A DNA stretch of 63,970 nt, the filler included, from Dimargaris cristalligena (Eukaryota), in the NCBI GenBank assembly GCA_003614675.1. It is 6 parts of 6 records of this genome, joined end to end, with 100 filler letters (N's around TTAATTAATTAA, not from the genome) between each part and the next. Parts side by side here need not be neighbours in the genome. Positions count along the whole stretch, not along the records: positions 1 to 10,887 come from ML003140.1; 5 more parts are not named here. One strand, written 5' to 3'. A model generated the notes under the pieces. The model was not told the DNA's origin. It saw only the letters and a list, made by a program, of their open reading frames with translations, and ran no database searches. A program made the position numbers and the translations under genes. Shown here piece after piece: positions 1-63,970 of this stretch (its first letter is position 1; each line of letters begins with the position of its first letter).

Positions 1-267
1 CCCCCTTACTGCCACCTCTTGGAACAGCAAGTCTATCATCACCTTTCCCTTTTATCACCTATCTTTTCAAATAAAGTTCAGTTTTCAAGGATTTGATTTC
101 AGTTCTTTATACCCCTTATATATCCCTACTACTTATCCTTTATTTAGTTAGTACTGTACCCTATATCTAATACTAGTAGCCCACTTGGCAGAGCCTAAGC
201 CCTTCTTACCATTAGAAGCTTATCCTTGGGACTCTTAATGGGCTAAGAGTGGTTAACCCTGGTGATA
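1..267 (+). mobile_element. Partial LTR, variant subfamily: shared 3' end plus a distinct upstream segment
   Basis: About 113-267 matches the 3' part of the 20746-21304 LTR (tactagtagccc...agaagc...gactctt...ctaagagtggttaacc). 1-112 is roughly 90% identical by eye to the reverse complement of 54661-54761. Confidence 0.75.
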
Positions 268-333
268 ATTATTAAAAGGAAAATAATTTTAAGACTATTA
301 ATAGCTAACTTTAATATATTAAGTTAATAGGTG

Positions 334-921
334 TATTGCCCAGGTTATCTACTCTTAGTCTATTAAGAGTCCTGGGGATAAGCTTCTAACAGTAGGTGGG
401 GCTTAGGCTTAGGCTAAGCAGGCTACTAGTATTAGGTATAGGGTACAGTACTAACTAATAAAGGTCTAGGCAATTAGATTAATGCAAGAGATATGCAGTA
501 GATACACTTACTGGTCAGTATAAGAGGGATAAGTATACATAGAGTTTATTGGGTAAACTAAGGGGTAATAATAAGCTGAGGAATCTAACTGGTCCCAAGA
601 GGGCCTAGTTATATATACACAGGGATAACTCACAAGAAGAGGCCCTAAGGGAAAGTACTACTAGACTAAGGTATAGGTAAATAGACATCCAGGATGGCTT
701 CATATCAGGAAGACTCTCATGGAAACTGGAAGAGTCTTTAGATCAACACAAGGAGTGAGTAATGCAAAGGGGCAGAGTCCAGAAGGTGGGGGAGGGTTAT
801 ATGATAAATGAGGATCCTATAGTACAGGGGGTGACCATGGGATAGTGGATATGGTATAATAAGGCCTAATATGGGTGGGCAATCACCAGGTCCTGATTAA
901 GTCAGATTAGGAGAGCTGGCA
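334..921 (-). mobile_element. Solo LTR, degenerate and transition-mutated
   Basis: Colinear over its whole length with the copies at 5615-6196 and 6206-6786. Ends are tattgcccagg and gagctggca (consensus tgttgccc...gggtgaca). No CpG seen. Confidence 0.85.
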
Positions 922-3900
922 AATAGTATAAAAATGGTAATATAATGTGGTTAATTATTATGAGTTAAAATCCTCCATTGATTTCAATTGTCTATAACAT
1001 TATTAATAATGACCAGAAATATAAACAGAAATGATAAATTGGAAAGCTGAAAGAAAATAAGAATTAGCTCATAAAACAAACTCACACTTCTAGCCCCAAG
1101 CTGTTCCCATAGAATCAACTCATTCATCATCTGTGGACCTTGAATTCACCTAAAGTATGACTACTTCTTGGATTAGCAACTACCATCAGTGCTTGCATGG
1201 CCTTGGTCTAACTACCTATGGCAGTACAACTATTAGCACCTAGTATTTTTGGAGTTGCTCCCATCAAGTGGTGCAGTTTTGGGATAGGTCCAGCAGAAGA
1301 GAGGGGGTGTAGTGGTATTCTATCTAGTATGCTTTTGGTAATGAATGCCTTGGAAGGCAGGTTGATGTAATGGTAGACTGGGGTCATTATTCATCTATGA
1401 CTGGGATTTCTAGTTGACTGGCCCCTGGTTATTGTGTTCCCAAAACATGCTATAATCAAACAAGGGTGGTAGCATGTTAGTCTCTGTAGGACTGTGGTTA
1501 GTCATCAGTATAGATGTAACACTACCATCTCCAGGAAAAGCAGAACCAAGGGACTCATGAATCAGAAGCAACAGATCCTAAAAATGAGGAGTCACCCTGG
1601 AGTATTGTGCAACTGAGGAGAATCCCCCCCCCACAGTGTTCTCCCCCAGGGTGGCGACCCACCAATTTACAGAGGGGTTCACCCAACCTCCCTAATGGAA
1701 GAGGATGGCCTTACCCCAAAGACACAAGAGCAACACCTCATCTCAGAAGAATAATGTATATCACCCAAATGGCAAACTATGGTCCTGTGTCTTTGAATAA
1801 GATATTTGTGATATTATTTCTCTATATCATCTGATTGAGTTATTCATTTAGTTACCTACCCCACTCGGTCTCCTATTTATTTCAAACAGTTCTCTAGCCC
1901 AACTCAACCTATTTGGCTGCATGATGATAGGGTCTACAATAAGTAATACATATAATTAGAGATAATTATGAGTAAAAAGGGAGCGTCCTTAATTCATGTA
2001 GGGGAGCGGGGGATGAGATATAAGTGAATTCATATGGCCATACATTTGTGCTGTTAGTATACTAGCTCCTAATCGACCGGGTACTATCTCGGCTATATGT
2101 ATAAGGTTGGGTTGTTACAGTGTAGTCCTGAGTGGTGAATCGTCCCCTTGGTTCCCTTTTAATCTAGTGTTCCGATTGGCTGTAGAGCTACCATTCAGGG
2201 AATGGCCACTGCATAAAGAACCCCTGTTCATCCTCCTCAATGTTAAACTCAAACTACAAAAAAATGAATAAAAAAAAAAGACCGAGGACGCAAGGGAACA
2301 ACCAATCAGCCTATTGGGTGCGGTGATGTTGGCCTTCATCCGTCGTTGCCTTTGGCTACTTTAGGATGGTTGGAAGTTACCGACCTCCAACCGAGAAGTC
2401 CCAATGACTATTTCGGTACAGTTGCCCAATGGTTTCCCTTTTGACTCTTCCCTATTATTTTATAGTGGTGGTCGAGGCTTCTTGTGGGGGGACAAATGGC
2501 CCCTCTTTGGCTATACCTACCTATAGCGGACCTTTGCAACTATGTGGGTTTACAGCGCTTTTAGTATTCCCCCCCATAACCACCCAGCTAGCCATTTGCA
2601 AGGCACCATTGCCTTTACCGCCAAGTAGCCAAGCGGATTATTACAGTGGTTATCCCTTTTTGACTGCCGCAGATACTGCCCTAAACTTCGGATACTCCCC
2701 ATTAACCACCACGTATGGTCAGAAACATCCATATTACACAAAGTACGGGATAGTATAATCAGAGATATGGAATCAGTGGGATGCAGGGAATGAATTTCTA
2801 ACAGTTGGTAAGTGGTGAGAGGTATTAATATAAAGGACTTCACTTCAACGCAAGTCGCTAAAGGGTAGCATGTATAAAAAGAGTCACACATAAATGTTAG
2901 AAATGTGCCACCTATTCCAAGGGGAACCAAATAGTAATAGTTACACGGGCCTGAGATAATCGGAAGAATTGGCTAAGTAGGCTATCGATACGGGAGGCAG
3001 GTACCCTAATGAGTTACCCTAGATGGGATACTGACTCTAGCCATTGGGAACTTGGTTGAATATCGGGGGGTGTATATTAATCACATCTCCCTTAGCTATG
3101 AGACATCTGGGAAGTCATCACTTAGTAATTCACTGCCCTGGTCTATGACCTAGTTGATAGACCAAATACCCTAGCCTGTCCAGTGTGGTCCCCATATGTG
3201 GCAGCTATTTTTAATAGTTAAATACTAAACGTATACCCTTCAGTTAGCATCACCCGGTCAGTAGCTTCCACCATGTGCATTGGAGCTCATCCACCGTAAT
3301 GTGTAATGTAAGAGATGCTTCTCTATCACTGTCCTATTTTGCTTTGCCTCCGAAGTTGGGCTGGTTACATATAATAATTGGCATACTATGTTACTGGCAT
3401 CCAGTGTTGAGAACCAATTATATAGTCCTCCTCCAACCCCCTTTTTTCTATTTACAATGGGTATCTTGGGGTTTTGACATTCACCCATCTAGTTTCATTA
3501 ACCACACCCGCACAGGCATGGGGCGAGGACGACAGAGGCTATTCCACAGAACCCAAAAAATGATTTTACAGCCAATAATTCAAACGAGTCTGCCATAAAT
3601 AGACTGGAGTGGCTGATATTAAGATTTCTCGAATTCCATGTCATACACCACAGTAATACAATATCATAATATTCTCTTGAGAGGTCATAGTGGTATCTGG
3701 GCCCTTTAAAGGAGAGATGTGGTTGTGAAACGGAGTAATCTTAGCAGCGATGGAAAGTGTTTTGGGTGGATGCATAGGTCCACAAGGCAAGCAGCACATA
3801 CTCTTGCAACAGCCGTATCACCCACCAGCAACTGCGGCTTAGTGGTACAGCCTTCTGGGAATTAAGGGAGGAAAGGGGGGTTGGTGAAATCCGCCACAGG

Positions 3901-4407
3901 ACCTCAAGAATAGGGGTGGGATGAAACCCATTTACATGGCGATGGTGATATTCTTGTAAGACCGCCACCGAACTCTAATAGGCAACTGAGCACACCATGT
4001 ACCCCCATATAAATCCATATGAGGACACTGCAATTTTTTAGTACAACCGGCCTATGCTTAACAGTAGATCCGGAGGCAAAGAGACTGCAGCGTAATGTGC
4101 CTTGGGAACTATCCAAGCTCATTAAAAAACACCAGTCGAATGAGTGGATTTCTCTTTTTAAACTGTATAAATAGACTCAGTTTCGCCTCCATATTCAACC
4201 GCCATCCACTTCACCATCCACTACACTTGGTATATACTTTGGCCAGTTTCACTGCCGGTAAATTCTCCATTACACTAGCTCTTTATATCCAACGACTCCA
4301 CCAGACTATTCCTTCTTTTGTACATATATAGTTTCTTGACAGGAATCCCCGCCTGCCTGACTTTACTGGCTCTAGTTTTTCGCCCACCACTGTCTATCTT
4401 CAACAAA

Positions 4408-4878
4408 ATGCGTCCCTTTGGAGTGACATACCTGCTCATCCTAAGTGCACTCAACTTCAGCCACGCCTCCGAGCAGAATAACCAAGACGCTGGCCTCAAT
4501 AATTTCATCGATGCTAGCAGTCCTGATATTATTGATGAGGACTCGGCTATGCATCTAATCCATGGGCCCTTGTTCCGGGACGCGACATGGCAAGACATTG
4601 CCAAGTATATTGGCCAAATTGATCATAATAAGCTGGCCTCGTACATCAACTTACACGAACACTTCATGGGTGACCAGGATATTAGACAAGCCGATAGCAA
4701 TATACAGGACACATCCCTCGACCATATCATTGGAAATCATGACGAATTAGCCAGCGCGCACCACCGGATGGAGGCCAGTCGTTCTGGCTCGGTAAATGGT
4801 ATCCGCCCACCCCTCCAGATGCCTCTACCTTATCCTCCTAAACTGTCGTCCCAGAACCCTATCGTAGGGCAAGCATAG
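4408..4878 (+). CDS. Orphan secreted protein, probably truncated or pseudogenised
   Basis: ATG at 4408 gives signal-peptide-like MRPFGVTYLLILSALNFSHA. The frame continues past the TAG at 4876-4878 (EGIPQSIYEQPKVYH*) before meeting an opposite-strand repeat. Confidence 0.55.
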   Translation: MRPFGVTYLLILSALNFSHASEQNNQDAGLNNFIDASSPDIIDEDSAMHLIHGPLFRDATWQDIAKYIGQIDHNKLASYINLHEHFMGDQDIRQADSNIQDTSLDHIIGNHDELASAHHRMEASRSGSVNGIRPPLQMPLPYPPKLSSQNPIVGQA

Positions 4879-4949
4879 GAAGGCATCCCCCAGTCCATCT
4901 ATGAGCAACCGAAGGTCTATCACTAGGTTTGTTGCTGTCTCTTGGGGCG

Positions 4950-5545
4950 GAAGAGACACTGGACATCGGTTTCGAGGGGCCAGCACCTGGATGGAACATG
5001 GGAAACAGTCCTTCGGCCAAACGGATTGGGTCGGAGCTATGTTCTGAGTTGGTGCTGGGATACGGTGGGAATAAATCCTTGGGGATGTAGGCTTCATGTC
5101 CATCGTCAGCGCTAGGCATTGGGTGAGCCACGGTGGCTGCGTGTTAATAAATGGTGTGAAATGAAAAGTAAAGAAAAATAAAGATGGATTTGACTTCCAC
5201 TAGAAGTCATCAGCTGGTGAAGTTAAAATATATATTAATTCTGAATAATAAAAACTTATCTTAAAGATAACTTAATAGTACTAAGAACTGACTACAGGAC
5301 TATAAAACCACAGAGGGGAAAACTAGTCAAGTCTTCAGGATTAAACACTATTCTGAATAACTGAAAGTACTTAGGAATTGGAATTACCTTAGATTTACTG
5401 AAGTATTCATGATAATTAATATAAGGATAAATTAAAAAATGAGAGAATTTGGAAGACTCTATTACTGCATCTCTTCTTCCAATAAATGGACTTTCATACT
5501 CTTACTTATTATCATATAGAACCTTTTTGGATTTCATGAGGATAG
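4950..5545 (-). mobile_element. Repeated retroelement-like leader plus short gag-like ORF fragment
   Basis: Nucleotide and peptide similarity to 43894-44640 (shared PPYPSTxSEHSSDPIRxAEG and aagttatctt...gataagtttttattattcagaat). Lies just downstream of the 3' end of the 5615-6196 LTR. Confidence 0.6.
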
Positions 5546-5614
5546 ATAAGGTATGACTAAGTGAAGTAAAAATGAAATAAAATATAACTAAATTTATTAG
5601 AAAATGTTAGCTAC

Positions 5615-6196
5615 TGTTGACTGGGCTATCCACTCTTAGTCCATCAAGAGTCCTGGGGATAGGCTTCTAATAGTAGGTGGGGCTTAGATTCAACCAAATA
5701 GGCTACTAGCATTAGGTACAGGGTACAGTACTAACTAATAAAGGCTACTAAATATAGGTATAAGTAAGGGATGTGTAGTGGGTATACTTACTGGTTAGTA
5801 CAAGGGGATAAATATATATAGAGTTTATTAGGGTAAACTAGGGGGTAATAATAAGCTGAGGAATCTAACTGGTCCTAATGGGGCCTAGTTGTATATATGC
5901 AGGGATAACTCCAGAGGGAGGTCCCAAGGGAAAGGTAATACTAATTAAGGTATGGATAAATAGGCTAACCAGATAGCACGAGTATCTGGAAGACTCTAAT
6001 GGTAAGTGGAAGACTATTTGGATCAGTACTTGAGTGATTAGTGTAAAGTATTGGGGTCCGGAAGGGGAATAGTTATATGATAAATGATAATCCCATAGTA
6101 CTGGGGGTAACCATGGGAAGGTTAATATGGTGCTATAAGGCCTAATAAGGCTAGACAGTATAGTATTTAGATTAAGGTAGACTAAAAGGGCTGACA
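5615..6196 (-). mobile_element. LTR
   Basis: TGTTG...CTGACA termini, 582 bp, colinear with the other copies. Confidence 0.85.
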
Positions 6197-6205
6197 TATA
6201 TCAAC

Positions 6206-6786
6206 TGTTGCCCAAGTTAACCACTCTTAGTCCATCAAGAGTCTCGGGGATAGGCTTCTAACAGTAGGCAGGCCTTAGACTCAGCCAAGCAGGCTACTAG
6301 TATTAGGTGAACCACAGTACTAACCAAATAAAGTAAGTATGGTCAACTAGGCAAGGGACATGCAGTAGTGTACACTTACTGGTCAGTACACAGGGAGTGA
6401 GTGTATATAGAGTTTATTGAGTAAACTATGGGGGGTAAGAATAAGCTAAGGAATCGAACTGGTCCCAAGAGGCCCAGTTATATATATGCAGGGATAACTC
6501 ACAAGGAGAGGCCTCAAGGTAAGAAGCTACTAACTAAGGTATCAATAAAATAGGTGTCCGGGTGGCTTCATATTGGGAAGACTCTTATGGGAACTGGAAG
6601 AGTCTTCATATTACTGTAAGGAGTAAGTGGTGAGAAGAACCAGGGCCAGGAGGCTGGGGGTTATATCATAAATGAGGGTCCTATAGTACCGGAGGTGACC
6701 ATGGGATAGTGGCTATGGTGCAATATAGCCTAATATGGGTAGGGCAATCATCGGGTCCTGATTAAGTCAGATTAGGGGGGCTGATA
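6206..6786 (-). mobile_element. Solo LTR, tandem to the previous copy
   Basis: Begins tgttgcccaagttaaccactcttag and ends gggctgata. Starts 9 bp after the previous copy. Confidence 0.85.
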
Positions 6787-6855
6787 TTAACCCTTATAAC
6801 TAATTTCAATTAATATGATGAATTACTTGAGAATATTTCTATACCTTTTGGGAAG

Positions 6856-7428
6856 TATTAGCCCATCTAATCTACCTTAAACTAATTAGTTAAACTCCTA
6901 ACTATATTAGGCCCTATCATACTATATCAGCTCTCCCATGGCCATACCTAATACCATTAGATTATCCTTTATTATATATAACCTTTCCCCTACCTAGACT
7001 CTATCACTTTATACTAATCACATATACACTAATCTAAAGTCTCTTCCAGCTACTATTAGAGTCTTCCAGATACTAGTAGCCATCTAACCAGCCTATTTAC
7101 CTATTTATTAGTCTTAGTAGTATTCTCTCTTGGGACCTCCCTCTGTAGTCATCTATATATATATATAATTAGGCCCTATTAGGACTAGTTAGATGTCTTA
7201 GCTTATTCTTACCCCTTATTTATCTAATAACCCCTATATATACTCATTCCCTTTATACTAATTAGTAAGTATACTCCTTATATATCCCTTATATATCCCT
7301 ATTTCTAAGCCTTTATTTATTAGTATACCCTACCTATACCTAATACTAGTAACTACTTCACTAAGCCTACTGTTAGAAGCCTATCCTCAGGACTCTTAAT
7401 GGACTAAGAGTAGTGAACCCAGGTAATA
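6856..7428 (+). mobile_element. Solo LTR, heavily hypermutated
   Basis: Termini TATTAGCCC...GGTAATA correspond to TGTCAGCCC...GGCAACA with transitions. Zero CpG and very TpA-rich. Inverted relative to 6206-6786. Confidence 0.8.
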
Positions 7429-7603
7429 CTGAAAGCCATTAGCTTTAATTGGCTTTACTTAATACAACACCACTTACTTTAATATAATAATTTAAAATAC
7501 TCTATAGTAAAGTACCCGTAGATTCAACTATAGCCTTATAAACCTGGGCCTAATGACCTTACATTTAATATAAGTAACAATGCAAATTATTTAAATGTAG
7601 ATC

Positions 7604-9927
7604 TCAAGGCAGCTCCACTATGACAGGTTTATATTCATCGTCATCATCCTCATCGGCATCACCACCTTGATAGGAATATTCATTGTTGGCATTTGATACC
7701 TCATTATTAGGGCCCCCCTTATTAGTCGCCTGAGTTAACGGGAGACCTTCACCAAAGCGCCTTTGTAAGAACTCACTGAAGCGGACGAGTTTGGCCATTA
7801 AAAGCGGGGTCGGGTCAGTCACCTGGAGCCTGGTGATGTTGCGAGTGAGTGTCTATTCATTATTTCATTCCGAATCCCACAGCAGGGAATGAATAAATAA
7901 AGGTTGGAGACATTGTCACCAATGGATGGAAAGTAAGGAATAGAATAATCATGTTAGTATCACTTGGTTGATTTTGCCATATACATGGAAAGATGAGTGG
8001 TGTGACCGCACGGGATTCATAAATCTGGGGAAGAGACGACCCAGTACTATATATATATAGATAGATTGGCAAGACCGCCCCAATTTTACGAAATTTTGGA
8101 ATTAGCTTACCTTCAATAGTTGGAATACAAAGTTGTCCACCATAATGACATCAGTAAAGAAGTCTTCAGGGCATTCATTGAGTTGGTGTTGTAGAGCATC
8201 TGCATCCCCATCAGTACCAACACGAGGATCCCCCATAAATAGACGGATATATAAACGAATATGTAAAGTTAATTAAAGGTGGATAATTTTAAATCTGGTT
8301 AGAAAATGGCGAATATACATAGCCCACGTTACACTTTGCAGGTATGTTAGCGGTTGGGAATTAAGAAGGTAAGAGTAATATCCACAGGTGAACCTCGGAA
8401 CCACGGATCAACCCAAGGCTGTATAAGTGAGATCCTAAACCTACCTATAAAATTAGGATACAGGTCACTAGAGTACTTAGCAATAGCTTCCGAGGATAAG
8501 CAGAGAAGATGAATCAGGGCCTTCCACTGTTCGAATCCGGCGTAGTTTTGCCCCATGAGTAAACAGATAAATCCAAGCTGTAATTCCCCTAGAGGCTGTC
8601 GGTAATCTATATATGAGACCGCCAATTATTATAGAACAAGCAAAAGCAGAGGCGATGGAGATGGAGGTGTAAGTATCACTAGGTATTCATTGAACAGGGC
8701 CAGCCTGTATTCGGGGGAAGGGGATGGGCTAGTGATACAAGAGACTCATAGGTAGCTTACCGTTGGACCAGGCCGTATTTAGCAAATGACTTAGTAGCCA
8801 ACTCTTGTCCAGACTGTAGCGCGTTCGCTCTTCGCCTTGACTCTCGGGTGGAAAAGACCTTTTCAGGTCGATCATGGTAAATGGAATTCCTGAGGCATCG
8901 CGAATGGCGCCTTCGTCATAGGGACCCCCATCACTACCGGAAATCACCCGATCCCTGGGGAGCACCCGGGTCAGTAGGGCCGGTGAAACATAGCCCGAGA
9001 GCTTGAGCCAGGTTTGGTAGGAGTGGGGAGGATCAAGGGGGTATGCCCCTAGGCGGGGATCGAATGACCGGATATCTAAGTGGAGGTGACAGACAATAGT
9101 GGTTGGTGGGGATAGGGGGGAGGGTGATTGGAATATTCGTAATGTTTAAACATCAACCAACAGTGACGCCTGAGTTGGCTATACCAGTATATCGAGGTTA
9201 TAAGTAGCCTGCGTTGTGAGAACAGCAGAGTGAAGTGTACATTCTAACGGGTGCTTACCGTCGGCATAGCGGCGGCGTTGGTCGTTATCGAGGTGGGACT
9301 CGGGAAACAGCTGTTCGTTGACGGGGTCCCAAACCCTGACCATAACCTGAGGGGCAAAGGGTGTGTGTGAGTGGATGATTTCAGACATATATAAAATAGA
9401 GCGGCGGCGGGTCAGATCCTATAGCTCCATCGTTTATATATATATATATATATATATATGCATATGCATCTACTCCGTTGACCTGGTATACTTTAATGAA
9501 TCGTAAATATCTATTGGATGATAGTAGTGAAAGGTCTGAAATTGCCATCCCAAGCAGGTACTTACCTCGCCGGCCCGGAAATTATGAAAAAAGCCAGCCC
9601 GTGACTCGGTCGTGTGGGGTTGTCCCGAGCTGAATCGGATTAGAAGAGGAAGCAATGGGTATGTACATATAAAGAGCTGAGCCGCATTAGTATGAGATAG
9701 CAGTCATGGTGGGACAATTCCAGCGGGAATAATATATGCTTATGCACCCCTTTTACTTACTTGTAGTAAACGAAATGGACGCCGGGGGGGATCAGTTTAA
9801 CGCCCTGGAAGCGCGGGCCAGTGGTCCACATGTGAACGTCGATGCCAAACTCGAGGTCTTTGGGGGCCTCAAGAATGAGGACAATGCCACCCTTGTCGAA
9901 CAGAAGGTTGGCGGTCTGCTGATCCAT
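7604..9927 (-). CDS. AAR2: AAR2, U5 snRNP assembly factor (about 7 exons)
   Basis: Family motifs across exons: EFGIDVHMWTTGPRFQGVKLIPPGVHFVYY, RAGFFHNF, LGAYP, RTRYSLDKSWLL, LGELQLGFICLLMGQNYAGFEQWK, QQLNECPEDFF, C-terminal DDDDEYKPVIVEL. GT-AG introns; approximate exons 9927-9761, 9630-9565, 9347-9259, 9076-8762, 8608-8444, 8199-8111, 7821-7604. Confidence 0.93.
9436..9459. repeat. (TA)n microsatellite in an AAR2 intron
   Basis: Direct reading. Confidence 0.9.
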
Positions 9928-10833
9928 GAGGTCGAGGTGGCGGTGGCTATTTGGAGCGAACTGAAGAACTAGGGGGGGACAAAGCGGGTGAAGTAGAGAT
10001 GGCAATAGAAAGCCTACTGGAGTGTCAACTGGGTCGAGTGGCTGCTCTACTTTACCAACCCGGCTAACTAAGTTAGTCACCCCAAGCGCCCAGTGCTGTT
10101 TTAAGTAATAGGCAAGAGCAAGGTGGTTGGGCTCTACATTCCAATGGTGCACCCCATTTGCAACCAGGTCCAATTGGCCACACTTTAGATCATCAATTGG
10201 CAGCTCTTTGTACTCTCAGCAGAATTCCCCTTATCGGAACAGTCTTTGATCTCCCCCCCCCGCGCTAGCTCGTTAACTTATCATGGTTATCCGCCTAACG
10301 GGTAGTCTGGCGCACCTCGATGGACGACTCGGCGGTTCCAAGAAGATTGGAAATACACCACAGTACAGTGGATCAGTAGACGGGCTGCCACTCCATTTCT
10401 CTTACCTCCCCTATTATACGGTGCACAGTTGGAATGCACTGCTTCGATTGGGCCAGTCTATCCAGGTCAGGGGTAGCCATGGCCAAGTGGGAAAGAATCG
10501 GAGAGAATTAGCGAGACGCGCATATGCGTGGAATGGTATATAGGAGAGAGTGTGCTAAACGGCATTTGGTGAAGGAAGCCTTCTCCCCCTTAGCTGCGCA
10601 TTCCCGCCACTATACGCGTTGTTGCGGCCATCAACACAACGCGTCCGCTATAGAGCCACCCATACCACCCTGTCGGAATACAAGGAGGGAAGGCCTCCTG
10701 CGCCATCCAAATGCTCCCCCCCCATCTCTCCTGTGTCCCCTATCTCCCTTTTTATAGCCTAAGCTCGGCCGCCTCTCTGGGTAACAGGCACTTCGACCCT
10801 CCCTCTTCCGTTGTCGCTCGCATTATAACCTTC

Positions 10834-10836
<3 letters not shown>

Positions 10837-10887
<51 letters not shown>
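10837..10887. repeat. (CT)n microsatellite at a contig end
   Basis: About 25 CT units running into the gap. Confidence 0.95.
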
Positions 10888-10987
10888 NNNNNNNNNNNNN
10901 NNNNNNNNNNNNNNNNNNNNNNNNNNNNNNNTTAATTAATTAANNNNNNNNNNNNNNNNNNNNNNNNNNNNNNNNNNNNNNNNNNNN
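10888..10987. other. Artificial contig-joining spacer (N44-TTAATTAATTAA-N44)
   Basis: The same 100-nt spacer occurs five times; the 12-mer places stop codons in all six frames. Confidence 0.97.
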
Positions 10988-11324
10988 GGTAAGAATAAGC
11001 TAAGGTGCTAACCGGTCCCAAAGGGGAGCCCGGTTATATATATGCTGAGGATGCCTCCAAAGGGGAGGTCCTGAAGGGGGAACTACATAATGGCTAACAA
11101 TAAGGTGGACCGGCTGGCCCTCAGTTGAGTGGGGCTTCCATGGGAATTGGAAGGCACTAAGATCACCTATGAGTGATTAGTGCGAACTCCGGGAGGCCTG
11201 GCCGGTTAAGGGGATATTAATGATGCTCGGCCTTGTTAGGGCCGGGGGGTACAATATGGTGCTATACAGCCTGATATGATGGCGGTCATATCGGTTGGAT
11301 TAGGATGGATTAGGAGGGGCGATA
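10988..11324 (-). mobile_element. Partial LTR cut by the contig start
   Basis: Reverse complement of roughly the first 340 bp of the 20746-21304 LTR; ends gattaggaggggcgata. Retains CpGs. Confidence 0.85.
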
Positions 11325-13599
11325 TAAAACATCTCTTTTTTCATTCTTCTGAACTGTACCGGCAGTTTTGCCTACAGTTGTCTTAATTATTCTTGAGGTT
11401 TGATTCTACTATCTCTTTGATTATAAGGTATTTACGCCTATTATTATATTAGTCGCTCTGCCACACCACAACAAGAAAATGAGTTGTTATGAAATTACAC
11501 CAAATGCCTCTAAAATCACCAGGTCCTGGCCCTCAAGTTTGTCAATGACGTCAGGTCCCGATGATACACTCAGTCAACTGATGTTTGTACCCGTGATGCC
11601 ATTATTCCTTGGGCCTTGATTAAAACCAACAGACCTCGGCCTCCTCAGGAGGATATCCCTTGAACTCGTTTTTATCAAATAAACACTTGGTTATTATCTT
11701 ACTTACAACTCTGATTTTATACTTAGGCATTTATAACCATTGATATAACTATATTATATTAAGCTCAACCCGAAAATAACATAGCATGGTTGTCATAAGG
11801 ACCTGGGTTCTTCCCAGGGTCTGTTTATTAAATTATATGGTAATTTATTAGTTTGTAGTTGCCAGTGATTTAATTGGCCTTTAGAAATGGATCGACAGTC
11901 CAGATTACGACCTAGACGACCGATTCTATTTAATTGCTGTTGCAGCCATAGTTCAATTAAACCCATGCCTTGACTAAGGTTATGGTTGGTACGGTGAAGG
12001 GCAGGCGTTAGGCTTTAACAGAGATTTTTGGAGGCTTGATCAGAGGGACTCGACGACCTGGATGGGGGGGGGGTATTACCTTGGCAGACGAATGAATGAA
12101 AAATTATGCCTTCACGATTCGGAGTGCTCAGTCGGTAGAGGGAAAGAAGAGAGATGCACAGGGTGCGGCATTTGAATGACCGTTGGTATAGGATTCACAA
12201 TCGCCCCTTTTTTCCTTCGTGAACGCGTTATTTTTTAATAATAGAGGGACCATTGTTTATATTTAATTAAGGGATTCTCAGCGGACTGTGTGTCGATTCT
12301 GATGCCACTCGGTTTGGAAGGTTTACCCTGACTGGAATTAGGGGGAAGGTGTCGACGTGTTAGCCAATCACACCTACTGTTATTGTTTTCGAATAGTTTT
12401 CGGTAAGCTGATGGGCGGAGATTACTCGTTAAACAAAACAAAGTAGTGTTTACAATTGGATTGTTTGGGAAGGGAAGGGGGGGAGAGGTTGGATTGCGAT
12501 TTAATCAGCGCAACAGTCGATGAATGAAGGAAGGGGAAGGGTACAATAACAGCGTAGCCCGCGTTCCGCTCATTGGAAGGAGGAGGGTGGATGGTCCGAA
12601 TGGCACATGAAAGACCCACGGCAGTGTCCCACCTCAATCACCTATGCAGGGTTGATTTTGCCTACTGGGTTTAAAGACTCGGTTAATGCGCCATGGAACC
12701 CGCGTACTCTCTCGGTGTGGATTAGCTCAGCTGCAGAGTACCCGACCGGCCTCATTTTTTCACCGGATGACCACTCCACGTGGTTGACCCTCTAGTCCCG
12801 TGGTTTTTCCCCGACTCCAACCTCCCGGGATTGTACTCGCCACGCATTGTGTAAGTCGTTCTAAGGTGTTTAGGGATAGGCGGCGAGAATTCTCGGATCA
12901 ATTGGGTCATGGAGGGAATAACCAATGAAGAGGGAACGGAAGAGTAAATTATAAAAAAAATAAAGGGCGGTATTTAGACTAGGCCAAGAAGGGTAATCCG
13001 TCGGAATCCAGCTTGACGGGACCGAGGTAGGGCAGTGTGGGACTTTGGCCTCTGAGGACGATCCCTCCTCTCACCCGCGTACTGTTGGGGGTGAAAAAGG
13101 ATCCTGTTGATTGGCATGGCCCATCGTTGGTGGGATTTCACTGTTGCGAGTCCGCCGTGTACACTTACTGTTGTTGGGGTTATACTATCGAATCCGCCAC
13201 AATCAAGCACAGAGAGCGAGCGAGAACGGGTGCCTGAAAAAGAGAGAATAAAGAGAGAAAGAGTTAGAGATGGAAAGCCAGGCCTCGTCGTCACCTTTGC
13301 TCGTCCTACGGTCGACGACGGCGCCCACCATTAGGGGATAGTTCTCTCCCAGGTTGGCCCACGCATACAGACAGACATGTTTGCGCATATAGAGGTGTTG
13401 TCTCCACGCATATAGGCCTCCGATGACCGCTCCACGGCAATCACCACTCAATTGGGGCATACGAGCTGGCCCCGCATCAACCACAGTGGGCTTCGCAGGT
13501 GGTGTGTCACTCTGGCGAAAGGGTCGTTGGTGTCAATCCCCCTACTCCAACTCTCACTCCCTTTCTCTCCTGGTGGGCTGTATGCACGCCACTGGAGTC

Positions 13600-13680
13600 T
13601 CTGTCTCTCTGTATCTCTCTCTCTCTCTCTCTCTCTGTATATGCTCGTGGGGGAGAAAACCCCGTCTCCTTTATAAAGCT
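13600..13680 (+). promoter_or_regulatory. (CT)n tract followed by a TATA-like element, possibly the promoter of the ankyrin gene
   Basis: CT repeats at about 13600-13637 and TATAAA at about 13672, followed by ~1.5 kb of pyrimidine-rich sequence up to the ATG at 15201. Confidence 0.35.
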
Positions 13681-15200
13681 GCCGTATGGTCGCTTTCGGC
13701 CCCCCAGGGTTTCTTTTTCTCGATGAATCGTTCGGTGTTGTATTAATGAATCTACTTCCCTAGGCAAGGTGTTTGGTCGGTCTGTGGGTCCCCGCTTCTC
13801 TTTCAATATTATTATCGTTATCATTATTATTATTCGTCGACATATTCGTTCGATCGGTGTCGTTCCAGCTGCTCCCGTCTTGGCAAGTCTGGCCCCATTG
13901 ATTGGTTGCTCCTGGCAGTTTATTTACCTTTTGACTTGCAAGTCCGTCGCTTGTTATTCGTTCGTTTCCAGTGGCCTGTCCCTCCTTCCCTCCCCACTCC
14001 CAGGTCCCCGTGCGCGTGTGTCGCGCTCTCCCTCTGCTGTTCCACGGCGTCCGCTATTGGTACCACACCACCTCCGCTCCTGCCCCTAAACTTTTTCGCC
14101 CCCCTTTCCCTCCCGCCGTTTTGTAAGACCGTCCGTTACTCGGTTAGTGGCTTCAACCGCTCCCATCCGCTCCCTTCCATTGCCGAACGCGTTCCTATTA
14201 TTCTCTTGCAATTCCAATCCCTACTCCCTCCTACTGGTCTCAAGCAACTCACTACTAAAGTCCACCTCTATAATCCCTTTTGCTTCTCCGCTCACTTGTG
14301 TCGCTCTTATTATATATATATATATATATATATAGCTGGTACGCTCAATCTACCCATCTGATTTGGCCCTGCTCATACTCTTCCCCGTGGCCTCTTGCCT
14401 GCTGGCTGCGCTCCATCTGCGAAGCTGCTGTATTAACCTATTCACGCTTCTTCTGCAACAACCCCCTCCCCCTTCTCTTCTTTGCTCCTCTTTCCCTCCG
14501 TACCGCGTGTGTCCCACCTCACTAGTCAGGGCACTGTTCTCGGATCGTCGTTCCCACTTCGTCATTAACCGCCGTTATTTACCGCCTTGCGCCTCCTCTA
14601 ATACTCCAAGCCTCCTCTCTTTCAGCCGTTTGTCCCTTGTCACGTCTTTCTTTCCTTCGCTCTTATTATTATCCCACTCAGTCCTTCCGAGCTTCGGCTA
14701 CCCTTTCTTTCTTTCATTTAGTCTCGTTTCCCCTGTCCTTGACCCTGCCGCCATTGGTTCCCAGTACCTTTCGCCCCTGGTGAACACCTCTGCACACTTT
14801 TATATTCCCCTTTCCGTTCCCCCACTTGGGCCTTTTGCGCACCTGCTCTTTGTTTTGATTCAGCTGTGGACTTTGTCGTCCAAGTGCTCTGTATCAACGA
14901 CCCTATTCAGTCCAGGTTACACTTCTATTTAGACACCATCCCTCTTCCCTTACGACAGACTGTTCATTCTTTCTACCTTGCTTTACTCGAGCGCTTTAAG
15001 TCCGCTGAATTACTTTATTCGTTTATGCTTTCTGGGTTAACGCCTGGCCAGACCTAACCGCCCCTTTCCGTTATCCTGTGCCCTGTGCATCACCGTCCCC
15101 CACCCCCCAACTGTGCCCGTGGCTTACTGTCGTACCAGTCCTTTCTTCAAACAAACGAACAGTTGGCTAGAAACCTAGACCCCACCGTTCACTCTGTTAT

Positions 15201-18200
15201 ATGCATTCCGCTCCCGCGCCACCATCGCGTTACCCACCTCTCATGGGTGGGTCGGGTGGTTTGGGTATCGGTCGCCGTAAGGCACCTACTGTTGTCCCCG
15301 CCGGGCAGGTTCCCCCACTAAAAATGATGACCACTCAACTCATACAGACCCCCGAAGCCAAGTCGGCCAATAACGCCTACCGCTGTCTATCCCCCACAGT
15401 CGTACCCTTCCCTTCACTTTCGTTGGACGAGGAGGCCCGGCTTCTCTCCGCCCTTCAGTCCAGCTCCCCCAACAGCGAAGTTGCGTCCGCCTTTCCCGCC
15501 GAATTCGTTGCTGACTGTAGTGCCCCCGCGTCTGACGCTGTTGTCCCTAACCCAGCTCTGACCATTGGTCGGAGAGCGCGCGCCTACTCGCTTCCCGTCG
15601 CCCAGGGCCCTCCCACCGTTAATAACGGTGGCCCAGTAAACTCCGTGGGCCCCGTCCAGGCTGGTCCTGCTGCTGCAACTGAACATCCTGAACTTATAAA
15701 CCCTAGTGAGGGAGGTACCGAGTCCATGGGCCCACAGCGACCTGGGGGCCCCGCCCGCGCCCTGCGACGCCGCTCAGTGCTGCATTCATCCGCCCCCAAT
15801 ATTGCCAGTATTTTAACTACTCCCGCCACGGGATTCGTGCCAGGACAGTCTGCGCCGGTGTCAGTAGACCCCCCCGCTTTCCCCCTGGCCCCTGTGGCCA
15901 ACATGGGTCAGAGTGATATAAATACAGTAAACTCGCCCGCCTACTTGCCTGCGGCTACGGCTACCCCAACGCTTACTACTCCTTATTTAGCTAATTGTAA
16001 CACCCCTCCCCATTTAATTACCATTAATTTAAACCGCTCCGTCTCATCCCCCAGTAACGTAATGGCTTCTCCGGAAACTCCGACCCGCCCTTCCCTGTTT
16101 AAGCGAAGCTCGGTATTGAGCCGTCTTAAGCGCAATTCGACCAGTCCTGCCCAGCCGGCCGTGCCTTCGATTCCCCCTCTGGATTATTCCCCGCACCAAT
16201 ACTATTCGTACGGCGAATTTATTGCCAACGATATTCACCCCCGGTTCCAGCGTCAGCAGCTGCGGGAATTACACAATTTAAGTAAGCAGCGCTCTGCCCC
16301 ACCCAGCCCACCCGCGTCAGTCCCCCAAACCCCTTCTACTGCCCAGTTGGTCGGGCGGACATCCCCTCCTCGAGCCGATTCATTGGGCAGACGGGCCAAC
16401 CGGCGCACTTGGCACGCTCCCTCTGCCGAAACGCTTCCAGTTATCGACGAACTTGCTTCCGACGCCGCCGCTGGTTCTAGCCCTTTAATTAATCGAGCCC
16501 GCAGCCTTTCCAATAAAGGGGAGTACTCCCCTCGGTCGACGACCGGCCTCAGCTTCTTGGATGATGTCCCCAGCCGCAAGTCCTCCCTCCCCGTTGGCCC
16601 CACGGCCGGTAAACCCCGTCGAGCTCCCCGTAAAAAGATCCCCTTCGTTGGGGCGTTATCGGCCTACCGTCGCGACGGATCCCGCGCCAAACCGACTTTG
16701 ATTATGACGCTGCACCGGCTCAAGTTGGCTGTCCACGACTGTATTCCCCGTGTAGCCTTGCGCATCATTGATAAGGATCTCCCTGACATTCAGTACGCCG
16801 CTGAACTATATCCCGAGAGTATTAAATGGATATTCCTGCGGGCCTTAGCCAATCGACTCGAATCCGTAGCCCTAGCCCTTTTTCAACGTGGATACCCAGG
16901 CGATGTGAACGAGTCCATTTCACTGCGGGCCCCGGTTGCTTTCCCCCACGAAAGCCAGGAGTTCTCGTCTGACCCGAGTAGCGGTAGCTTTTCCTTCGCG
17001 TCGCTGACTGGTGCCGATAAGCGCCGGCGCTCGAGCTCCTTACGGCGATCCTACGGCCCTGATAGCGGAATCTCAACTCCATCAGGTCTCCGCCATACCC
17101 TTCTTCCCTCGTTTTTCATGGTTGCTGTTGCATTTCGCATGGCTGCACTTGTTCAGGCGATGGTGCCAAAGGCCAATCCCGACTGCATTTGGCTCGGCGT
17201 GTCTTGTCTTCAGTTACTTTGCCTCAATCGCAAAGCCCTCCCCGTTCCCGCCGAAGGGTTTAGTAATTCCACCCTGCCGCAGGTAACCCAGCTGCGGACA
17301 TTGACTGGCGAATATTCGGCCGAACAGAGGCCAATCTTGGTCCTGCGTCACCTTCTCCTCCACATGGCTACGAAGACCAGTCGTACTATGGGCCAGGGTC
17401 AGTTGAAGGCACTGTGTCGCATCCATGCCGCATCAGGTAACTCCACCGTCCCATCGAATTTGGCCTTGGAGCCGCCATCCTTGAACTCGCCGAACCGACA
17501 AACCGTAGTTGACATTGATGATGCCATTTCCACCACTTCTAATTACACTGTCAATGAACCCGACGAGGAGATGGGGCGTATTCGATCTTCGCTGTCGACT
17601 GTCAGCCTGGATTCTGATGCCACCGTGTCTACGTCCTGTTCGATTATCTCCGAGTCTATGGTGGCCTCGGGCGGAGTAAGTCAGTCCCTCGCCCATTGTG
17701 AAGACACGGGATTTACCTGTGGCCATGGTATTCATGAACCGGGTATATGCGTAGAGCCCCACCCCTTCCGGGGTCCGTCGGGCCCTGAGATTCACCGCCG
17801 TCCCTCACAATTGCCCTCGAGTGACCGAAGTAGCCGAATTACTTTCCAAGTCAGTGCCAGCACCTGTTCCAGTAGTAGCAGTAGCGCTACCATTTGTCTG
17901 GAGAGTTTCACCAAACAGCGGCATCTAACATCGGTCGGAAACGGTAATCATACCTCGAATTCCCTCTATGACCATCAGCTACTTAATTTGCAAGACCTGG
18001 CTGAGAAGCTGACCTCTGACCGGACCGCCTGTTTGCTCTTTGAATCCGCACCATTTGTCCCTGATGACGGACCGTCGTTAGCAACCGGCCATCCCAGTGG
18101 TCCTCAGGCATTCCGTACTCAGTACTCGGGAATGCCCATGGTCTCTGGTGGGTCTATATCTCCTTCGGTCATGGAATCCTATTCTCTCTTGGACTTGGCT

Positions 18201-19535
18201 GTTATTCCACTTGGTTCGGCCTGTCCCGGGAGTTCATCGATAGATACCATTTTTGTGCAAACACTTGCGGAGGCCCTGGATGACCCTGTCCTGAATGAAA
18301 GTTTTCAATGCCTGACTCTACAGCAGGACCTCGATCTCAGTTTGCAGTTGGTTAAGCGCGGAGTCAGCCCCCAGCGCCAGCGAGATCGGCAGGGTAATTC
18401 CCCGTTACACTTGGCGGCCCGGGCTGGCCACCTTGACCTTGTCGTATTTTACCTCTGGCTCGGACTCGATCCCAACAAGGCTGGCCAAAACCTATGGACG
18501 CCGCTTCACGAAGCCATGAGCTGGGGCCATCACAATGTGACTCGTCAACTCATTACTCATGGGGCCCTGCTTTCAGCTGCAAATGTCCACGGTCATACGC
18601 CCCTGCAGCTGGCCTTGCTTTTTGGACATAGCGTGGCTGATATTGAATCCATGATGGATATTCACCACTTGACCAAATCTGATGTGGCCAATATCCATTC
18701 TATTTTCGACCACGTTTCAACCACTCTTGGCCTCCCTAACCCCCTTATTGTACCCAACAAAACCCCCATCCACTCCACTAAGCTGCTTTCAGCCGAGAAT
18801 GGTTTATGCGAGTCGACCGGCGCCCCATACAGTTGTCCTAGTCGGCCTGAACGTAACCAGCGCCTTGGAGGCAAGGCTTTCCCGAGTGACCATTACGGAG
18901 GGACAACCGAGTCCCCGTACCCCAAAACCAGTAGCCGCTGGTCAATGTCTGAGCTGGGGTCTAGCAAGGCTCACTTGGCTGAGATGTATGCTCAGATTGT
19001 CACCCGGTCTGAACGCGACCCCCGTCACCACCAACCTTCGTTGGTCAGCCTGCATGAATTTTTAGCCGGTAGTATTAATCTTGAAGCAGCGAGCCCAACT
19101 ATTTCTTCCAAATGGGACGATTTGAACCCGAGCGATGTCCCATCCCCGCGCTCATCCTCGTTCGATTTATCGCCCAGTCAACACCAGTTGCCCCTCACGC
19201 CTACCTCCCCCTCCTCCCGACGCTCGGCCGACGCCACTTGGGGACATGCCTCGTCCAGTTTGTCCACTGGCTTACCCTTCTCGACCGAACGGATAGAGAC
19301 ACTAGCTGCCCAATTGACTGTCCTGGCCCGTCGTTCTACGTCCAATCCGCTCACTGCCAATGGTTGCCCCAGTGATACCACTAGTAGTATCCCGAGTGAA
19401 GATGGTTTACTGGATTCCCCTGAGGCCAGTGATGTGATGGCTAAGGCTAATTTGGAATCACCCTCTTCTAAACTAAAGAAATTCAAACGCTGGTCGAGCG
19501 TGGAGTTGAAACGGTCGTTGTTCTCCTTCCTTTAG
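15201..19535 (+). CDS. Intronless 1444-aa Ser/Pro-rich protein with about three ankyrin repeats
   Basis: 4.3-kb ORF with ankyrin consensus motifs GNSPLHLAARAGHLDLV, WTPLHEAMSWGHHNVTRQLITHGA and GHTPLQLA; the rest is largely low-complexity. Confidence 0.88.
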   Translation: MHSAPAPPSRYPPLMGGSGGLGIGRRKAPTVVPAGQVPPLKMMTTQLIQTPEAKSANNAYRCLSPTVVPFPSLSLDEEARLLSALQSSSPNSEVASAFPAEFVADCSAPASDAVVPNPALTIGRRARAYSLPVAQGPPTVNNGGPVNSVGPVQAGPAAATEHPELINPSEGGTESMGPQRPGGPARALRRRSVLHSSAPNIASILTTPATGFVPGQSAPVSVDPPAFPLAPVANMGQSDINTVNSPAYLPAATATPTLTTPYLANCNTPPHLITINLNRSVSSPSNVMASPETPTRPSLFKRSSVLSRLKRNSTSPAQPAVPSIPPLDYSPHQYYSYGEFIANDIHPRFQRQQLRELHNLSKQRSAPPSPPASVPQTPSTAQLVGRTSPPRADSLGRRANRRTWHAPSAETLPVIDELASDAAAGSSPLINRARSLSNKGEYSPRSTTGLSFLDDVPSRKSSLPVGPTAGKPRRAPRKKIPFVGALSAYRRDGSRAKPTLIMTLHRLKLAVHDCIPRVALRIIDKDLPDIQYAAELYPESIKWIFLRALANRLESVALALFQRGYPGDVNESISLRAPVAFPHESQEFSSDPSSGSFSFASLTGADKRRRSSSLRRSYGPDSGISTPSGLRHTLLPSFFMVAVAFRMAALVQAMVPKANPDCIWLGVSCLQLLCLNRKALPVPAEGFSNSTLPQVTQLRTLTGEYSAEQRPILVLRHLLLHMATKTSRTMGQGQLKALCRIHAASGNSTVPSNLALEPPSLNSPNRQTVVDIDDAISTTSNYTVNEPDEEMGRIRSSLSTVSLDSDATVSTSCSIISESMVASGGVSQSLAHCEDTGFTCGHGIHEPGICVEPHPFRGPSGPEIHRRPSQLPSSDRSSRITFQVSASTCSSSSSSATICLESFTKQRHLTSVGNGNHTSNSLYDHQLLNLQDLAEKLTSDRTACLLFESAPFVPDDGPSLATGHPSGPQAFRTQYSGMPMVSGGSISPSVMESYSLLDLAVIPLGSACPGSSSIDTIFVQTLAEALDDPVLNESFQCLTLQQDLDLSLQLVKRGVSPQRQRDRQGNSPLHLAARAGHLDLVVFYLWLGLDPNKAGQNLWTPLHEAMSWGHHNVTRQLITHGALLSAANVHGHTPLQLALLFGHSVADIESMMDIHHLTKSDVANIHSIFDHVSTTLGLPNPLIVPNKTPIHSTKLLSAENGLCESTGAPYSCPSRPERNQRLGGKAFPSDHYGGTTESPYPKTSSRWSMSELGSSKAHLAEMYAQIVTRSERDPRHHQPSLVSLHEFLAGSINLEAASPTISSKWDDLNPSDVPSPRSSSFDLSPSQHQLPLTPTSPSSRRSADATWGHASSSLSTGLPFSTERIETLAAQLTVLARRSTSNPLTANGCPSDTTSSIPSEDGLLDSPEASDVMAKANLESPSSKLKKFKRWSSVELKRSLFSFL

Positions 19536-20745
19536 TTTCTATTTGCGGGTTTATCGTCTACCGCATTTCTCTTCGCTTGCTAGCAGTATTTTTTCAACCC
19601 ACGCCTTTGCTTCTAACTTTACCCGGCATTTTTGCTATTTAATCTTGTTACCGTAATTCATTTACATCCTATTTCAACCCCTCTCCTTCAATACTCAAGA
19701 GTCCATGCTTCCTTCATGTACCACTCTGTCCGGCTGCCCTTTACTTTTATTGGAACCAGGTGGACGTCCATCCCACCCATTGTATTATCTCAACTCGACC
19801 CCATACATACTTCTATACATATACATAATTTTATTGCCTTTATTTTTTATTATTATTACTCGACCCTATGGATCAATTATACTGCTATTGTCTCCACAGT
19901 GGCGCTTATGCTACCCATTTCTTGCTAATTTCATAACACTATTTCCACCATTTTGTGCTCCCTTTATCCACATCAAATTATTGTCTTTTTATCTTAATGA
20001 TTTTTGCCTAAATTAATACTTGCTATATTCCCTCAATTCTTTATCACAGTCTTGTGATGGCCACCTTTCAGTATGCTCATTACCATGTTAAATACGTAGT
20101 TGTTAACACTCGTTATTGCTTATTTTTATTTCGGTATGTATTGGATTTTGCTACTTGAAAATATTATTCGTCGAAGTAGAGGATCAGTAGTTTCAAACCA
20201 TCCACTACGTTATTATTGCTCCTGGATATGTGAAATAAATATACGCTAAGTTATATGGTTATATGTTTGCTGGCATTGCATTTACTTGGTTTTTGATATT
20301 AAGGGGAGTGTTTTTAAATTTATGATTGCATTGGGGTTTATTTGATCAGTTGTATACAGTTAATTTTCTAATTCTGAGGCGTAAGCTCTTTAGCTACATT
20401 GAAAGTAGGGTAGTCTTTTAAATAATAGCTCCGGTCAATAGGGCCAGCGAATGTAGACCTTACGATTTCCTCCTACTTTTCAGATCTTACACGAATCCAA
20501 TCGGAACTTATCAAGTGCGTCAATGGCCACATCTAAAAGGTCGAGTCCATTAATATAATTATAAGCGATAAATTCGGATTTCCGGGCTTCTATTACTAGC
20601 CAGTCTAGGTACTATAATCCCTATAGATCAAAGGGTGAATAATTGGATACATAAATCACACACCAAAGGAGAAGTTAGATATAAAATAAATATACTAGAT
20701 TATCCATTTATATTGACCAGTCTCTACTAATTAATATTTACCATA

Positions 20746-21304
20746 TGTCACCCCTCCTAATCTGACCTAATCCGTCCGCAAATGATTACCATCATAGCAG
20801 ACTGTATAGCACCATATTGTACCCCTGGTCCAAATGGGGCCGGACATCATATATATCCTCTCACTGGCTGGACCCCCCAGAGTTCACACTACTCACTCCT
20901 AGGTGATCTTAGTGTCTTCCAGTTCCCATGGAAGCCTCTGCTTGTACGAGGACTACCCGGCCCCCCTATCATTATTGTAGTTATGTAGTTCCCCTCGGGA
21001 CCTCCCTTGGAGTAGTCCCCTGCATATATATAACCGGGCCCCCCATGGGGACTGGTTAATACCTTAGCTTATTCTGACCCCTTAGTTTACCTTCAATAAA
21101 CCCTATACATGCTCACCCCCCATACTGACTAGTAAGTGTGCATCGGTGCACATCCCCCACATATGTAGTGACACTTGCCTTATTCAGTTAGTATCAGCCC
21201 CACCTAATGCTAGTAGCCCGCTTGGCCGTGCCAATGCCCCGCCTACCATTAGAAGCCTATCCCCGAGACTCTTGACAGACTAAGAGTGGTTAACCTGGGC
21301 AACA
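20746..21304 (+). mobile_element. Best-preserved LTR (559 bp, TGT...ACA)
   Basis: TGTCACCCC...GGGCAACA termini, internal TATATAA at about 21027 and AATAAA at about 21095. No clear target-site duplication. Confidence 0.9.
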
Positions 21305-21864
21305 AATCAAAGCCACCATCCATAATTAGGTGATTAGTAAAAAAATTGGTACTATTAGCCTAAGTTTTCCCTTTTATAAGTTATTATTATACAACAATTA
21401 AATATTTATATCTGATTAGATTATTATCCCAAGTATTACATTTATACCCTTGCTGTACTCTGTTAATGAATACTAGTTATTCCTTTAGCTTATTATAAGT
21501 TTGTTTATACCATTTATATCCTTGTTTTTGTTATACCGATGGGTATAACCCTTTTATTATCTTTACCACTAGTCTGATTTAGTCTTTTAGTCCTTTAGCA
21601 TTTGTTGATTTATATTCCCAAGTTTTAATATAAATACTTAATAGAATATCCTATCAATAAAACACAACTTTTTAGTTGAGGCTAAAGATATCACATAGTT
21701 AAGCATTTCTGTGGAAGTTTGATTATATCTTAGTTATTTTTGGGTACCTATAGTGAACTTACCACATTTTTTACCTACTTTTATTTTTATCTATTTTTCG
21801 CACTTATCAGAAGTACGCCCCTGACGAGTGAATGAGCCCCTGCCCCTGCCCCTGATGAGTATGG

Positions 21865-21964
21865 NNNNNNNNNNNNNNNNNNNNNNNNNNNNNNNNNNNN
21901 NNNNNNNNTTAATTAATTAANNNNNNNNNNNNNNNNNNNNNNNNNNNNNNNNNNNNNNNNNNNN
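21865..21964. other. Artificial contig-joining spacer
   Basis: N44-TTAATTAATTAA-N44. Confidence 0.97.
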
Positions 21965-22721
21965 AGGTATAGGCATCGATGAACACCCGTTGGTCCTTGG
22001 CAAAATCGTAGATACTAAAGGCCACCTCGAAATTACGTTCCGCCTCCAGCCGCTGCTGCTGGAGCTCGCGGACCTCCGGGGCCATGCGGGTCTTGCGGGA
22101 CAGGTTTTGCAACTCTTCAGCGATGCGCTGGTCCCGTTGGCATAAGGCCCGGATAATGTCGGTGTGGGTAAAGAGGGACTGGGTGAACCCTTTGTCCTGG
22201 GCCTCATTGTAGACGTTGATGATCCGGGTCACTAAATCGCCGGGCTGGCGTAGCTGGCAGAGGCCACTCAGTAGAATGGCGTAGGAGTGCCCATTGAAAG
22301 GTATCCCCTCCCGCTTGGCCTTCTGGTAATGGTACCACATTTCGTCGGGCTTACCCGCGTCTTTGGCTTGGAGTAACTTCTCATTGTATCGGACGACCGC
22401 CGGTATTCGGATTTCCTCGGAGGTCGGTTGTGGTAGTGAGGTGGTCGTCTCGGTACTTAAGCTACGGTGAAAACTACGAATGCCCGTGGAGCTCCAGAGT
22501 TTAGGCTGTGGACGCAATAGTGGACATGACGCAACCGGCTCGAATGGTGTTAATAGGTGAGCGACTTCCGAGTAGCCACTCGAGGGTAGGCCAATAGGGT
22601 GGGTCGTGCCCGAACATGACCGATTCTGGGCAAGGTGAACCAAATTGGTCCTGAATAGTCTAGGGGTCTGCGGCTTCCAGTGAGCTACACCAAAGGCGGC
22701 CCGGGAGAAGGGTAATGTCAT
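21965..22721 (-). CDS. Mitochondrial pentatricopeptide-repeat (PPR) protein, 5' part only
   Basis: Arg/Ser-rich presequence-like N-terminus, then PPR-like helices (YNEKLLQAKDAGKPDEMWYHYQKAKREGIPFNGHSYAILLSGL; VYNEAQDKGFTQSLFTHTDIIRALC). The ORF runs off the contig end. Confidence 0.82.
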
Positions 22722-23322
22722 AATGCTATAAAATAGGGATCAGCAGAGGGCAATGTTATAAGTAAAGTATTCAAAGGACGTGTGGTCCGAATAAGGGATT
22801 CCAGTTCTGTAAATTATAAAATGGCAGTTAGATTCAAGTGTTAAAAGCTTCAGCTACTAAATGTTGCTGCGGGGAAAATAGCGTCATGCCAATGGGCCCT
22901 CTTGGTGTGGGGCGAGTCTTAGTCCTGCCCATACTCATACACTAAGTTGACTAACCAATACCCAAAGTAATTATATACTGAAATTGCAATCATACAGCCA
23001 GTCAACAACATTTTTCTTATGCCTCCACTTAATTCAAAATCATAGGCCGTCGATTGTAATGATCAGATCCGTATAGTCAGGAATAAACCAAACTTCGATT
23101 AAGATAACATCTACTTTAAAAGGAAAAGGGCAAACTATATTACATCCGATCATAAAGAATTAGTATTGGCTTATGGTTGTGAAATATGTTTTATTATAAA
23201 GACGGGGTTGCCTCTGCAGAATGCTTTATGAACAATTGGAAAGAAATTAAATATCTAGGATATATATGTATAGTATAGAAAAAAGAAGAGCTACACCGTA
23301 TGTACTGACGGAATCACTGAAG

Positions 23323-26300
23323 TTATCCCCGGTCATTACGATTAAGGATACCGCCCACCTTCATGGTAAGTTTAGGTAGTGGCTTGCGACTTACTAGCCG
23401 GTGCGGCCTGTTCAGAATAGCATCATCAGACTTGCCGGCCTCTGGGGGTGGGATGGACAGCTCCGCATTGATATCAGCCACATCACAATCGGTATCGGCG
23501 CCGTCCACGATCAGACCAACCAGGTTGGCAGTTGGGTCGTCTGGGTTATACAGAGTGGGAGGGGTCAGAAATCCAATTTTAACCAGGTAGGCCAAGTAGA
23601 GACCAATCAGGCTACGCATGGCTGGGCACTGCACGCCTCCGGCGCGACACAGAGTGCGGGTATGGCTCATATCCAACGCGGGGGAGCGGGTGGAGGTGGG
23701 CAAATCATCCAAGACGAAGTGGAGCAGAGGATACAGAGCGTTATCGGTCGACTTAAGCGTCACGTCCATCAAATGATTGCGCCAGGGAATGTAAGCCACG
23801 GGATCTACCGCAAAGCCATAAACCCGGAGTTGATCAAAGAAATCGTTGTAACGGAAACGGGTGGGGTTATCCACATGGAAGACACCCAGGCCTAGGGCGC
23901 GCGGTTGCGAGGCAGCCTGCACCACCACTTCGGCCACGTGGTCGACGGGGCACATATTGACTGTGTTGTTCATAATGGGCACCTCACCAAGTTGGACGCA
24001 GCCCTTGACGAGTCGCCACAGGAAATCGTCTGTGTTGGTCACACCCGTTTGGGAAGCCCCGACGATGTAACCAGGTCGGATGATAGTGCATGGGTAGCCG
24101 CGGGCCCGGGCCTGCAGCAGCAGCTTTTCGGCCACCCACTTACTCTGCCCATACCCACTGCGAAGTTCGTACCGGCTACCCTCCAAATCGTCAGATTCGA
24201 GCACCGACGAACCGGGCGCGGGTTGGGCCGATGTCACTTGACGAGTACGGGTAGATGTGGGAGTAGTAGGGGTGGATGGAGTAGTGGAGGACGCCGATTC
24301 GCTAGTCGCGAAGGTCTCCTCCTCCTTGAACTCGCCTAACTGAACGTAGTGGTCGGTATCCAGGACTGAAGTGGACGACACAAAGTGAAGCGGCTTCAGA
24401 TGGTTGGTTGTGGCCAGCTCAATGGCCGCCAAAGTACCCAGCACATTCGGAGCCCGAAGCTTCTCGTAAGGATACACCCAGTGAACCAGGGCACCGTTGT
24501 GGACGATAACATCGACAATCTTGGCGAGGGCCTGCCATTCATCGTCGGCAATACCCAAATGGGGCAGGGCTAAATCTCCCACAATGGCGCGCACCTGCTG
24601 GCTACCGTACCCCGCAGTCCAGCGCAGATTAGTTTCCGACGCGGAAGCACCGTCCACCTTGGGAATCAGAGTATCCCACTGATCCTGCCAAACTAAATGA
24701 TCGGCACTGCTCTTCTTAACGCGCTCAAAGGCGTGCTCAGGGGAACTGCCTCGGGTTAGGCAGTACACGGTGGCGGACGGGAAACGCTTCAACAAATGGG
24801 CCAGGATAAAGGCACCCAGGAAACCCGTAGCCCCCGTTAGGAAGAAGACGGGAGCATCACCGGACTGGACGCGCTCGGGGAAAACAAACGTTTCACTAAC
24901 CCCCGTAGCTTTAGTAAACGCCAACGGAGGTGGGAGTTGGTCAACCAGGGCGTCGAAATCGGTCGAATAGGCGGCCGACTGCTCGGCGGGAGCAGCAGCT
25001 GCGGATAGAGAGACTGAGGCCAGGCCACCAGAGGCCGCCTGCGCGCCAGTAGCACCCTTCATCGGCTGGGCACTCACGGCAATATTCAAGTCGGCCGAGG
25101 TGATACGATCGATTTCAGCACCCATGCCGTGGATAGTGGGCTGCTGGAATACCAATCCAAGCGGAACGTCAACGCAGAATGTCTTGCGAACCTGGAAAAT
25201 CATTCGGGTGGCCAGAATAGAATGCCCTCCCAAATCGAAGAAGTTGGCGTGTAGGGGGACCACCGTGTTCAAGTCCAGGACTTGGCGCCAAATATCATTG
25301 AGGGTGCACTCAGTCTGGGTGTAACCATCCAGCTGGCGGGCAGTCTCGGCTTCCTCGCTCTCGTTCTCGGCCACCGACCCTTGCCGGCGATGCTGGCGGC
25401 TTGACTTGTCGGCAAAGAGGGCGGTATCAGGGAAGGGTAGGGCAGCCTTGTCTACCTTACCGTTTGGGGTCAGTGGCAGGCGATTCAGAGGGACAAATAC
25501 GCTAGGAATACTGTAGCTGGGTAGTTTGTGCTTCAAATACGCCCGAATATCGGCAATTAGATTAGCGTAATTGTTACGGCGGTCCGCTTCATCGTTGGCG
25601 ACCGCGTCCGCGGCAGGGGCCTCTCCAGGCGCATGGGAGAACGACTCAACCGGGCCCGGCACAAAATAGGTGACCAGAGTCTTTTCTTCGTTCTTATCAC
25701 GTCGCACCAAAGTTACATTGGCCCGGATCCGGGGGAATTGGGAGAGGTGGTTATCAATCTCGCCCAGTTCGATACGGAAACCACGGATCTTCACTTGTTC
25801 GTCCATACGACCTACGCACTCGACCGAACCGTCCGGCAAGTAGCGCCCCAGATCCCCCGAGCGATAGAGACGGTCACGGACCCCCCGGTAGTAGTGGGGC
25901 CAGGGACTGGCTCCCTCGGGTAGATAGTCACGGGCCTGCAGGTTTTCGCCCCGCAACTTGGGATTAAACCAGTTGCTTACGAACTTTTCGCTGGTGATGC
26001 CATCCAGCTTAAGGTAGCCTTCGGAAAGGCCCCCGCTACGCACGTAGATCTCGCCAATCTCGCCAACACCGCACATAGTGGGGAGTTGGGTCGATCCGGG
26101 AGCCGAGTTGAATCGGTTGACCACCAACAGCTGGACCGATCGCATCCCCCAGCCGGCGGGAATAACATCCTTGACGGCAGACAAGAACGAGGGCTTCTGG
26201 GCCCGGGACGGAATGGCGAAATAAGAGACCGCACGCTGGGTCTCGGTAGTGCCAAACATATTGACCACCGTCACATTTTCGGCCAAGTGCTGAAGTCGAT

Positions 26301-28152
26301 GGCAGCTGCGCTTGGTCAACAAGTCACCCACGAAGAAAGCGTTGGCCAGGGAGGGAATGGGGCAGGTGGCATTGGTTGATAAGAGCTGACCCATAGCAGG
26401 GGTCAGATGGGTTACGGTAATGCGGTGCTCAGCCATCCAGCTCGCCAATTGACCTGGGATACCAATGTCCTCGGAGGTAGGAATGTGCAATTCGGCACCC
26501 AGGAAAAAGGGGGTAAAGACATCCCGCTGAATTGGGTCGTGGGCGATACCCGACAACATGGTAAACCGATCCTGGTCACTTAGGTTGAACTGCTTGCGCA
26601 TCCAGGGATAGAAGTGGGTAAGGGAGTAGTGGCGACCCCGCACACCCTTGGGGATACCGGTACTGCCACTAGTGAATGATAGGGTGCCAATACTGTCGGG
26701 GCCCAAAAAGACGGGCACAGAAGGAAGACCAGCTGCAGCCAATTCGGCGTCGGACAGGCCGCGGGAGGGGTCCATGCAATCTCCGGATGCGTCAGCACCG
26801 CCCAGAAGGTGGCCATCGGTGCGGATTTCCAGGGCTGGAACTTCACTCACGATAGTGAGCTCGTCGGTGATATACTGACGAACAGAAGCCGCCAGCTCAC
26901 CAGCATGTTTCAGCACAACCAAGCCACGGGGTTGAGCTACGCTGAGGTAGATATTCTGGCGTTCGGCAGGATAGGCGGGATCAATCACACTGTAGGTGGC
27001 CCCGGCCATTAGGACGCCCATAATGGCAATGGCCAGGTCAACTCCGCGATAGGCGTAGATCACCACCACGTCTTCACGCTGGATACCGGTGCGCAGCAAA
27101 TGCACGGCCAAAAGACGAGTGGTGTCATACACCTGCTTATAGGTAAAGCTGCGCTCAACCGACTGGGTGTTGTTGACGAGTACATTTTCCACGACGCAGC
27201 GCCGGTCCGGAAACTGCTGGGCATTCTGGGCGAAGATGGACGTGATGGAACCGGGCCATTCGTCCCAGTGCAGATCGCCACGGGGGTCGGGGATTACCTC
27301 CCAGCAGCGCGGAGTCACCAAGTTGATAACCCCGACAGCGGTATCGGAAGGGAGGGGAAGGGTAGGATTGGTCCGATGGGCCTCCAGGGCCTGGGCCACG
27401 CGGGCACTGCCTTCAAGCACCTGAATCAATTGATCACAAATGTGATGGATGCGGGTAGGCGAGAACAGGACCTGATTGTAGGACATGGTGATCTGCACTG
27501 AGGGAAGGAGGCGACGCAGGGAGGCCGTCGATTGTTGGGTGATGAAGACGGTCAAGTCAGTGTTGGCAGACACGGTTTGGGCCAACGTAGCGGAAGTGGT
27601 ATCCGTCTGGTTGAAGAAGCGAGCACGGAAAAACGACGGAGCATTCTGGCCGGTGGGCTGGTTGCCCCCCGTCAGACTGCTTAGCAGCAGATTAAAAGGC
27701 ACCTCGTCGGCAATGGCGTCCTTTTCGACGCGCTGGACCATATCAATGACCTGCAGGAAGGTGTCTTCGGGGCGAACCGCCAGACGTAGAACCAAAGGGT
27801 TGCCGGAATCCGACGAGCTACCAACGACAATATCCTCTTCGCTGGTGTAGCGATTCATGAGGACGGCGAAGGCGGCCAACAGAATGTGGAAGGGCGAGGC
27901 CGGTTCGGCCGGGGCAGTGGTTAAGGGGTCCCCATGGGCCGGGGAGAGCGACAGCTGCAACAGAGCCAAACAGGCCGAATCAGGAAGGGCGATGGTATGG
28001 GAGGCCTCCACAACCTTCAAGGGCACGGGGCGGGGATAATCAGTGGGAAGCACCAATTCGGTGGGGCGCAGCAGTCGCTGCTGCCACCGGTCTAGCCGCT
28101 CCGTGATTTCCGGCTTAGGAGCCGTGTTGGAGTTTGGAGTGGTGGATGCCAT
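23323..28152 (-). CDS. LYS2: L-2-aminoadipate reductase (NRPS-like A-T-R enzyme of fungal lysine biosynthesis)
   Basis: LPTDYPRP N-terminus; A-domain motifs LSFTSGSTGIPKGVRGRH, IAHDPIQRD, YRSGDLGRY, QVKIRGFRIELGEID, PLTPNGKVDK; carrier motif FFDLGGHSI; reductase motifs LTGATGFLG, HNGALVHWVYPY, GYGQSKWVAE. Intronless, 1609 aa. Confidence 0.97.
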   Translation of the reverse strand: MASTTPNSNTAPKPEITERLDRWQQRLLRPTELVLPTDYPRPVPLKVVEASHTIALPDSACLALLQLSLSPAHGDPLTTAPAEPASPFHILLAAFAVLMNRYTSEEDIVVGSSSDSGNPLVLRLAVRPEDTFLQVIDMVQRVEKDAIADEVPFNLLLSSLTGGNQPTGQNAPSFFRARFFNQTDTTSATLAQTVSANTDLTVFITQQSTASLRRLLPSVQITMSYNQVLFSPTRIHHICDQLIQVLEGSARVAQALEAHRTNPTLPLPSDTAVGVINLVTPRCWEVIPDPRGDLHWDEWPGSITSIFAQNAQQFPDRRCVVENVLVNNTQSVERSFTYKQVYDTTRLLAVHLLRTGIQREDVVVIYAYRGVDLAIAIMGVLMAGATYSVIDPAYPAERQNIYLSVAQPRGLVVLKHAGELAASVRQYITDELTIVSEVPALEIRTDGHLLGGADASGDCMDPSRGLSDAELAAAGLPSVPVFLGPDSIGTLSFTSGSTGIPKGVRGRHYSLTHFYPWMRKQFNLSDQDRFTMLSGIAHDPIQRDVFTPFFLGAELHIPTSEDIGIPGQLASWMAEHRITVTHLTPAMGQLLSTNATCPIPSLANAFFVGDLLTKRSCHRLQHLAENVTVVNMFGTTETQRAVSYFAIPSRAQKPSFLSAVKDVIPAGWGMRSVQLLVVNRFNSAPGSTQLPTMCGVGEIGEIYVRSGGLSEGYLKLDGITSEKFVSNWFNPKLRGENLQARDYLPEGASPWPHYYRGVRDRLYRSGDLGRYLPDGSVECVGRMDEQVKIRGFRIELGEIDNHLSQFPRIRANVTLVRRDKNEEKTLVTYFVPGPVESFSHAPGEAPAADAVANDEADRRNNYANLIADIRAYLKHKLPSYSIPSVFVPLNRLPLTPNGKVDKAALPFPDTALFADKSSRQHRRQGSVAENESEEAETARQLDGYTQTECTLNDIWRQVLDLNTVVPLHANFFDLGGHSILATRMIFQVRKTFCVDVPLGLVFQQPTIHGMGAEIDRITSADLNIAVSAQPMKGATGAQAASGGLASVSLSAAAAPAEQSAAYSTDFDALVDQLPPPLAFTKATGVSETFVFPERVQSGDAPVFFLTGATGFLGAFILAHLLKRFPSATVYCLTRGSSPEHAFERVKKSSADHLVWQDQWDTLIPKVDGASASETNLRWTAGYGSQQVRAIVGDLALPHLGIADDEWQALAKIVDVIVHNGALVHWVYPYEKLRAPNVLGTLAAIELATTNHLKPLHFVSSTSVLDTDHYVQLGEFKEEETFATSESASSTTPSTPTTPTSTRTRQVTSAQPAPGSSVLESDDLEGSRYELRSGYGQSKWVAEKLLLQARARGYPCTIIRPGYIVGASQTGVTNTDDFLWRLVKGCVQLGEVPIMNNTVNMCPVDHVAEVVVQAASQPRALGLGVFHVDNPTRFRYNDFFDQLRVYGFAVDPVAYIPWRNHLMDVTLKSTDNALYPLLHFVLDDLPTSTRSPALDMSHTRTLCRAGGVQCPAMRSLIGLYLAYLVKIGFLTPPTLYNPDDPTANLVGLIVDGADTDCDVADINAELSIPPPEAGKSDDAILNRPHRLVSRKPLPKLTMKVGGILNRNDRG

Positions 28153-28429
28153 GCTAACCTAACGGCTGAAGTAGGGGAGAGGAGGTCTAAGGCTCAGACA
28201 AGGAAGCTGACTAAATAAGCAGCTGTTGAAATGGGTAGGGAGGACTGCTTTTGGATAGAAAAATATAGGGTTAAAACAAGATAGCCACAGCCGACGGTTC
28301 GGGGAGGGAGGGGGCGCTTAATAGCTTTTTTAAAGAAGTATCCGAAGAGTATATGAGTGCAAGGAGAGAACGAGGGGAGGAGGGAGGAAAGGGCCCATGG
28401 ACAAAGGAAGGGGGAGAGAGAGGGCTGGC

Positions 28430-28436
28430 TGAGTCA
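28430..28436. promoter_or_regulatory. Gcn4/CpcA-type (AP-1) site upstream of LYS2
   Basis: TGAGTCA, 278 bp upstream of the LYS2 ATG. Confidence 0.6.
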
Positions 28437-28924
28437 ACTAGCAGGGCTTACAGATAATTGGACAGTTATTCAAGCAATAATATCAGTGGATAAAGATATC
28501 AATTCCCAAATCAAATAGTTGGAGAAAATGCGGGTAGATAGGCTGATATAGAAGCGAAAGGGGCGAAGCTGTTAGGATAGTGTCTCGGTTGGATATAGGG
28601 CTAAAATTAACCCTTTGGAGGAAGGGGCTACGGCTTGGCTTATAAAGGTTGACTGACCGTGTAGTACGCTTCTGTGGTATTAATGGGTCACCACCACCAA
28701 CCAAGCGAAAAAAAGACATATTTTCTTCTATGCGCATACATCCATGAATGCGGCTGTAAATCGAATGGCCGCATACATTCGGAGCCAGCCTAGGTTGGCT
28801 GGTGCTATTTAATACGCGCATTAGTAGTGAATCATGCCTATGAAAGGCAGCAACAAGCTTATTATTACCCACTATGTGTCACTAAGGCCATCCTCCAAAG
28901 ACCCGCTTATTGGTGCGGCCGCAG

Positions 28925-28931
28925 TGAGTCA
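28925..28931. promoter_or_regulatory. Second Gcn4/CpcA-type site upstream of LYS2
   Basis: GTGAGTCAT, which reads ATGACTCAC on the minus strand. Confidence 0.55.
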
Positions 28932-29610
28932 TAGGCAAGCAAGTGGCCCAAGATGGTTGAATCTTTACCTCCCTCTAACTCTAACTCTGTATTTCGCCCA
29001 ATCCACATACCTGGTAAAAATCTTATTTCGACTAGGTTAGGTAATTACCATAATTAAGTTATGTGGACTCGTAACACCTTTACTGCCATGCACTTATACA
29101 TTAAAACCAGCCCCATTTTCTAAACCACGCATCAAAAACTTATCCACAAATAACCCCTAGAAATACCAGGAATGTTTGCGTAAAGATCCACTCTAAAGTA
29201 TATTTGAGATTAGCAACTAGCGTTAAAGGCTGAACCTAAGGGTTTATTAAATAAGATTTATGTATTTTTGGGGTATTTAATAATAAAAAAGACTCGCAAA
29301 TAACTGATTGCCTCAGAATTGCTAATTTAGCAAAAGCGAGGTGCAATACTTAAGACAGACAGAAATGAGTGGAAAGCAACTACCATTATTCACTATAATA
29401 AGTAAGCTAGCAGAGCCAAGCGGCAGTCAAAGGATCGAAATAGTACTATCGTATCGGGTAGGTCGTGGGGATATAGGCGAGTTGGGGTGGATGTGTATTA
29501 CATAAACATACCTGACTTACCATGGATACCGCTGTGGAGCTAAGCGGGCCTCGCATACTAACCCCTTGCCTTACCAAGGCAGGCGTAGTGGGAAGACACA
29601 TCCTAGTTAG

Positions 29611-32038
29611 TTAGTCGGCAAGCTCACCGTCGCCGCCCATGTCATCGAATGAGATAAAATCCATGTTGGTTAGGAACCCCGCTTTACTGGTCGAGTGAGG
29701 AGTAGTAGTGGCCTGGTTTTCCACCAGCTCTTCCCCCTCTACATCATCCAACTCGTCCTGAGCCAATTCCATGTAGCGCTTGGCTTTGGGTTTGCTTTTG
29801 GGCTCCGCTTGGGCTGCCGCGGCGGTTTCCCCATCAGCCGTTGTAGACTCAGGGTCCTCCTCACGGGTCTCTTTCTTCGGCCGGGGCTTAAACCGCTCCG
29901 ACGCATCCTTGGGTTTCTTTTCGGCTTTTTGGGCCGCTTTGGCCCGGTGGGGCAATTTACAGTTGGGCTTACTGCATTCCCCACGCTCAGTAAAATCGGG
30001 ACACTCATAAACATGCCGCTTGTCACACTGCTTGCCCCGGCTACAAAAGCCCTCTTCGACAAAGTCTCGGCACACGGGGGCGTCCGCCGACATCTTAATA
30101 TGAAGATAGGGGCAGTCCTCCTTGGTACAAAGGCCCCGTTGGAAGTGGGAGCAGAGGGGTACTCGCTCGGGTTTTAGATCATGGGAAAAGGGACACTTGT
30201 CACCGAGCGTACACGCCCCCCGCAAGAATCGGGTACACATGGCAATCCGGTTGGGATCGTGAATAAAAGGGCACTTCTCACCAGCACTACACCGCCCAAA
30301 TCGATTATAGAAGGTACAGTAGCGGGTAGTACGCTTGGCTCGGGGACGACTCGGGACGGCAGCATTGAGAAGGTTATCGCGGACCAGAGTTCGGCGGTTA
30401 ACTCGAGTGAACTCCCTGATTTTCTCCGCTGTGGTTAGCTTTTTGGACGGGTCAGATTGCTTACCAGGCTTATTATCGGCTAGTTGCGAAAAGGAAGAGG
30501 ATTACACCCATGGTATAAACATATAAAAACACAAAGGGGGTCCGTGATTAAGTTCGAGTACGAGCAGACATCAGTAGACCTATTTTACATGTAGATTACC
30601 TAATTTGGAAGTTGACTTCTGGTGAGGTGGGGGGTATTAGTATGCATGTGAAAAGAAACCTCCCACGTCGAGGTTTAAACTAGCTAAATGTTTACCTGTA
30701 ACCTGTCGGATTAGCTGACGACCCGAGCGCCCGACTTGGAAGACTGTTTGTCCTACACGAATGGACCGAGTGGCAGAACGGCGAGCTGGTATGAGAGGGC
30801 GCCGTTTGGCGGACGGCGTGGAGTAGCTGGTAAACAGATCATATAGGTGGGTATAGTAAGCCGGTATAGGGCAGCCGTTTTAATAGCCGGGTTTAATTGA
30901 ATCGGGCCCGCGGATGAGTTTAGCGGCTATAGACATCGTACCATTATATATGAACAACATATTAAATTTTACCCGAGGTAATAATTAGTGTATATATACT
31001 TAATCAAGCCAGCCGAATTTTCAGTATTTTACTTACCCCACTGTTGTGGTGTTGACAATTTGTAAATGCCGGCTTTCGCTACGAATCCACCGGGGCTTAA
31101 CCGGTACGCTAGTTGCCGCGACATTCGATTTTGAAGTGGGGTTAATGAGAACCATGTTTCGGTTAACGGGGCGCCGATATAATGCAGCGGGGGCCGGTCG
31201 GCGGGGAGGCCGCGGGACTACGACCGACTTGGGATCTATATGTGGATTAGAGATGGTCCAGGCATATCCAGATGGTTTATAGTGAAGTTAGTTATTCGGG
31301 AAATCCGTGGTTTAAACATTATGTCGGGGTAGAAATATATAAACCATGTAGGTAGTCGGTGAGATATACCCATTCGTCCGATTCAAACCGGAGAGAATAA
31401 CTCAGCTACATGTTGTAAAGTGGGTAATGAACCTATATATTAACGCTCATTGATTAGAAACTTACCAAGCCCGGCGCGATACAGTGAATTACCACGCACC
31501 ACATACCCCGACTGCGGGGTTGTGACCGGCGGTGGGTTGGTGGTAGGTGGGGTAACCGTAGCTGGAGGGATAGGTGCCGTTGACACAGCGGAGGGCGGGG
31601 TTGGGCCAGAAGCGGATTTAACCCAGGACATATTCCGAGAGGGCCGGTAGGCCCCAGGGCGCGCCCCCCGCCGCGGCGGGAAGTAAGTAGAGGGGCGGGC
31701 AGGGGGATTCTGAAGGGCAATGGCGGCTACGAGCAGTTCCATATGAAAGGTGGTAAAGGAGTGCCTCGGGGGAGGGTGGGGCCGAGTGAGAGAGAGAGTG
31801 TGTGTGTGTGTGTGTGAATAAAAGTTAGCTGGGAATGTTGTTGGCGACACGAGCAGGTTAGTTCCCGCTTTTCAAAATTTAAATAGGGTCCCCAGTGAAA
31901 ACCTCAGTTGAATCATTTGTCCGACGCGGCTGTCTGGAAGTTCGACCCAGAGGCCCAGTTTGGACGTCTACGGATTGAAAAAATATATATACCTTTAAGT
32001 CGCTGGATCTCGGCCAGCATTGCCTGGTTGTCGGTCAT
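29611..32038 (-). CDS. Multi-exon CCCH zinc-finger protein, ZC3H3/Red5-like
   Basis: Exon 1 (32038-31993, MTDNQAMLAEIQRLK) splices in phase to the exon starting at 31726 (AAIALQNPP...RNMSWV...YVVRGNSLYR). The last exon has five CCCH fingers (YCTFYNRFGRC, CTRFLRGAC...CPFSH, CSHFQRGLC, CRDFVEEGFC, CPDFTERGEC) and ends DFISF. Internal exon bounds are approximate. Confidence 0.85.
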
Positions 32039-32733
32039 GGCGGATAGGCTTTGTAGGGCTAGCTACTGAACAAGTTAATGCCTCGGTGGAAAAGAAAAAG
32101 TAAAAAGGAATGAGGCGCAAGGAGGTAATGGAAATGGAAATGGAAAGCAGGGAAGGGCTGAAAAAAAGGGTGGAAAAATTTCCAAGGGTTCTTCAGTCCA
32201 TGGGTGTAGCATGCGACAGTGCGCCCCTTTGGAATGCTTGGCTAAGCCTGGTTGGTTGGTTGGTGGATAAAACACCACAAGGAATTCCGGTTAGTAGGCT
32301 ATGAAATATAGCCCACTGCTTAGCTGAGAAGGGTCGATGGAGGGACCTAGTCTAAGGGGATTCTAGTCAACTGAAAAAATACTCCAGTTTAGGCTGACTA
32401 TCAATTATAGGAACTACTAGGTCTTTGGTTGGACTATTTATCGGATTGAATAATTATACTACTGCCCCACTCAGACACTGTGCAGCCATTTTATGCAATA
32501 CGGATTTCGAGTATTAAAATGTCGAAGGGTCGCAGTGCAATACCATTTGGGCCCATGGTAACATACACAAGGTGGCTTATAAATGGACCTCAGTGGAATA
32601 ACGGCACAGTACCAAAGTACTGAAAGCCGGTTCATACATGGGTTCTAGGCGCCATCATTGCCTATTTTCGCCAATGGGGCGTGGGGATTACACCGCCCAA
32701 GAAAACCCTTCCTTTTGCCTATTCCCACTTTCA

Positions 32734-32831
32734 TATGGGTGAAACTCGGCCCAGCTATATAAGGTTTACATTATACGTGTATGGGAAAATATATGGGAAA
32801 TGTATTTTTAACTAGTAATATTGGCCGAATC
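32734..32831 (-). mobile_element. MITE copy, truncated at the contig end
   Basis: tatgggtgaaactcggcccagctatataaggttt matches the reverse complement of the right end of 51363-51504. Confidence 0.8.
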
Positions 32832-32931
32832 NNNNNNNNNNNNNNNNNNNNNNNNNNNNNNNNNNNNNNNNNNNNTTAATTAATTAANNNNNNNNNNNNN
32901 NNNNNNNNNNNNNNNNNNNNNNNNNNNNNNN
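32832..32931. other. Artificial contig-joining spacer
   Basis: N44-TTAATTAATTAA-N44. Confidence 0.97.
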
Positions 32932-32984
32932 TTGCCTCATCAAATGGATTTTTCGTTATACAGCTTGGATGAACTTCTCCCATA
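32932..32984 (-). mobile_element. MITE half-copy at the contig start
   Basis: ttgcctcatcaaatggatttttcgttatacagc...ctcccata is the reverse complement of the MITE left half. Confidence 0.8.
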
Positions 32985-33144
32985 TTCAGAGTTAAGCGCT
33001 TCTTTAACGTATTCCAACATCGTTCTTCAGCCTGTTTTACCAACATTTATTATTACACCAGTGCACTCCCGAAGTAAACGCTCTATTCCATACCCACCCC
33101 CTATCACTTCCACCCCCTAAGTTTCCTAATCCCTTTAAAAGGCC

Positions 33145-34329
33145 ATGTCTTCACTTTCCCAGGCGGCCCGTAACAAGTTGGCCAAAGCCGAGGCCGCCGC
33201 TGCTAACCCCCCCTCTCAGCAGCAACAGCAGTCCACATCGTCACAGGCCCCACCTCCGTTCGACCAGTCGAACCACACGACACTCCAAGTGCTTTCTGAC
33301 AGCCCCATGGCCGACCTACCCAGCTACGACGAATCGCTGAGCGAGAGTCTGGGTCAAATCCACCCACCGGCCTACCCGCCCCAACAACCCTCGGCGAGCA
33401 CCCCCTTCGCTACCGCCCCCTCCCCGGAACCCACTCTTACCCTTCCCTACACCTATGAGCGCAACAATGACGGCGTGGTCACGTACGACCCCCTTCTGAA
33501 TAAGGACCCTGACGCCATTGTGGCCTTTATCCAGCACCACAGCACTCACCCCGAACTATGGGTCGAAGTGGAGGGGTACCACTTCGAAGACCATCACACG
33601 ACCGAGTCGGTCCGCGACCGGGACGGTAATCTGAGTCAACAGACGCGAACGGAAAGCCGCAAAGTAATCGACTTTCAAACCAAAGTCGACGTTACCCCCC
33701 ATGTGCGGCGTGAGCCCGCCATTTTCATCCGGCAAATCCCCGACCCCCCGCCTGCTTCGCGGTCCTTCACATGCCGAAAGAAGGACTCACCAGCGACGAA
33801 TCAGGCCGCTCCCCTAGCCTCGAGTGACGACCGGACTAGCATCGATAGTACCTGTGACCTCATATCTCCTAATCACGACTCCGAAGGGCAAGGGGCCGGC
33901 CTTACCGCATCGTCTTCAACTAAGCGCGCTCTGCGGGATGTCGCCGAGGAATACGTCGACAGCACCCGCTACCTCAAAGAATTTCTTATTACCAAGGTCG
34001 TGTCGTGGGATTTTGATACCGTCCAGACCGAAGTGGATAAACTATTCCGCGCGCGGGGTTACTGTCATATCGTCCGCGTCCATTTTATCTACCGCAACAA
34101 ACGGATTGTCATCCGGTCGGCTAATGCCTGGTTGCGCTGGTACCATAACCGCTGGGTGTGGGGCTTCTTGGTCATCACTTGCCTGTGGATGTTGGTCTTA
34201 CCCCTCATGTGGCTGACCCAGAAGACCTGGAAGGATGATGTGAAATTGGACTATACGGTCCAGATCCCCGCCGAACAGTTCCTGGAAGCCAATCGACACC
34301 GTCTTCTCGATAATCTGCGTTTTGGGTAA
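33145..34329 (+). CDS. Hypothetical fungal membrane protein with N-terminal PY motifs
   Basis: 394-aa intronless ORF with LPSY and PPAY motifs, a globular-looking core (VEVEGYH...VIDF; YLKEFLITKVVSWDF) and a hydrophobic C-terminal segment (WVWGFLVITCLWMLVLPLMWL). Confidence 0.8.
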   Translation: MSSLSQAARNKLAKAEAAAANPPSQQQQQSTSSQAPPPFDQSNHTTLQVLSDSPMADLPSYDESLSESLGQIHPPAYPPQQPSASTPFATAPSPEPTLTLPYTYERNNDGVVTYDPLLNKDPDAIVAFIQHHSTHPELWVEVEGYHFEDHHTTESVRDRDGNLSQQTRTESRKVIDFQTKVDVTPHVRREPAIFIRQIPDPPPASRSFTCRKKDSPATNQAAPLASSDDRTSIDSTCDLISPNHDSEGQGAGLTASSSTKRALRDVAEEYVDSTRYLKEFLITKVVSWDFDTVQTEVDKLFRARGYCHIVRVHFIYRNKRIVIRSANAWLRWYHNRWVWGFLVITCLWMLVLPLMWLTQKTWKDDVKLDYTVQIPAEQFLEANRHRLLDNLRFG

Positions 34330-34820
34330 AGTAGGGCAAGAGCCCCCTTTATTCTTAGGTAGCATGGCTTTTCGATCATTCCCTTAAGTTCCGCACAATC
34401 TCTGTCCCATTATATAAATATAAATATATATTACATCTATCCCCTCATTTATCAACCTGTCATTTTTTGAAGCCCCTTACCACGGTTTATTTATTTCGTG
34501 TTTGATTTTCAATGTACTTTTCTTCCTATTCGCAGTGCTCCTCATCAAAACTGTTCATACTATAGCGTATCATGTCATTTCAATTACTATATTTTTCACC
34601 TACTCTATCAGTCCACAAACTGATATATTTCTTTGTTGTAGTTTTAACCGTTGTTTATACTTCCTTGAGCACTGATTATAAATAATCATTCACAATACTA
34701 CCAAACTCAAATTTGATTACCATGTCTAAAGCTGGGTCATAGCATGCGTAATGGTATGTTGGATTGGGCTGTCATTGTAAAATAACTCGAACGTGCCAGA
34801 CTAGCCCCATGTCACCACAC

Positions 34821-36375
34821 TTATTCCAAATAGGCAAACTCGAGTCCCGGATAGTGGGTTTCCAGGAATTCAGGATCGACCGGAATCCCCAGTTGCTGAG
34901 GTTTAACTTCAATGTGGTTGATATGGAACAAGGCCGTCGAACAGTGTTCCCGGATATCGGAGTGGATAAACGCCGAATAGCCCCGGGTAGTAGCGACGGC
35001 TTGGGTCCATTCGCGCAGATGCCGGGCGGCCCGACTGAATCCGTAGTACTGGGCACATTCCTCCAACCGCCACTGCACGTGGTCCTTCCCATCGGTGAGG
35101 GGCTGGAGCCAGAACTGGGCTAATTGTTTGAAAAGCTCTGAGTTGGCAAGGTCGTCACTGTCACTGTCGCTGTCGCTGGCGTGGTCCCACGTTACATCAT
35201 TGGCGTTAGTCGATTGGGGAGCCATTTCGATGGCCAGCAGATAGGCTAACCAACGGTATTCACCGAGATTCGGATCATCAACACTGATGCGGTCCAGGAA
35301 CGTGGCCAAACCGGGACTAAGGGAGTCATCCGCCACAGCCCCTGCCACTAAATGGGTTAGCCACAGATTGAGTATATGTTTCTCTTCGGATTGGGAGCCG
35401 GAGCCCACCGCCGGGTGATGGTCGGACAAGGAAAGGTGGCCGCTATGGGCAGAGGTACTACTGCGGGAACTAGTCGGAGTAGTCGTCCTGGCGGGCGGGT
35501 ACAAGGAACTGAGGGGTTCGGTCAACAGTCGCACCACCTGGTCGTAGAACAGTGCGGTATGGGCAGCGCTGAGGAGCAAAATTTGACTATTGTGGCCTTG
35601 CACATAGTCCCAAATGTGCATCAATTGGTCCACCATTGCCGGAACACCGCTGTAAGGGCGCAGTAGCATAGAGCAGGGGAATAGTTCGGCCACTGTTGAA
35701 AAGGTCAGCCGCTGCCAATCCACGAACCGCAGGCGATCCATCCACTTTTGGGCCTGGGGGCGAACGTCGGACAGATACCAGTCGAGATCGATTTGGGGAT
35801 CGGACAAAGGGGTGTGACTTAACTGACGGTTGAACAGTTGGATGCGGGCTTGGGTCTTTAGGGCTAGATAGATGCTGGCGTCGGTTTGGAACGACATGGC
35901 CAACGGAAGGAGAGTATGCCATTGGTCGGCGGTCAGCAAGCCGCTGGATTCGGGCCACTTTTTGAAAAGGAATAATTCAGGAGTGAGAGCAGGGGGTATT
36001 CCATAGGTGTATTGTTATTGGATATTAGCGTTTTGGGTCAACTATAAAAATAAAATCATTGGGTCAATCGGGCCAAAAAAACGCTTAGTTGGATACCATA
36101 AATTAGCTTTAAAAGGTGTATAGTTTTACCGTTTCCGTATGATCCCCCTCGGGCGACTTATTACTTCTCGTGGGATGCCCCCTATCAGACCCTTGGTGCA
36201 TGTCCGAGTGATCCGACAGTTCTATACGACTATGTCTGTTTGCTAGCGTCATTCTTGAGCGATTAGGCGAGGTAACAGCTGTCGTAGCCCTGACCTCAGT
36301 TCCAGCGACTCCCGGCTGAAGTGTCACCATGGACAGTAGTAAAACGGTGCTCCAGGTGTAGCGAAGTTGGACCAT
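34821..36375 (-). CDS. Two-exon orphan secreted protein (about 460-490 aa), possibly a pseudogene
   Basis: Exon 1 (36375-36130) has a signal peptide (MVQLRYTWSTVLLLSMVTLQPGVAG) and a phase-0 GTAAAA donor. The acceptor before 36041 is in frame with the 372-aa ORF but includes a TAA at 36017-36015; a downstream AAG acceptor near 35957 would skip it. Confidence 0.65.
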
Positions 36376-37239
36376 TTTATTGTAAAATGGTGGGTTGGGT
36401 CAAGGGGTAGACTAGGTGAAATGGTGCCTGGTTTTAGAATATATAGTTCTAAAATAAAAATTGGAATGAACGGGTAAGGTGTAAATAAAACCATCCGAAA
36501 GGCTGGTCTTATATACTATCAGGAAAAGTAAACACAGAGTGGCCAAGTTATTGGCAGTTGAGGGCGGGAGAGATGGAGCATGAAAACATGTGCTTTTCCA
36601 ACTCCTTTATTAACACCAAGTTTAGCCAAGGCACTGCGCTACTCGAGGCTGTATAACCCGATGGTACACTCGATAAACCGTTGGGGGCAATTCGGCGTAT
36701 ACTATTAGTAAGGGTAGGTGTGCTCACCGGAAAAACTCCACCGTGCTTCAAAAGGGTTAAACGACAATTGTGGGAAAGTGCGATATATAAACAGAAACAT
36801 ATATCTTATTATTATAGCTGCCTGTATCTCCCATCATCGGAGTCGCACCGTGGGTCAGTTGGAAGGCTCGCAGGTTCTGTTACAATTGGTGCTTCACCGG
36901 TTTACAGCCTACTATGATAGTATGGATGGTTGGAAGTTACACCAAGCCGCCGCACCATGGTCCAACCACTTGTAGTGAACCACTGGCACAGGTGGCCTGG
37001 ATGCGTTGAACGAGGCAGCTTATTACTTTGAACATTGACAACCCGAGCCTTCATCGGCTAATTAACAGAGCCGTGATGCCCTAACGACTTCCCCCCCTAC
37101 TTGTACTTCGTATTAAACATATAGGGCCGCTTGCTCATGTTGCCGGTTTTTATTAGGTAGGAAAATGTGTTCTTACGACCGAAGGCATAACGGCGGATGT
37201 TAATGCCCATTCGCGCCCCGAGATAGGGACCAAACCGCC

Positions 37240-40200
37240 TCAAGTGGCGGTTGACCTTTCTTGGATAGTGAGGAGCAGGCTGGCCGCGGCGGCCTGTACC
37301 TTCGTATGGGGGTGATCGTGCATGAAACCTAAAGAGCAGTGGGGTATTCCAGGGACATTCCCAATCAAAACATTCAGAAACCGACGGGAAAAAATATGCA
37401 AAAACAAAGTCATCGTTCGAGGATTAGCAAAAGTCCAGGGTGATGGAGTATATGAAACGATTGGACGTAAAGAACATTAATGGGCAAGAGCTACGACTAT
37501 TCCTTGTGCATGGGAAAGCCCCTGCTTATGCAGAGTGGAAGGTGTTCGCCTTCAACATAGACAGTGGCTGCCATTGGAGCTGTACCACCATGGCCTGGGT
37601 GATAATATAGGAATTGTTTAGAGTTGCTAGCTGATTCCCCATCGACCACGGGTTTGTGAATAGCATTCCTTTAAAGATACGCGCTCGGAAAGAAGGCCAT
37701 GGGGGTAATATATATACCCGTGTAACTGAGGTATGAACTCATCTATAGCCCTTCACTACGGCAATTTTTCTTTTAAAAAAGTTGGTATATGTATGACAGT
37801 ACTTACATAGCGCTATAACTTTCATAAGTTCCAGATCCGTGGGGGGAATAGCCGAAGAAAGAGTGGCTGGTGATACAATTTTAATTATAATGCCACACCC
37901 TACCAGCAAGGTGTCCAACACTTGATGGGAATGGGCGTCGTCTAGGTCCGCTCCGTCCCCGGGGCCCAATGGACCCGACAGAAGCCCAGTTGCTATACCC
38001 TGGGTCTTACCCGGGGTGGGCTTAGAGTTGCTATTTGCCTGGGCCTGAACCCGAAGGTTCCGTTGGGCCTGTAGCAGTAGGGGTCGGCAGAAATCCCAGT
38101 ACTCGCGGGCCATTTTGACTATATGTAGGGCGGCCCCGCCGGTGGCGTAAAACAGGGCATTGAGTGTCCGGATGAATTTCTCAAAGATGAGGGGGGAATC
38201 CTGGGCCACATTGAAATAGCTCGTTCGGCTGTAGACGCCGCCGAGTAGGGGGAAAAAGAAGGTGGGGCCGGCCAGGGCAAGATAGGGATTGCGCCGCGAA
38301 GTGGAGGACGCCGTAGGGTGGGCCTTGGCGAGTTCGAGTCGGCGGGAATAGCGTGTTACCCGGCCCGGGCCCAATCCCGGGGTAGCGGTGGTGGAGTTGG
38401 GTAATAAAGATGCCAAGGGGCGGCTGGGAACAATTTGAAGGGGGTTCGAGTTTGACGAGATGCGCTCTTCAGTCTGTTGCAGTTGGGTAATGGTCTGCTG
38501 CACTTTGAGTTTGTCCTGAGCATCAAATAAAATAAAAATAAGGAGAGGATGGATGTTGGGTTATTAATGTCGGTTTCAGAGAATACCTATTGGCTGGAGT
38601 CCCAAAGTTACATGAATAGGCCAAGCTTTAAATCCGCAATTACTTAGACTACATCACCAGCGAGTAAAGCTATATAATAATATCATACCTGGTCGTAATT
38701 AATGTCCGAAATCCGGCCAGATGTATGCGCTATCGCTGCCAGCATGGCGTTCCGTTGATCTAGATTATAATTGCGTTCAAAAAATTCGTTGATAACGATA
38801 GGAACGACTAGTTTGGGTAGTCGCAGCATTATTTCCACCAGCGCGTCATGTCGTTTCTGAGCGAAATTTTCCGTACGGTAGTGGTCCTGCATACCCAATA
38901 GTCGAAGGGTAAGGCTTGTGGACAGGTGCTCGAGATCCAATGGATCGGCCTGGGAAATACACCGCTGGGCGGTCTCAAGGCCCAGGCCGAAACGTCGGGG
39001 GTCGTCTGTAGCCTCTAGGTAGGACAGACAGTCCCGAATAAAGCTGAATGGGGAATGCATTAAGGGGTGGACGGCGGGAAAGCATAGCACAATTTAACGA
39101 ATATTAATGCCACGAAATCAATAAATATACCATTTGGGATCTCATGTTACTCCTCAGCCATCTAAAATAGCTCAGTAAAACACCGGCAGCTCAGCTCCAT
39201 AGAATCCGAACGGTGACAGTATAGCTAAACAATGCGTTCTTGGACAGTACCTAGGTGGTGGTAGATACTTGCTACTATCCTTCTTGGGATTCACGACTGT
39301 GGTGTGAGGAATCATACGCCGGGGGGCCATTTGGGGATACGGCTGCAGCCCGCTATCCAACGGTTCTCCAACGGTGGTAGAGGTGAGTTCACTCGAGACT
39401 AGTTTAGAGATAAATAATGTAATATGGATAGGTAGGTCGACGGGGATGGTGTGTACGGAGATCATTAATACAGGTGGATATACTATAGCCGGAAACCTCT
39501 AGAAGAAAAAAACCACTAAAAGTGCTATAATTGTGACAGTAGCTAGGATACAAAAAAAAAAGGGAGACTTACCAGAACGGCTGTCGTCCGCTTGATCAGA
39601 CTCCATCTGCAAGATCGACGGTTGGTCAGATGAACGAATGCCAGCGGCTTTAATCAAAGGTGGTACAGGAGACTCCAATTGAAACGTCGACAATTCCCTT
39701 AGCCTCCGAACCGTCGGATCCTGACCGTCCATGCCAAAATCCAATCGATTGGTAGCAGGGTCAATCTTCTTCGAGATACTTTCTGCGACAACCTAATGTA
39801 TAAGTATTCAAAAAGTCAGAGAGATACATGTTAGCATAGGGGATCCAATCGAGGTAATATGATGCATTAATAGCCATAGTTTTGGTGGAAACAAAATAAC
39901 TGGATGGGGTGATTTCAAAATAAACGTATTAGCAGCTGAAATACATTTATATATATGTAAACTTATAAAGTAAAATAAATATTGACATTTTACTAAGTGG
40001 TGAATAATAGTACCTACCAGACCTAGGTTCCGAAGATCCTCAACGGGATATTCAAGAAAACGCTGGATACCGTGCATCATGGCCGGGGTACGAGTAATTT
40101 TGGCCAGTCGCTCAGAAGAGGTATACGAAATGCTCAATAGAAATACCTCTATCGTGGCTAGATGAGGTAGACAAGAGATGCAATAAAAATAGTATATAAA

Positions 40201-42025
40201 AAATTAGGTCTAATACTCGATAATTGAATATTACAAGTCGGTTTGTATATACACTCCGGAAGGGATGGTGGTGCCCATCTAAATGAAGTAAATATATGGA
40301 CACTTACATTTTAGCGTTTCGGTCGGAGTGTCAGTCAAGAACGTCGGGTTTCCCCATCGATCCATTACGGCATTCAGTAGGGTATCACCACTTTGGTCAC
40401 GAATACCTATATCCAATGATTTTGGTTGGCCAATTATAAAAATGGTGAAGGTGTAAATAATAAATTAATAGATGGATGTTGGCACAAAACTTCATCAGGC
40501 CACGAGTAGTTAGAAGGCCTATAAAGTTGTTTGGACCTAAAAATATGAAAGGCACAGTAAGCTTACTTTCGTTAGGGGCCAATGTAAACACCAGTGAGAC
40601 CAGTACTTTAAGTAAATTTGTCTTCACGGGGCCTCGAAGAATAAATGAATGGATCAGGGCACTGCAAATCTCATCCCAGTCAATTAATCGAGATTGGTAC
40701 TTGTTATCAAACAACAAGGAGGGATTAGAGGCGTCGTCTTCAGTTAGTGGCCCACCGGGTTGGGTGGACAATGGTGCCAAAATCTGCTTCAATACCCACG
40801 CGCAACGGCTAACATTAGCTGGGCACCATTTCAAGTGAGTATGCCAAACATGATCCAATAAGGCCTGTAAAAAGCGCTCCATATGGATTAAATCCAATCG
40901 ACCTAAAAGATGGGCCAGAAATCGAACAAATGGCCCAGACTCGCTGGCTTCGTCTATACTCGTAAAGCAGGCAGCGGCCAATTCCCTGAACTGTTTGGTA
41001 CTGCCCAATTTCGCCATAAGCGCCTGGAGGGCAGATACTTGTCCCTCGTGGTCCGCCTTTGCACCCGGCCCTTGGTTGACTGAGCTGCTTAAACGGATAA
41101 TCCATTCAAATACCTGCCGGTTTAGATCCCGGTAGTATGGTGCCGCTTGCAGCCGTCGGTTAATCGCAGTTCGATCCATACAATTAGCCACCCGTAAGGG
41201 AATGCCGAATAGACACGTAATCGTCAGATTCCATTGCGAGACTATGGCCTGGTTTTGGCGTTCTGGAGAACATGGTTGGGCCGTAGTGACAGAAGGTACG
41301 GATGACGAAGCCCGGTATGAGCGTGGGTGGGTTAGCTCTGCCTGGGACAATAATTGCGTAGCTTCGAACAATGCATCTAAATAATTTGGGGTGAGATGAA
41401 GTAATAGAAGTTCGTGGATGGCTTCAAGTGTCGCGCTGTGGATAATTCGCGTGGGGTTAGTGGAGGGCGATGTCGATGTCGATACCGACACTGGCAAGGG
41501 GTCGTCCCCACCAAGAGTCAATGTAGGTGTGGCATGGTTGGCCGGGTCACCTGGGGGGCGGGCCGACAAGTGGGCCACGAGAGCCCGAATGGCCTGTAAG
41601 CGGGTTACCGCAACGTATGCTAGGCAGCTACCGTCCTCCAACCCGGGGACCAGGGACGTTGGTAAAGGGGACGTTTTACTCTCAGAGCCACCGTATAAGT
41701 TGATACCAAACCACGGCCGCCAAACCTGGGAGATCTCCGTAGGGGCTAACTGGGCTAACCAGCCTCGACGTGGTACTTGGTCCAAAATACACTGAAGAAA
41801 ACCAGTATAGTAGTAGAGGATAAAGTACATGCGGAAACGGAGGTCGATGTGAGCAAATGGACTACCCCCATCGTTGGTATTCTGAGGACCGGGGCGGAAA
41901 TAGGCTAAGGGCCCGCGCAGAGTAGTCAGTATGGTCCCCTTTGTGGCAGTGGGGTCTTGGAGAGCCGATTGAAACTGCCGGAGCTGGTCCCGGAAAACCG
42001 CCTGAGGCCTTAAACTACTATCCAT
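37240..42025 (-). CDS. TEL2: Tel2, TTT-complex PIKK co-chaperone / telomere length regulation protein (multi-exon)
   Basis: Tel2 motifs GIQRFLE...RNLGLV, LDFG, LQPYPQM, IRDCLSYL...KRHDALVEIM...EFFERNYNLDQRNAMLAAI, GRVTRYSRRL, AGPTFFFPLL. The last exon (inferred) is GFMHDHPHTKVQAAAASLL...TAT*. Confidence 0.88.
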
Positions 42026-43739
42026 GGAGGTCAATGCGAGAGAAAAGCTTTGGGAATGACTCGTTAGAAATGGGAATAAGAAGAAGAAATGTCAAGCAAG
42101 GTAAGGGAATCGAATGGGGACAAGGATACTGTCCAAACTTATAGCTTAGATCGCCCAATCATAGGCTAGGTAGTTTCGTTAAGGAGAATTCGGAATATAG
42201 ATGCCTAACTCTCCCCCACATTTCCACAATGTATAGAGTGGGTAGTGATTTCCAGGGACAGTCTCCAGGGAAAAATATACTGCGGGGACTAAACAATGCC
42301 TCTTGCTCCCATTCGCTATAACACAGTTAAAATCATACATTTGAAGTTGCGATCGATATTTATCCCAATTGGGAAACGGAATATGGTAGGAGTCCAGAAT
42401 AGTATAATGCGATATGAAGGACACATGAGAGGGAAATTGTAAGGAAAGGATACATAATCCTTGGAGGCAGACTAGATCATTGGAGTAACAGTAATGTATT
42501 TTGAGGCTTACAAGTCCTTCCCTAAAAATTATGGATTCCAATATCGTAGAAATATAAGTATGTATATATTGCCACATCACTGTGTCTTAATATCCAGGAC
42601 CTAACAATAAATGTATAATGTACTCTGTATAGTTCTATGGTCGACTGTTTTTCATGTATCCAAATGATGTATAAGATCACAAAGAAATCAGACAGTAATA
42701 GACAGTGCTCTAAAAAACTAGCGTGGATTTTTCAAGCCCCTATAGCCAAATAAATAAACTATAGAACTGGAAAGCGGCCGTTGGGAAGAGAGTAGAAGAA
42801 TGTAGAGGAAGCAACCTCGACCAAAATATGATAGTAGCAGGAGTAATTTAAATGCCAAATATTAGACGATACAATAAAAGTATCGGCTAATCAGAAATCT
42901 AAAAGGGACACTCTTGCACTGATTCCAAAGTGTAACAACTGCCGAGGCTTAATATCGGAAAAACTTACTACCTCTCCATTAGAAAAAATGAAAACGTCAC
43001 AATCTAGACGTACTACTAGAACTATGATAATATGCCCATGGCTGACTATCCCAACCCGATTTTAGCCATATCCTCCCCACACTGTGCGTCGCAGTTTAGT
43101 CAAAACAATTGCGAGCCCACGGAACCCTGCTATCGCTCTATATTCAGCTATTACCTATATTTAGCCTAGACACGCGACAGTGTACACCGCCCGCACGTTT
43201 AGCCAGCCCATCCATCTCTTGTGATTAGCAAGCGCCTGTATTGAATTGAAACAATGAAAATGCGATAGCCAATGACTTATCCATACGGAACATTTATCCA
43301 AGGCATGATGGGCAAACTTAGGGCAACCGGATTGCCTCTCAAGGATAGAACATTCCATTCGCTCAGTGTACGGCTTGTTTTTGAATACATTTGCCCGGAT
43401 TAAAGTTAATGCGATACATAGAGGAAACATTATCCTTGTTCCCACCGTTCCACCTACAACTGGCCCAATCAAGCCAAAGGATGTCCATTGCCAAGCTTTA
43501 CAGTCATCAAAATGGCAATCCGTATAGGTACAATCACAGCAGATTCCGTGTATTACCACTAGGCAAATGGAATTGATCCATTCGACAGTCCTAATATCCT
43601 ATGAAAAGGCGCATATCCATTCACGGCTGCTTATTCGAAAATACATGTTTCCCATACTCTCCAGGTATGGCCTATTTTCGGTGGCTTGTCATGTTACTCA
43701 ATTGATATATCATTAACCGGGCGGTCTGGATTGCTTCAA

Positions 43740-43793
43740 TATGGGAGTAGTTCAGCAAGGCTGTATAACGAAAAATCCATTTGATGAGGCAAA
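43740..43793 (+). mobile_element. MITE half-copy at the contig end
   Basis: tatgggagtagttcagcaaggctgtataacgaaaaatccatttgatgaggcaaa. Confidence 0.8.
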
Positions 43794-43893
43794 NNNNNNN
43801 NNNNNNNNNNNNNNNNNNNNNNNNNNNNNNNNNNNNNTTAATTAATTAANNNNNNNNNNNNNNNNNNNNNNNNNNNNNNNNNNNNNNNNNNNN
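43794..43893. other. Artificial contig-joining spacer
   Basis: N44-TTAATTAATTAA-N44. Confidence 0.97.
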
Positions 43894-44727
43894 AATCCTC
43901 GTCCGAAAACGAGTTCCTTTCCGCTTCCTGGACGGTAAAAGTGAATAACTCCACTTCCATGGATTGAGCACTCCGAGACCTATGAGTGGAACTCAAGGCT
44001 TCCACGTACATATATATATATACTGTTCACACGAGAACGTTGGAAGATCCGAAGACATCTTTTGTCTTCCAACTTCCATTATTTTTCTTTCCTTCTCCTT
44101 TTGGCTATTGTTTGAATTCGAAGACCCCGCCAGTTTTTCCCTTTGCAGTTTTATGGCGGTTAGTTTATCTGCGGATGATGTTCGAAAGTCTTAGTATGAG
44201 CTTACGTCCACATCTACACATTGCTATAAATATGTAGCACCAAGTCGGCCCTTAAAACGGCAAGTTACTTTTGAGATAAGTTATCTTGGAGATAAGTTTT
44301 TATTATTCAGAATAAATATCTACTTTTAACTTCACTCAGCGTTTTACCTCAGCAGTTATCGAAGATCTCAACCGGAGGTCAAGATTTCACTTTTTACTAG
44401 TTATCTTATATTGTTTTACCTTCGACCGTTCTGTTAAGCTCTGCCATCGTGGATCGTCCGAACTCCGACAACGGGAGCATAGGATCCATCAACCTGGAAT
44501 TAATTCCGCCGTACCCCAGTACCGGTTCCGAGCACAGCTCCGATCCCATCCGTATTGCCGAAGGACCGCTACCCGAATTCGGTATGTTCCACCTAGGTTC
44601 CTCGAGCCCTCCAAACCCGACGTCCGGTGACCCATCCAATCCCGAGCATAGCGCGGGGCTCAGCCCCAGCCTTAGTCCCGGGAGAGGGGTTCCTCAAATC
44701 ACCGACGCAACACAAAGCATCACATAG
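43894..44727 (+). mobile_element. Second copy of the retroelement-like leader plus gag-like ORF fragment
   Basis: Homologous to the reverse complement of 4950-5545. ORF 44449-44727 contains PPYPSTGSEHSSDPIRIAEG. Confidence 0.55.
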
Positions 44728-45593
44728 GTCGGGTGTGTTTAAGGGTGGGTACTAGAATGCCGAAACCCACAAACCGCCCATCCCAATTAATCTACAGCTG
44801 AATATACGTGCCTTTTCATCTTTTTCAGCTCTGTCAATAGGTCAAACAACTAGTCTTGCGGAATTATCGTATATAGGCAAGTGTTTAGGCCCAGCCTTTC
44901 ACAAGCGTCTAGACCCTGACTCATTATACGTTGCTCTCCTCATCTCCATACATGCTTCGGTGTATTGTTGGTATCCGGTGTTTTATTTTCTCAAGTCTAA
45001 AAAATGCCAATGTATCTTTGATTACGTCCTGATTTATAAGCCCGGGGCTAATTAGGTAATCCGACGGTTTCCATCAACATTAAGGGCCCCATGCACTAAA
45101 GTATATAGAGGTATCCCGATGAAAATACGGCCAGATTTTATTGACTGAAACTCATTGATGACGCCTAAAGAAGCGAGGTACATTATAATGTCCAAGGTAT
45201 GCTACTGCATCTCTCCTCCTTGTACCTCTGCTATTTAATTTGATTTGGTCGAGTATTTGATGAATCCCTGTATCGCCAGGGCCCCTCTAGCCTGATGGTG
45301 ACCCTGCTTGGCCACTGCGCCGCTATAATCAATCAAGTGTTCATTTACAAGAGATCCCAGATGCACACATCGAGGCTCAGTCTGGCGATTAAACGAGGGC
45401 TTCTCATTCTAGGGTAATTGATTTCCATCATAGTCATTGTGGATGAATGTAAAGTGCGCAGAAGGGAGACTGCACCTTCCACGAATGGATTTATCTTCTA
45501 GGACTGACATTTTGGCCGCCATTGGGCACACCACAACGTTGTTGGTAACAGATTTTTAAGAGATGTCCAACCGTCCTGGGCATCTCCATCGGC

Positions 45594-45599
45594 TATAAA
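45594..45599 (+). promoter_or_regulatory. TATA box of the NmrA-like gene
   Basis: TATAAA 180 bp upstream of the ATG at 45774, followed by a CT/CA-rich leader. Confidence 0.55.
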
Positions 45600-45773
45600 G
45601 GCCCAGCCAATTTCTCCCCCGGTGGTTTCCTCAGACCAATATCAACCACCACACTACCTATTCTATCTTGTACTACATCTATTGGCCCTTGTTCCACTCT
45701 CCGAACGCTTTTAACTAAGTCATCTCTAAATACATACATACACATCCCACCTCTACTCTCACCCATTAATACC

Positions 45774-46820
45774 ATGGTCTGCCACCGCTCCAGCAAAATC
45801 ACTCTCTGTGTCACCTCCTGTGACCAGTGGATCGGCTTCAGCTTCTGCTACGGGCTGTTGCATGGCAAGGCCCGCGACTGCATTGAGAAAATCTACTGTG
45901 GTGTGACCGACGAGAACCGCGAGTGGGCCAAGATGCTCCGCAAAGAAGACCGTGTACACCTGTTCAAGTACAGCGAGGACCACAAGCAGGATATCGGCAA
46001 GTACTTCAAGGAGGCCGACGCCGTGGTCCTGGTGCCTGTCCACCAGCACCTCTCCCAGTCCGGCGAACAGCATGTCCCCAAGCTGTGGAAGTGTTTCCTG
46101 GAGTGCGCCAAGGAAGCCAACGTTCGCTGCTTGACCATGCTGTCGGTGCTTAATCTCGATAAGGCCGAGGGTCGTGGCCTCAAAATGCTCTGCCACATGG
46201 AAAAGATGTTCAAGGAGTGCGTTGAGAGTGGCAGACCTGAGCAACTGCTGCTGCACCGCCGTCGGATTCATGCCATGGTCCTCCGGATGGCCCTGCCCAT
46301 GGAGCATTTGTACTTCTTCCAGGATAGTATCCAGGGTGAGAGCCAAATCCCCCTGCCGATTAAGGATCAGAAGTTTGCGCCCATGGCCATGTTTGACCTG
46401 GCCACTGGGTACATGTGTTTGGTGAGCAAGTACCTGAAGAAGCAGGGTGACCACCGTACTTCTGACATTCCTGATGTTGACAACCACCAGGACTGGATGT
46501 CGGAGGGCAAGACCCACGTAATTTGTGTCACAGGCCCTGAGAAGGTGACCGGTGAGTGCATTGCCAAGGAGGCTGGCGACGCCCTGGGTACCAAGTTTGA
46601 GTTCAAGCATATTTCCATGGGTGAGCTCGAGCACTACTTCAAGGAACACGGTCAGCTGCACGAGGAAGAGATTGAGTGTATGCTGGAGATTTTCGAGCAC
46701 ATTAACAAGGGACGCATGGATGAAGCAACCAAGGACCTCGAGAAGATGCTGGGTCACAAGCCCAGTACCATCAAACAGTTTTTCCAGCACAATGAGAAGG
46801 ATTTCAAGCCCCAGGAATAG
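45774..46820 (+). CDS. NmrA-like (atypical SDR, Rossmann-fold) protein, Cys/His-rich
   Basis: 348 aa. Degenerate glycine loop (LCVTSCDQWIG), ADAVVLVP, AKEANV, LPIKDQKFAPMAMFDLA, VTGPEKVTGECIA...ALG, and C-terminal TKDLEKMLGHKP...FF. Strong G/C-ending codon bias. Confidence 0.85.
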   Translation: MVCHRSSKITLCVTSCDQWIGFSFCYGLLHGKARDCIEKIYCGVTDENREWAKMLRKEDRVHLFKYSEDHKQDIGKYFKEADAVVLVPVHQHLSQSGEQHVPKLWKCFLECAKEANVRCLTMLSVLNLDKAEGRGLKMLCHMEKMFKECVESGRPEQLLLHRRRIHAMVLRMALPMEHLYFFQDSIQGESQIPLPIKDQKFAPMAMFDLATGYMCLVSKYLKKQGDHRTSDIPDVDNHQDWMSEGKTHVICVTGPEKVTGECIAKEAGDALGTKFEFKHISMGELEHYFKEHGQLHEEEIECMLEIFEHINKGRMDEATKDLEKMLGHKPSTIKQFFQHNEKDFKPQE

Positions 46821-49800
46821 ACATATTCGGAGCTTGGGTGTCATCCAGCCTTGGGCATACCAGGCTTTGGCCACACTATATTACCATCCTACCTGCTAAT
46901 GAGTTTGCATTCTAGCACCTTTTGCACAATTATCTATACCAATTTCCCTACAGTTTATTGCATGTAGCCTTGCTCATCCATTCCTGCCCTTTTATAGGGA
47001 TATATCCGACAATAAATTCCGTGATTCTGAAAATTACATTCGTCTGCTTGCTAATGCTATAAGTGGAAGACAGGTTGAACCTGCGTAAATATCATATTAC
47101 TGTGCCAAGTGCTCTGGGGGATCTCTGACGACAAGGGGGGCTCTAGTACACCGACTGGTTCCTGTTCCAGATGGTTCCTTAATTACAATTATTTGTCACT
47201 AATATGCAGGGAACTCTAGTGACTGTTGGGTTGTTGAGGAATATGTTCCTACGGGTTCTTTATCCTATCCTGTTTCACCCAATTATGTTAGTTTATTTTG
47301 CTATCATGAGATCATTTATGGTAGCCACTTATATTTCACCCCATCGAAATTACAGTTCAATAAAACTAACCACCTAGAGACACCTACTGTCCTCTGGCTG
47401 CTTTCTTCCTTTACTTCCAGTTTTATTTCCTTTACGTTCTTAATATTCCAACATGGGTATCTGTGTGTGTTGAATGGTGCATACCGAAAAATATTCACCT
47501 TACAGTATACACTTTCTGTCAACCTATAAATGTGGATCTGGTACATTAGTGGATGGCCACACTGCCCACGGCGACTGCTGTCTAACTATTTTCCGTGACC
47601 CTTGGTAACATACGTCGCGCCCATGGTGTATCATTATGATATCATAAATATAGGGAGAAGCAGACCGCCAAATGTTGATTGAGATTAGATCACCTCCCCT
47701 GCCGTTACTACTGTTACTGCTACTAAGGTCATCTTGGCCATTCCACTTATTCCTTCTCTCTTGCCCGTACGCTGGCCTATTCAAAAATGTATGGCTGAGC
47801 TATATTCTTAAATATGCTTTCCCGAATATCATCACTTCCAATTATTTTATCTGGACAGACCCATGAAGGATATAAGGGATTCATCAGACGGTTTCTTCAC
47901 CACCACTCCCCCAATCATACGGCCCTGCCTGAATTCTGGACCGCAGAGACTGGAAGTAGTGATGCCACTATCGATCATTCAAACGAGTAGGCGGCTATCA
48001 GGACCAAAATAAGGGCGTTGAACTGTGTGGGATCGTCAATGAATTTACGCATGCGCCCAAGCGGCATACCAACAAAAAGACCACTAGAGACTTGTATTAT
48101 ACTTGTGAGACATTTCTAGATTAGCGATCCTGAACAATAGGAGTGTGGTGAAAATATATACTTTCTTACGGTGGTCAGTGGCCAAATTATAAGTAGAAGG
48201 GTAAGAGCCGGAGCCATGCCTAGTACATGTGCCAACTCTGGATTGTATAGCGGAAATGTCCTGAATATAACTACCAGAATTTCGGGTGTATGGGACGAGT
48301 ACCTTCCTACATTAGATCTGTGGCTCTACAGCGGCTTAGGCGGTCACAATCCATGACCTATGTGAGTGGACTATCCTTTAGGCCTATATACTCCGCAGTT
48401 AATAGCACTGTTAGAGTATTCACCAACACGGGAAATACATGTAACATTTATTACTAAGTATTATATTAACCACTATTGCTAACCGATGGGGGGTCCACCC
48501 TACCAATTAACCCGCTAGTCCAATTTCAATGTCATGCCAATGAAAAACAAAGTGTGCGGGGGATAAAGAGAGGGGGAGTTAATGGAACGTGATTGTAGTT
48601 AAGTTGGTGTGGAATTGTGAGACATTCGACCAAGCAATATGAGAATCAGTCGCTATAGAAGCAACCGGCGTTTCCTCGTTAGCTGAGCAGCGTTTTCACA
48701 TGGCCTCGCCCCATCCCCTGGCCCCATAATATGAGTTACTTAATAGACCAATTCCCCCATTTGGCATTTTCTTCTTATAGCGCCTACTCATCAAAGCGGC
48801 CACTACTTTCGTAGCTAGAGCTCTTACAGAATATCTATTAACGGCGTCGGATATATTCTCTGATTTTGTTTGACATGTTTTACATATGCATTGACTTAGT
48901 ATATTAACACCATTTAGTGATACTCTGCTGTGAATATTTAAACGAACCATTAGTCCCATTTGAACCATATATCCTGCCTGAACCACTGACTACCCTGAAA
49001 ACTGAGGACATATTGCGGTACTATAACAGGCCACTTGGTTAATAGTGTAGCTAACGTTGTAACCGGCAGGATATGTGGATATACTCCCATTGGCTGCTAT
49101 CGTAACCAACGACTCCTACCTCCTCTTAGTTCTTGGAGATTCCTATTGTTAGTTACTCACCCATCAATAAAAATATACCGAGACGAATTTCCCCTTTACT
49201 GGTCCTATTGGCACGGAACTCTACTTCGAATCTAAAACATTAGATAATCCACAAAGATAGGAGAAGACTGGCTATTTGTTTGTACGATTGATGGCTATGG
49301 TTCTAAGAATTATTGTCAATGTCGGTGGGTTTTATTACAATTGCAGTATGTTCCTTCAACCGCAAAGCTCTTGCGATCGACTAATAAATTATATGCAGCC
49401 AAATACATATAGCTTATTGTAAATCAAAGAGTTCTTGTCGTATTCATGTCTATATGGGTTCGACTGAGATCAATTCCATTCGGGTGACTTTCAAAAGGGG
49501 GTCGTTCTTCTTATTAATGTAATATCTGCCAGACACCTGGCGTGGATGGCCGAGGCTGTTACTATTGGACTGGTCAACGCACTAACTTGGCATGTTACAG
49601 TTCCTTACGCGTTCAATGAATGACACCACTTGTTTATTATTCGTGTTTTTAAGGGGGCATATCACCTAGCCCATATATGAGTGAAATAAAAAAAATCCAC
49701 TCAGCGGCCTCTAACTCCAGGAAAGATTCAAGCTAAGAGATATAGATATCTATGGGATCAATAGTAAGCTAGTTAACCCATACACAGCACTGATCAACCG

Positions 49801-49987
49801 TCCCGCTCACTACGAGCACTGGCACTAAATGGGAGTTGGGGATGGATTTCTATTCAGATGTTAAATCTTTATTTAGGAATGTGGGCTTTCGCAACTAGCC
49901 AGTGAAATAAGACAGTTAGCATCATTCCGAAGCACCTCCCGAGTTTAAAGTTGTTTAGGAAAAAAGGCCCGCTTTTCCGACACGGCT

Positions 49988-51330
49988 TTAATCCGACCTT
50001 TTTTTCTGTAACAATAATTTCGTATTATTCCATTCATTTGCTTGACCCACAAGCTTGGATATCTTATTTTTTCCAACTGTCAATACCTCTTCTAACTGCC
50101 TTGGATCCGCCAGAATATTTGGATCCACATTCGGCGACACAGCGTAAAGTCCAAAAACCTTTACACGAACTTTCTGTTCATTAGCTAAGCCTCCGCAGTC
50201 GTAGCCGTCGGCCTGGGTAAAGGTATTGGCGAAATATTCCGTAGCAGTTCCGTCATGGCCCAAAGTATAGATGAGCGATGGACTAGCCAGCTGCATAATA
50301 CTACGTATAAGAAACCAGCTGAGGCGATCCTCGAGTTCGAACTTACGGTATGAGGAACCTCGGGCTTTTATTTCTCCAAGCCAAGACCTTTGCTTACACA
50401 GGGTCTTGGCAAGCCTTCCGAATGAGTCACTGGCCCGGTTCATTCTTCCCCTGCGCTTGACTCTGGCATTAAGCAGGCTTCCACTATCAATATTAACCAA
50501 TTCTTGAATTATATCTCCTACCAACGCACCTGGTGTTTTCTGGGATCCGGGAAAGGCTACTTGGGAGATATATTTTCATAGTTCCACGGATTCGCTAGTG
50601 GTCATTGCTGATTCCCTGAAGGTTTTGATGACCTGCCGAGCTTCCCCAAAGGAACCCTTACTGATAATCCATCCTCCGCCCGAATTTAACTTTATGACAC
50701 CAGTCGTAAGCAGACCCAGAAAATTTCCGACTGGAGTTAGGGACTTTGGATGCGTGTGGTAACTGGGCAAGGGGACGGTGTGTGGGACACTGGGTGGGGC
50801 ATAGTCACCCGCTGACTCACTGGATGATCGATCGGTCAGAGGTGCGCTGGCTATTTCCCTATTTGATTCAGTTGATCCATTAGAGGAAGACGGGTCACTT
50901 GTCATGTAAGTGGGGAAGTTGGTACCGAATTGATGGTCTGGATGTACCGTATAATCAGTGGAGGTAACATATATCACCTTGAAAGGTTTTCCAAACAATG
51001 CCAATTCAGCTGCAGAAAGGGAGGGTAGGAAAAGACAAGATGAACATATGAGAGAAATGCAGTCCAGCTGTACACGGTTTCACAGGATATGAAGATGGGT
51101 AAATAGACAGGTGGTCTATTTTTCCCCGGTTACGCTTGCCTCATCCAACGGATTTTTTATCATACGTCCTGGCCGAATCTTCCATATGTTCTCTACCCTG
51201 CGGGCCGACTAAGAGTAGCTATAGTTTAACGAAAAGCCCAATCGTCCAGCCGATAGTCAAGATCAACGACAGTCCTAATGGAAGTCCTTTTTGATTATTG
51301 CAATCTAAACCGGCCGGCTGTATTTCTAGT
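49988..51330 (-). pseudogene. Probable pseudogene of an orphan protein with a signal-like hydrophobic N-terminal segment; MITE in the intron
   Basis: ORFs 51004-50576 and 50524-49988 share one frame, separated by a single TGA (50578-50576). A GT...CTGCAG intron at 51196-51010 joins in phase to an upstream hydrophobic exon that has a further in-frame TAG. The 5' end is uncertain. Confidence 0.55.
51047..51186 (-). mobile_element. MITE copy, diverged, inside a predicted intron
   Basis: tatgagagaaatgcagtccagctgtacacggttt...ttgcctcatccaacggattttt...cttccata, 140 bp, with CATATG at both ends. Confidence 0.7.
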
Positions 51331-51362
51331 GCATAGTGGGCGCCACGGGTTTAGAAAATATA

Positions 51363-51504
51363 TATGGGAGAGGTTCAACCGAGCTGTATAACGAAAAATC
51401 CATTAGATGAAGCAAATATTACTGGTTAAAAATAAATCTCCCATACATTATCCCATACGCTTATTATTTAAAACCTTATACAGCTGGGCCGAATTTCACC
51501 CATA
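51363..51504 (+). mobile_element. MITE, complete reference copy (142 bp including terminal TA)
   Basis: 29-bp imperfect TIRs matching at 23/29: tatgggagaggttcaaccgagctgtataa versus the reverse complement of ttatacagctgggccgaatttcacccata. AT-rich interior. Confidence 0.85.
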
Positions 51505-52223
51505 TCTATTTTATCCTGTAGGGTATGCATTATACAGCCAATCATTTCTTCAGTCACAACCACATCATTTTGCGGATCAGTATATCCAGGGCCTGGTGAC
51601 TGTTGGTGGACCTAAGCAAATCGTGGACTATCTCACTCATCCGCCTGTTGAGTCGACCAGTCCCCTTCGGCCCGCTACATTGTCGGCACTAATGTAGATT
51701 GCATGAATTATGGTATAACATCTCACTCCAATCTGTATTCGTAGACTATACCGAACAGCGTATAGCGTTAATCATGACTTCCGCATCAGTCGAGTTGATT
51801 ACCACGGTTCATGATTAAACAGTCCCTCTACCCATCTGCTACTCCGTGTGTTAGCACCATTTGAGAAAACACCACCGTTTAGCCGGTGGGGGATATGGAC
51901 TGGTACTCTCAAGTCTAATCCAAATACGGGGAATAGTTGGATGAACAGTGGATTTGAGCCAAGGGACAGTGGGAAATGAACTTTGGCTTTCAATATTTAA
52001 ACCCTACTATCGCACCACCCTGTACCTTTAACACCCCCCTCAACTTAGGCCACTGTATTCTGTTTAACCACCGCCCATCCTTTTTTCGCCTTTTTCGAAC
52101 CCTCCATCAACTATAAAATACGATCGGCCTTTAACAACAGCATTCCTTGAACTTCTGCTTAGAGTTCTACAAGCTGCCCCTATTTAAATTTCAACCCCTC
52201 CTTCCTCCACCGACTCATTCCCC

Positions 52224-52574
52224 ATGAAGGTCACCAGAGTATACGCCAAGGCCTTTTTCGTCGCCACGGCTTTCCTCCTCGTAGATCCCCGGGCGACGGC
52301 CGCCCCGGGTCCTGCTGAAGCCCAGCAGTCCCTTCCGGCAACCAAACGAAGTGCAATATCGTCGCCCGAGGCATCCGCCTGGCTGACCCATCGCTACCGC
52401 TCTTTTTTCTTCCGATTTAATCATGATTGGGGCACCCGTTCTATTGTCAAACCGCAACCCCAAAAACGAGATATGTATCCAAAGGTATATAGACCCTTAA
52501 GATCTAAGAATAGCATTGGCAGTGGTGGTGGCTATATAATATTTTTTTAGCCGTTTTTGGAGGGATTCAATTAA
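52224..52574 (+). CDS. Small secreted pre-pro-peptide with two KR (Kex2-type) sites, two exons, about 94 aa
   Basis: TATAAA at about 52112; signal peptide MKVTRVYAKAFFVATAFLLVDPRATA; phase-0 intron 52485-52550 (GTATAT...TTTTTTAG); exon 2 encodes PFLEGFN*. Confidence 0.7.
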
Positions 52575-53640
52575 CCCTCAGTAACGAATCCTATCCCCTC
52601 TTCTCCTTGAAATGGCCTTTTACAAGCGATGCAAGCTCTGCCTTAATAATTTAATACCCACTTATTATCATAATATCCGATATTAATTACAGATTTTTAT
52701 AATTCGCAAAATTACTATTAATAAACAGGATATATTTGCAACACTTTTACCCGTTGGTATGCATTAGAGGCACATGCACATGTATGTGTGTTGGCGTCAG
52801 GGTCATCTGATCCACCACTAGGATTCGAAATACGAGTTGGCGTACCCTGCTCAAGTGCAGAGCGCTGGGGCGTGGATGGCGGTGTACCCGGGCCGGACGA
52901 AGGTGGGACGCTAGGTCCAGAGGAACGAATGGGGAGGCGCGACATTGAAAAGGAAATTTTAAGTATTTATGTACTTTCGAGTGAAGAAATAGAGTATTGG
53001 TTTTCTATTTTTAATAGTAGTAATCGTGAAGGAAAATAGGAATTATGAACAAAATATTGTTTTCCGTTGCAGGAAAAGGGCTCCCTAAACTGAGGTCATA
53101 AATCGGTCGTTATAAATAATACAGAATGTCATTAACAGGTTTGAATACCATCATAATATCATCACAACACATGGTCATTAACATGAGTATGAAATAACAA
53201 ATCGGGAGTTGGCTTCCCAAAAGGCGTGGAATATATCTCATAAATTTCATCATATCAATTGTAATCGTTAATATTTGTTAAAAAAACGCTGTAAGTATTG
53301 TAATATTTGATGATCGTCAGGTTAACATAAGAATCGGCGATTAATTGATAGCCGGATACCGAAGGCTGTCAGCCGACATTCTCACGGCACTACATATGTT
53401 CTTTAGTTAATAGGATACGCTAAAGAACCCCTGATAATTATTACATGTAGGGTAGTAATCACAAGTAGCGAATATGCTTTGTAACTTCAGTCCCGGATTC
53501 TAGTGCAATTCCAGTACCTTAGTCAGCTAGGGGCATCTTAAGTTATTAAAATGAGAGGACAGGTAAAAACTAAATAATCTTAAGTAATTGGGCAGAAATT
53601 GATAATAATATACCCGACAAGGTATATTCATAAACATTAA

Positions 53641-53783
53641 TTTGGGAGGAGTTCAACCAAACTATGTAATGAAAAATCAGTTTGATGAGGCAAATGCTAC
53701 TGGCTATAAATGAAATCTTATGCCTATTTGGCCAAACAGATACCATATAAAACCTATTACAGCTGGGCCGATTTTCACCCATA
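53641..53783 (+). mobile_element. MITE copy
   Basis: tttgggaggagttcaacc...tttgatgaggcaaa...cagctgggccgattttcacccata. Confidence 0.8.
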
Positions 53784-54482
53784 TATATCTTGATTACTAG
53801 CCCCTATTTTATATGCTAATTATATTTAGAATAAATTATTTGTTTTGTATATATATGCTATTGGCGGATTATTTTATATATCACTAGTTGCTTTAAGTGA
53901 TGGGTTTGATTCATCTTCTTTTACTAAAATATCTACTTTTACTATTATTTTATATAAGTAAAATATGTTGTTGATTAACCCATGGTAGTCAGTGCATCTG
54001 GTGGACTTATATTCACCACTTTCCCACTATATATGCTAGCTTTCTCCTAATTGTATGACTAATACTGAGACATAATAGGGGGTGCTATGTTAGTTTCCTA
54101 ATGGCTGTACTGATTGCAGCTGCTTGGCGGGGACAGCTATCCCAATGACATAGAGGTCACTTGACCCCTCCGCCAAAGAGCACTACCTGAAGGGTATTTG
54201 CCAGTTTCCGGCCTCATCGACTAACTTAAAATATTGGAGGTTTAAATAGAGAATCAACATATTGTAAAGGTTGAGTTATGTCCTAATAAATTTACTAATT
54301 TAATATCTACTATTTTATTTTTTAAAAGACTTAAGTGCCCTACTCAGAAACATGACAATTTCAAGCCCCACTCAACCTGACTGTAACACAATTAAATAGC
54401 TTGACTTGCCTATGTAAGTACTATTCTGGGGGTCAGTGGAACCAATTTTATAAAGTGTTTTACTTAGGCTAAATAGGGTCTG

Positions 54483-54761
54483 TGTTGCCTGGATTAACTA
54501 CTCTTAGTCCATCAAGAGTCCCAAGGATAGGCTTCTAATGGTAGGCAGGGCTTAAACTTGGCCAAGTGGGCTACTAGCATTAGGATGGGGGCATCATACT
54601 AACTAATAAAGGATAATGCAGGTAAATGTCAGGGATGTGCAGCAGGTACACTTACTAGTTAGTGTAAAGAACTGAACTCAAATCCTTGAAAACTGAACTT
54701 TATTTAAAAAGATAGGTGGTAAAAAGGGAAAGGTGATAATAGACTTGCTGTTCCAAGAAGT
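54483..54761 (-). mobile_element. Partial LTR of the variant subfamily, cut by the contig end
   Basis: Starts tgttgcctggattaactactcttagtccatcaagagtc; the distal ~100 bp matches the reverse complement of 1-112. Confidence 0.8.
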
Positions 54762-54861
54762 NNNNNNNNNNNNNNNNNNNNNNNNNNNNNNNNNNNNNNN
54801 NNNNNTTAATTAATTAANNNNNNNNNNNNNNNNNNNNNNNNNNNNNNNNNNNNNNNNNNNN
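54762..54861. other. Artificial contig-joining spacer
   Basis: N44-TTAATTAATTAA-N44. Confidence 0.97.
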
Positions 54862-54863
54862 AC

Positions 54864-55673
54864 CAACACCAATATCACCAGCATTCTTGCATTTCGCCCG
54901 GCTCATCCACCCTGTATTACCGTCCGTCTGGCCCAGCCCTGTGCTCACCCTATCGTACGCGAGGCTGGCCCCCCACCGCCCCGAGTACTACTACGGTGAC
55001 ACCCTCCTCCTCCCTGCTTAATGGCTTAGTGGCGGCCGGTCCTAGCCACCGAACGGCGGTCCTCTTACCGACTGGGCGTCAGCCCCCTTCACCCAGTGGG
55101 GGAGGTGGGCCCAACGCCCACTTGCTGTCGACGGCGTATCACCACCCCCCTGCATGGGTTACCACTCCAGTGTTCGGATCCATCGAGTCTACCCTCACCG
55201 CCATATCCGATATTCCCGTTACTTGGCTAGGGTCCGCTCCTCGCTTTCATCCGACCCAACTCACCTATGGACCATCGGCTAATTATCATAACCATTTACT
55301 ACCACCATCGTCATCGTCATTAGCATCGGCATCGGCATCATCAGCACTATCCCCCTTACCTTTACCACCGACGCTCGTTAAACCCTTGGGGGATAGTGAT
55401 ATTCCCAATCTGGCTAGTCTTAATGTTACCAAAATGACCCCCACCGATCCCACCCATGTGGAGGTGTCACCCCCGACAGTGGGTCAACTGGTCCCCATGA
55501 CCGATTCGGTCAAGGTGGCCTCACCGCCCTTGCATTCCGACTTGCTTCCCCTCACTACCACTGCCACTACTACTGTCACCACCACTACCACCACCGCCGC
55601 CGACACTGGTCCAGAGGAACTGTCCCAAACCATTGGTCCGGACTTACCTATATCACTCCCGGGCAGCAGTTAA
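54864..55673 (+). CDS. 3' fragment of a Pro/Ser/Thr-rich protein; 5' end lost at the contig start
   Basis: The frame is open from the contig start to TAA at 55671-55673 (about 270 codons), with poly-Thr and poly-Ser tracts. No recognisable domain. Confidence 0.55.
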   Translation, partial: QHQYHQHSCISPGSSTLYYRPSGPALCSPYRTRGWPPTAPSTTTVTPSSSLLNGLVAAGPSHRTAVLLPTGRQPPSPSGGGGPNAHLLSTAYHHPPAWVTTPVFGSIESTLTAISDIPVTWLGSAPRFHPTQLTYGPSANYHNHLLPPSSSSLASASASSALSPLPLPPTLVKPLGDSDIPNLASLNVTKMTPTDPTHVEVSPPTVGQLVPMTDSVKVASPPLHSDLLPLTTTATTTVTTTTTTAADTGPEELSQTIGPDLPISLPGSS

Positions 55674-57561
55674 CGTCGGTGACACGGGTGTTGCGAACCT
55701 GAGCTTGGGCCTATGGTTGAACTTCGCCTTTAAGATGTCCATATCGTCCTTTTCCTCCCACTCTGGTCGTGTGCTCACTAGATACGGCCACTCGATCCAT
55801 GAGACATGTGTGCGAGTTGGGGGGGTTTTTTTTATGGGCGTAAGTCTTGTACCACTTTGGAGTGTGCCGCCTTTTTCATTTAATGAATGAGAAGGTGACT
55901 CTATACATAGAGTGGTTTGGATTTCCCCATTGATGAGGCGTTTTTCTACATGGTCATGTGGGTAACTTCTTTTTCTTTTTTTTTTCTTCATCTGACATTC
56001 GGCCTGGAGGCGCTAATTAACTCGTTCTCCGAGTCCATTACTAAACTTAGTGTACTTTTTTGGAGCAATTGGTTGCAGCAGTGTCCGTTGATGTTGTGTA
56101 TGATTAATCATTATGCAGATAGGACCTGCATGTCTGCACTGCACTAATCGGGATAGCAATATATCAGATGGCTCAGGCAAGAGTTGCTGGAGTTGGGCCA
56201 AGTTTTAGGATATATAGGTGGTGTAGGGGGGATGTAAAAAGTCCCAGAGGGCTTATGATTTTAAGTTTAATACAGGGGGCACTACAATGCTGCTTTAGCA
56301 GGACTAAATTATTCTGTAAAAGCCGGGATTTGGTACACTATACGGTAAATAGCGGACTATCCGGAAACACCGGGCGGTTTCATTTTTCAGGTTGGTATAG
56401 TTCATGTTAGCCTGCCCTTGGGCCAAAGGTGGCCTGCCTAATGATAGCCTCGCCAGGTTCAACTTTGCCAAGGTCCGGTATAAAGTGTATCGATAAAGGC
56501 CGTACACAAGCCAGTCGGCCGAATGCCCCGCGCGATTGTTTTAAAGGACTTAATGCCTGAGCGCCCGGACACCCTTTTTTGAATCCACTCGCCAATAAAA
56601 GGGTTTTATCTTTATTAAGGTGCCCTGTGGCGAGGCTTGGTCCAATGGCGCTCCCTACTTTTCGTCCAGCGTCAGTGCTACCAACTAATGGATGTAGCAT
56701 TTAGAAAGATACGGTAGAAACCTAGCACGCGGTTGCCGACTATTCTCGCTCCCCGATACCTTCATCCGACCTTCTCTTCTCCCTGAGCCCTAAATAGGGG
56801 GGGGTTTAAGGGTTGTCATTATCGGATATTCCTTAAAACTTCCTGAGGTTACCTTATGTAGACCTTCTGTTTTGACGAATAGAATAGTAACCGCTCCCCC
56901 AATCTCTTTTAATTCCCCCCTAAAAATAGGTCATGGATATCTTTCATCAACCGGCCATAGAGATATGCCTACTGGCCAAACAGTCACCGATACTCCTGCT
57001 AAATGGAGAAAAGCAAAGCAGGAAAAGGAAGAGAGAAACTGTGGCTGATTGTACTGCCGTGGCCCTCATGTCTGAAATAACCACCGCCATATTGGTTGTT
57101 AGTAGACTACAGGGGATTAAGGTTTATCCGGTATTTTGGGTGGCCAATTCTTAGTCAAGCCATAGCCAGAAATGAAGCGCCCGCAGCGATTCGAGACATT
57201 GACCAGGGTGGCCAAGGGGAAGAGTATGGGGCAATGATCTGTGAGAGCCCAAGAGGCAGGTAGTATACGCTCGATATTCATTGCGGATGGGGACACAGTG
57301 GGCGTGGAGGTTGATAGGTGAAAATTCCGTCTCTAGCGTATGCAGATAATTCACCATGTATAAATAGAGGACACCCCGTCCTCTGCTACTAAACCCTACT
57401 GCTTATAATCCTTCTACGCACAACTTCAGCTTCGTTCACTTCGATATCTTTGGAATACTGCCCACTGCTACCATTGGAGTATAGTTTATTATGCGGACTA
57501 TCCCTCCTTATTGACCACCCTACTAACCCGCAACATCCATCCACTCCCCCCCACCCTTACA

Positions 57562-58170
57562 ATGGTACCCATGAAGCCCTACTTTACGACCTTGGCCATG
57601 TGCGCCATCTTATTGGCCCAGCCTGGCCGGTCTTCGCTCACTGAATTAGGCGAAATGACCAATACTGTATCCGGCGCTCAAAAAGGAAAGTGGGCCACCG
57701 CCTGCACCTATCTGAAGTATATTGGCCACACGGTCGATTATAATAAGGCGGATAGTTATATTGCCCTTTCATCTGATTCACCCAGTGAAGCAATTTCCAA
57801 TGGCGCCTCATTCAAGACTACCGCTTCCACCAGTAACGAGGATGTCGATGACACCGCGTTTTCTATGCTGGGCCACGCGTACCGGACCACCTATACCAAT
57901 AACTACCTTAACCGTGGTCGCCGTCCCCAGATCCGTCGCCACGGTCCGACCCTGCAGATTGATACTAGTCAGTACGACTACTTCATGGTGGAGCCCTTGT
58001 CCTCGAGCGGTCGAATGCGCACAACGGTGGTGTACCAGGGTCCCAATCCCTATCAGGGTCGGGTGAATTTTCCTAAGCACACGCTGGAAAGCACTATCCT
58101 CACTCTCAATAAAGGGGACCCGGCCGAAAGCAAGGCGGCCGAGATACTGTATGCCTGCGCTAGGCTCTAG
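57562..58170 (+). CDS. Orphan secreted protein, about 200 aa
   Basis: TATAAATA at about 57359; ATG at 57562 or 57571; signal peptide MKPYFTTLAMCAILLAQPGRS; intact, coding-like ORF; AATAAA downstream at about 58254. Confidence 0.75.
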   Translation: MVPMKPYFTTLAMCAILLAQPGRSSLTELGEMTNTVSGAQKGKWATACTYLKYIGHTVDYNKADSYIALSSDSPSEAISNGASFKTTASTSNEDVDDTAFSMLGHAYRTTYTNNYLNRGRRPQIRRHGPTLQIDTSQYDYFMVEPLSSSGRMRTTVVYQGPNPYQGRVNFPKHTLESTILTLNKGDPAESKAAEILYACARL

Positions 58171-58680
58171 TGGGGGCGTTCATGACTCGATTTTCACTCA
58201 GTTAATAGTTGTTAATAGTTTTTTTTTGTATGGTTCGTACCGCCCATTAAAGTAATAAAAGGTCTCTGAAGTTTAAATTTCACCCCATATCTACCCAAAT
58301 TATGCCGACAATTATTAATGCAGTCGATTGCCGTAATTTAATGAAAAAGTAAGGGCCTTTTATTGTTTATTCGACAGACTGCAGCTCCCATATTTACCGT
58401 TCGCATCATGGAAAAGTTCTTACTAAGCACATTATCGGTGGAGACCCCAATTTTGTTGTTGTTTTGTTTTTTTTAAAAAAATACAAACCAAGCTCTGCTT
58501 TAAACTACCATTCGAATTAATAGAGGCCGGAAGATATAAGATCCAATATAAATAAGGCCTGGTAGAGCCGAATAACCATAATTCCGGATAGTATGACGAG
58601 TGGACTTTCGAAGAATACTACGCTAGAGGTTATCTTAACCAGTATTTATCAACAGGGAATAATAAGGAGTGCTATTGATA

Positions 58681-58823
58681 TATGGGAGAGGTTTGCCCGA
58701 GCAGTACAACAAAACATCCGTTGGGTGAGGCCAATACTACTGGTTAAAACCAAATCTCCCGCCTATTTTCTCCTACACACCTCAATTTAAAACCTTATAA
58801 GGCTGGGTCGAATATTGCCCAGA
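58681..58823 (+). mobile_element. MITE copy
   Basis: tatgggagaggtttgcccgagcagtacaac...actggttaaaa...aaaccttataaggctgggtcgaatattgccca. Confidence 0.8.
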
Positions 58824-60288
58824 TTTATTACATAATATAAGCGACTTTCCGGATCTACAGAAAGGCTGTAACTAATTGGATCGCCGGTAGAGATTGGTCG
58901 TTTCCTTTTAAAAATAAAACCACATTTGGAATCAAAATACATTCAATTATTGCTTGGCAATAAATAATATTGTTCGAAGATACAATTGCCGTGGAATGAT
59001 TGGATTTATAGGTGGCCTGGGCTAGGTGCCCCCGGGTTTATTGATTCCATGGCTCGAGAGTCTGGGCCTGTAAAGACACCTGTCGGACTTTATAATTTAG
59101 GGTATTGGAGCCGAATCACCTTTGGGTACTAGGTAATATCCTCGCCTAGCCTCATACTTGAAGTACAGACATTCCACCACCTGAATGACCACCTTCCTTC
59201 AGCTATAGCTTGCTCGGCTATATATAATTACAACTAAATCTCATAGTTTTCTTGCAGTTAATTAACGAGTATGTGATGCCCCCCTTTCACTAACTAACTC
59301 ATCATCTTGATATATGCCTTTTTTTATTATCTATAGAGCGCCCTTTGCAACATTATTATGAGTCTACTTTCAATGACCTGTCCTAGACACAGGCATTCTA
59401 ATGGTTACTAGTATTATTTCCCGAGACCACTACCATCCATGAAGTGCCACCCACAACCTTATTTTGGGCTTCCCCTTAACATTCTCTTCCTAACCGCAGG
59501 AATTCTAGCCTTTACAAGCTTTCTATCCTACGACAGCACCCCTGGTGATCACCTATTGCCCATTTAATTATACCACACTATGTTCACGTGCAATTGGTCG
59601 CCACTCCCTCCCATAAAAATATACGATAGGTATAGAAGCCCAGAAATATATTAACCGAATATTTAAAGTCATGTGAGCACTACACCAGTGTCCCTGGGCA
59701 AAATGAGCCAGTCCCAAGCTTAACATCCTCTTCCCGCGTCACTCAAATCGGGACTGCCGGGATTGGATTCTGGGTCTAAAGGATACATATAACCCACTGC
59801 AGTAGTCTTAGTACTGTAGCACCGACGCCAACCAGACAATGTGTGCAGCCGGACATCCAACCAGGCCGCTGATGGTATCCACTCCGCTTATATCCCCGAC
59901 ACACCCTGAAGACTCTACAAGTGTACTGACGGGCCCATCCAGACCGCATGAATAGTACGAACCATCTAGGGAGCACCGTCCAAGGCTATATGCGCATAAC
60001 TGGCTCTTGAATTATCCCAGTATAAAAGGAACAATCGGCTAATCCAGAGACGGGTCCTCAGATGACTATTGCTCCTATACGCTTACCTCTATTTCCTACA
60101 ATCGCTATATTAATCTTCATACCCTACTAGGGCCGCTAATAATAAAACTAGCTTTCCAAATACTTCTACACTCGCTCAATCTCGTTCTTAGTAGTAGCAT
60201 GTATCCGCCAGATATCAACACTGTGCGACATTGTATAGCGAGCTTTACAATCAAGTAGTGATATACCTGATGCTTAACTCGATGTGTT

Positions 60289-60612
60289 TTAAACTAATGT
60301 CTTCCTACACGTTTTCTTGTGTAGGTCGCGGTTTTCGGTATTGGGAAACCAATTGCGACACCACCAGCACCGCAAGAAGTGCAGTGCCTGCATGTGGTTC
60401 TGTACAGTAGGCTGGTGGTGGAAAACACTGGGGCAGCCCGCATATGGGCAGGCGACCAATGTTGTTTGAATGGCTGGGTGCATTTGTTAACCCATTTGTC
60501 ATACAGCGTTTTGTGGAGCTTGGATTGAAACGAAGCTCAGTTCCTCTGAATTCGAGGGTTTTATTTTCCGGTGGTGATTCTTTAGCCACAGTCGGCAAGC
60601 TTGTAGCCCCAT
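60289..60612 (-). pseudogene. Small zinc-finger gene (C2H2 plus C2HC) with two in-frame stops, or a short 64-aa CDS
   Basis: CPYAGCPSVF...NHMQALH and CWWCRNWF...HKKTC. An upstream ATG at 60612, preceded by a TATA box (about 60765) and CT-rich leader, is in the same frame but interrupted by TGA and TAA. Confidence 0.55.
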
Positions 60613-63091
60613 GTTGCGTATATATATATTGGGGCTAGACGGGAGGAGGATAGGGAGATTTGGCTTGCGAATAGGAGGGAAGGGAGGGCGAGGCGAGGTA
60701 GAGGAATGGCGACTCGGTGTGAGGAATGCGAAGTAGGGTTGGCCTATGGAGATGGTGCTGGTTTATATATGCACCTGTTCATGTACGTGACTGTTATGGA
60801 AACTAGGACTTAGTGGTATTTCACGAGAACAGTACAAAGAGCTGACCAGATTCTGCAATTTCCTTAGCATAGACAATAATAGGCATCTTAATGGAATTTC
60901 AGTGAGGGTACTCTACAAGTCTACAAGCCATGTCATTGTTAAAGAATGAAGCATGTCCGGTGTAGTCTATACAACAATGGATCCTGTATGTAGACCAAGG
61001 GTTGTTACAAAGAACGTTAGTTCAAGTTCTTTTGCAAATGGAGGGGATTTTAGCTCTCGGCCGAGACCAGTAATTCAAATAGCCCTCAGATACCAGTCCT
61101 TAGTGGCTAGGCCCAAACAGTCAGTACCTGTTTTTGAAGCAAGTTGTCATTAGCTTAACAGGGGCTGCACCTTGGGGGTGAACCTGGCTACTACTGCCTT
61201 GGTCCAGAGAGGAGGCCCTTTGTACTTCCTCCCATACTTCTGAGTCTACCAGGGTGCAGGGGCTGCTCAGACTGGAGAGGTGGCAAAGCGACCCTGAAGC
61301 AAACAGCAGAGAAGTCGAGATATGGAGGTATATGGTGTGCATTTGGGTTTGGGGGAACAAACTGTCAGAACTTAGGCAATCGAGACGGCTATGGAAAATT
61401 AAACAGGACTGGGTGGAGTGGCTGAGGATAGCATGGGATTGCCTAAGAGATGCTAGGTCCGGGAAACCTGGGCATAATAAAGTGGAGACATGTATGATTA
61501 TGGCAGTGGTTAAATTGACTAAAGATGGGTGGGTGGAGGATGAAATGTCTTGAAATTAACAACATTACGGATGGTGAATTTCCTGAAAAAAATATGCCAA
61601 TAACATCGCAGGATGACTTTGGCATTTGCATATATATTTCTAAATATCTAAATATTAATATAATCAAATAGTGAGATCCCAATTTCCTGATATATACAGA
61701 GCAGCCTCTGTTCTTGTATCGACCCCATACATTTTTGTTGTGCACCCATATCAGATTGTTGCAAATCAGGGCATTATCCAGGTATTTGGACACTTATTTA
61801 ATACCCTTGTTCATTTTATCTGCACACATTACTTTGGAGGCGATAAACCTAAAATCACTTTCCCTTCCTAATATTTCCACCATTCGAACTCACTTAATGG
61901 AAGCACCGGTTTTAGTCCTACCCATTGCCTCATGTCCTATAGCCTATCCTACTGCGCCGTTACGCGCACTACAGACTTAAGAGTGTAGGAAAAATGAACT
62001 AAGTTGATCCTTACACAGCAACTGTCTTGTCCAGCACACTGCGCTTCCCAATCCCCCCTTTTTACACCCACTGATCGCTGACGATGAACGGGGCGGGAAT
62101 ACTTTTATGGAGGGCATCTCATTATATCCTTCCTTTGGATTGATGGCCTAAGTTCGGGTGGTGGCTCTGTGATTCCACTAGTCGTTACACATCCGAAACT
62201 ATTTCGCGGATTATCTTGGCTTCTAGACCATAACAAATCACACAGATCCATTAGCAGGGAAGCCATTTTATCATGCCCGACTCGTGCCTTTCCTCATACA
62301 TATAATAGATCAATGCAAATGATCTATTGGGGTTGTCCCCTCTCATCATATTAATTAGCACACCACAGTAGCTAAATTGACATCTGATGCCCTTTTAAAC
62401 TGCTTAATATTTACATGATAGCGATTAAGAACAGATTTTCTGCACCATCCATTGATTTATTTATTATAGGATCATTAAATCATAAGAGCCGAGAAGCCGG
62501 ACAAGTATCAGCACAGCCTAGTGACAATTGGAAGTGAGAGAATACACGTATTTTTCAATGATTAGCAACTGTCCCGAATCGTATAATAAGAGGGGGTTGT
62601 TAACCTACTTAAAATAAACTACTTGGTGAAGTAAAGGCTCAGGACTCCGGGCATGGAGGCATGCTGAATCATCGCTTGTTCCTATTCATCAGATTGGTGC
62701 CAGCGTTACATCCTCATTGCCATAACATTCAACAAGAAAAAAAAACAGCCGAATCAGATGAGTGAACCTACCTTATGGGGAAATGCTATAAATACGACAT
62801 GGTCACGTGGAAATATACTAGTAATAATAGAAAAACAGGAATAGAGAAGAATGTCAGATCCAAAGTGTCGCAGAGACTACGGCTTTATATAAAGGGGAAC
62901 CATGCTCTAATTGCGGGGCGATATTTTCCCTTCAGTCGGTTAACTTGGTCCTTGGAGAGTAAAAAAAAACTCTGCAAAAACCAGTGGGTTGACAAGCTTT
63001 CTCCATTTTTTTATCACTAACAGAATAAATAAAATTAGAAGGATGTGGATCTATTGGAGGAGACAGCAGCGCCTGAATAAAGGGGGAAGGG

Positions 63092-63231
63092 GTGGGTGAA
63101 ATTCACACTAGCTGTATAAAGCCTTACACAATACGTGTATGGGAGAATATGTGGGAAAAATATTTTAATCAGTAATTTTGGCCCCATCTAATGGATTTAT
63201 CGTTATACAGCCTGGATGAACTTCTCCAATA
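63092..63231 (-). mobile_element. MITE copy
   Basis: gtgggtgaaattcacactagctgtataaa...catctaatggatttatcgttatacagcctggatgaacttctccaata. Confidence 0.8.
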
Positions 63232-63691
63232 CGGATAAATACGGGAAAATCTATTATGGGAGTTCGGGATGGATTGCTGTATTGGTAAAGGGCCACAAAA
63301 AGGGGAATGGTCAGAGCAATTTAGTAAAAAAAATAGAAAATGTAAAATATACTGCCAAAATGCCTGAATAAAATGGCATTGATCGATTACAATATCAATA
63401 CTTGAGGGAATAGACGTCCCTATGAATCAGTAAGGTTGATCTGGGTGTGGCATCTGGCACTGGGTGATGATTTCTATGGGATTCGGTAAACCAAGGACAT
63501 AGTAAAACCGTCAATCCAGTAAAAGTAGATTATTCGGAAACCTAGGTCGTAGAGGGCTGACTCAATATATTTGGATAATAGGTGCAGAGGCTTACAGGTA
63601 TTGGTCGTTGGGTGTGGAACTAGAAATAATTGGGCAAATTAAGCAATAGTTCAGGGTTCGCCCAACTACTAAGTTTGAACCAAATAATTAG

Positions 63692-63970
63692 TTACTCTAG
63701 AATTCGGGACACCTCCAAAATACACTTTTTCCATTGCAGGGTAAAACTACCTATGGTATCCGTTCGGAACTGTCTCGAGTTGAAATTAGTAATGAGCTCC
63801 AGTCCTCCTATCGTGTTCCAAGCCCCGAAATCGAGTAAATACGGGTATTTGTTTTGACTCTTCGCTGTGCGTAAGTCGTTGAGCATCGCTGGTCGTTCCA
63901 TCAGTACACTATTGCTGTCGGGATAATCACGGACGGCAAAATCATCTAAATACGTGAAGCCGAATTGCGG
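63692..63970 (-). CDS. Fragment of an unidentified protein entering from the window edge
   Basis: Frame open from the window end (PQFGFTYLDDFAVRDYPDSNSVLMERP...). A further spliced exon at about 63620-63475 is possible. No family recognised. Confidence 0.35.
   Translation of the reverse strand, partial: PQFGFTYLDDFAVRDYPDSNSVLMERPAMLNDLRTAKSQNKYPYLLDFGAWNTIGGLELITNFNSRQFRTDTIGSFTLQWKKCILEVSRILE

Follow-up and report, generated by a model that had tools for sequence, protein, structure and literature searches.

[quoted passage not shown] To our knowledge, current opinion accepts it only for ascomycetes and closely related fungi, while certain basidiomycetes give weaker signals of a RIP-like kind. 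The preference of RIP in Neurospora is for CpA ahead of CpC and CpT, and single RIP events can give a strand-wise clustering of hits. RIP of this type depends on a cytosine methyltransferase of the RID/Masc1 type, takes place in the sexual phase ahead of meiosis, mutates every copy that is long and similar enough, including both partners of a linked pair, and yields transitions far in excess of transversions. The hypermutation of Pucciniomycotina has TpCpG as its target. It affects transposons in Microbotryum and other members of that group, as cited in passages of two recent reports (PMC12210899, PMC11105155).

A kingdom-wide k-mer screen of 2025 detected signatures of repeat-directed mutation in hardly any fungi but ascomycetes and concluded that this group is unique in that respect (PMC12543289). 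The screen was restricted to scaffolds above 50 kb, and fragmented assemblies with contigs like those considered here would therefore fall outside it. For Zoophthora radicans (Entomophthorales), the accessible sections of an eLife report of 2024 describe a composite-RIP-index signal in 1-kb windows, with 24.2% of the genome above 0, together with the authors' own caveats (PMC11105155). The first-pass annotation of the DNA treated here had proposed a little-described defence outside Dikarya; the placement stands, and "little-described" holds only in part, given the composite-index signal in those sections of the Zoophthora report. The literature searched held no paper connecting Dimargaris with RIP or with DNA methylation.

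The window, that is, the whole stretch of 63,970 nucleotides that was analysed, is a chain of six distinct contigs, about 10.9 kb long, with artificial N/TTAATTAATTAA spacers between them, and for that reason linkage is judged only inside one contig. The assembly is a fragmented one, with contigs of this size that break in repeats. An early-diverging host other than one of the Pezizomycotina, as the annotation had supposed, is borne out by two genes and by taxonomy: a LYS2 ORF in the window has 100% and 91% identity to Dimargaris cristalligena proteins, an AAR2 exon on contig 1 finds its sole match, at 61%, in D. verticillata, and a taxonomy look-up assigns the D. cristalligena lineage to Kickxellomycota, which places the host outside Dikarya.

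Eight copies of a repeat of about 580 bp, with TG...CA ends and 54-79% mutual identity, lie in the window on contigs 1, 2 and 5. They were located by two BLAST searches of the window, one with copy G and one with the window itself as query, which returned the positions first given for them (Table 1). The family has TGTTG...CTGACA termini, as in LTRs; inspection by eye found no matching target-site duplication. No Pfam domain of RT, integrase or gag was found in 18 ORF pieces from both strands of the interior (922-5614), and the ESM Atlas gave nothing usable for its 199-aa ORF. The longest ORF on the plus strand, which is the element's own orientation, is at most 199 aa, and the minus strand has 63-103 stops per frame. 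The depth of the interior in run X2 equals that of unique flank, thousands of run contigs align to the LTR segments, and 35-46 run contigs with diverse flanks align at the 5' edge of copy D (6206). An exact-motif scan of metagenome contigs yielded 0 further copies. Copies A and B are arranged head-to-head, with a palindrome centre near 300, while D starts 9 bp after C and lies tail-to-tail with E at a distance of about 70 bp.

Table 1. Copies of the LTR-like repeat and adjoining features, in positions of the window
Feature	Position	Strand	Remarks
Element X part	1-108	-	joins truncated LTR copy A; contig 1 starts inside X
LTR copy A	109-262 (14/109-262 by BLAST)	-	5' ~190 bp of LTR only; 0 CpG; moderate CpA-to-TpA load
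LTR copy B	336-921	+	full length; 0 CpG; moderate CpA-to-TpA load
Interior between B and C	922-5614	+	single-copy by depth; many stops; CpG decay without TpA gain
LTR copy C	5615-6196	+	ends TGTTG...CTGACA; 2 CpG; moderate CpA-to-TpA load
LTR copy D	6206-6786	+	5 CpG; practically without CpA bias
LTR copy E, hypermutated	6856-7428	-	573 bp; GC 33.5%; 0 CpG; CA+TG observed/expected 0.43
LTR copy F	10988-11324	+	3' 337 bp, truncated by contig 2 start; 11 CpG; unmutated
LTR copy G	20746-21304	-	full length; GC 49.9%; 12 CpG; least mutated
LTR copy H + element X	54483-54761	+	5' ~180 bp of LTR; 0 CpG; contig 5 ends inside X

The contig-1 locus carries a hypermutation signature of RIP type that is restricted to repeats. 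It can be read from the polarity of the changes, their CpA context, their symmetry between strands, their restriction there to repeated segments, and a load that differs greatly from copy to copy. Copy G served as reference and outgroup, and copy D as an internal control within the contig-1 cluster. The clearest case is copy E: against each of the other full copies, 51-62% of CpA/TpG has become TpA, compared with changes at 6-13% of CpC/CpT, and the reverse change amounts to 2-6%. Strict dinucleotide counts from G to E give 35/65 for CA/TG to TA and 15/173 for CpC+CpT (odds ratio 12.3, p = 5.7e-13); an independent pairwise aligner gives 38/64 and 10/162 (odds ratio 22, p = 4e-17). Over both alignment methods, the pairwise odds ratios for E range from 12 to 22, with p from 1e-11 to 1e-17. 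The four example strings quoted in the first-pass annotation are all visible in the alignment.

On a tree built from transversions, (((B,D),(C,E)),G), which was used to polarise the changes, the E branch carried CpA-to-TpA changes at 24/42 sites, with 12/72 at CpC and 10/81 at CpT; comparison of E with an ancestor proxy gave 27/37, 12/67 and 8/60, respectively. By both counts the CpA rate in E is 4-5 times the CpC/CpT rate. The same branch holds 62 transitions, 49 of them GC-to-AT, versus 32 transversions, and is the longest by transversions (10-19 on the others). The two strands are alike, with CA to TA at 19/32 and TG to TA at 16/33 from G to E, and this symmetry excludes editing of single-stranded cDNA. 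A runs test detected no strand-wise clustering of hits. The neighbouring base makes no difference on either side; sorted by the one at the 5' end, the counts are ACA 3/4, CCA 10/14, GCA 6/8 and TCA 7/9. The excess of C-to-T at CpA that had been suspected at first reading thus emerges from context-specific counts on both strands, beyond what CpG decay and background account for.

Two other kinds of hypermutation were considered and rejected. TpCpG-type hypermutation does not fit an excess at CpA with a 5' base free of preference, and for APOBEC-like cDNA editing the expected plus-strand G-to-A asymmetry is absent, the load being symmetric and free of strand runs.

Copies A, B and C have the same bias as E in weaker form, and D, F and G have none. 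On the B branch, changes fall at 10/48 CpA, 7/80 CpC and 2/83 CpT sites (CpC+CpT 9/163); on the C branch the counts are 6/42 for CpA versus 6/153 for CpC+CpT, and on the stem shared by C and E, 6/44 versus 4/157. From D to C the bias is 21/65 versus 11/179 (p = 7e-7), and from H to A, CA/TG to TA reaches 9/30 versus 7/74 at CpC+CpT. The D branch, with 18 transversions, has 4/48 at CpA, 5/80 at CpC and 8/83 at CpT. The negative controls, G to F (1/39), F to G (2/36) and G to D (9/68), gave no significant bias. Copy D also runs against the earlier suggestion that mutation is worst where copies are closely linked: with C and E as its immediate neighbours, it was spared. F and G share a contig, with 9.4 kb between them, and both are untouched.

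The CpA load does not follow a clock: copies that are alike in transversion age differ greatly in it. Transversions per site are similar in the pairs F/G (32/333) and C/E (55/564), and the CpA-to-TpA differences number 3 and 40; between D and E the per-transversion CpA rate, derived from the branch counts, is about 5-fold apart. Transition/transversion ratios among the window copies are 1.0-2.5, with a maximum of 3.8 in short partial copies, and the plentiful transversions indicate that the copies are old. Run contigs aligned to the window showed 546 transition places and 170 transversion places in run X1.

Other repeats were left alone. Element X is a different repeat, young, very abundant and little diverged, with a summed contig depth about 2,600x that of unique DNA. 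A and H share one LTR/X junction, where the X part is 91/96 identical versus 119/161 in the adjoining LTR part; X beside both copies is 95% conserved, retains 11 CpA/TpG in 96 bp and is unmutated. A 150-bp MITE-like family likewise keeps its CpG and lacks the CpA-to-TpA signature. With these two repeats spared, as well as D, F and G, an efficient, ongoing, genome-wide RIP is not indicated.

The compositional evidence separates two processes. Among 500-bp windows, those in which an observed/expected (o/e) value of CpG near 0 coincides with elevated TpA and reduced CA/TG lie nowhere but over the contig-1 copies, and the CpA-to-TpA signature is confined to the repeated segments and spares the adjoining single-copy DNA, as seen at this one locus. 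The other process, the loss of CpG, can be told apart from it and extends into the single-copy interior, where TpG/CpA rise: over 922-2000, CpG o/e is 0-0.14, CA+TG o/e is raised to 1.12-1.26 and TpA is normal at 0.95-0.98, the extreme lying at 922-1500 (CpG 0, CA+TG 1.26). The LTR copies, with CA+TG o/e of 0.43-0.85, are beyond what CpG-methylation decay alone can produce. The first-pass annotation had described both contexts as affected, and its range from CpG-containing copies (F and G) to one with zero CpG (E) was reproduced, the counts running from 12 in G to none in A, B, E and H. An AT-rich background composition was rejected as an explanation: unique AT-rich intergenic DNA (GC 0.30-0.35) shows normal values, 0.88-1.01 for CA+TG o/e and 0.33-0.83 for CpG o/e, against 0.43 and 0 in E. 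That said, the family is intrinsically TpA-rich, with a TpA o/e of 1.44-1.48 even in the unmutated F and G. RIP indices computed from composition alone therefore exaggerate the effect, and it is on the alignment counts that the case rests.

On balance, we lean towards the view that some of the LTR-like copies underwent a repeat-restricted, CpA-preferring C-to-T hypermutation, superimposed on a separate loss of CpG. Some copies of this multi-copy repeat would have been hypermutated after insertion, with a signature the same as that of Neurospora-type RIP. The process would act on double-stranded DNA, with CpA as the preferred site of the C-to-T change (TpG to TpA when read from the opposite strand), and a separate, slower loss of CpG, which resembles the usual deamination of methylated CpG, would span the adjoining single-copy DNA of the transposon island. 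A cytosine-modifying enzyme, either a DNMT-family protein or a deaminase, may have been targeted at repeated DNA, probably in bursts like those of RIP. The evidence comes from a single locus and eight copies, of which essentially one is heavily mutated. No RID/Masc1-type gene lies within the window. A broader proposal, that Dimargaris has a repeat-directed, CpA-specific, RIP-like C-to-T mutator, episodic on long repeats in methylated transposon islands and representing either a pre-Dikarya defence or an independent invention without RID, is advanced here only tentatively.

It is also conceivable, though in our judgement unlikely, that the LTRs carried non-CG methylation with a CpA preference, for instance of a small-RNA-directed kind, and then decayed by slow deamination of 5-methylcytosine, with no duplication scan and no burst. 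The island-wide CpG decay is of the methylation type (CpG o/e 0-0.14, with TpG/CpA raised in 922-2000), which makes cytosine methylation of the region plausible, and a CpA-to-TpA signature that follows LTR boundaries is compatible with LTR-targeted methylation. The mutated copies are rich in transversions, hence old, and would have had time for slow decay. DIM-2-type methyltransferases acting in all contexts are moreover placed outside Dikarya, in Phycomyces, by two reviews (PMC7862722, PMC13297926). Against slow decay stands the very unequal load at similar transversion age, as between D and E (4/48 vs 24/42) or between the pairs F/G and C/E; the spared copy D sits inside the same island, and DNA methylation in D. 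cristalligena is not reported in the literature searched.

That the pattern reflects no special process, only the neutral decay of an intrinsically TpA-rich family whose copies are old and dead, E being simply the oldest, seems improbable. The long transversion branch of E, the high TpA o/e already found in F and G, and the modest transition/transversion ratios are what such decay would give. However, decaying copies should approach intergenic values (CA+TG o/e about 1.0, CpG o/e 0.3-0.8), from which E is far removed, and neither the 4-5 times higher rate at CpA than at CpC/CpT nor the roughly 5-fold gap between D and E in per-transversion CpA rate fits this course. Finally, an artefact of amplification or assembly damage, of a contaminating ascomycete contig already with RIP, or of alignment error is highly improbable despite fragmented contigs of about 10.9 kb that break in repeats: contigs of three runs from two studies have 0 differences over 6579-7143, a stretch that takes in the initial 288 bases of copy E, and over 2168-5656 there are likewise 0 differences in run contigs of two studies; the AAR2 on contig 1 matches D. 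verticillata alone and the family occurs on three contigs; and the two alignment methods give the same picture, with clean negative controls.

If a clean CpA-to-TpA signature in Kickxellomycota is true, RIP-like mutators either predate Dikarya or evolved more than once. If the bias fails genome-wide, the locus still serves as a warning that composition indices can read as RIP what is due to one hypermutated copy or to a family intrinsically rich in TpA.

The repeat-restricted hypermutation favoured here shares some features with described systems and differs in others. C-to-T hypermutation of transposon copies is also seen in Microbotryum and other Pucciniomycotina, fungi that lack RID, but the target there is CpG preceded by T. 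Decay of CpG-methylated transposons, of the DNMT1/DNMT5 type, resembles the CpG loss with TpG/CpA gain in 922-2000 and the CpG loss in the contig-1 LTR copies, but it cannot yield the loss of CpA/TpG with gain of TpA seen in those copies. Zoophthora radicans, like Dimargaris, is of zygomycete grade, lies outside Dikarya and has a compositional signal resembling that of RIP; it belongs to a different subphylum, and its evidence is index-based, whereas that from Dimargaris is polarised, alignment-based and context-resolved, but comes from one locus. From RIP in Neurospora crassa and other Pezizomycotina, Dimargaris differs in being one of the Kickxellomycota, in having spared D, F, G, element X and the MITE-like family, a comparison limited by their age and their similarity at exposure, and in transitions that do not greatly exceed transversions, its copies carrying much ordinary divergence besides. 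Shared with RIP are the change from C:G to T:A with a CpA preference on both strands, the confinement to repeated segments with an end at the single-copy edge (at the one locus here), and the heavy, uneven load per copy with CpG also lost. The rank order of contexts in Dimargaris, CpA and then CpC/CpT, resembles the Neurospora preference.

Copy E, one of eight copies (A to H) of an element of about 580 bp found in the window by BLAST with the least degraded copy and by self-comparison, carries a strong directional excess of C-to-T change at CpA. GC content is 50-52% in copies G and F and falls to 33.5% in E, while CpG counts run from 12 in G, 11 in F, 5 in D and 2 in C to none in A, B, E and H. 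Dinucleotides were counted strictly, with the second base required to be unchanged in both copies, so that CpG decay in two lineages cannot pass for CpA change. On these counts, CA/TG in the reference copy G became TA in E at 35 of 65 sites, against CC to TC at 10/101 and CT to TT at 5/72 (odds ratio 12.3, p = 5.7e-13); change in the opposite direction, from TA to CA/TG, was seen at 2/100. The strands were affected symmetrically (CA to TA 19/32, TG to TA 16/33). When D, B or C replaced G as reference, the values were 51-62% at CpA/TpG versus 6-13% (odds ratios 11.6-13.9), and relative to an ancestor proxy, defined by agreement in at least three of B, C, D and G, E had changed at 27/37 CpA/TpG, 12/67 CpC and 8/60 CpT. 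An independent pairwise aligner gave 38/64 versus 10/162 for G to E, and the comparisons that served as its negative controls came out clean, at 1/39 for G to F, 2/36 for F to G and a non-significant 9/68 for G to D. There was no preference for a neighboring base before or after the changed CpA/TpG dinucleotides of E, nor any strand-wise clustering of the CpA hits. The first-pass annotation had proposed this excess from four example strings; all are present in the copy alignment, and with two aligners in agreement the excess is real and statistically strong.

Positions of the repeats, genes and joined pieces within the window
Feature	Position	Remark
Contigs 1-6	1-10887, 10988-21864, 21965-32831, 32932-43793, 43894-54761, 54862-63970	six pieces
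Spacers	10888-10987, 21865-21964, 32832-32931, 43794-43893, 54762-54861	five, form N44-TTAATTAATTAA-N44
Copies A, B, C, D	109-262, 336-921, 5615-6196, 6206-6786	
Copies E, F, G, H	6856-7428, 10988-11324, 20746-21304, 54483-54761	F and H partial
Interior	922-5614	between B and C
Element X	1-108, 54665-54761	joined to A and H
MITE-like pieces	51360-51512, 53633-53791, 58678-58829, 63093-63231, 32733-32831, 32932-32986, 43738-43793	seven
Palindrome 1	within 137-464	A/B head to head, arms 76% identical, center near 300
Palindrome 2	within 6216-7418	D/E tail to tail, arms 66% identical, center near 6817
LYS2 (alpha-aminoadipate reductase)	23323-28158	minus strand; long ORF, Pfam domains
GC-rich ORFs	33139-34329, 34821-36014, 37739-38560, 40397-42091, 45549-46820, 57409-58170	six, 253-564 aa
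(CT)n microsatellite	10826-10887	~60 bp, reaching the end of contig 1

Unique AT-rich intergenic DNA on the same contigs (GC 0.30-0.35) has observed/expected (o/e) ratios of 0.88-1.01 for CA+TG, 1.11-1.21 for TpA and 0.33-0.83 for CpG, whereas the values for copy E are 0.43, 1.79 and 0. Local background composition was rejected as the cause, since such unique DNA lacks E's dinucleotide pattern. When the sequence is scanned in 500-bp windows, only those over the contig-1 copies combine a CpG o/e near 0 with a high TpA and a low CA/TG; a few further windows stand out in the composite index, but these consist of GC-rich coding DNA whose CpG is normal. Even in F and G the TpA o/e is 1.44-1.48, a sign that TpA is intrinsically common in this family, so composite RIP indices would mislead if used alone.

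The interior beside copy B (922-1500) has zero CpG, a CA+TG o/e of 1.26 and a TpA o/e of 0.98, which, judged by composition, is the classical footprint of methylated-CpG deamination. A homologous stretch on contig 5 (44277-44637), 66% identical to 4949-5274 on contig 1, retains many CpGs (o/e 1.29) at sites where contig 1 has TpG or CpA. CpG decay comes without TpA gain in the interior and with it in the mutated LTR copies, so that two processes are superimposed. The earlier claim that both contexts were affected holds in that CpA and CpG both changed, with different reach: the CpG decay, presumably by methylation-type deamination, covers the whole transposon island, and a separate CpA-directed process follows the boundaries of the multi-copy segments.

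A tree from transversion distances joined the copies as ((B,D),(C,E)) with G as the outgroup (four-point sums 90 versus 119 and 121), and changes were assigned to its branches by parsimony. The CpA bias is absent from the D branch, and copy A is biased relative to H (9/30 versus 7/74). These counts indicate that several lineages were hit by the process, each independently and to very different degrees. Nor did it run as a simple clock, because F/G and C/E are matched in transversions per site (32/333 and 55/564) yet differ by 3 versus 40 CpA-to-TpA changes.

Changes per branch of the copy tree
Branch	CpA to TpA	CpC to TpC	CpT to TpT	Transversions
E	24/42	12/72	10/81	32
B	10/48	7/80	2/83	10
C	6/42	3/72	3/81	19
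C+E stem	6/44	2/79	2/78	10
D	4/48	5/80	8/83	18

A heavy CpA signal is seen in a single copy of a single locus. Copy D, 9 bp away from C and some 70 bp from E, was nonetheless spared, and F and G, 9.4 kb apart on the same contig, are untouched. Element X, a separate repeat, adjoins the truncated copies A and H, in each case at one and the same position of the LTR; between the two loci its parts are 95% identical (91/96), against 74% (119/161) for the LTR parts, and it retains 11 CpA/TpG in 96 bp. By summed contig depth, nothing else on contig 1 is as abundant as X; each of the two contigs bearing it breaks within it, and it may be a young element with site-specific insertion in the LTR. A MITE-like repeat of ~150 bp, with similar ends (ATATGGGAGA...CACCCATAT) and copies 70-93% identical, shows no CpA-to-TpA signature in its seven pieces, three of them at contig ends, and has kept its CpG. 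The sparing of D, F, G, X and the MITE-like family suggests that a RIP-like process, if it exists, works or worked with low efficiency or under limits of length or similarity, or else has ceased to act.

The ~580-bp element begins with TGTTG and ends with CTGACA (in the orientation in which B, C and D are plus). Of the contigs of public runs placed on contig 1, 35-46 per run switch to unrelated AT-rich sequence exactly at position 6206, where D has its 5' edge, the picture expected where a mobile element ends. The 2,934 to 5,030 contigs per run that align at 80% or more, nearly all over LTR segments, mark the family as very abundant. Pairwise identities of 54-79% and transition/transversion ratios of 1.0-2.5 (at most 3.8, in partial copies) show that the copies are old. 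The 4.7-kb interior is single-copy by depth in one sequencing run (X2). Each minus-strand frame is broken by 63-103 stops, the longest plus-strand ORF does not exceed 199 aa, and 18 ORF pieces from the interior contain no reverse transcriptase, integrase or gag domains. The element's identity as the LTR of a coding retrotransposon is putative. Between the palindrome arms lie spacers of extreme AT content (GC 0.16 and 0.24).

The pieces of the window are whole contigs (~10.9 kb) from a fragmented D. cristalligena assembly, not one chromosome stretch, and because they are artificially joined, inferences from distance or linkage across the spacers are void. The LYS2 ORF has its best matches in two D. 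cristalligena proteins (100% and 91% identity); other Dimargaritales follow at 65-71%, with Zoopagomycota-grade fungi next. In a second D. cristalligena assembly, LYS2 is annotated on a 73-kb contig as a 2680-aa protein with extra PPR-type domains, probably a fused gene model. One exon of AAR2, on contig 1 together with the hypermutated copy E, has Dimargaris verticillata as its sole database match (61%). The NCBI lineage is Kickxellomycota, Dimargaritales, and the suspected position outside Dikarya is borne out. At an E cutoff of 0.001 the six long GC-rich ORFs had no Pfam match and are presumably lineage-specific Dimargaris genes.

On balance we lean toward a repeat-restricted, double-strand, CpA-preferring C-to-T hypermutation of RIP type, superimposed on ordinary CpG-methylation decay. 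The main rival, non-CG methylation targeted to the LTRs and followed by slow deamination, would account for the signature's boundaries and for the age of the copies; it fails on the very unequal load among copies of one island, and we consider it rather unlikely. Plain neutral decay is improbable, failing on both composition and dinucleotide context. An artefact is hardly credible, given the controls and the zero differences among contigs from three runs and two studies over 2168-5656 and 6579-7143 (the D/E junction, reproduced in all three, and half of E), which exclude amplification damage or assembly error there. The first-pass interpretation is partly supported: it keeps its signature and its host and loses its linkage argument, that degradation is worst in linked copies: D was spared between C and E, and comparison across contigs is uninformative on linkage.

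No relevant paper came up in our literature search on Dimargaris in combination with RIP, DNMTs or DNA methylation, though supplementary tables may list the species. According to the relevant passages of the Entomophthorales eLife paper, RIP has been observed only in Dikarya, and composite-index windows above 0 cover 24.2% of the Zoophthora radicans genome, with caveats given (PMC11105155). A screen of more than a thousand genomes, published in PLoS Biology in 2025, saw AT-rich k-mers enriched in repeats almost only among ascomycetes, after scaffolds below 50 kb had been discarded (PMC12543289). In reviews of fungal methyltransferases RID is assigned to Ascomycota, and their pertinent sections hold no data on Zoopagomycota or Kickxellomycota (PMC7862722, PMC13297926). 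The signature in the window does not match the TpCpG hypermutation cited for some basidiomycetes. Under RIP, transitions far outnumber transversions and all sufficiently long and similar copies are hit; the LTR copies depart from the first rule, and as to the second, D, F and G are free of bias and may or may not have been similar enough when exposed. Membership in RIP proper is not claimable, but the signature matches Neurospora-type RIP in its context, in its symmetry between strands and in being restricted to repeats, and may be called RIP-type.
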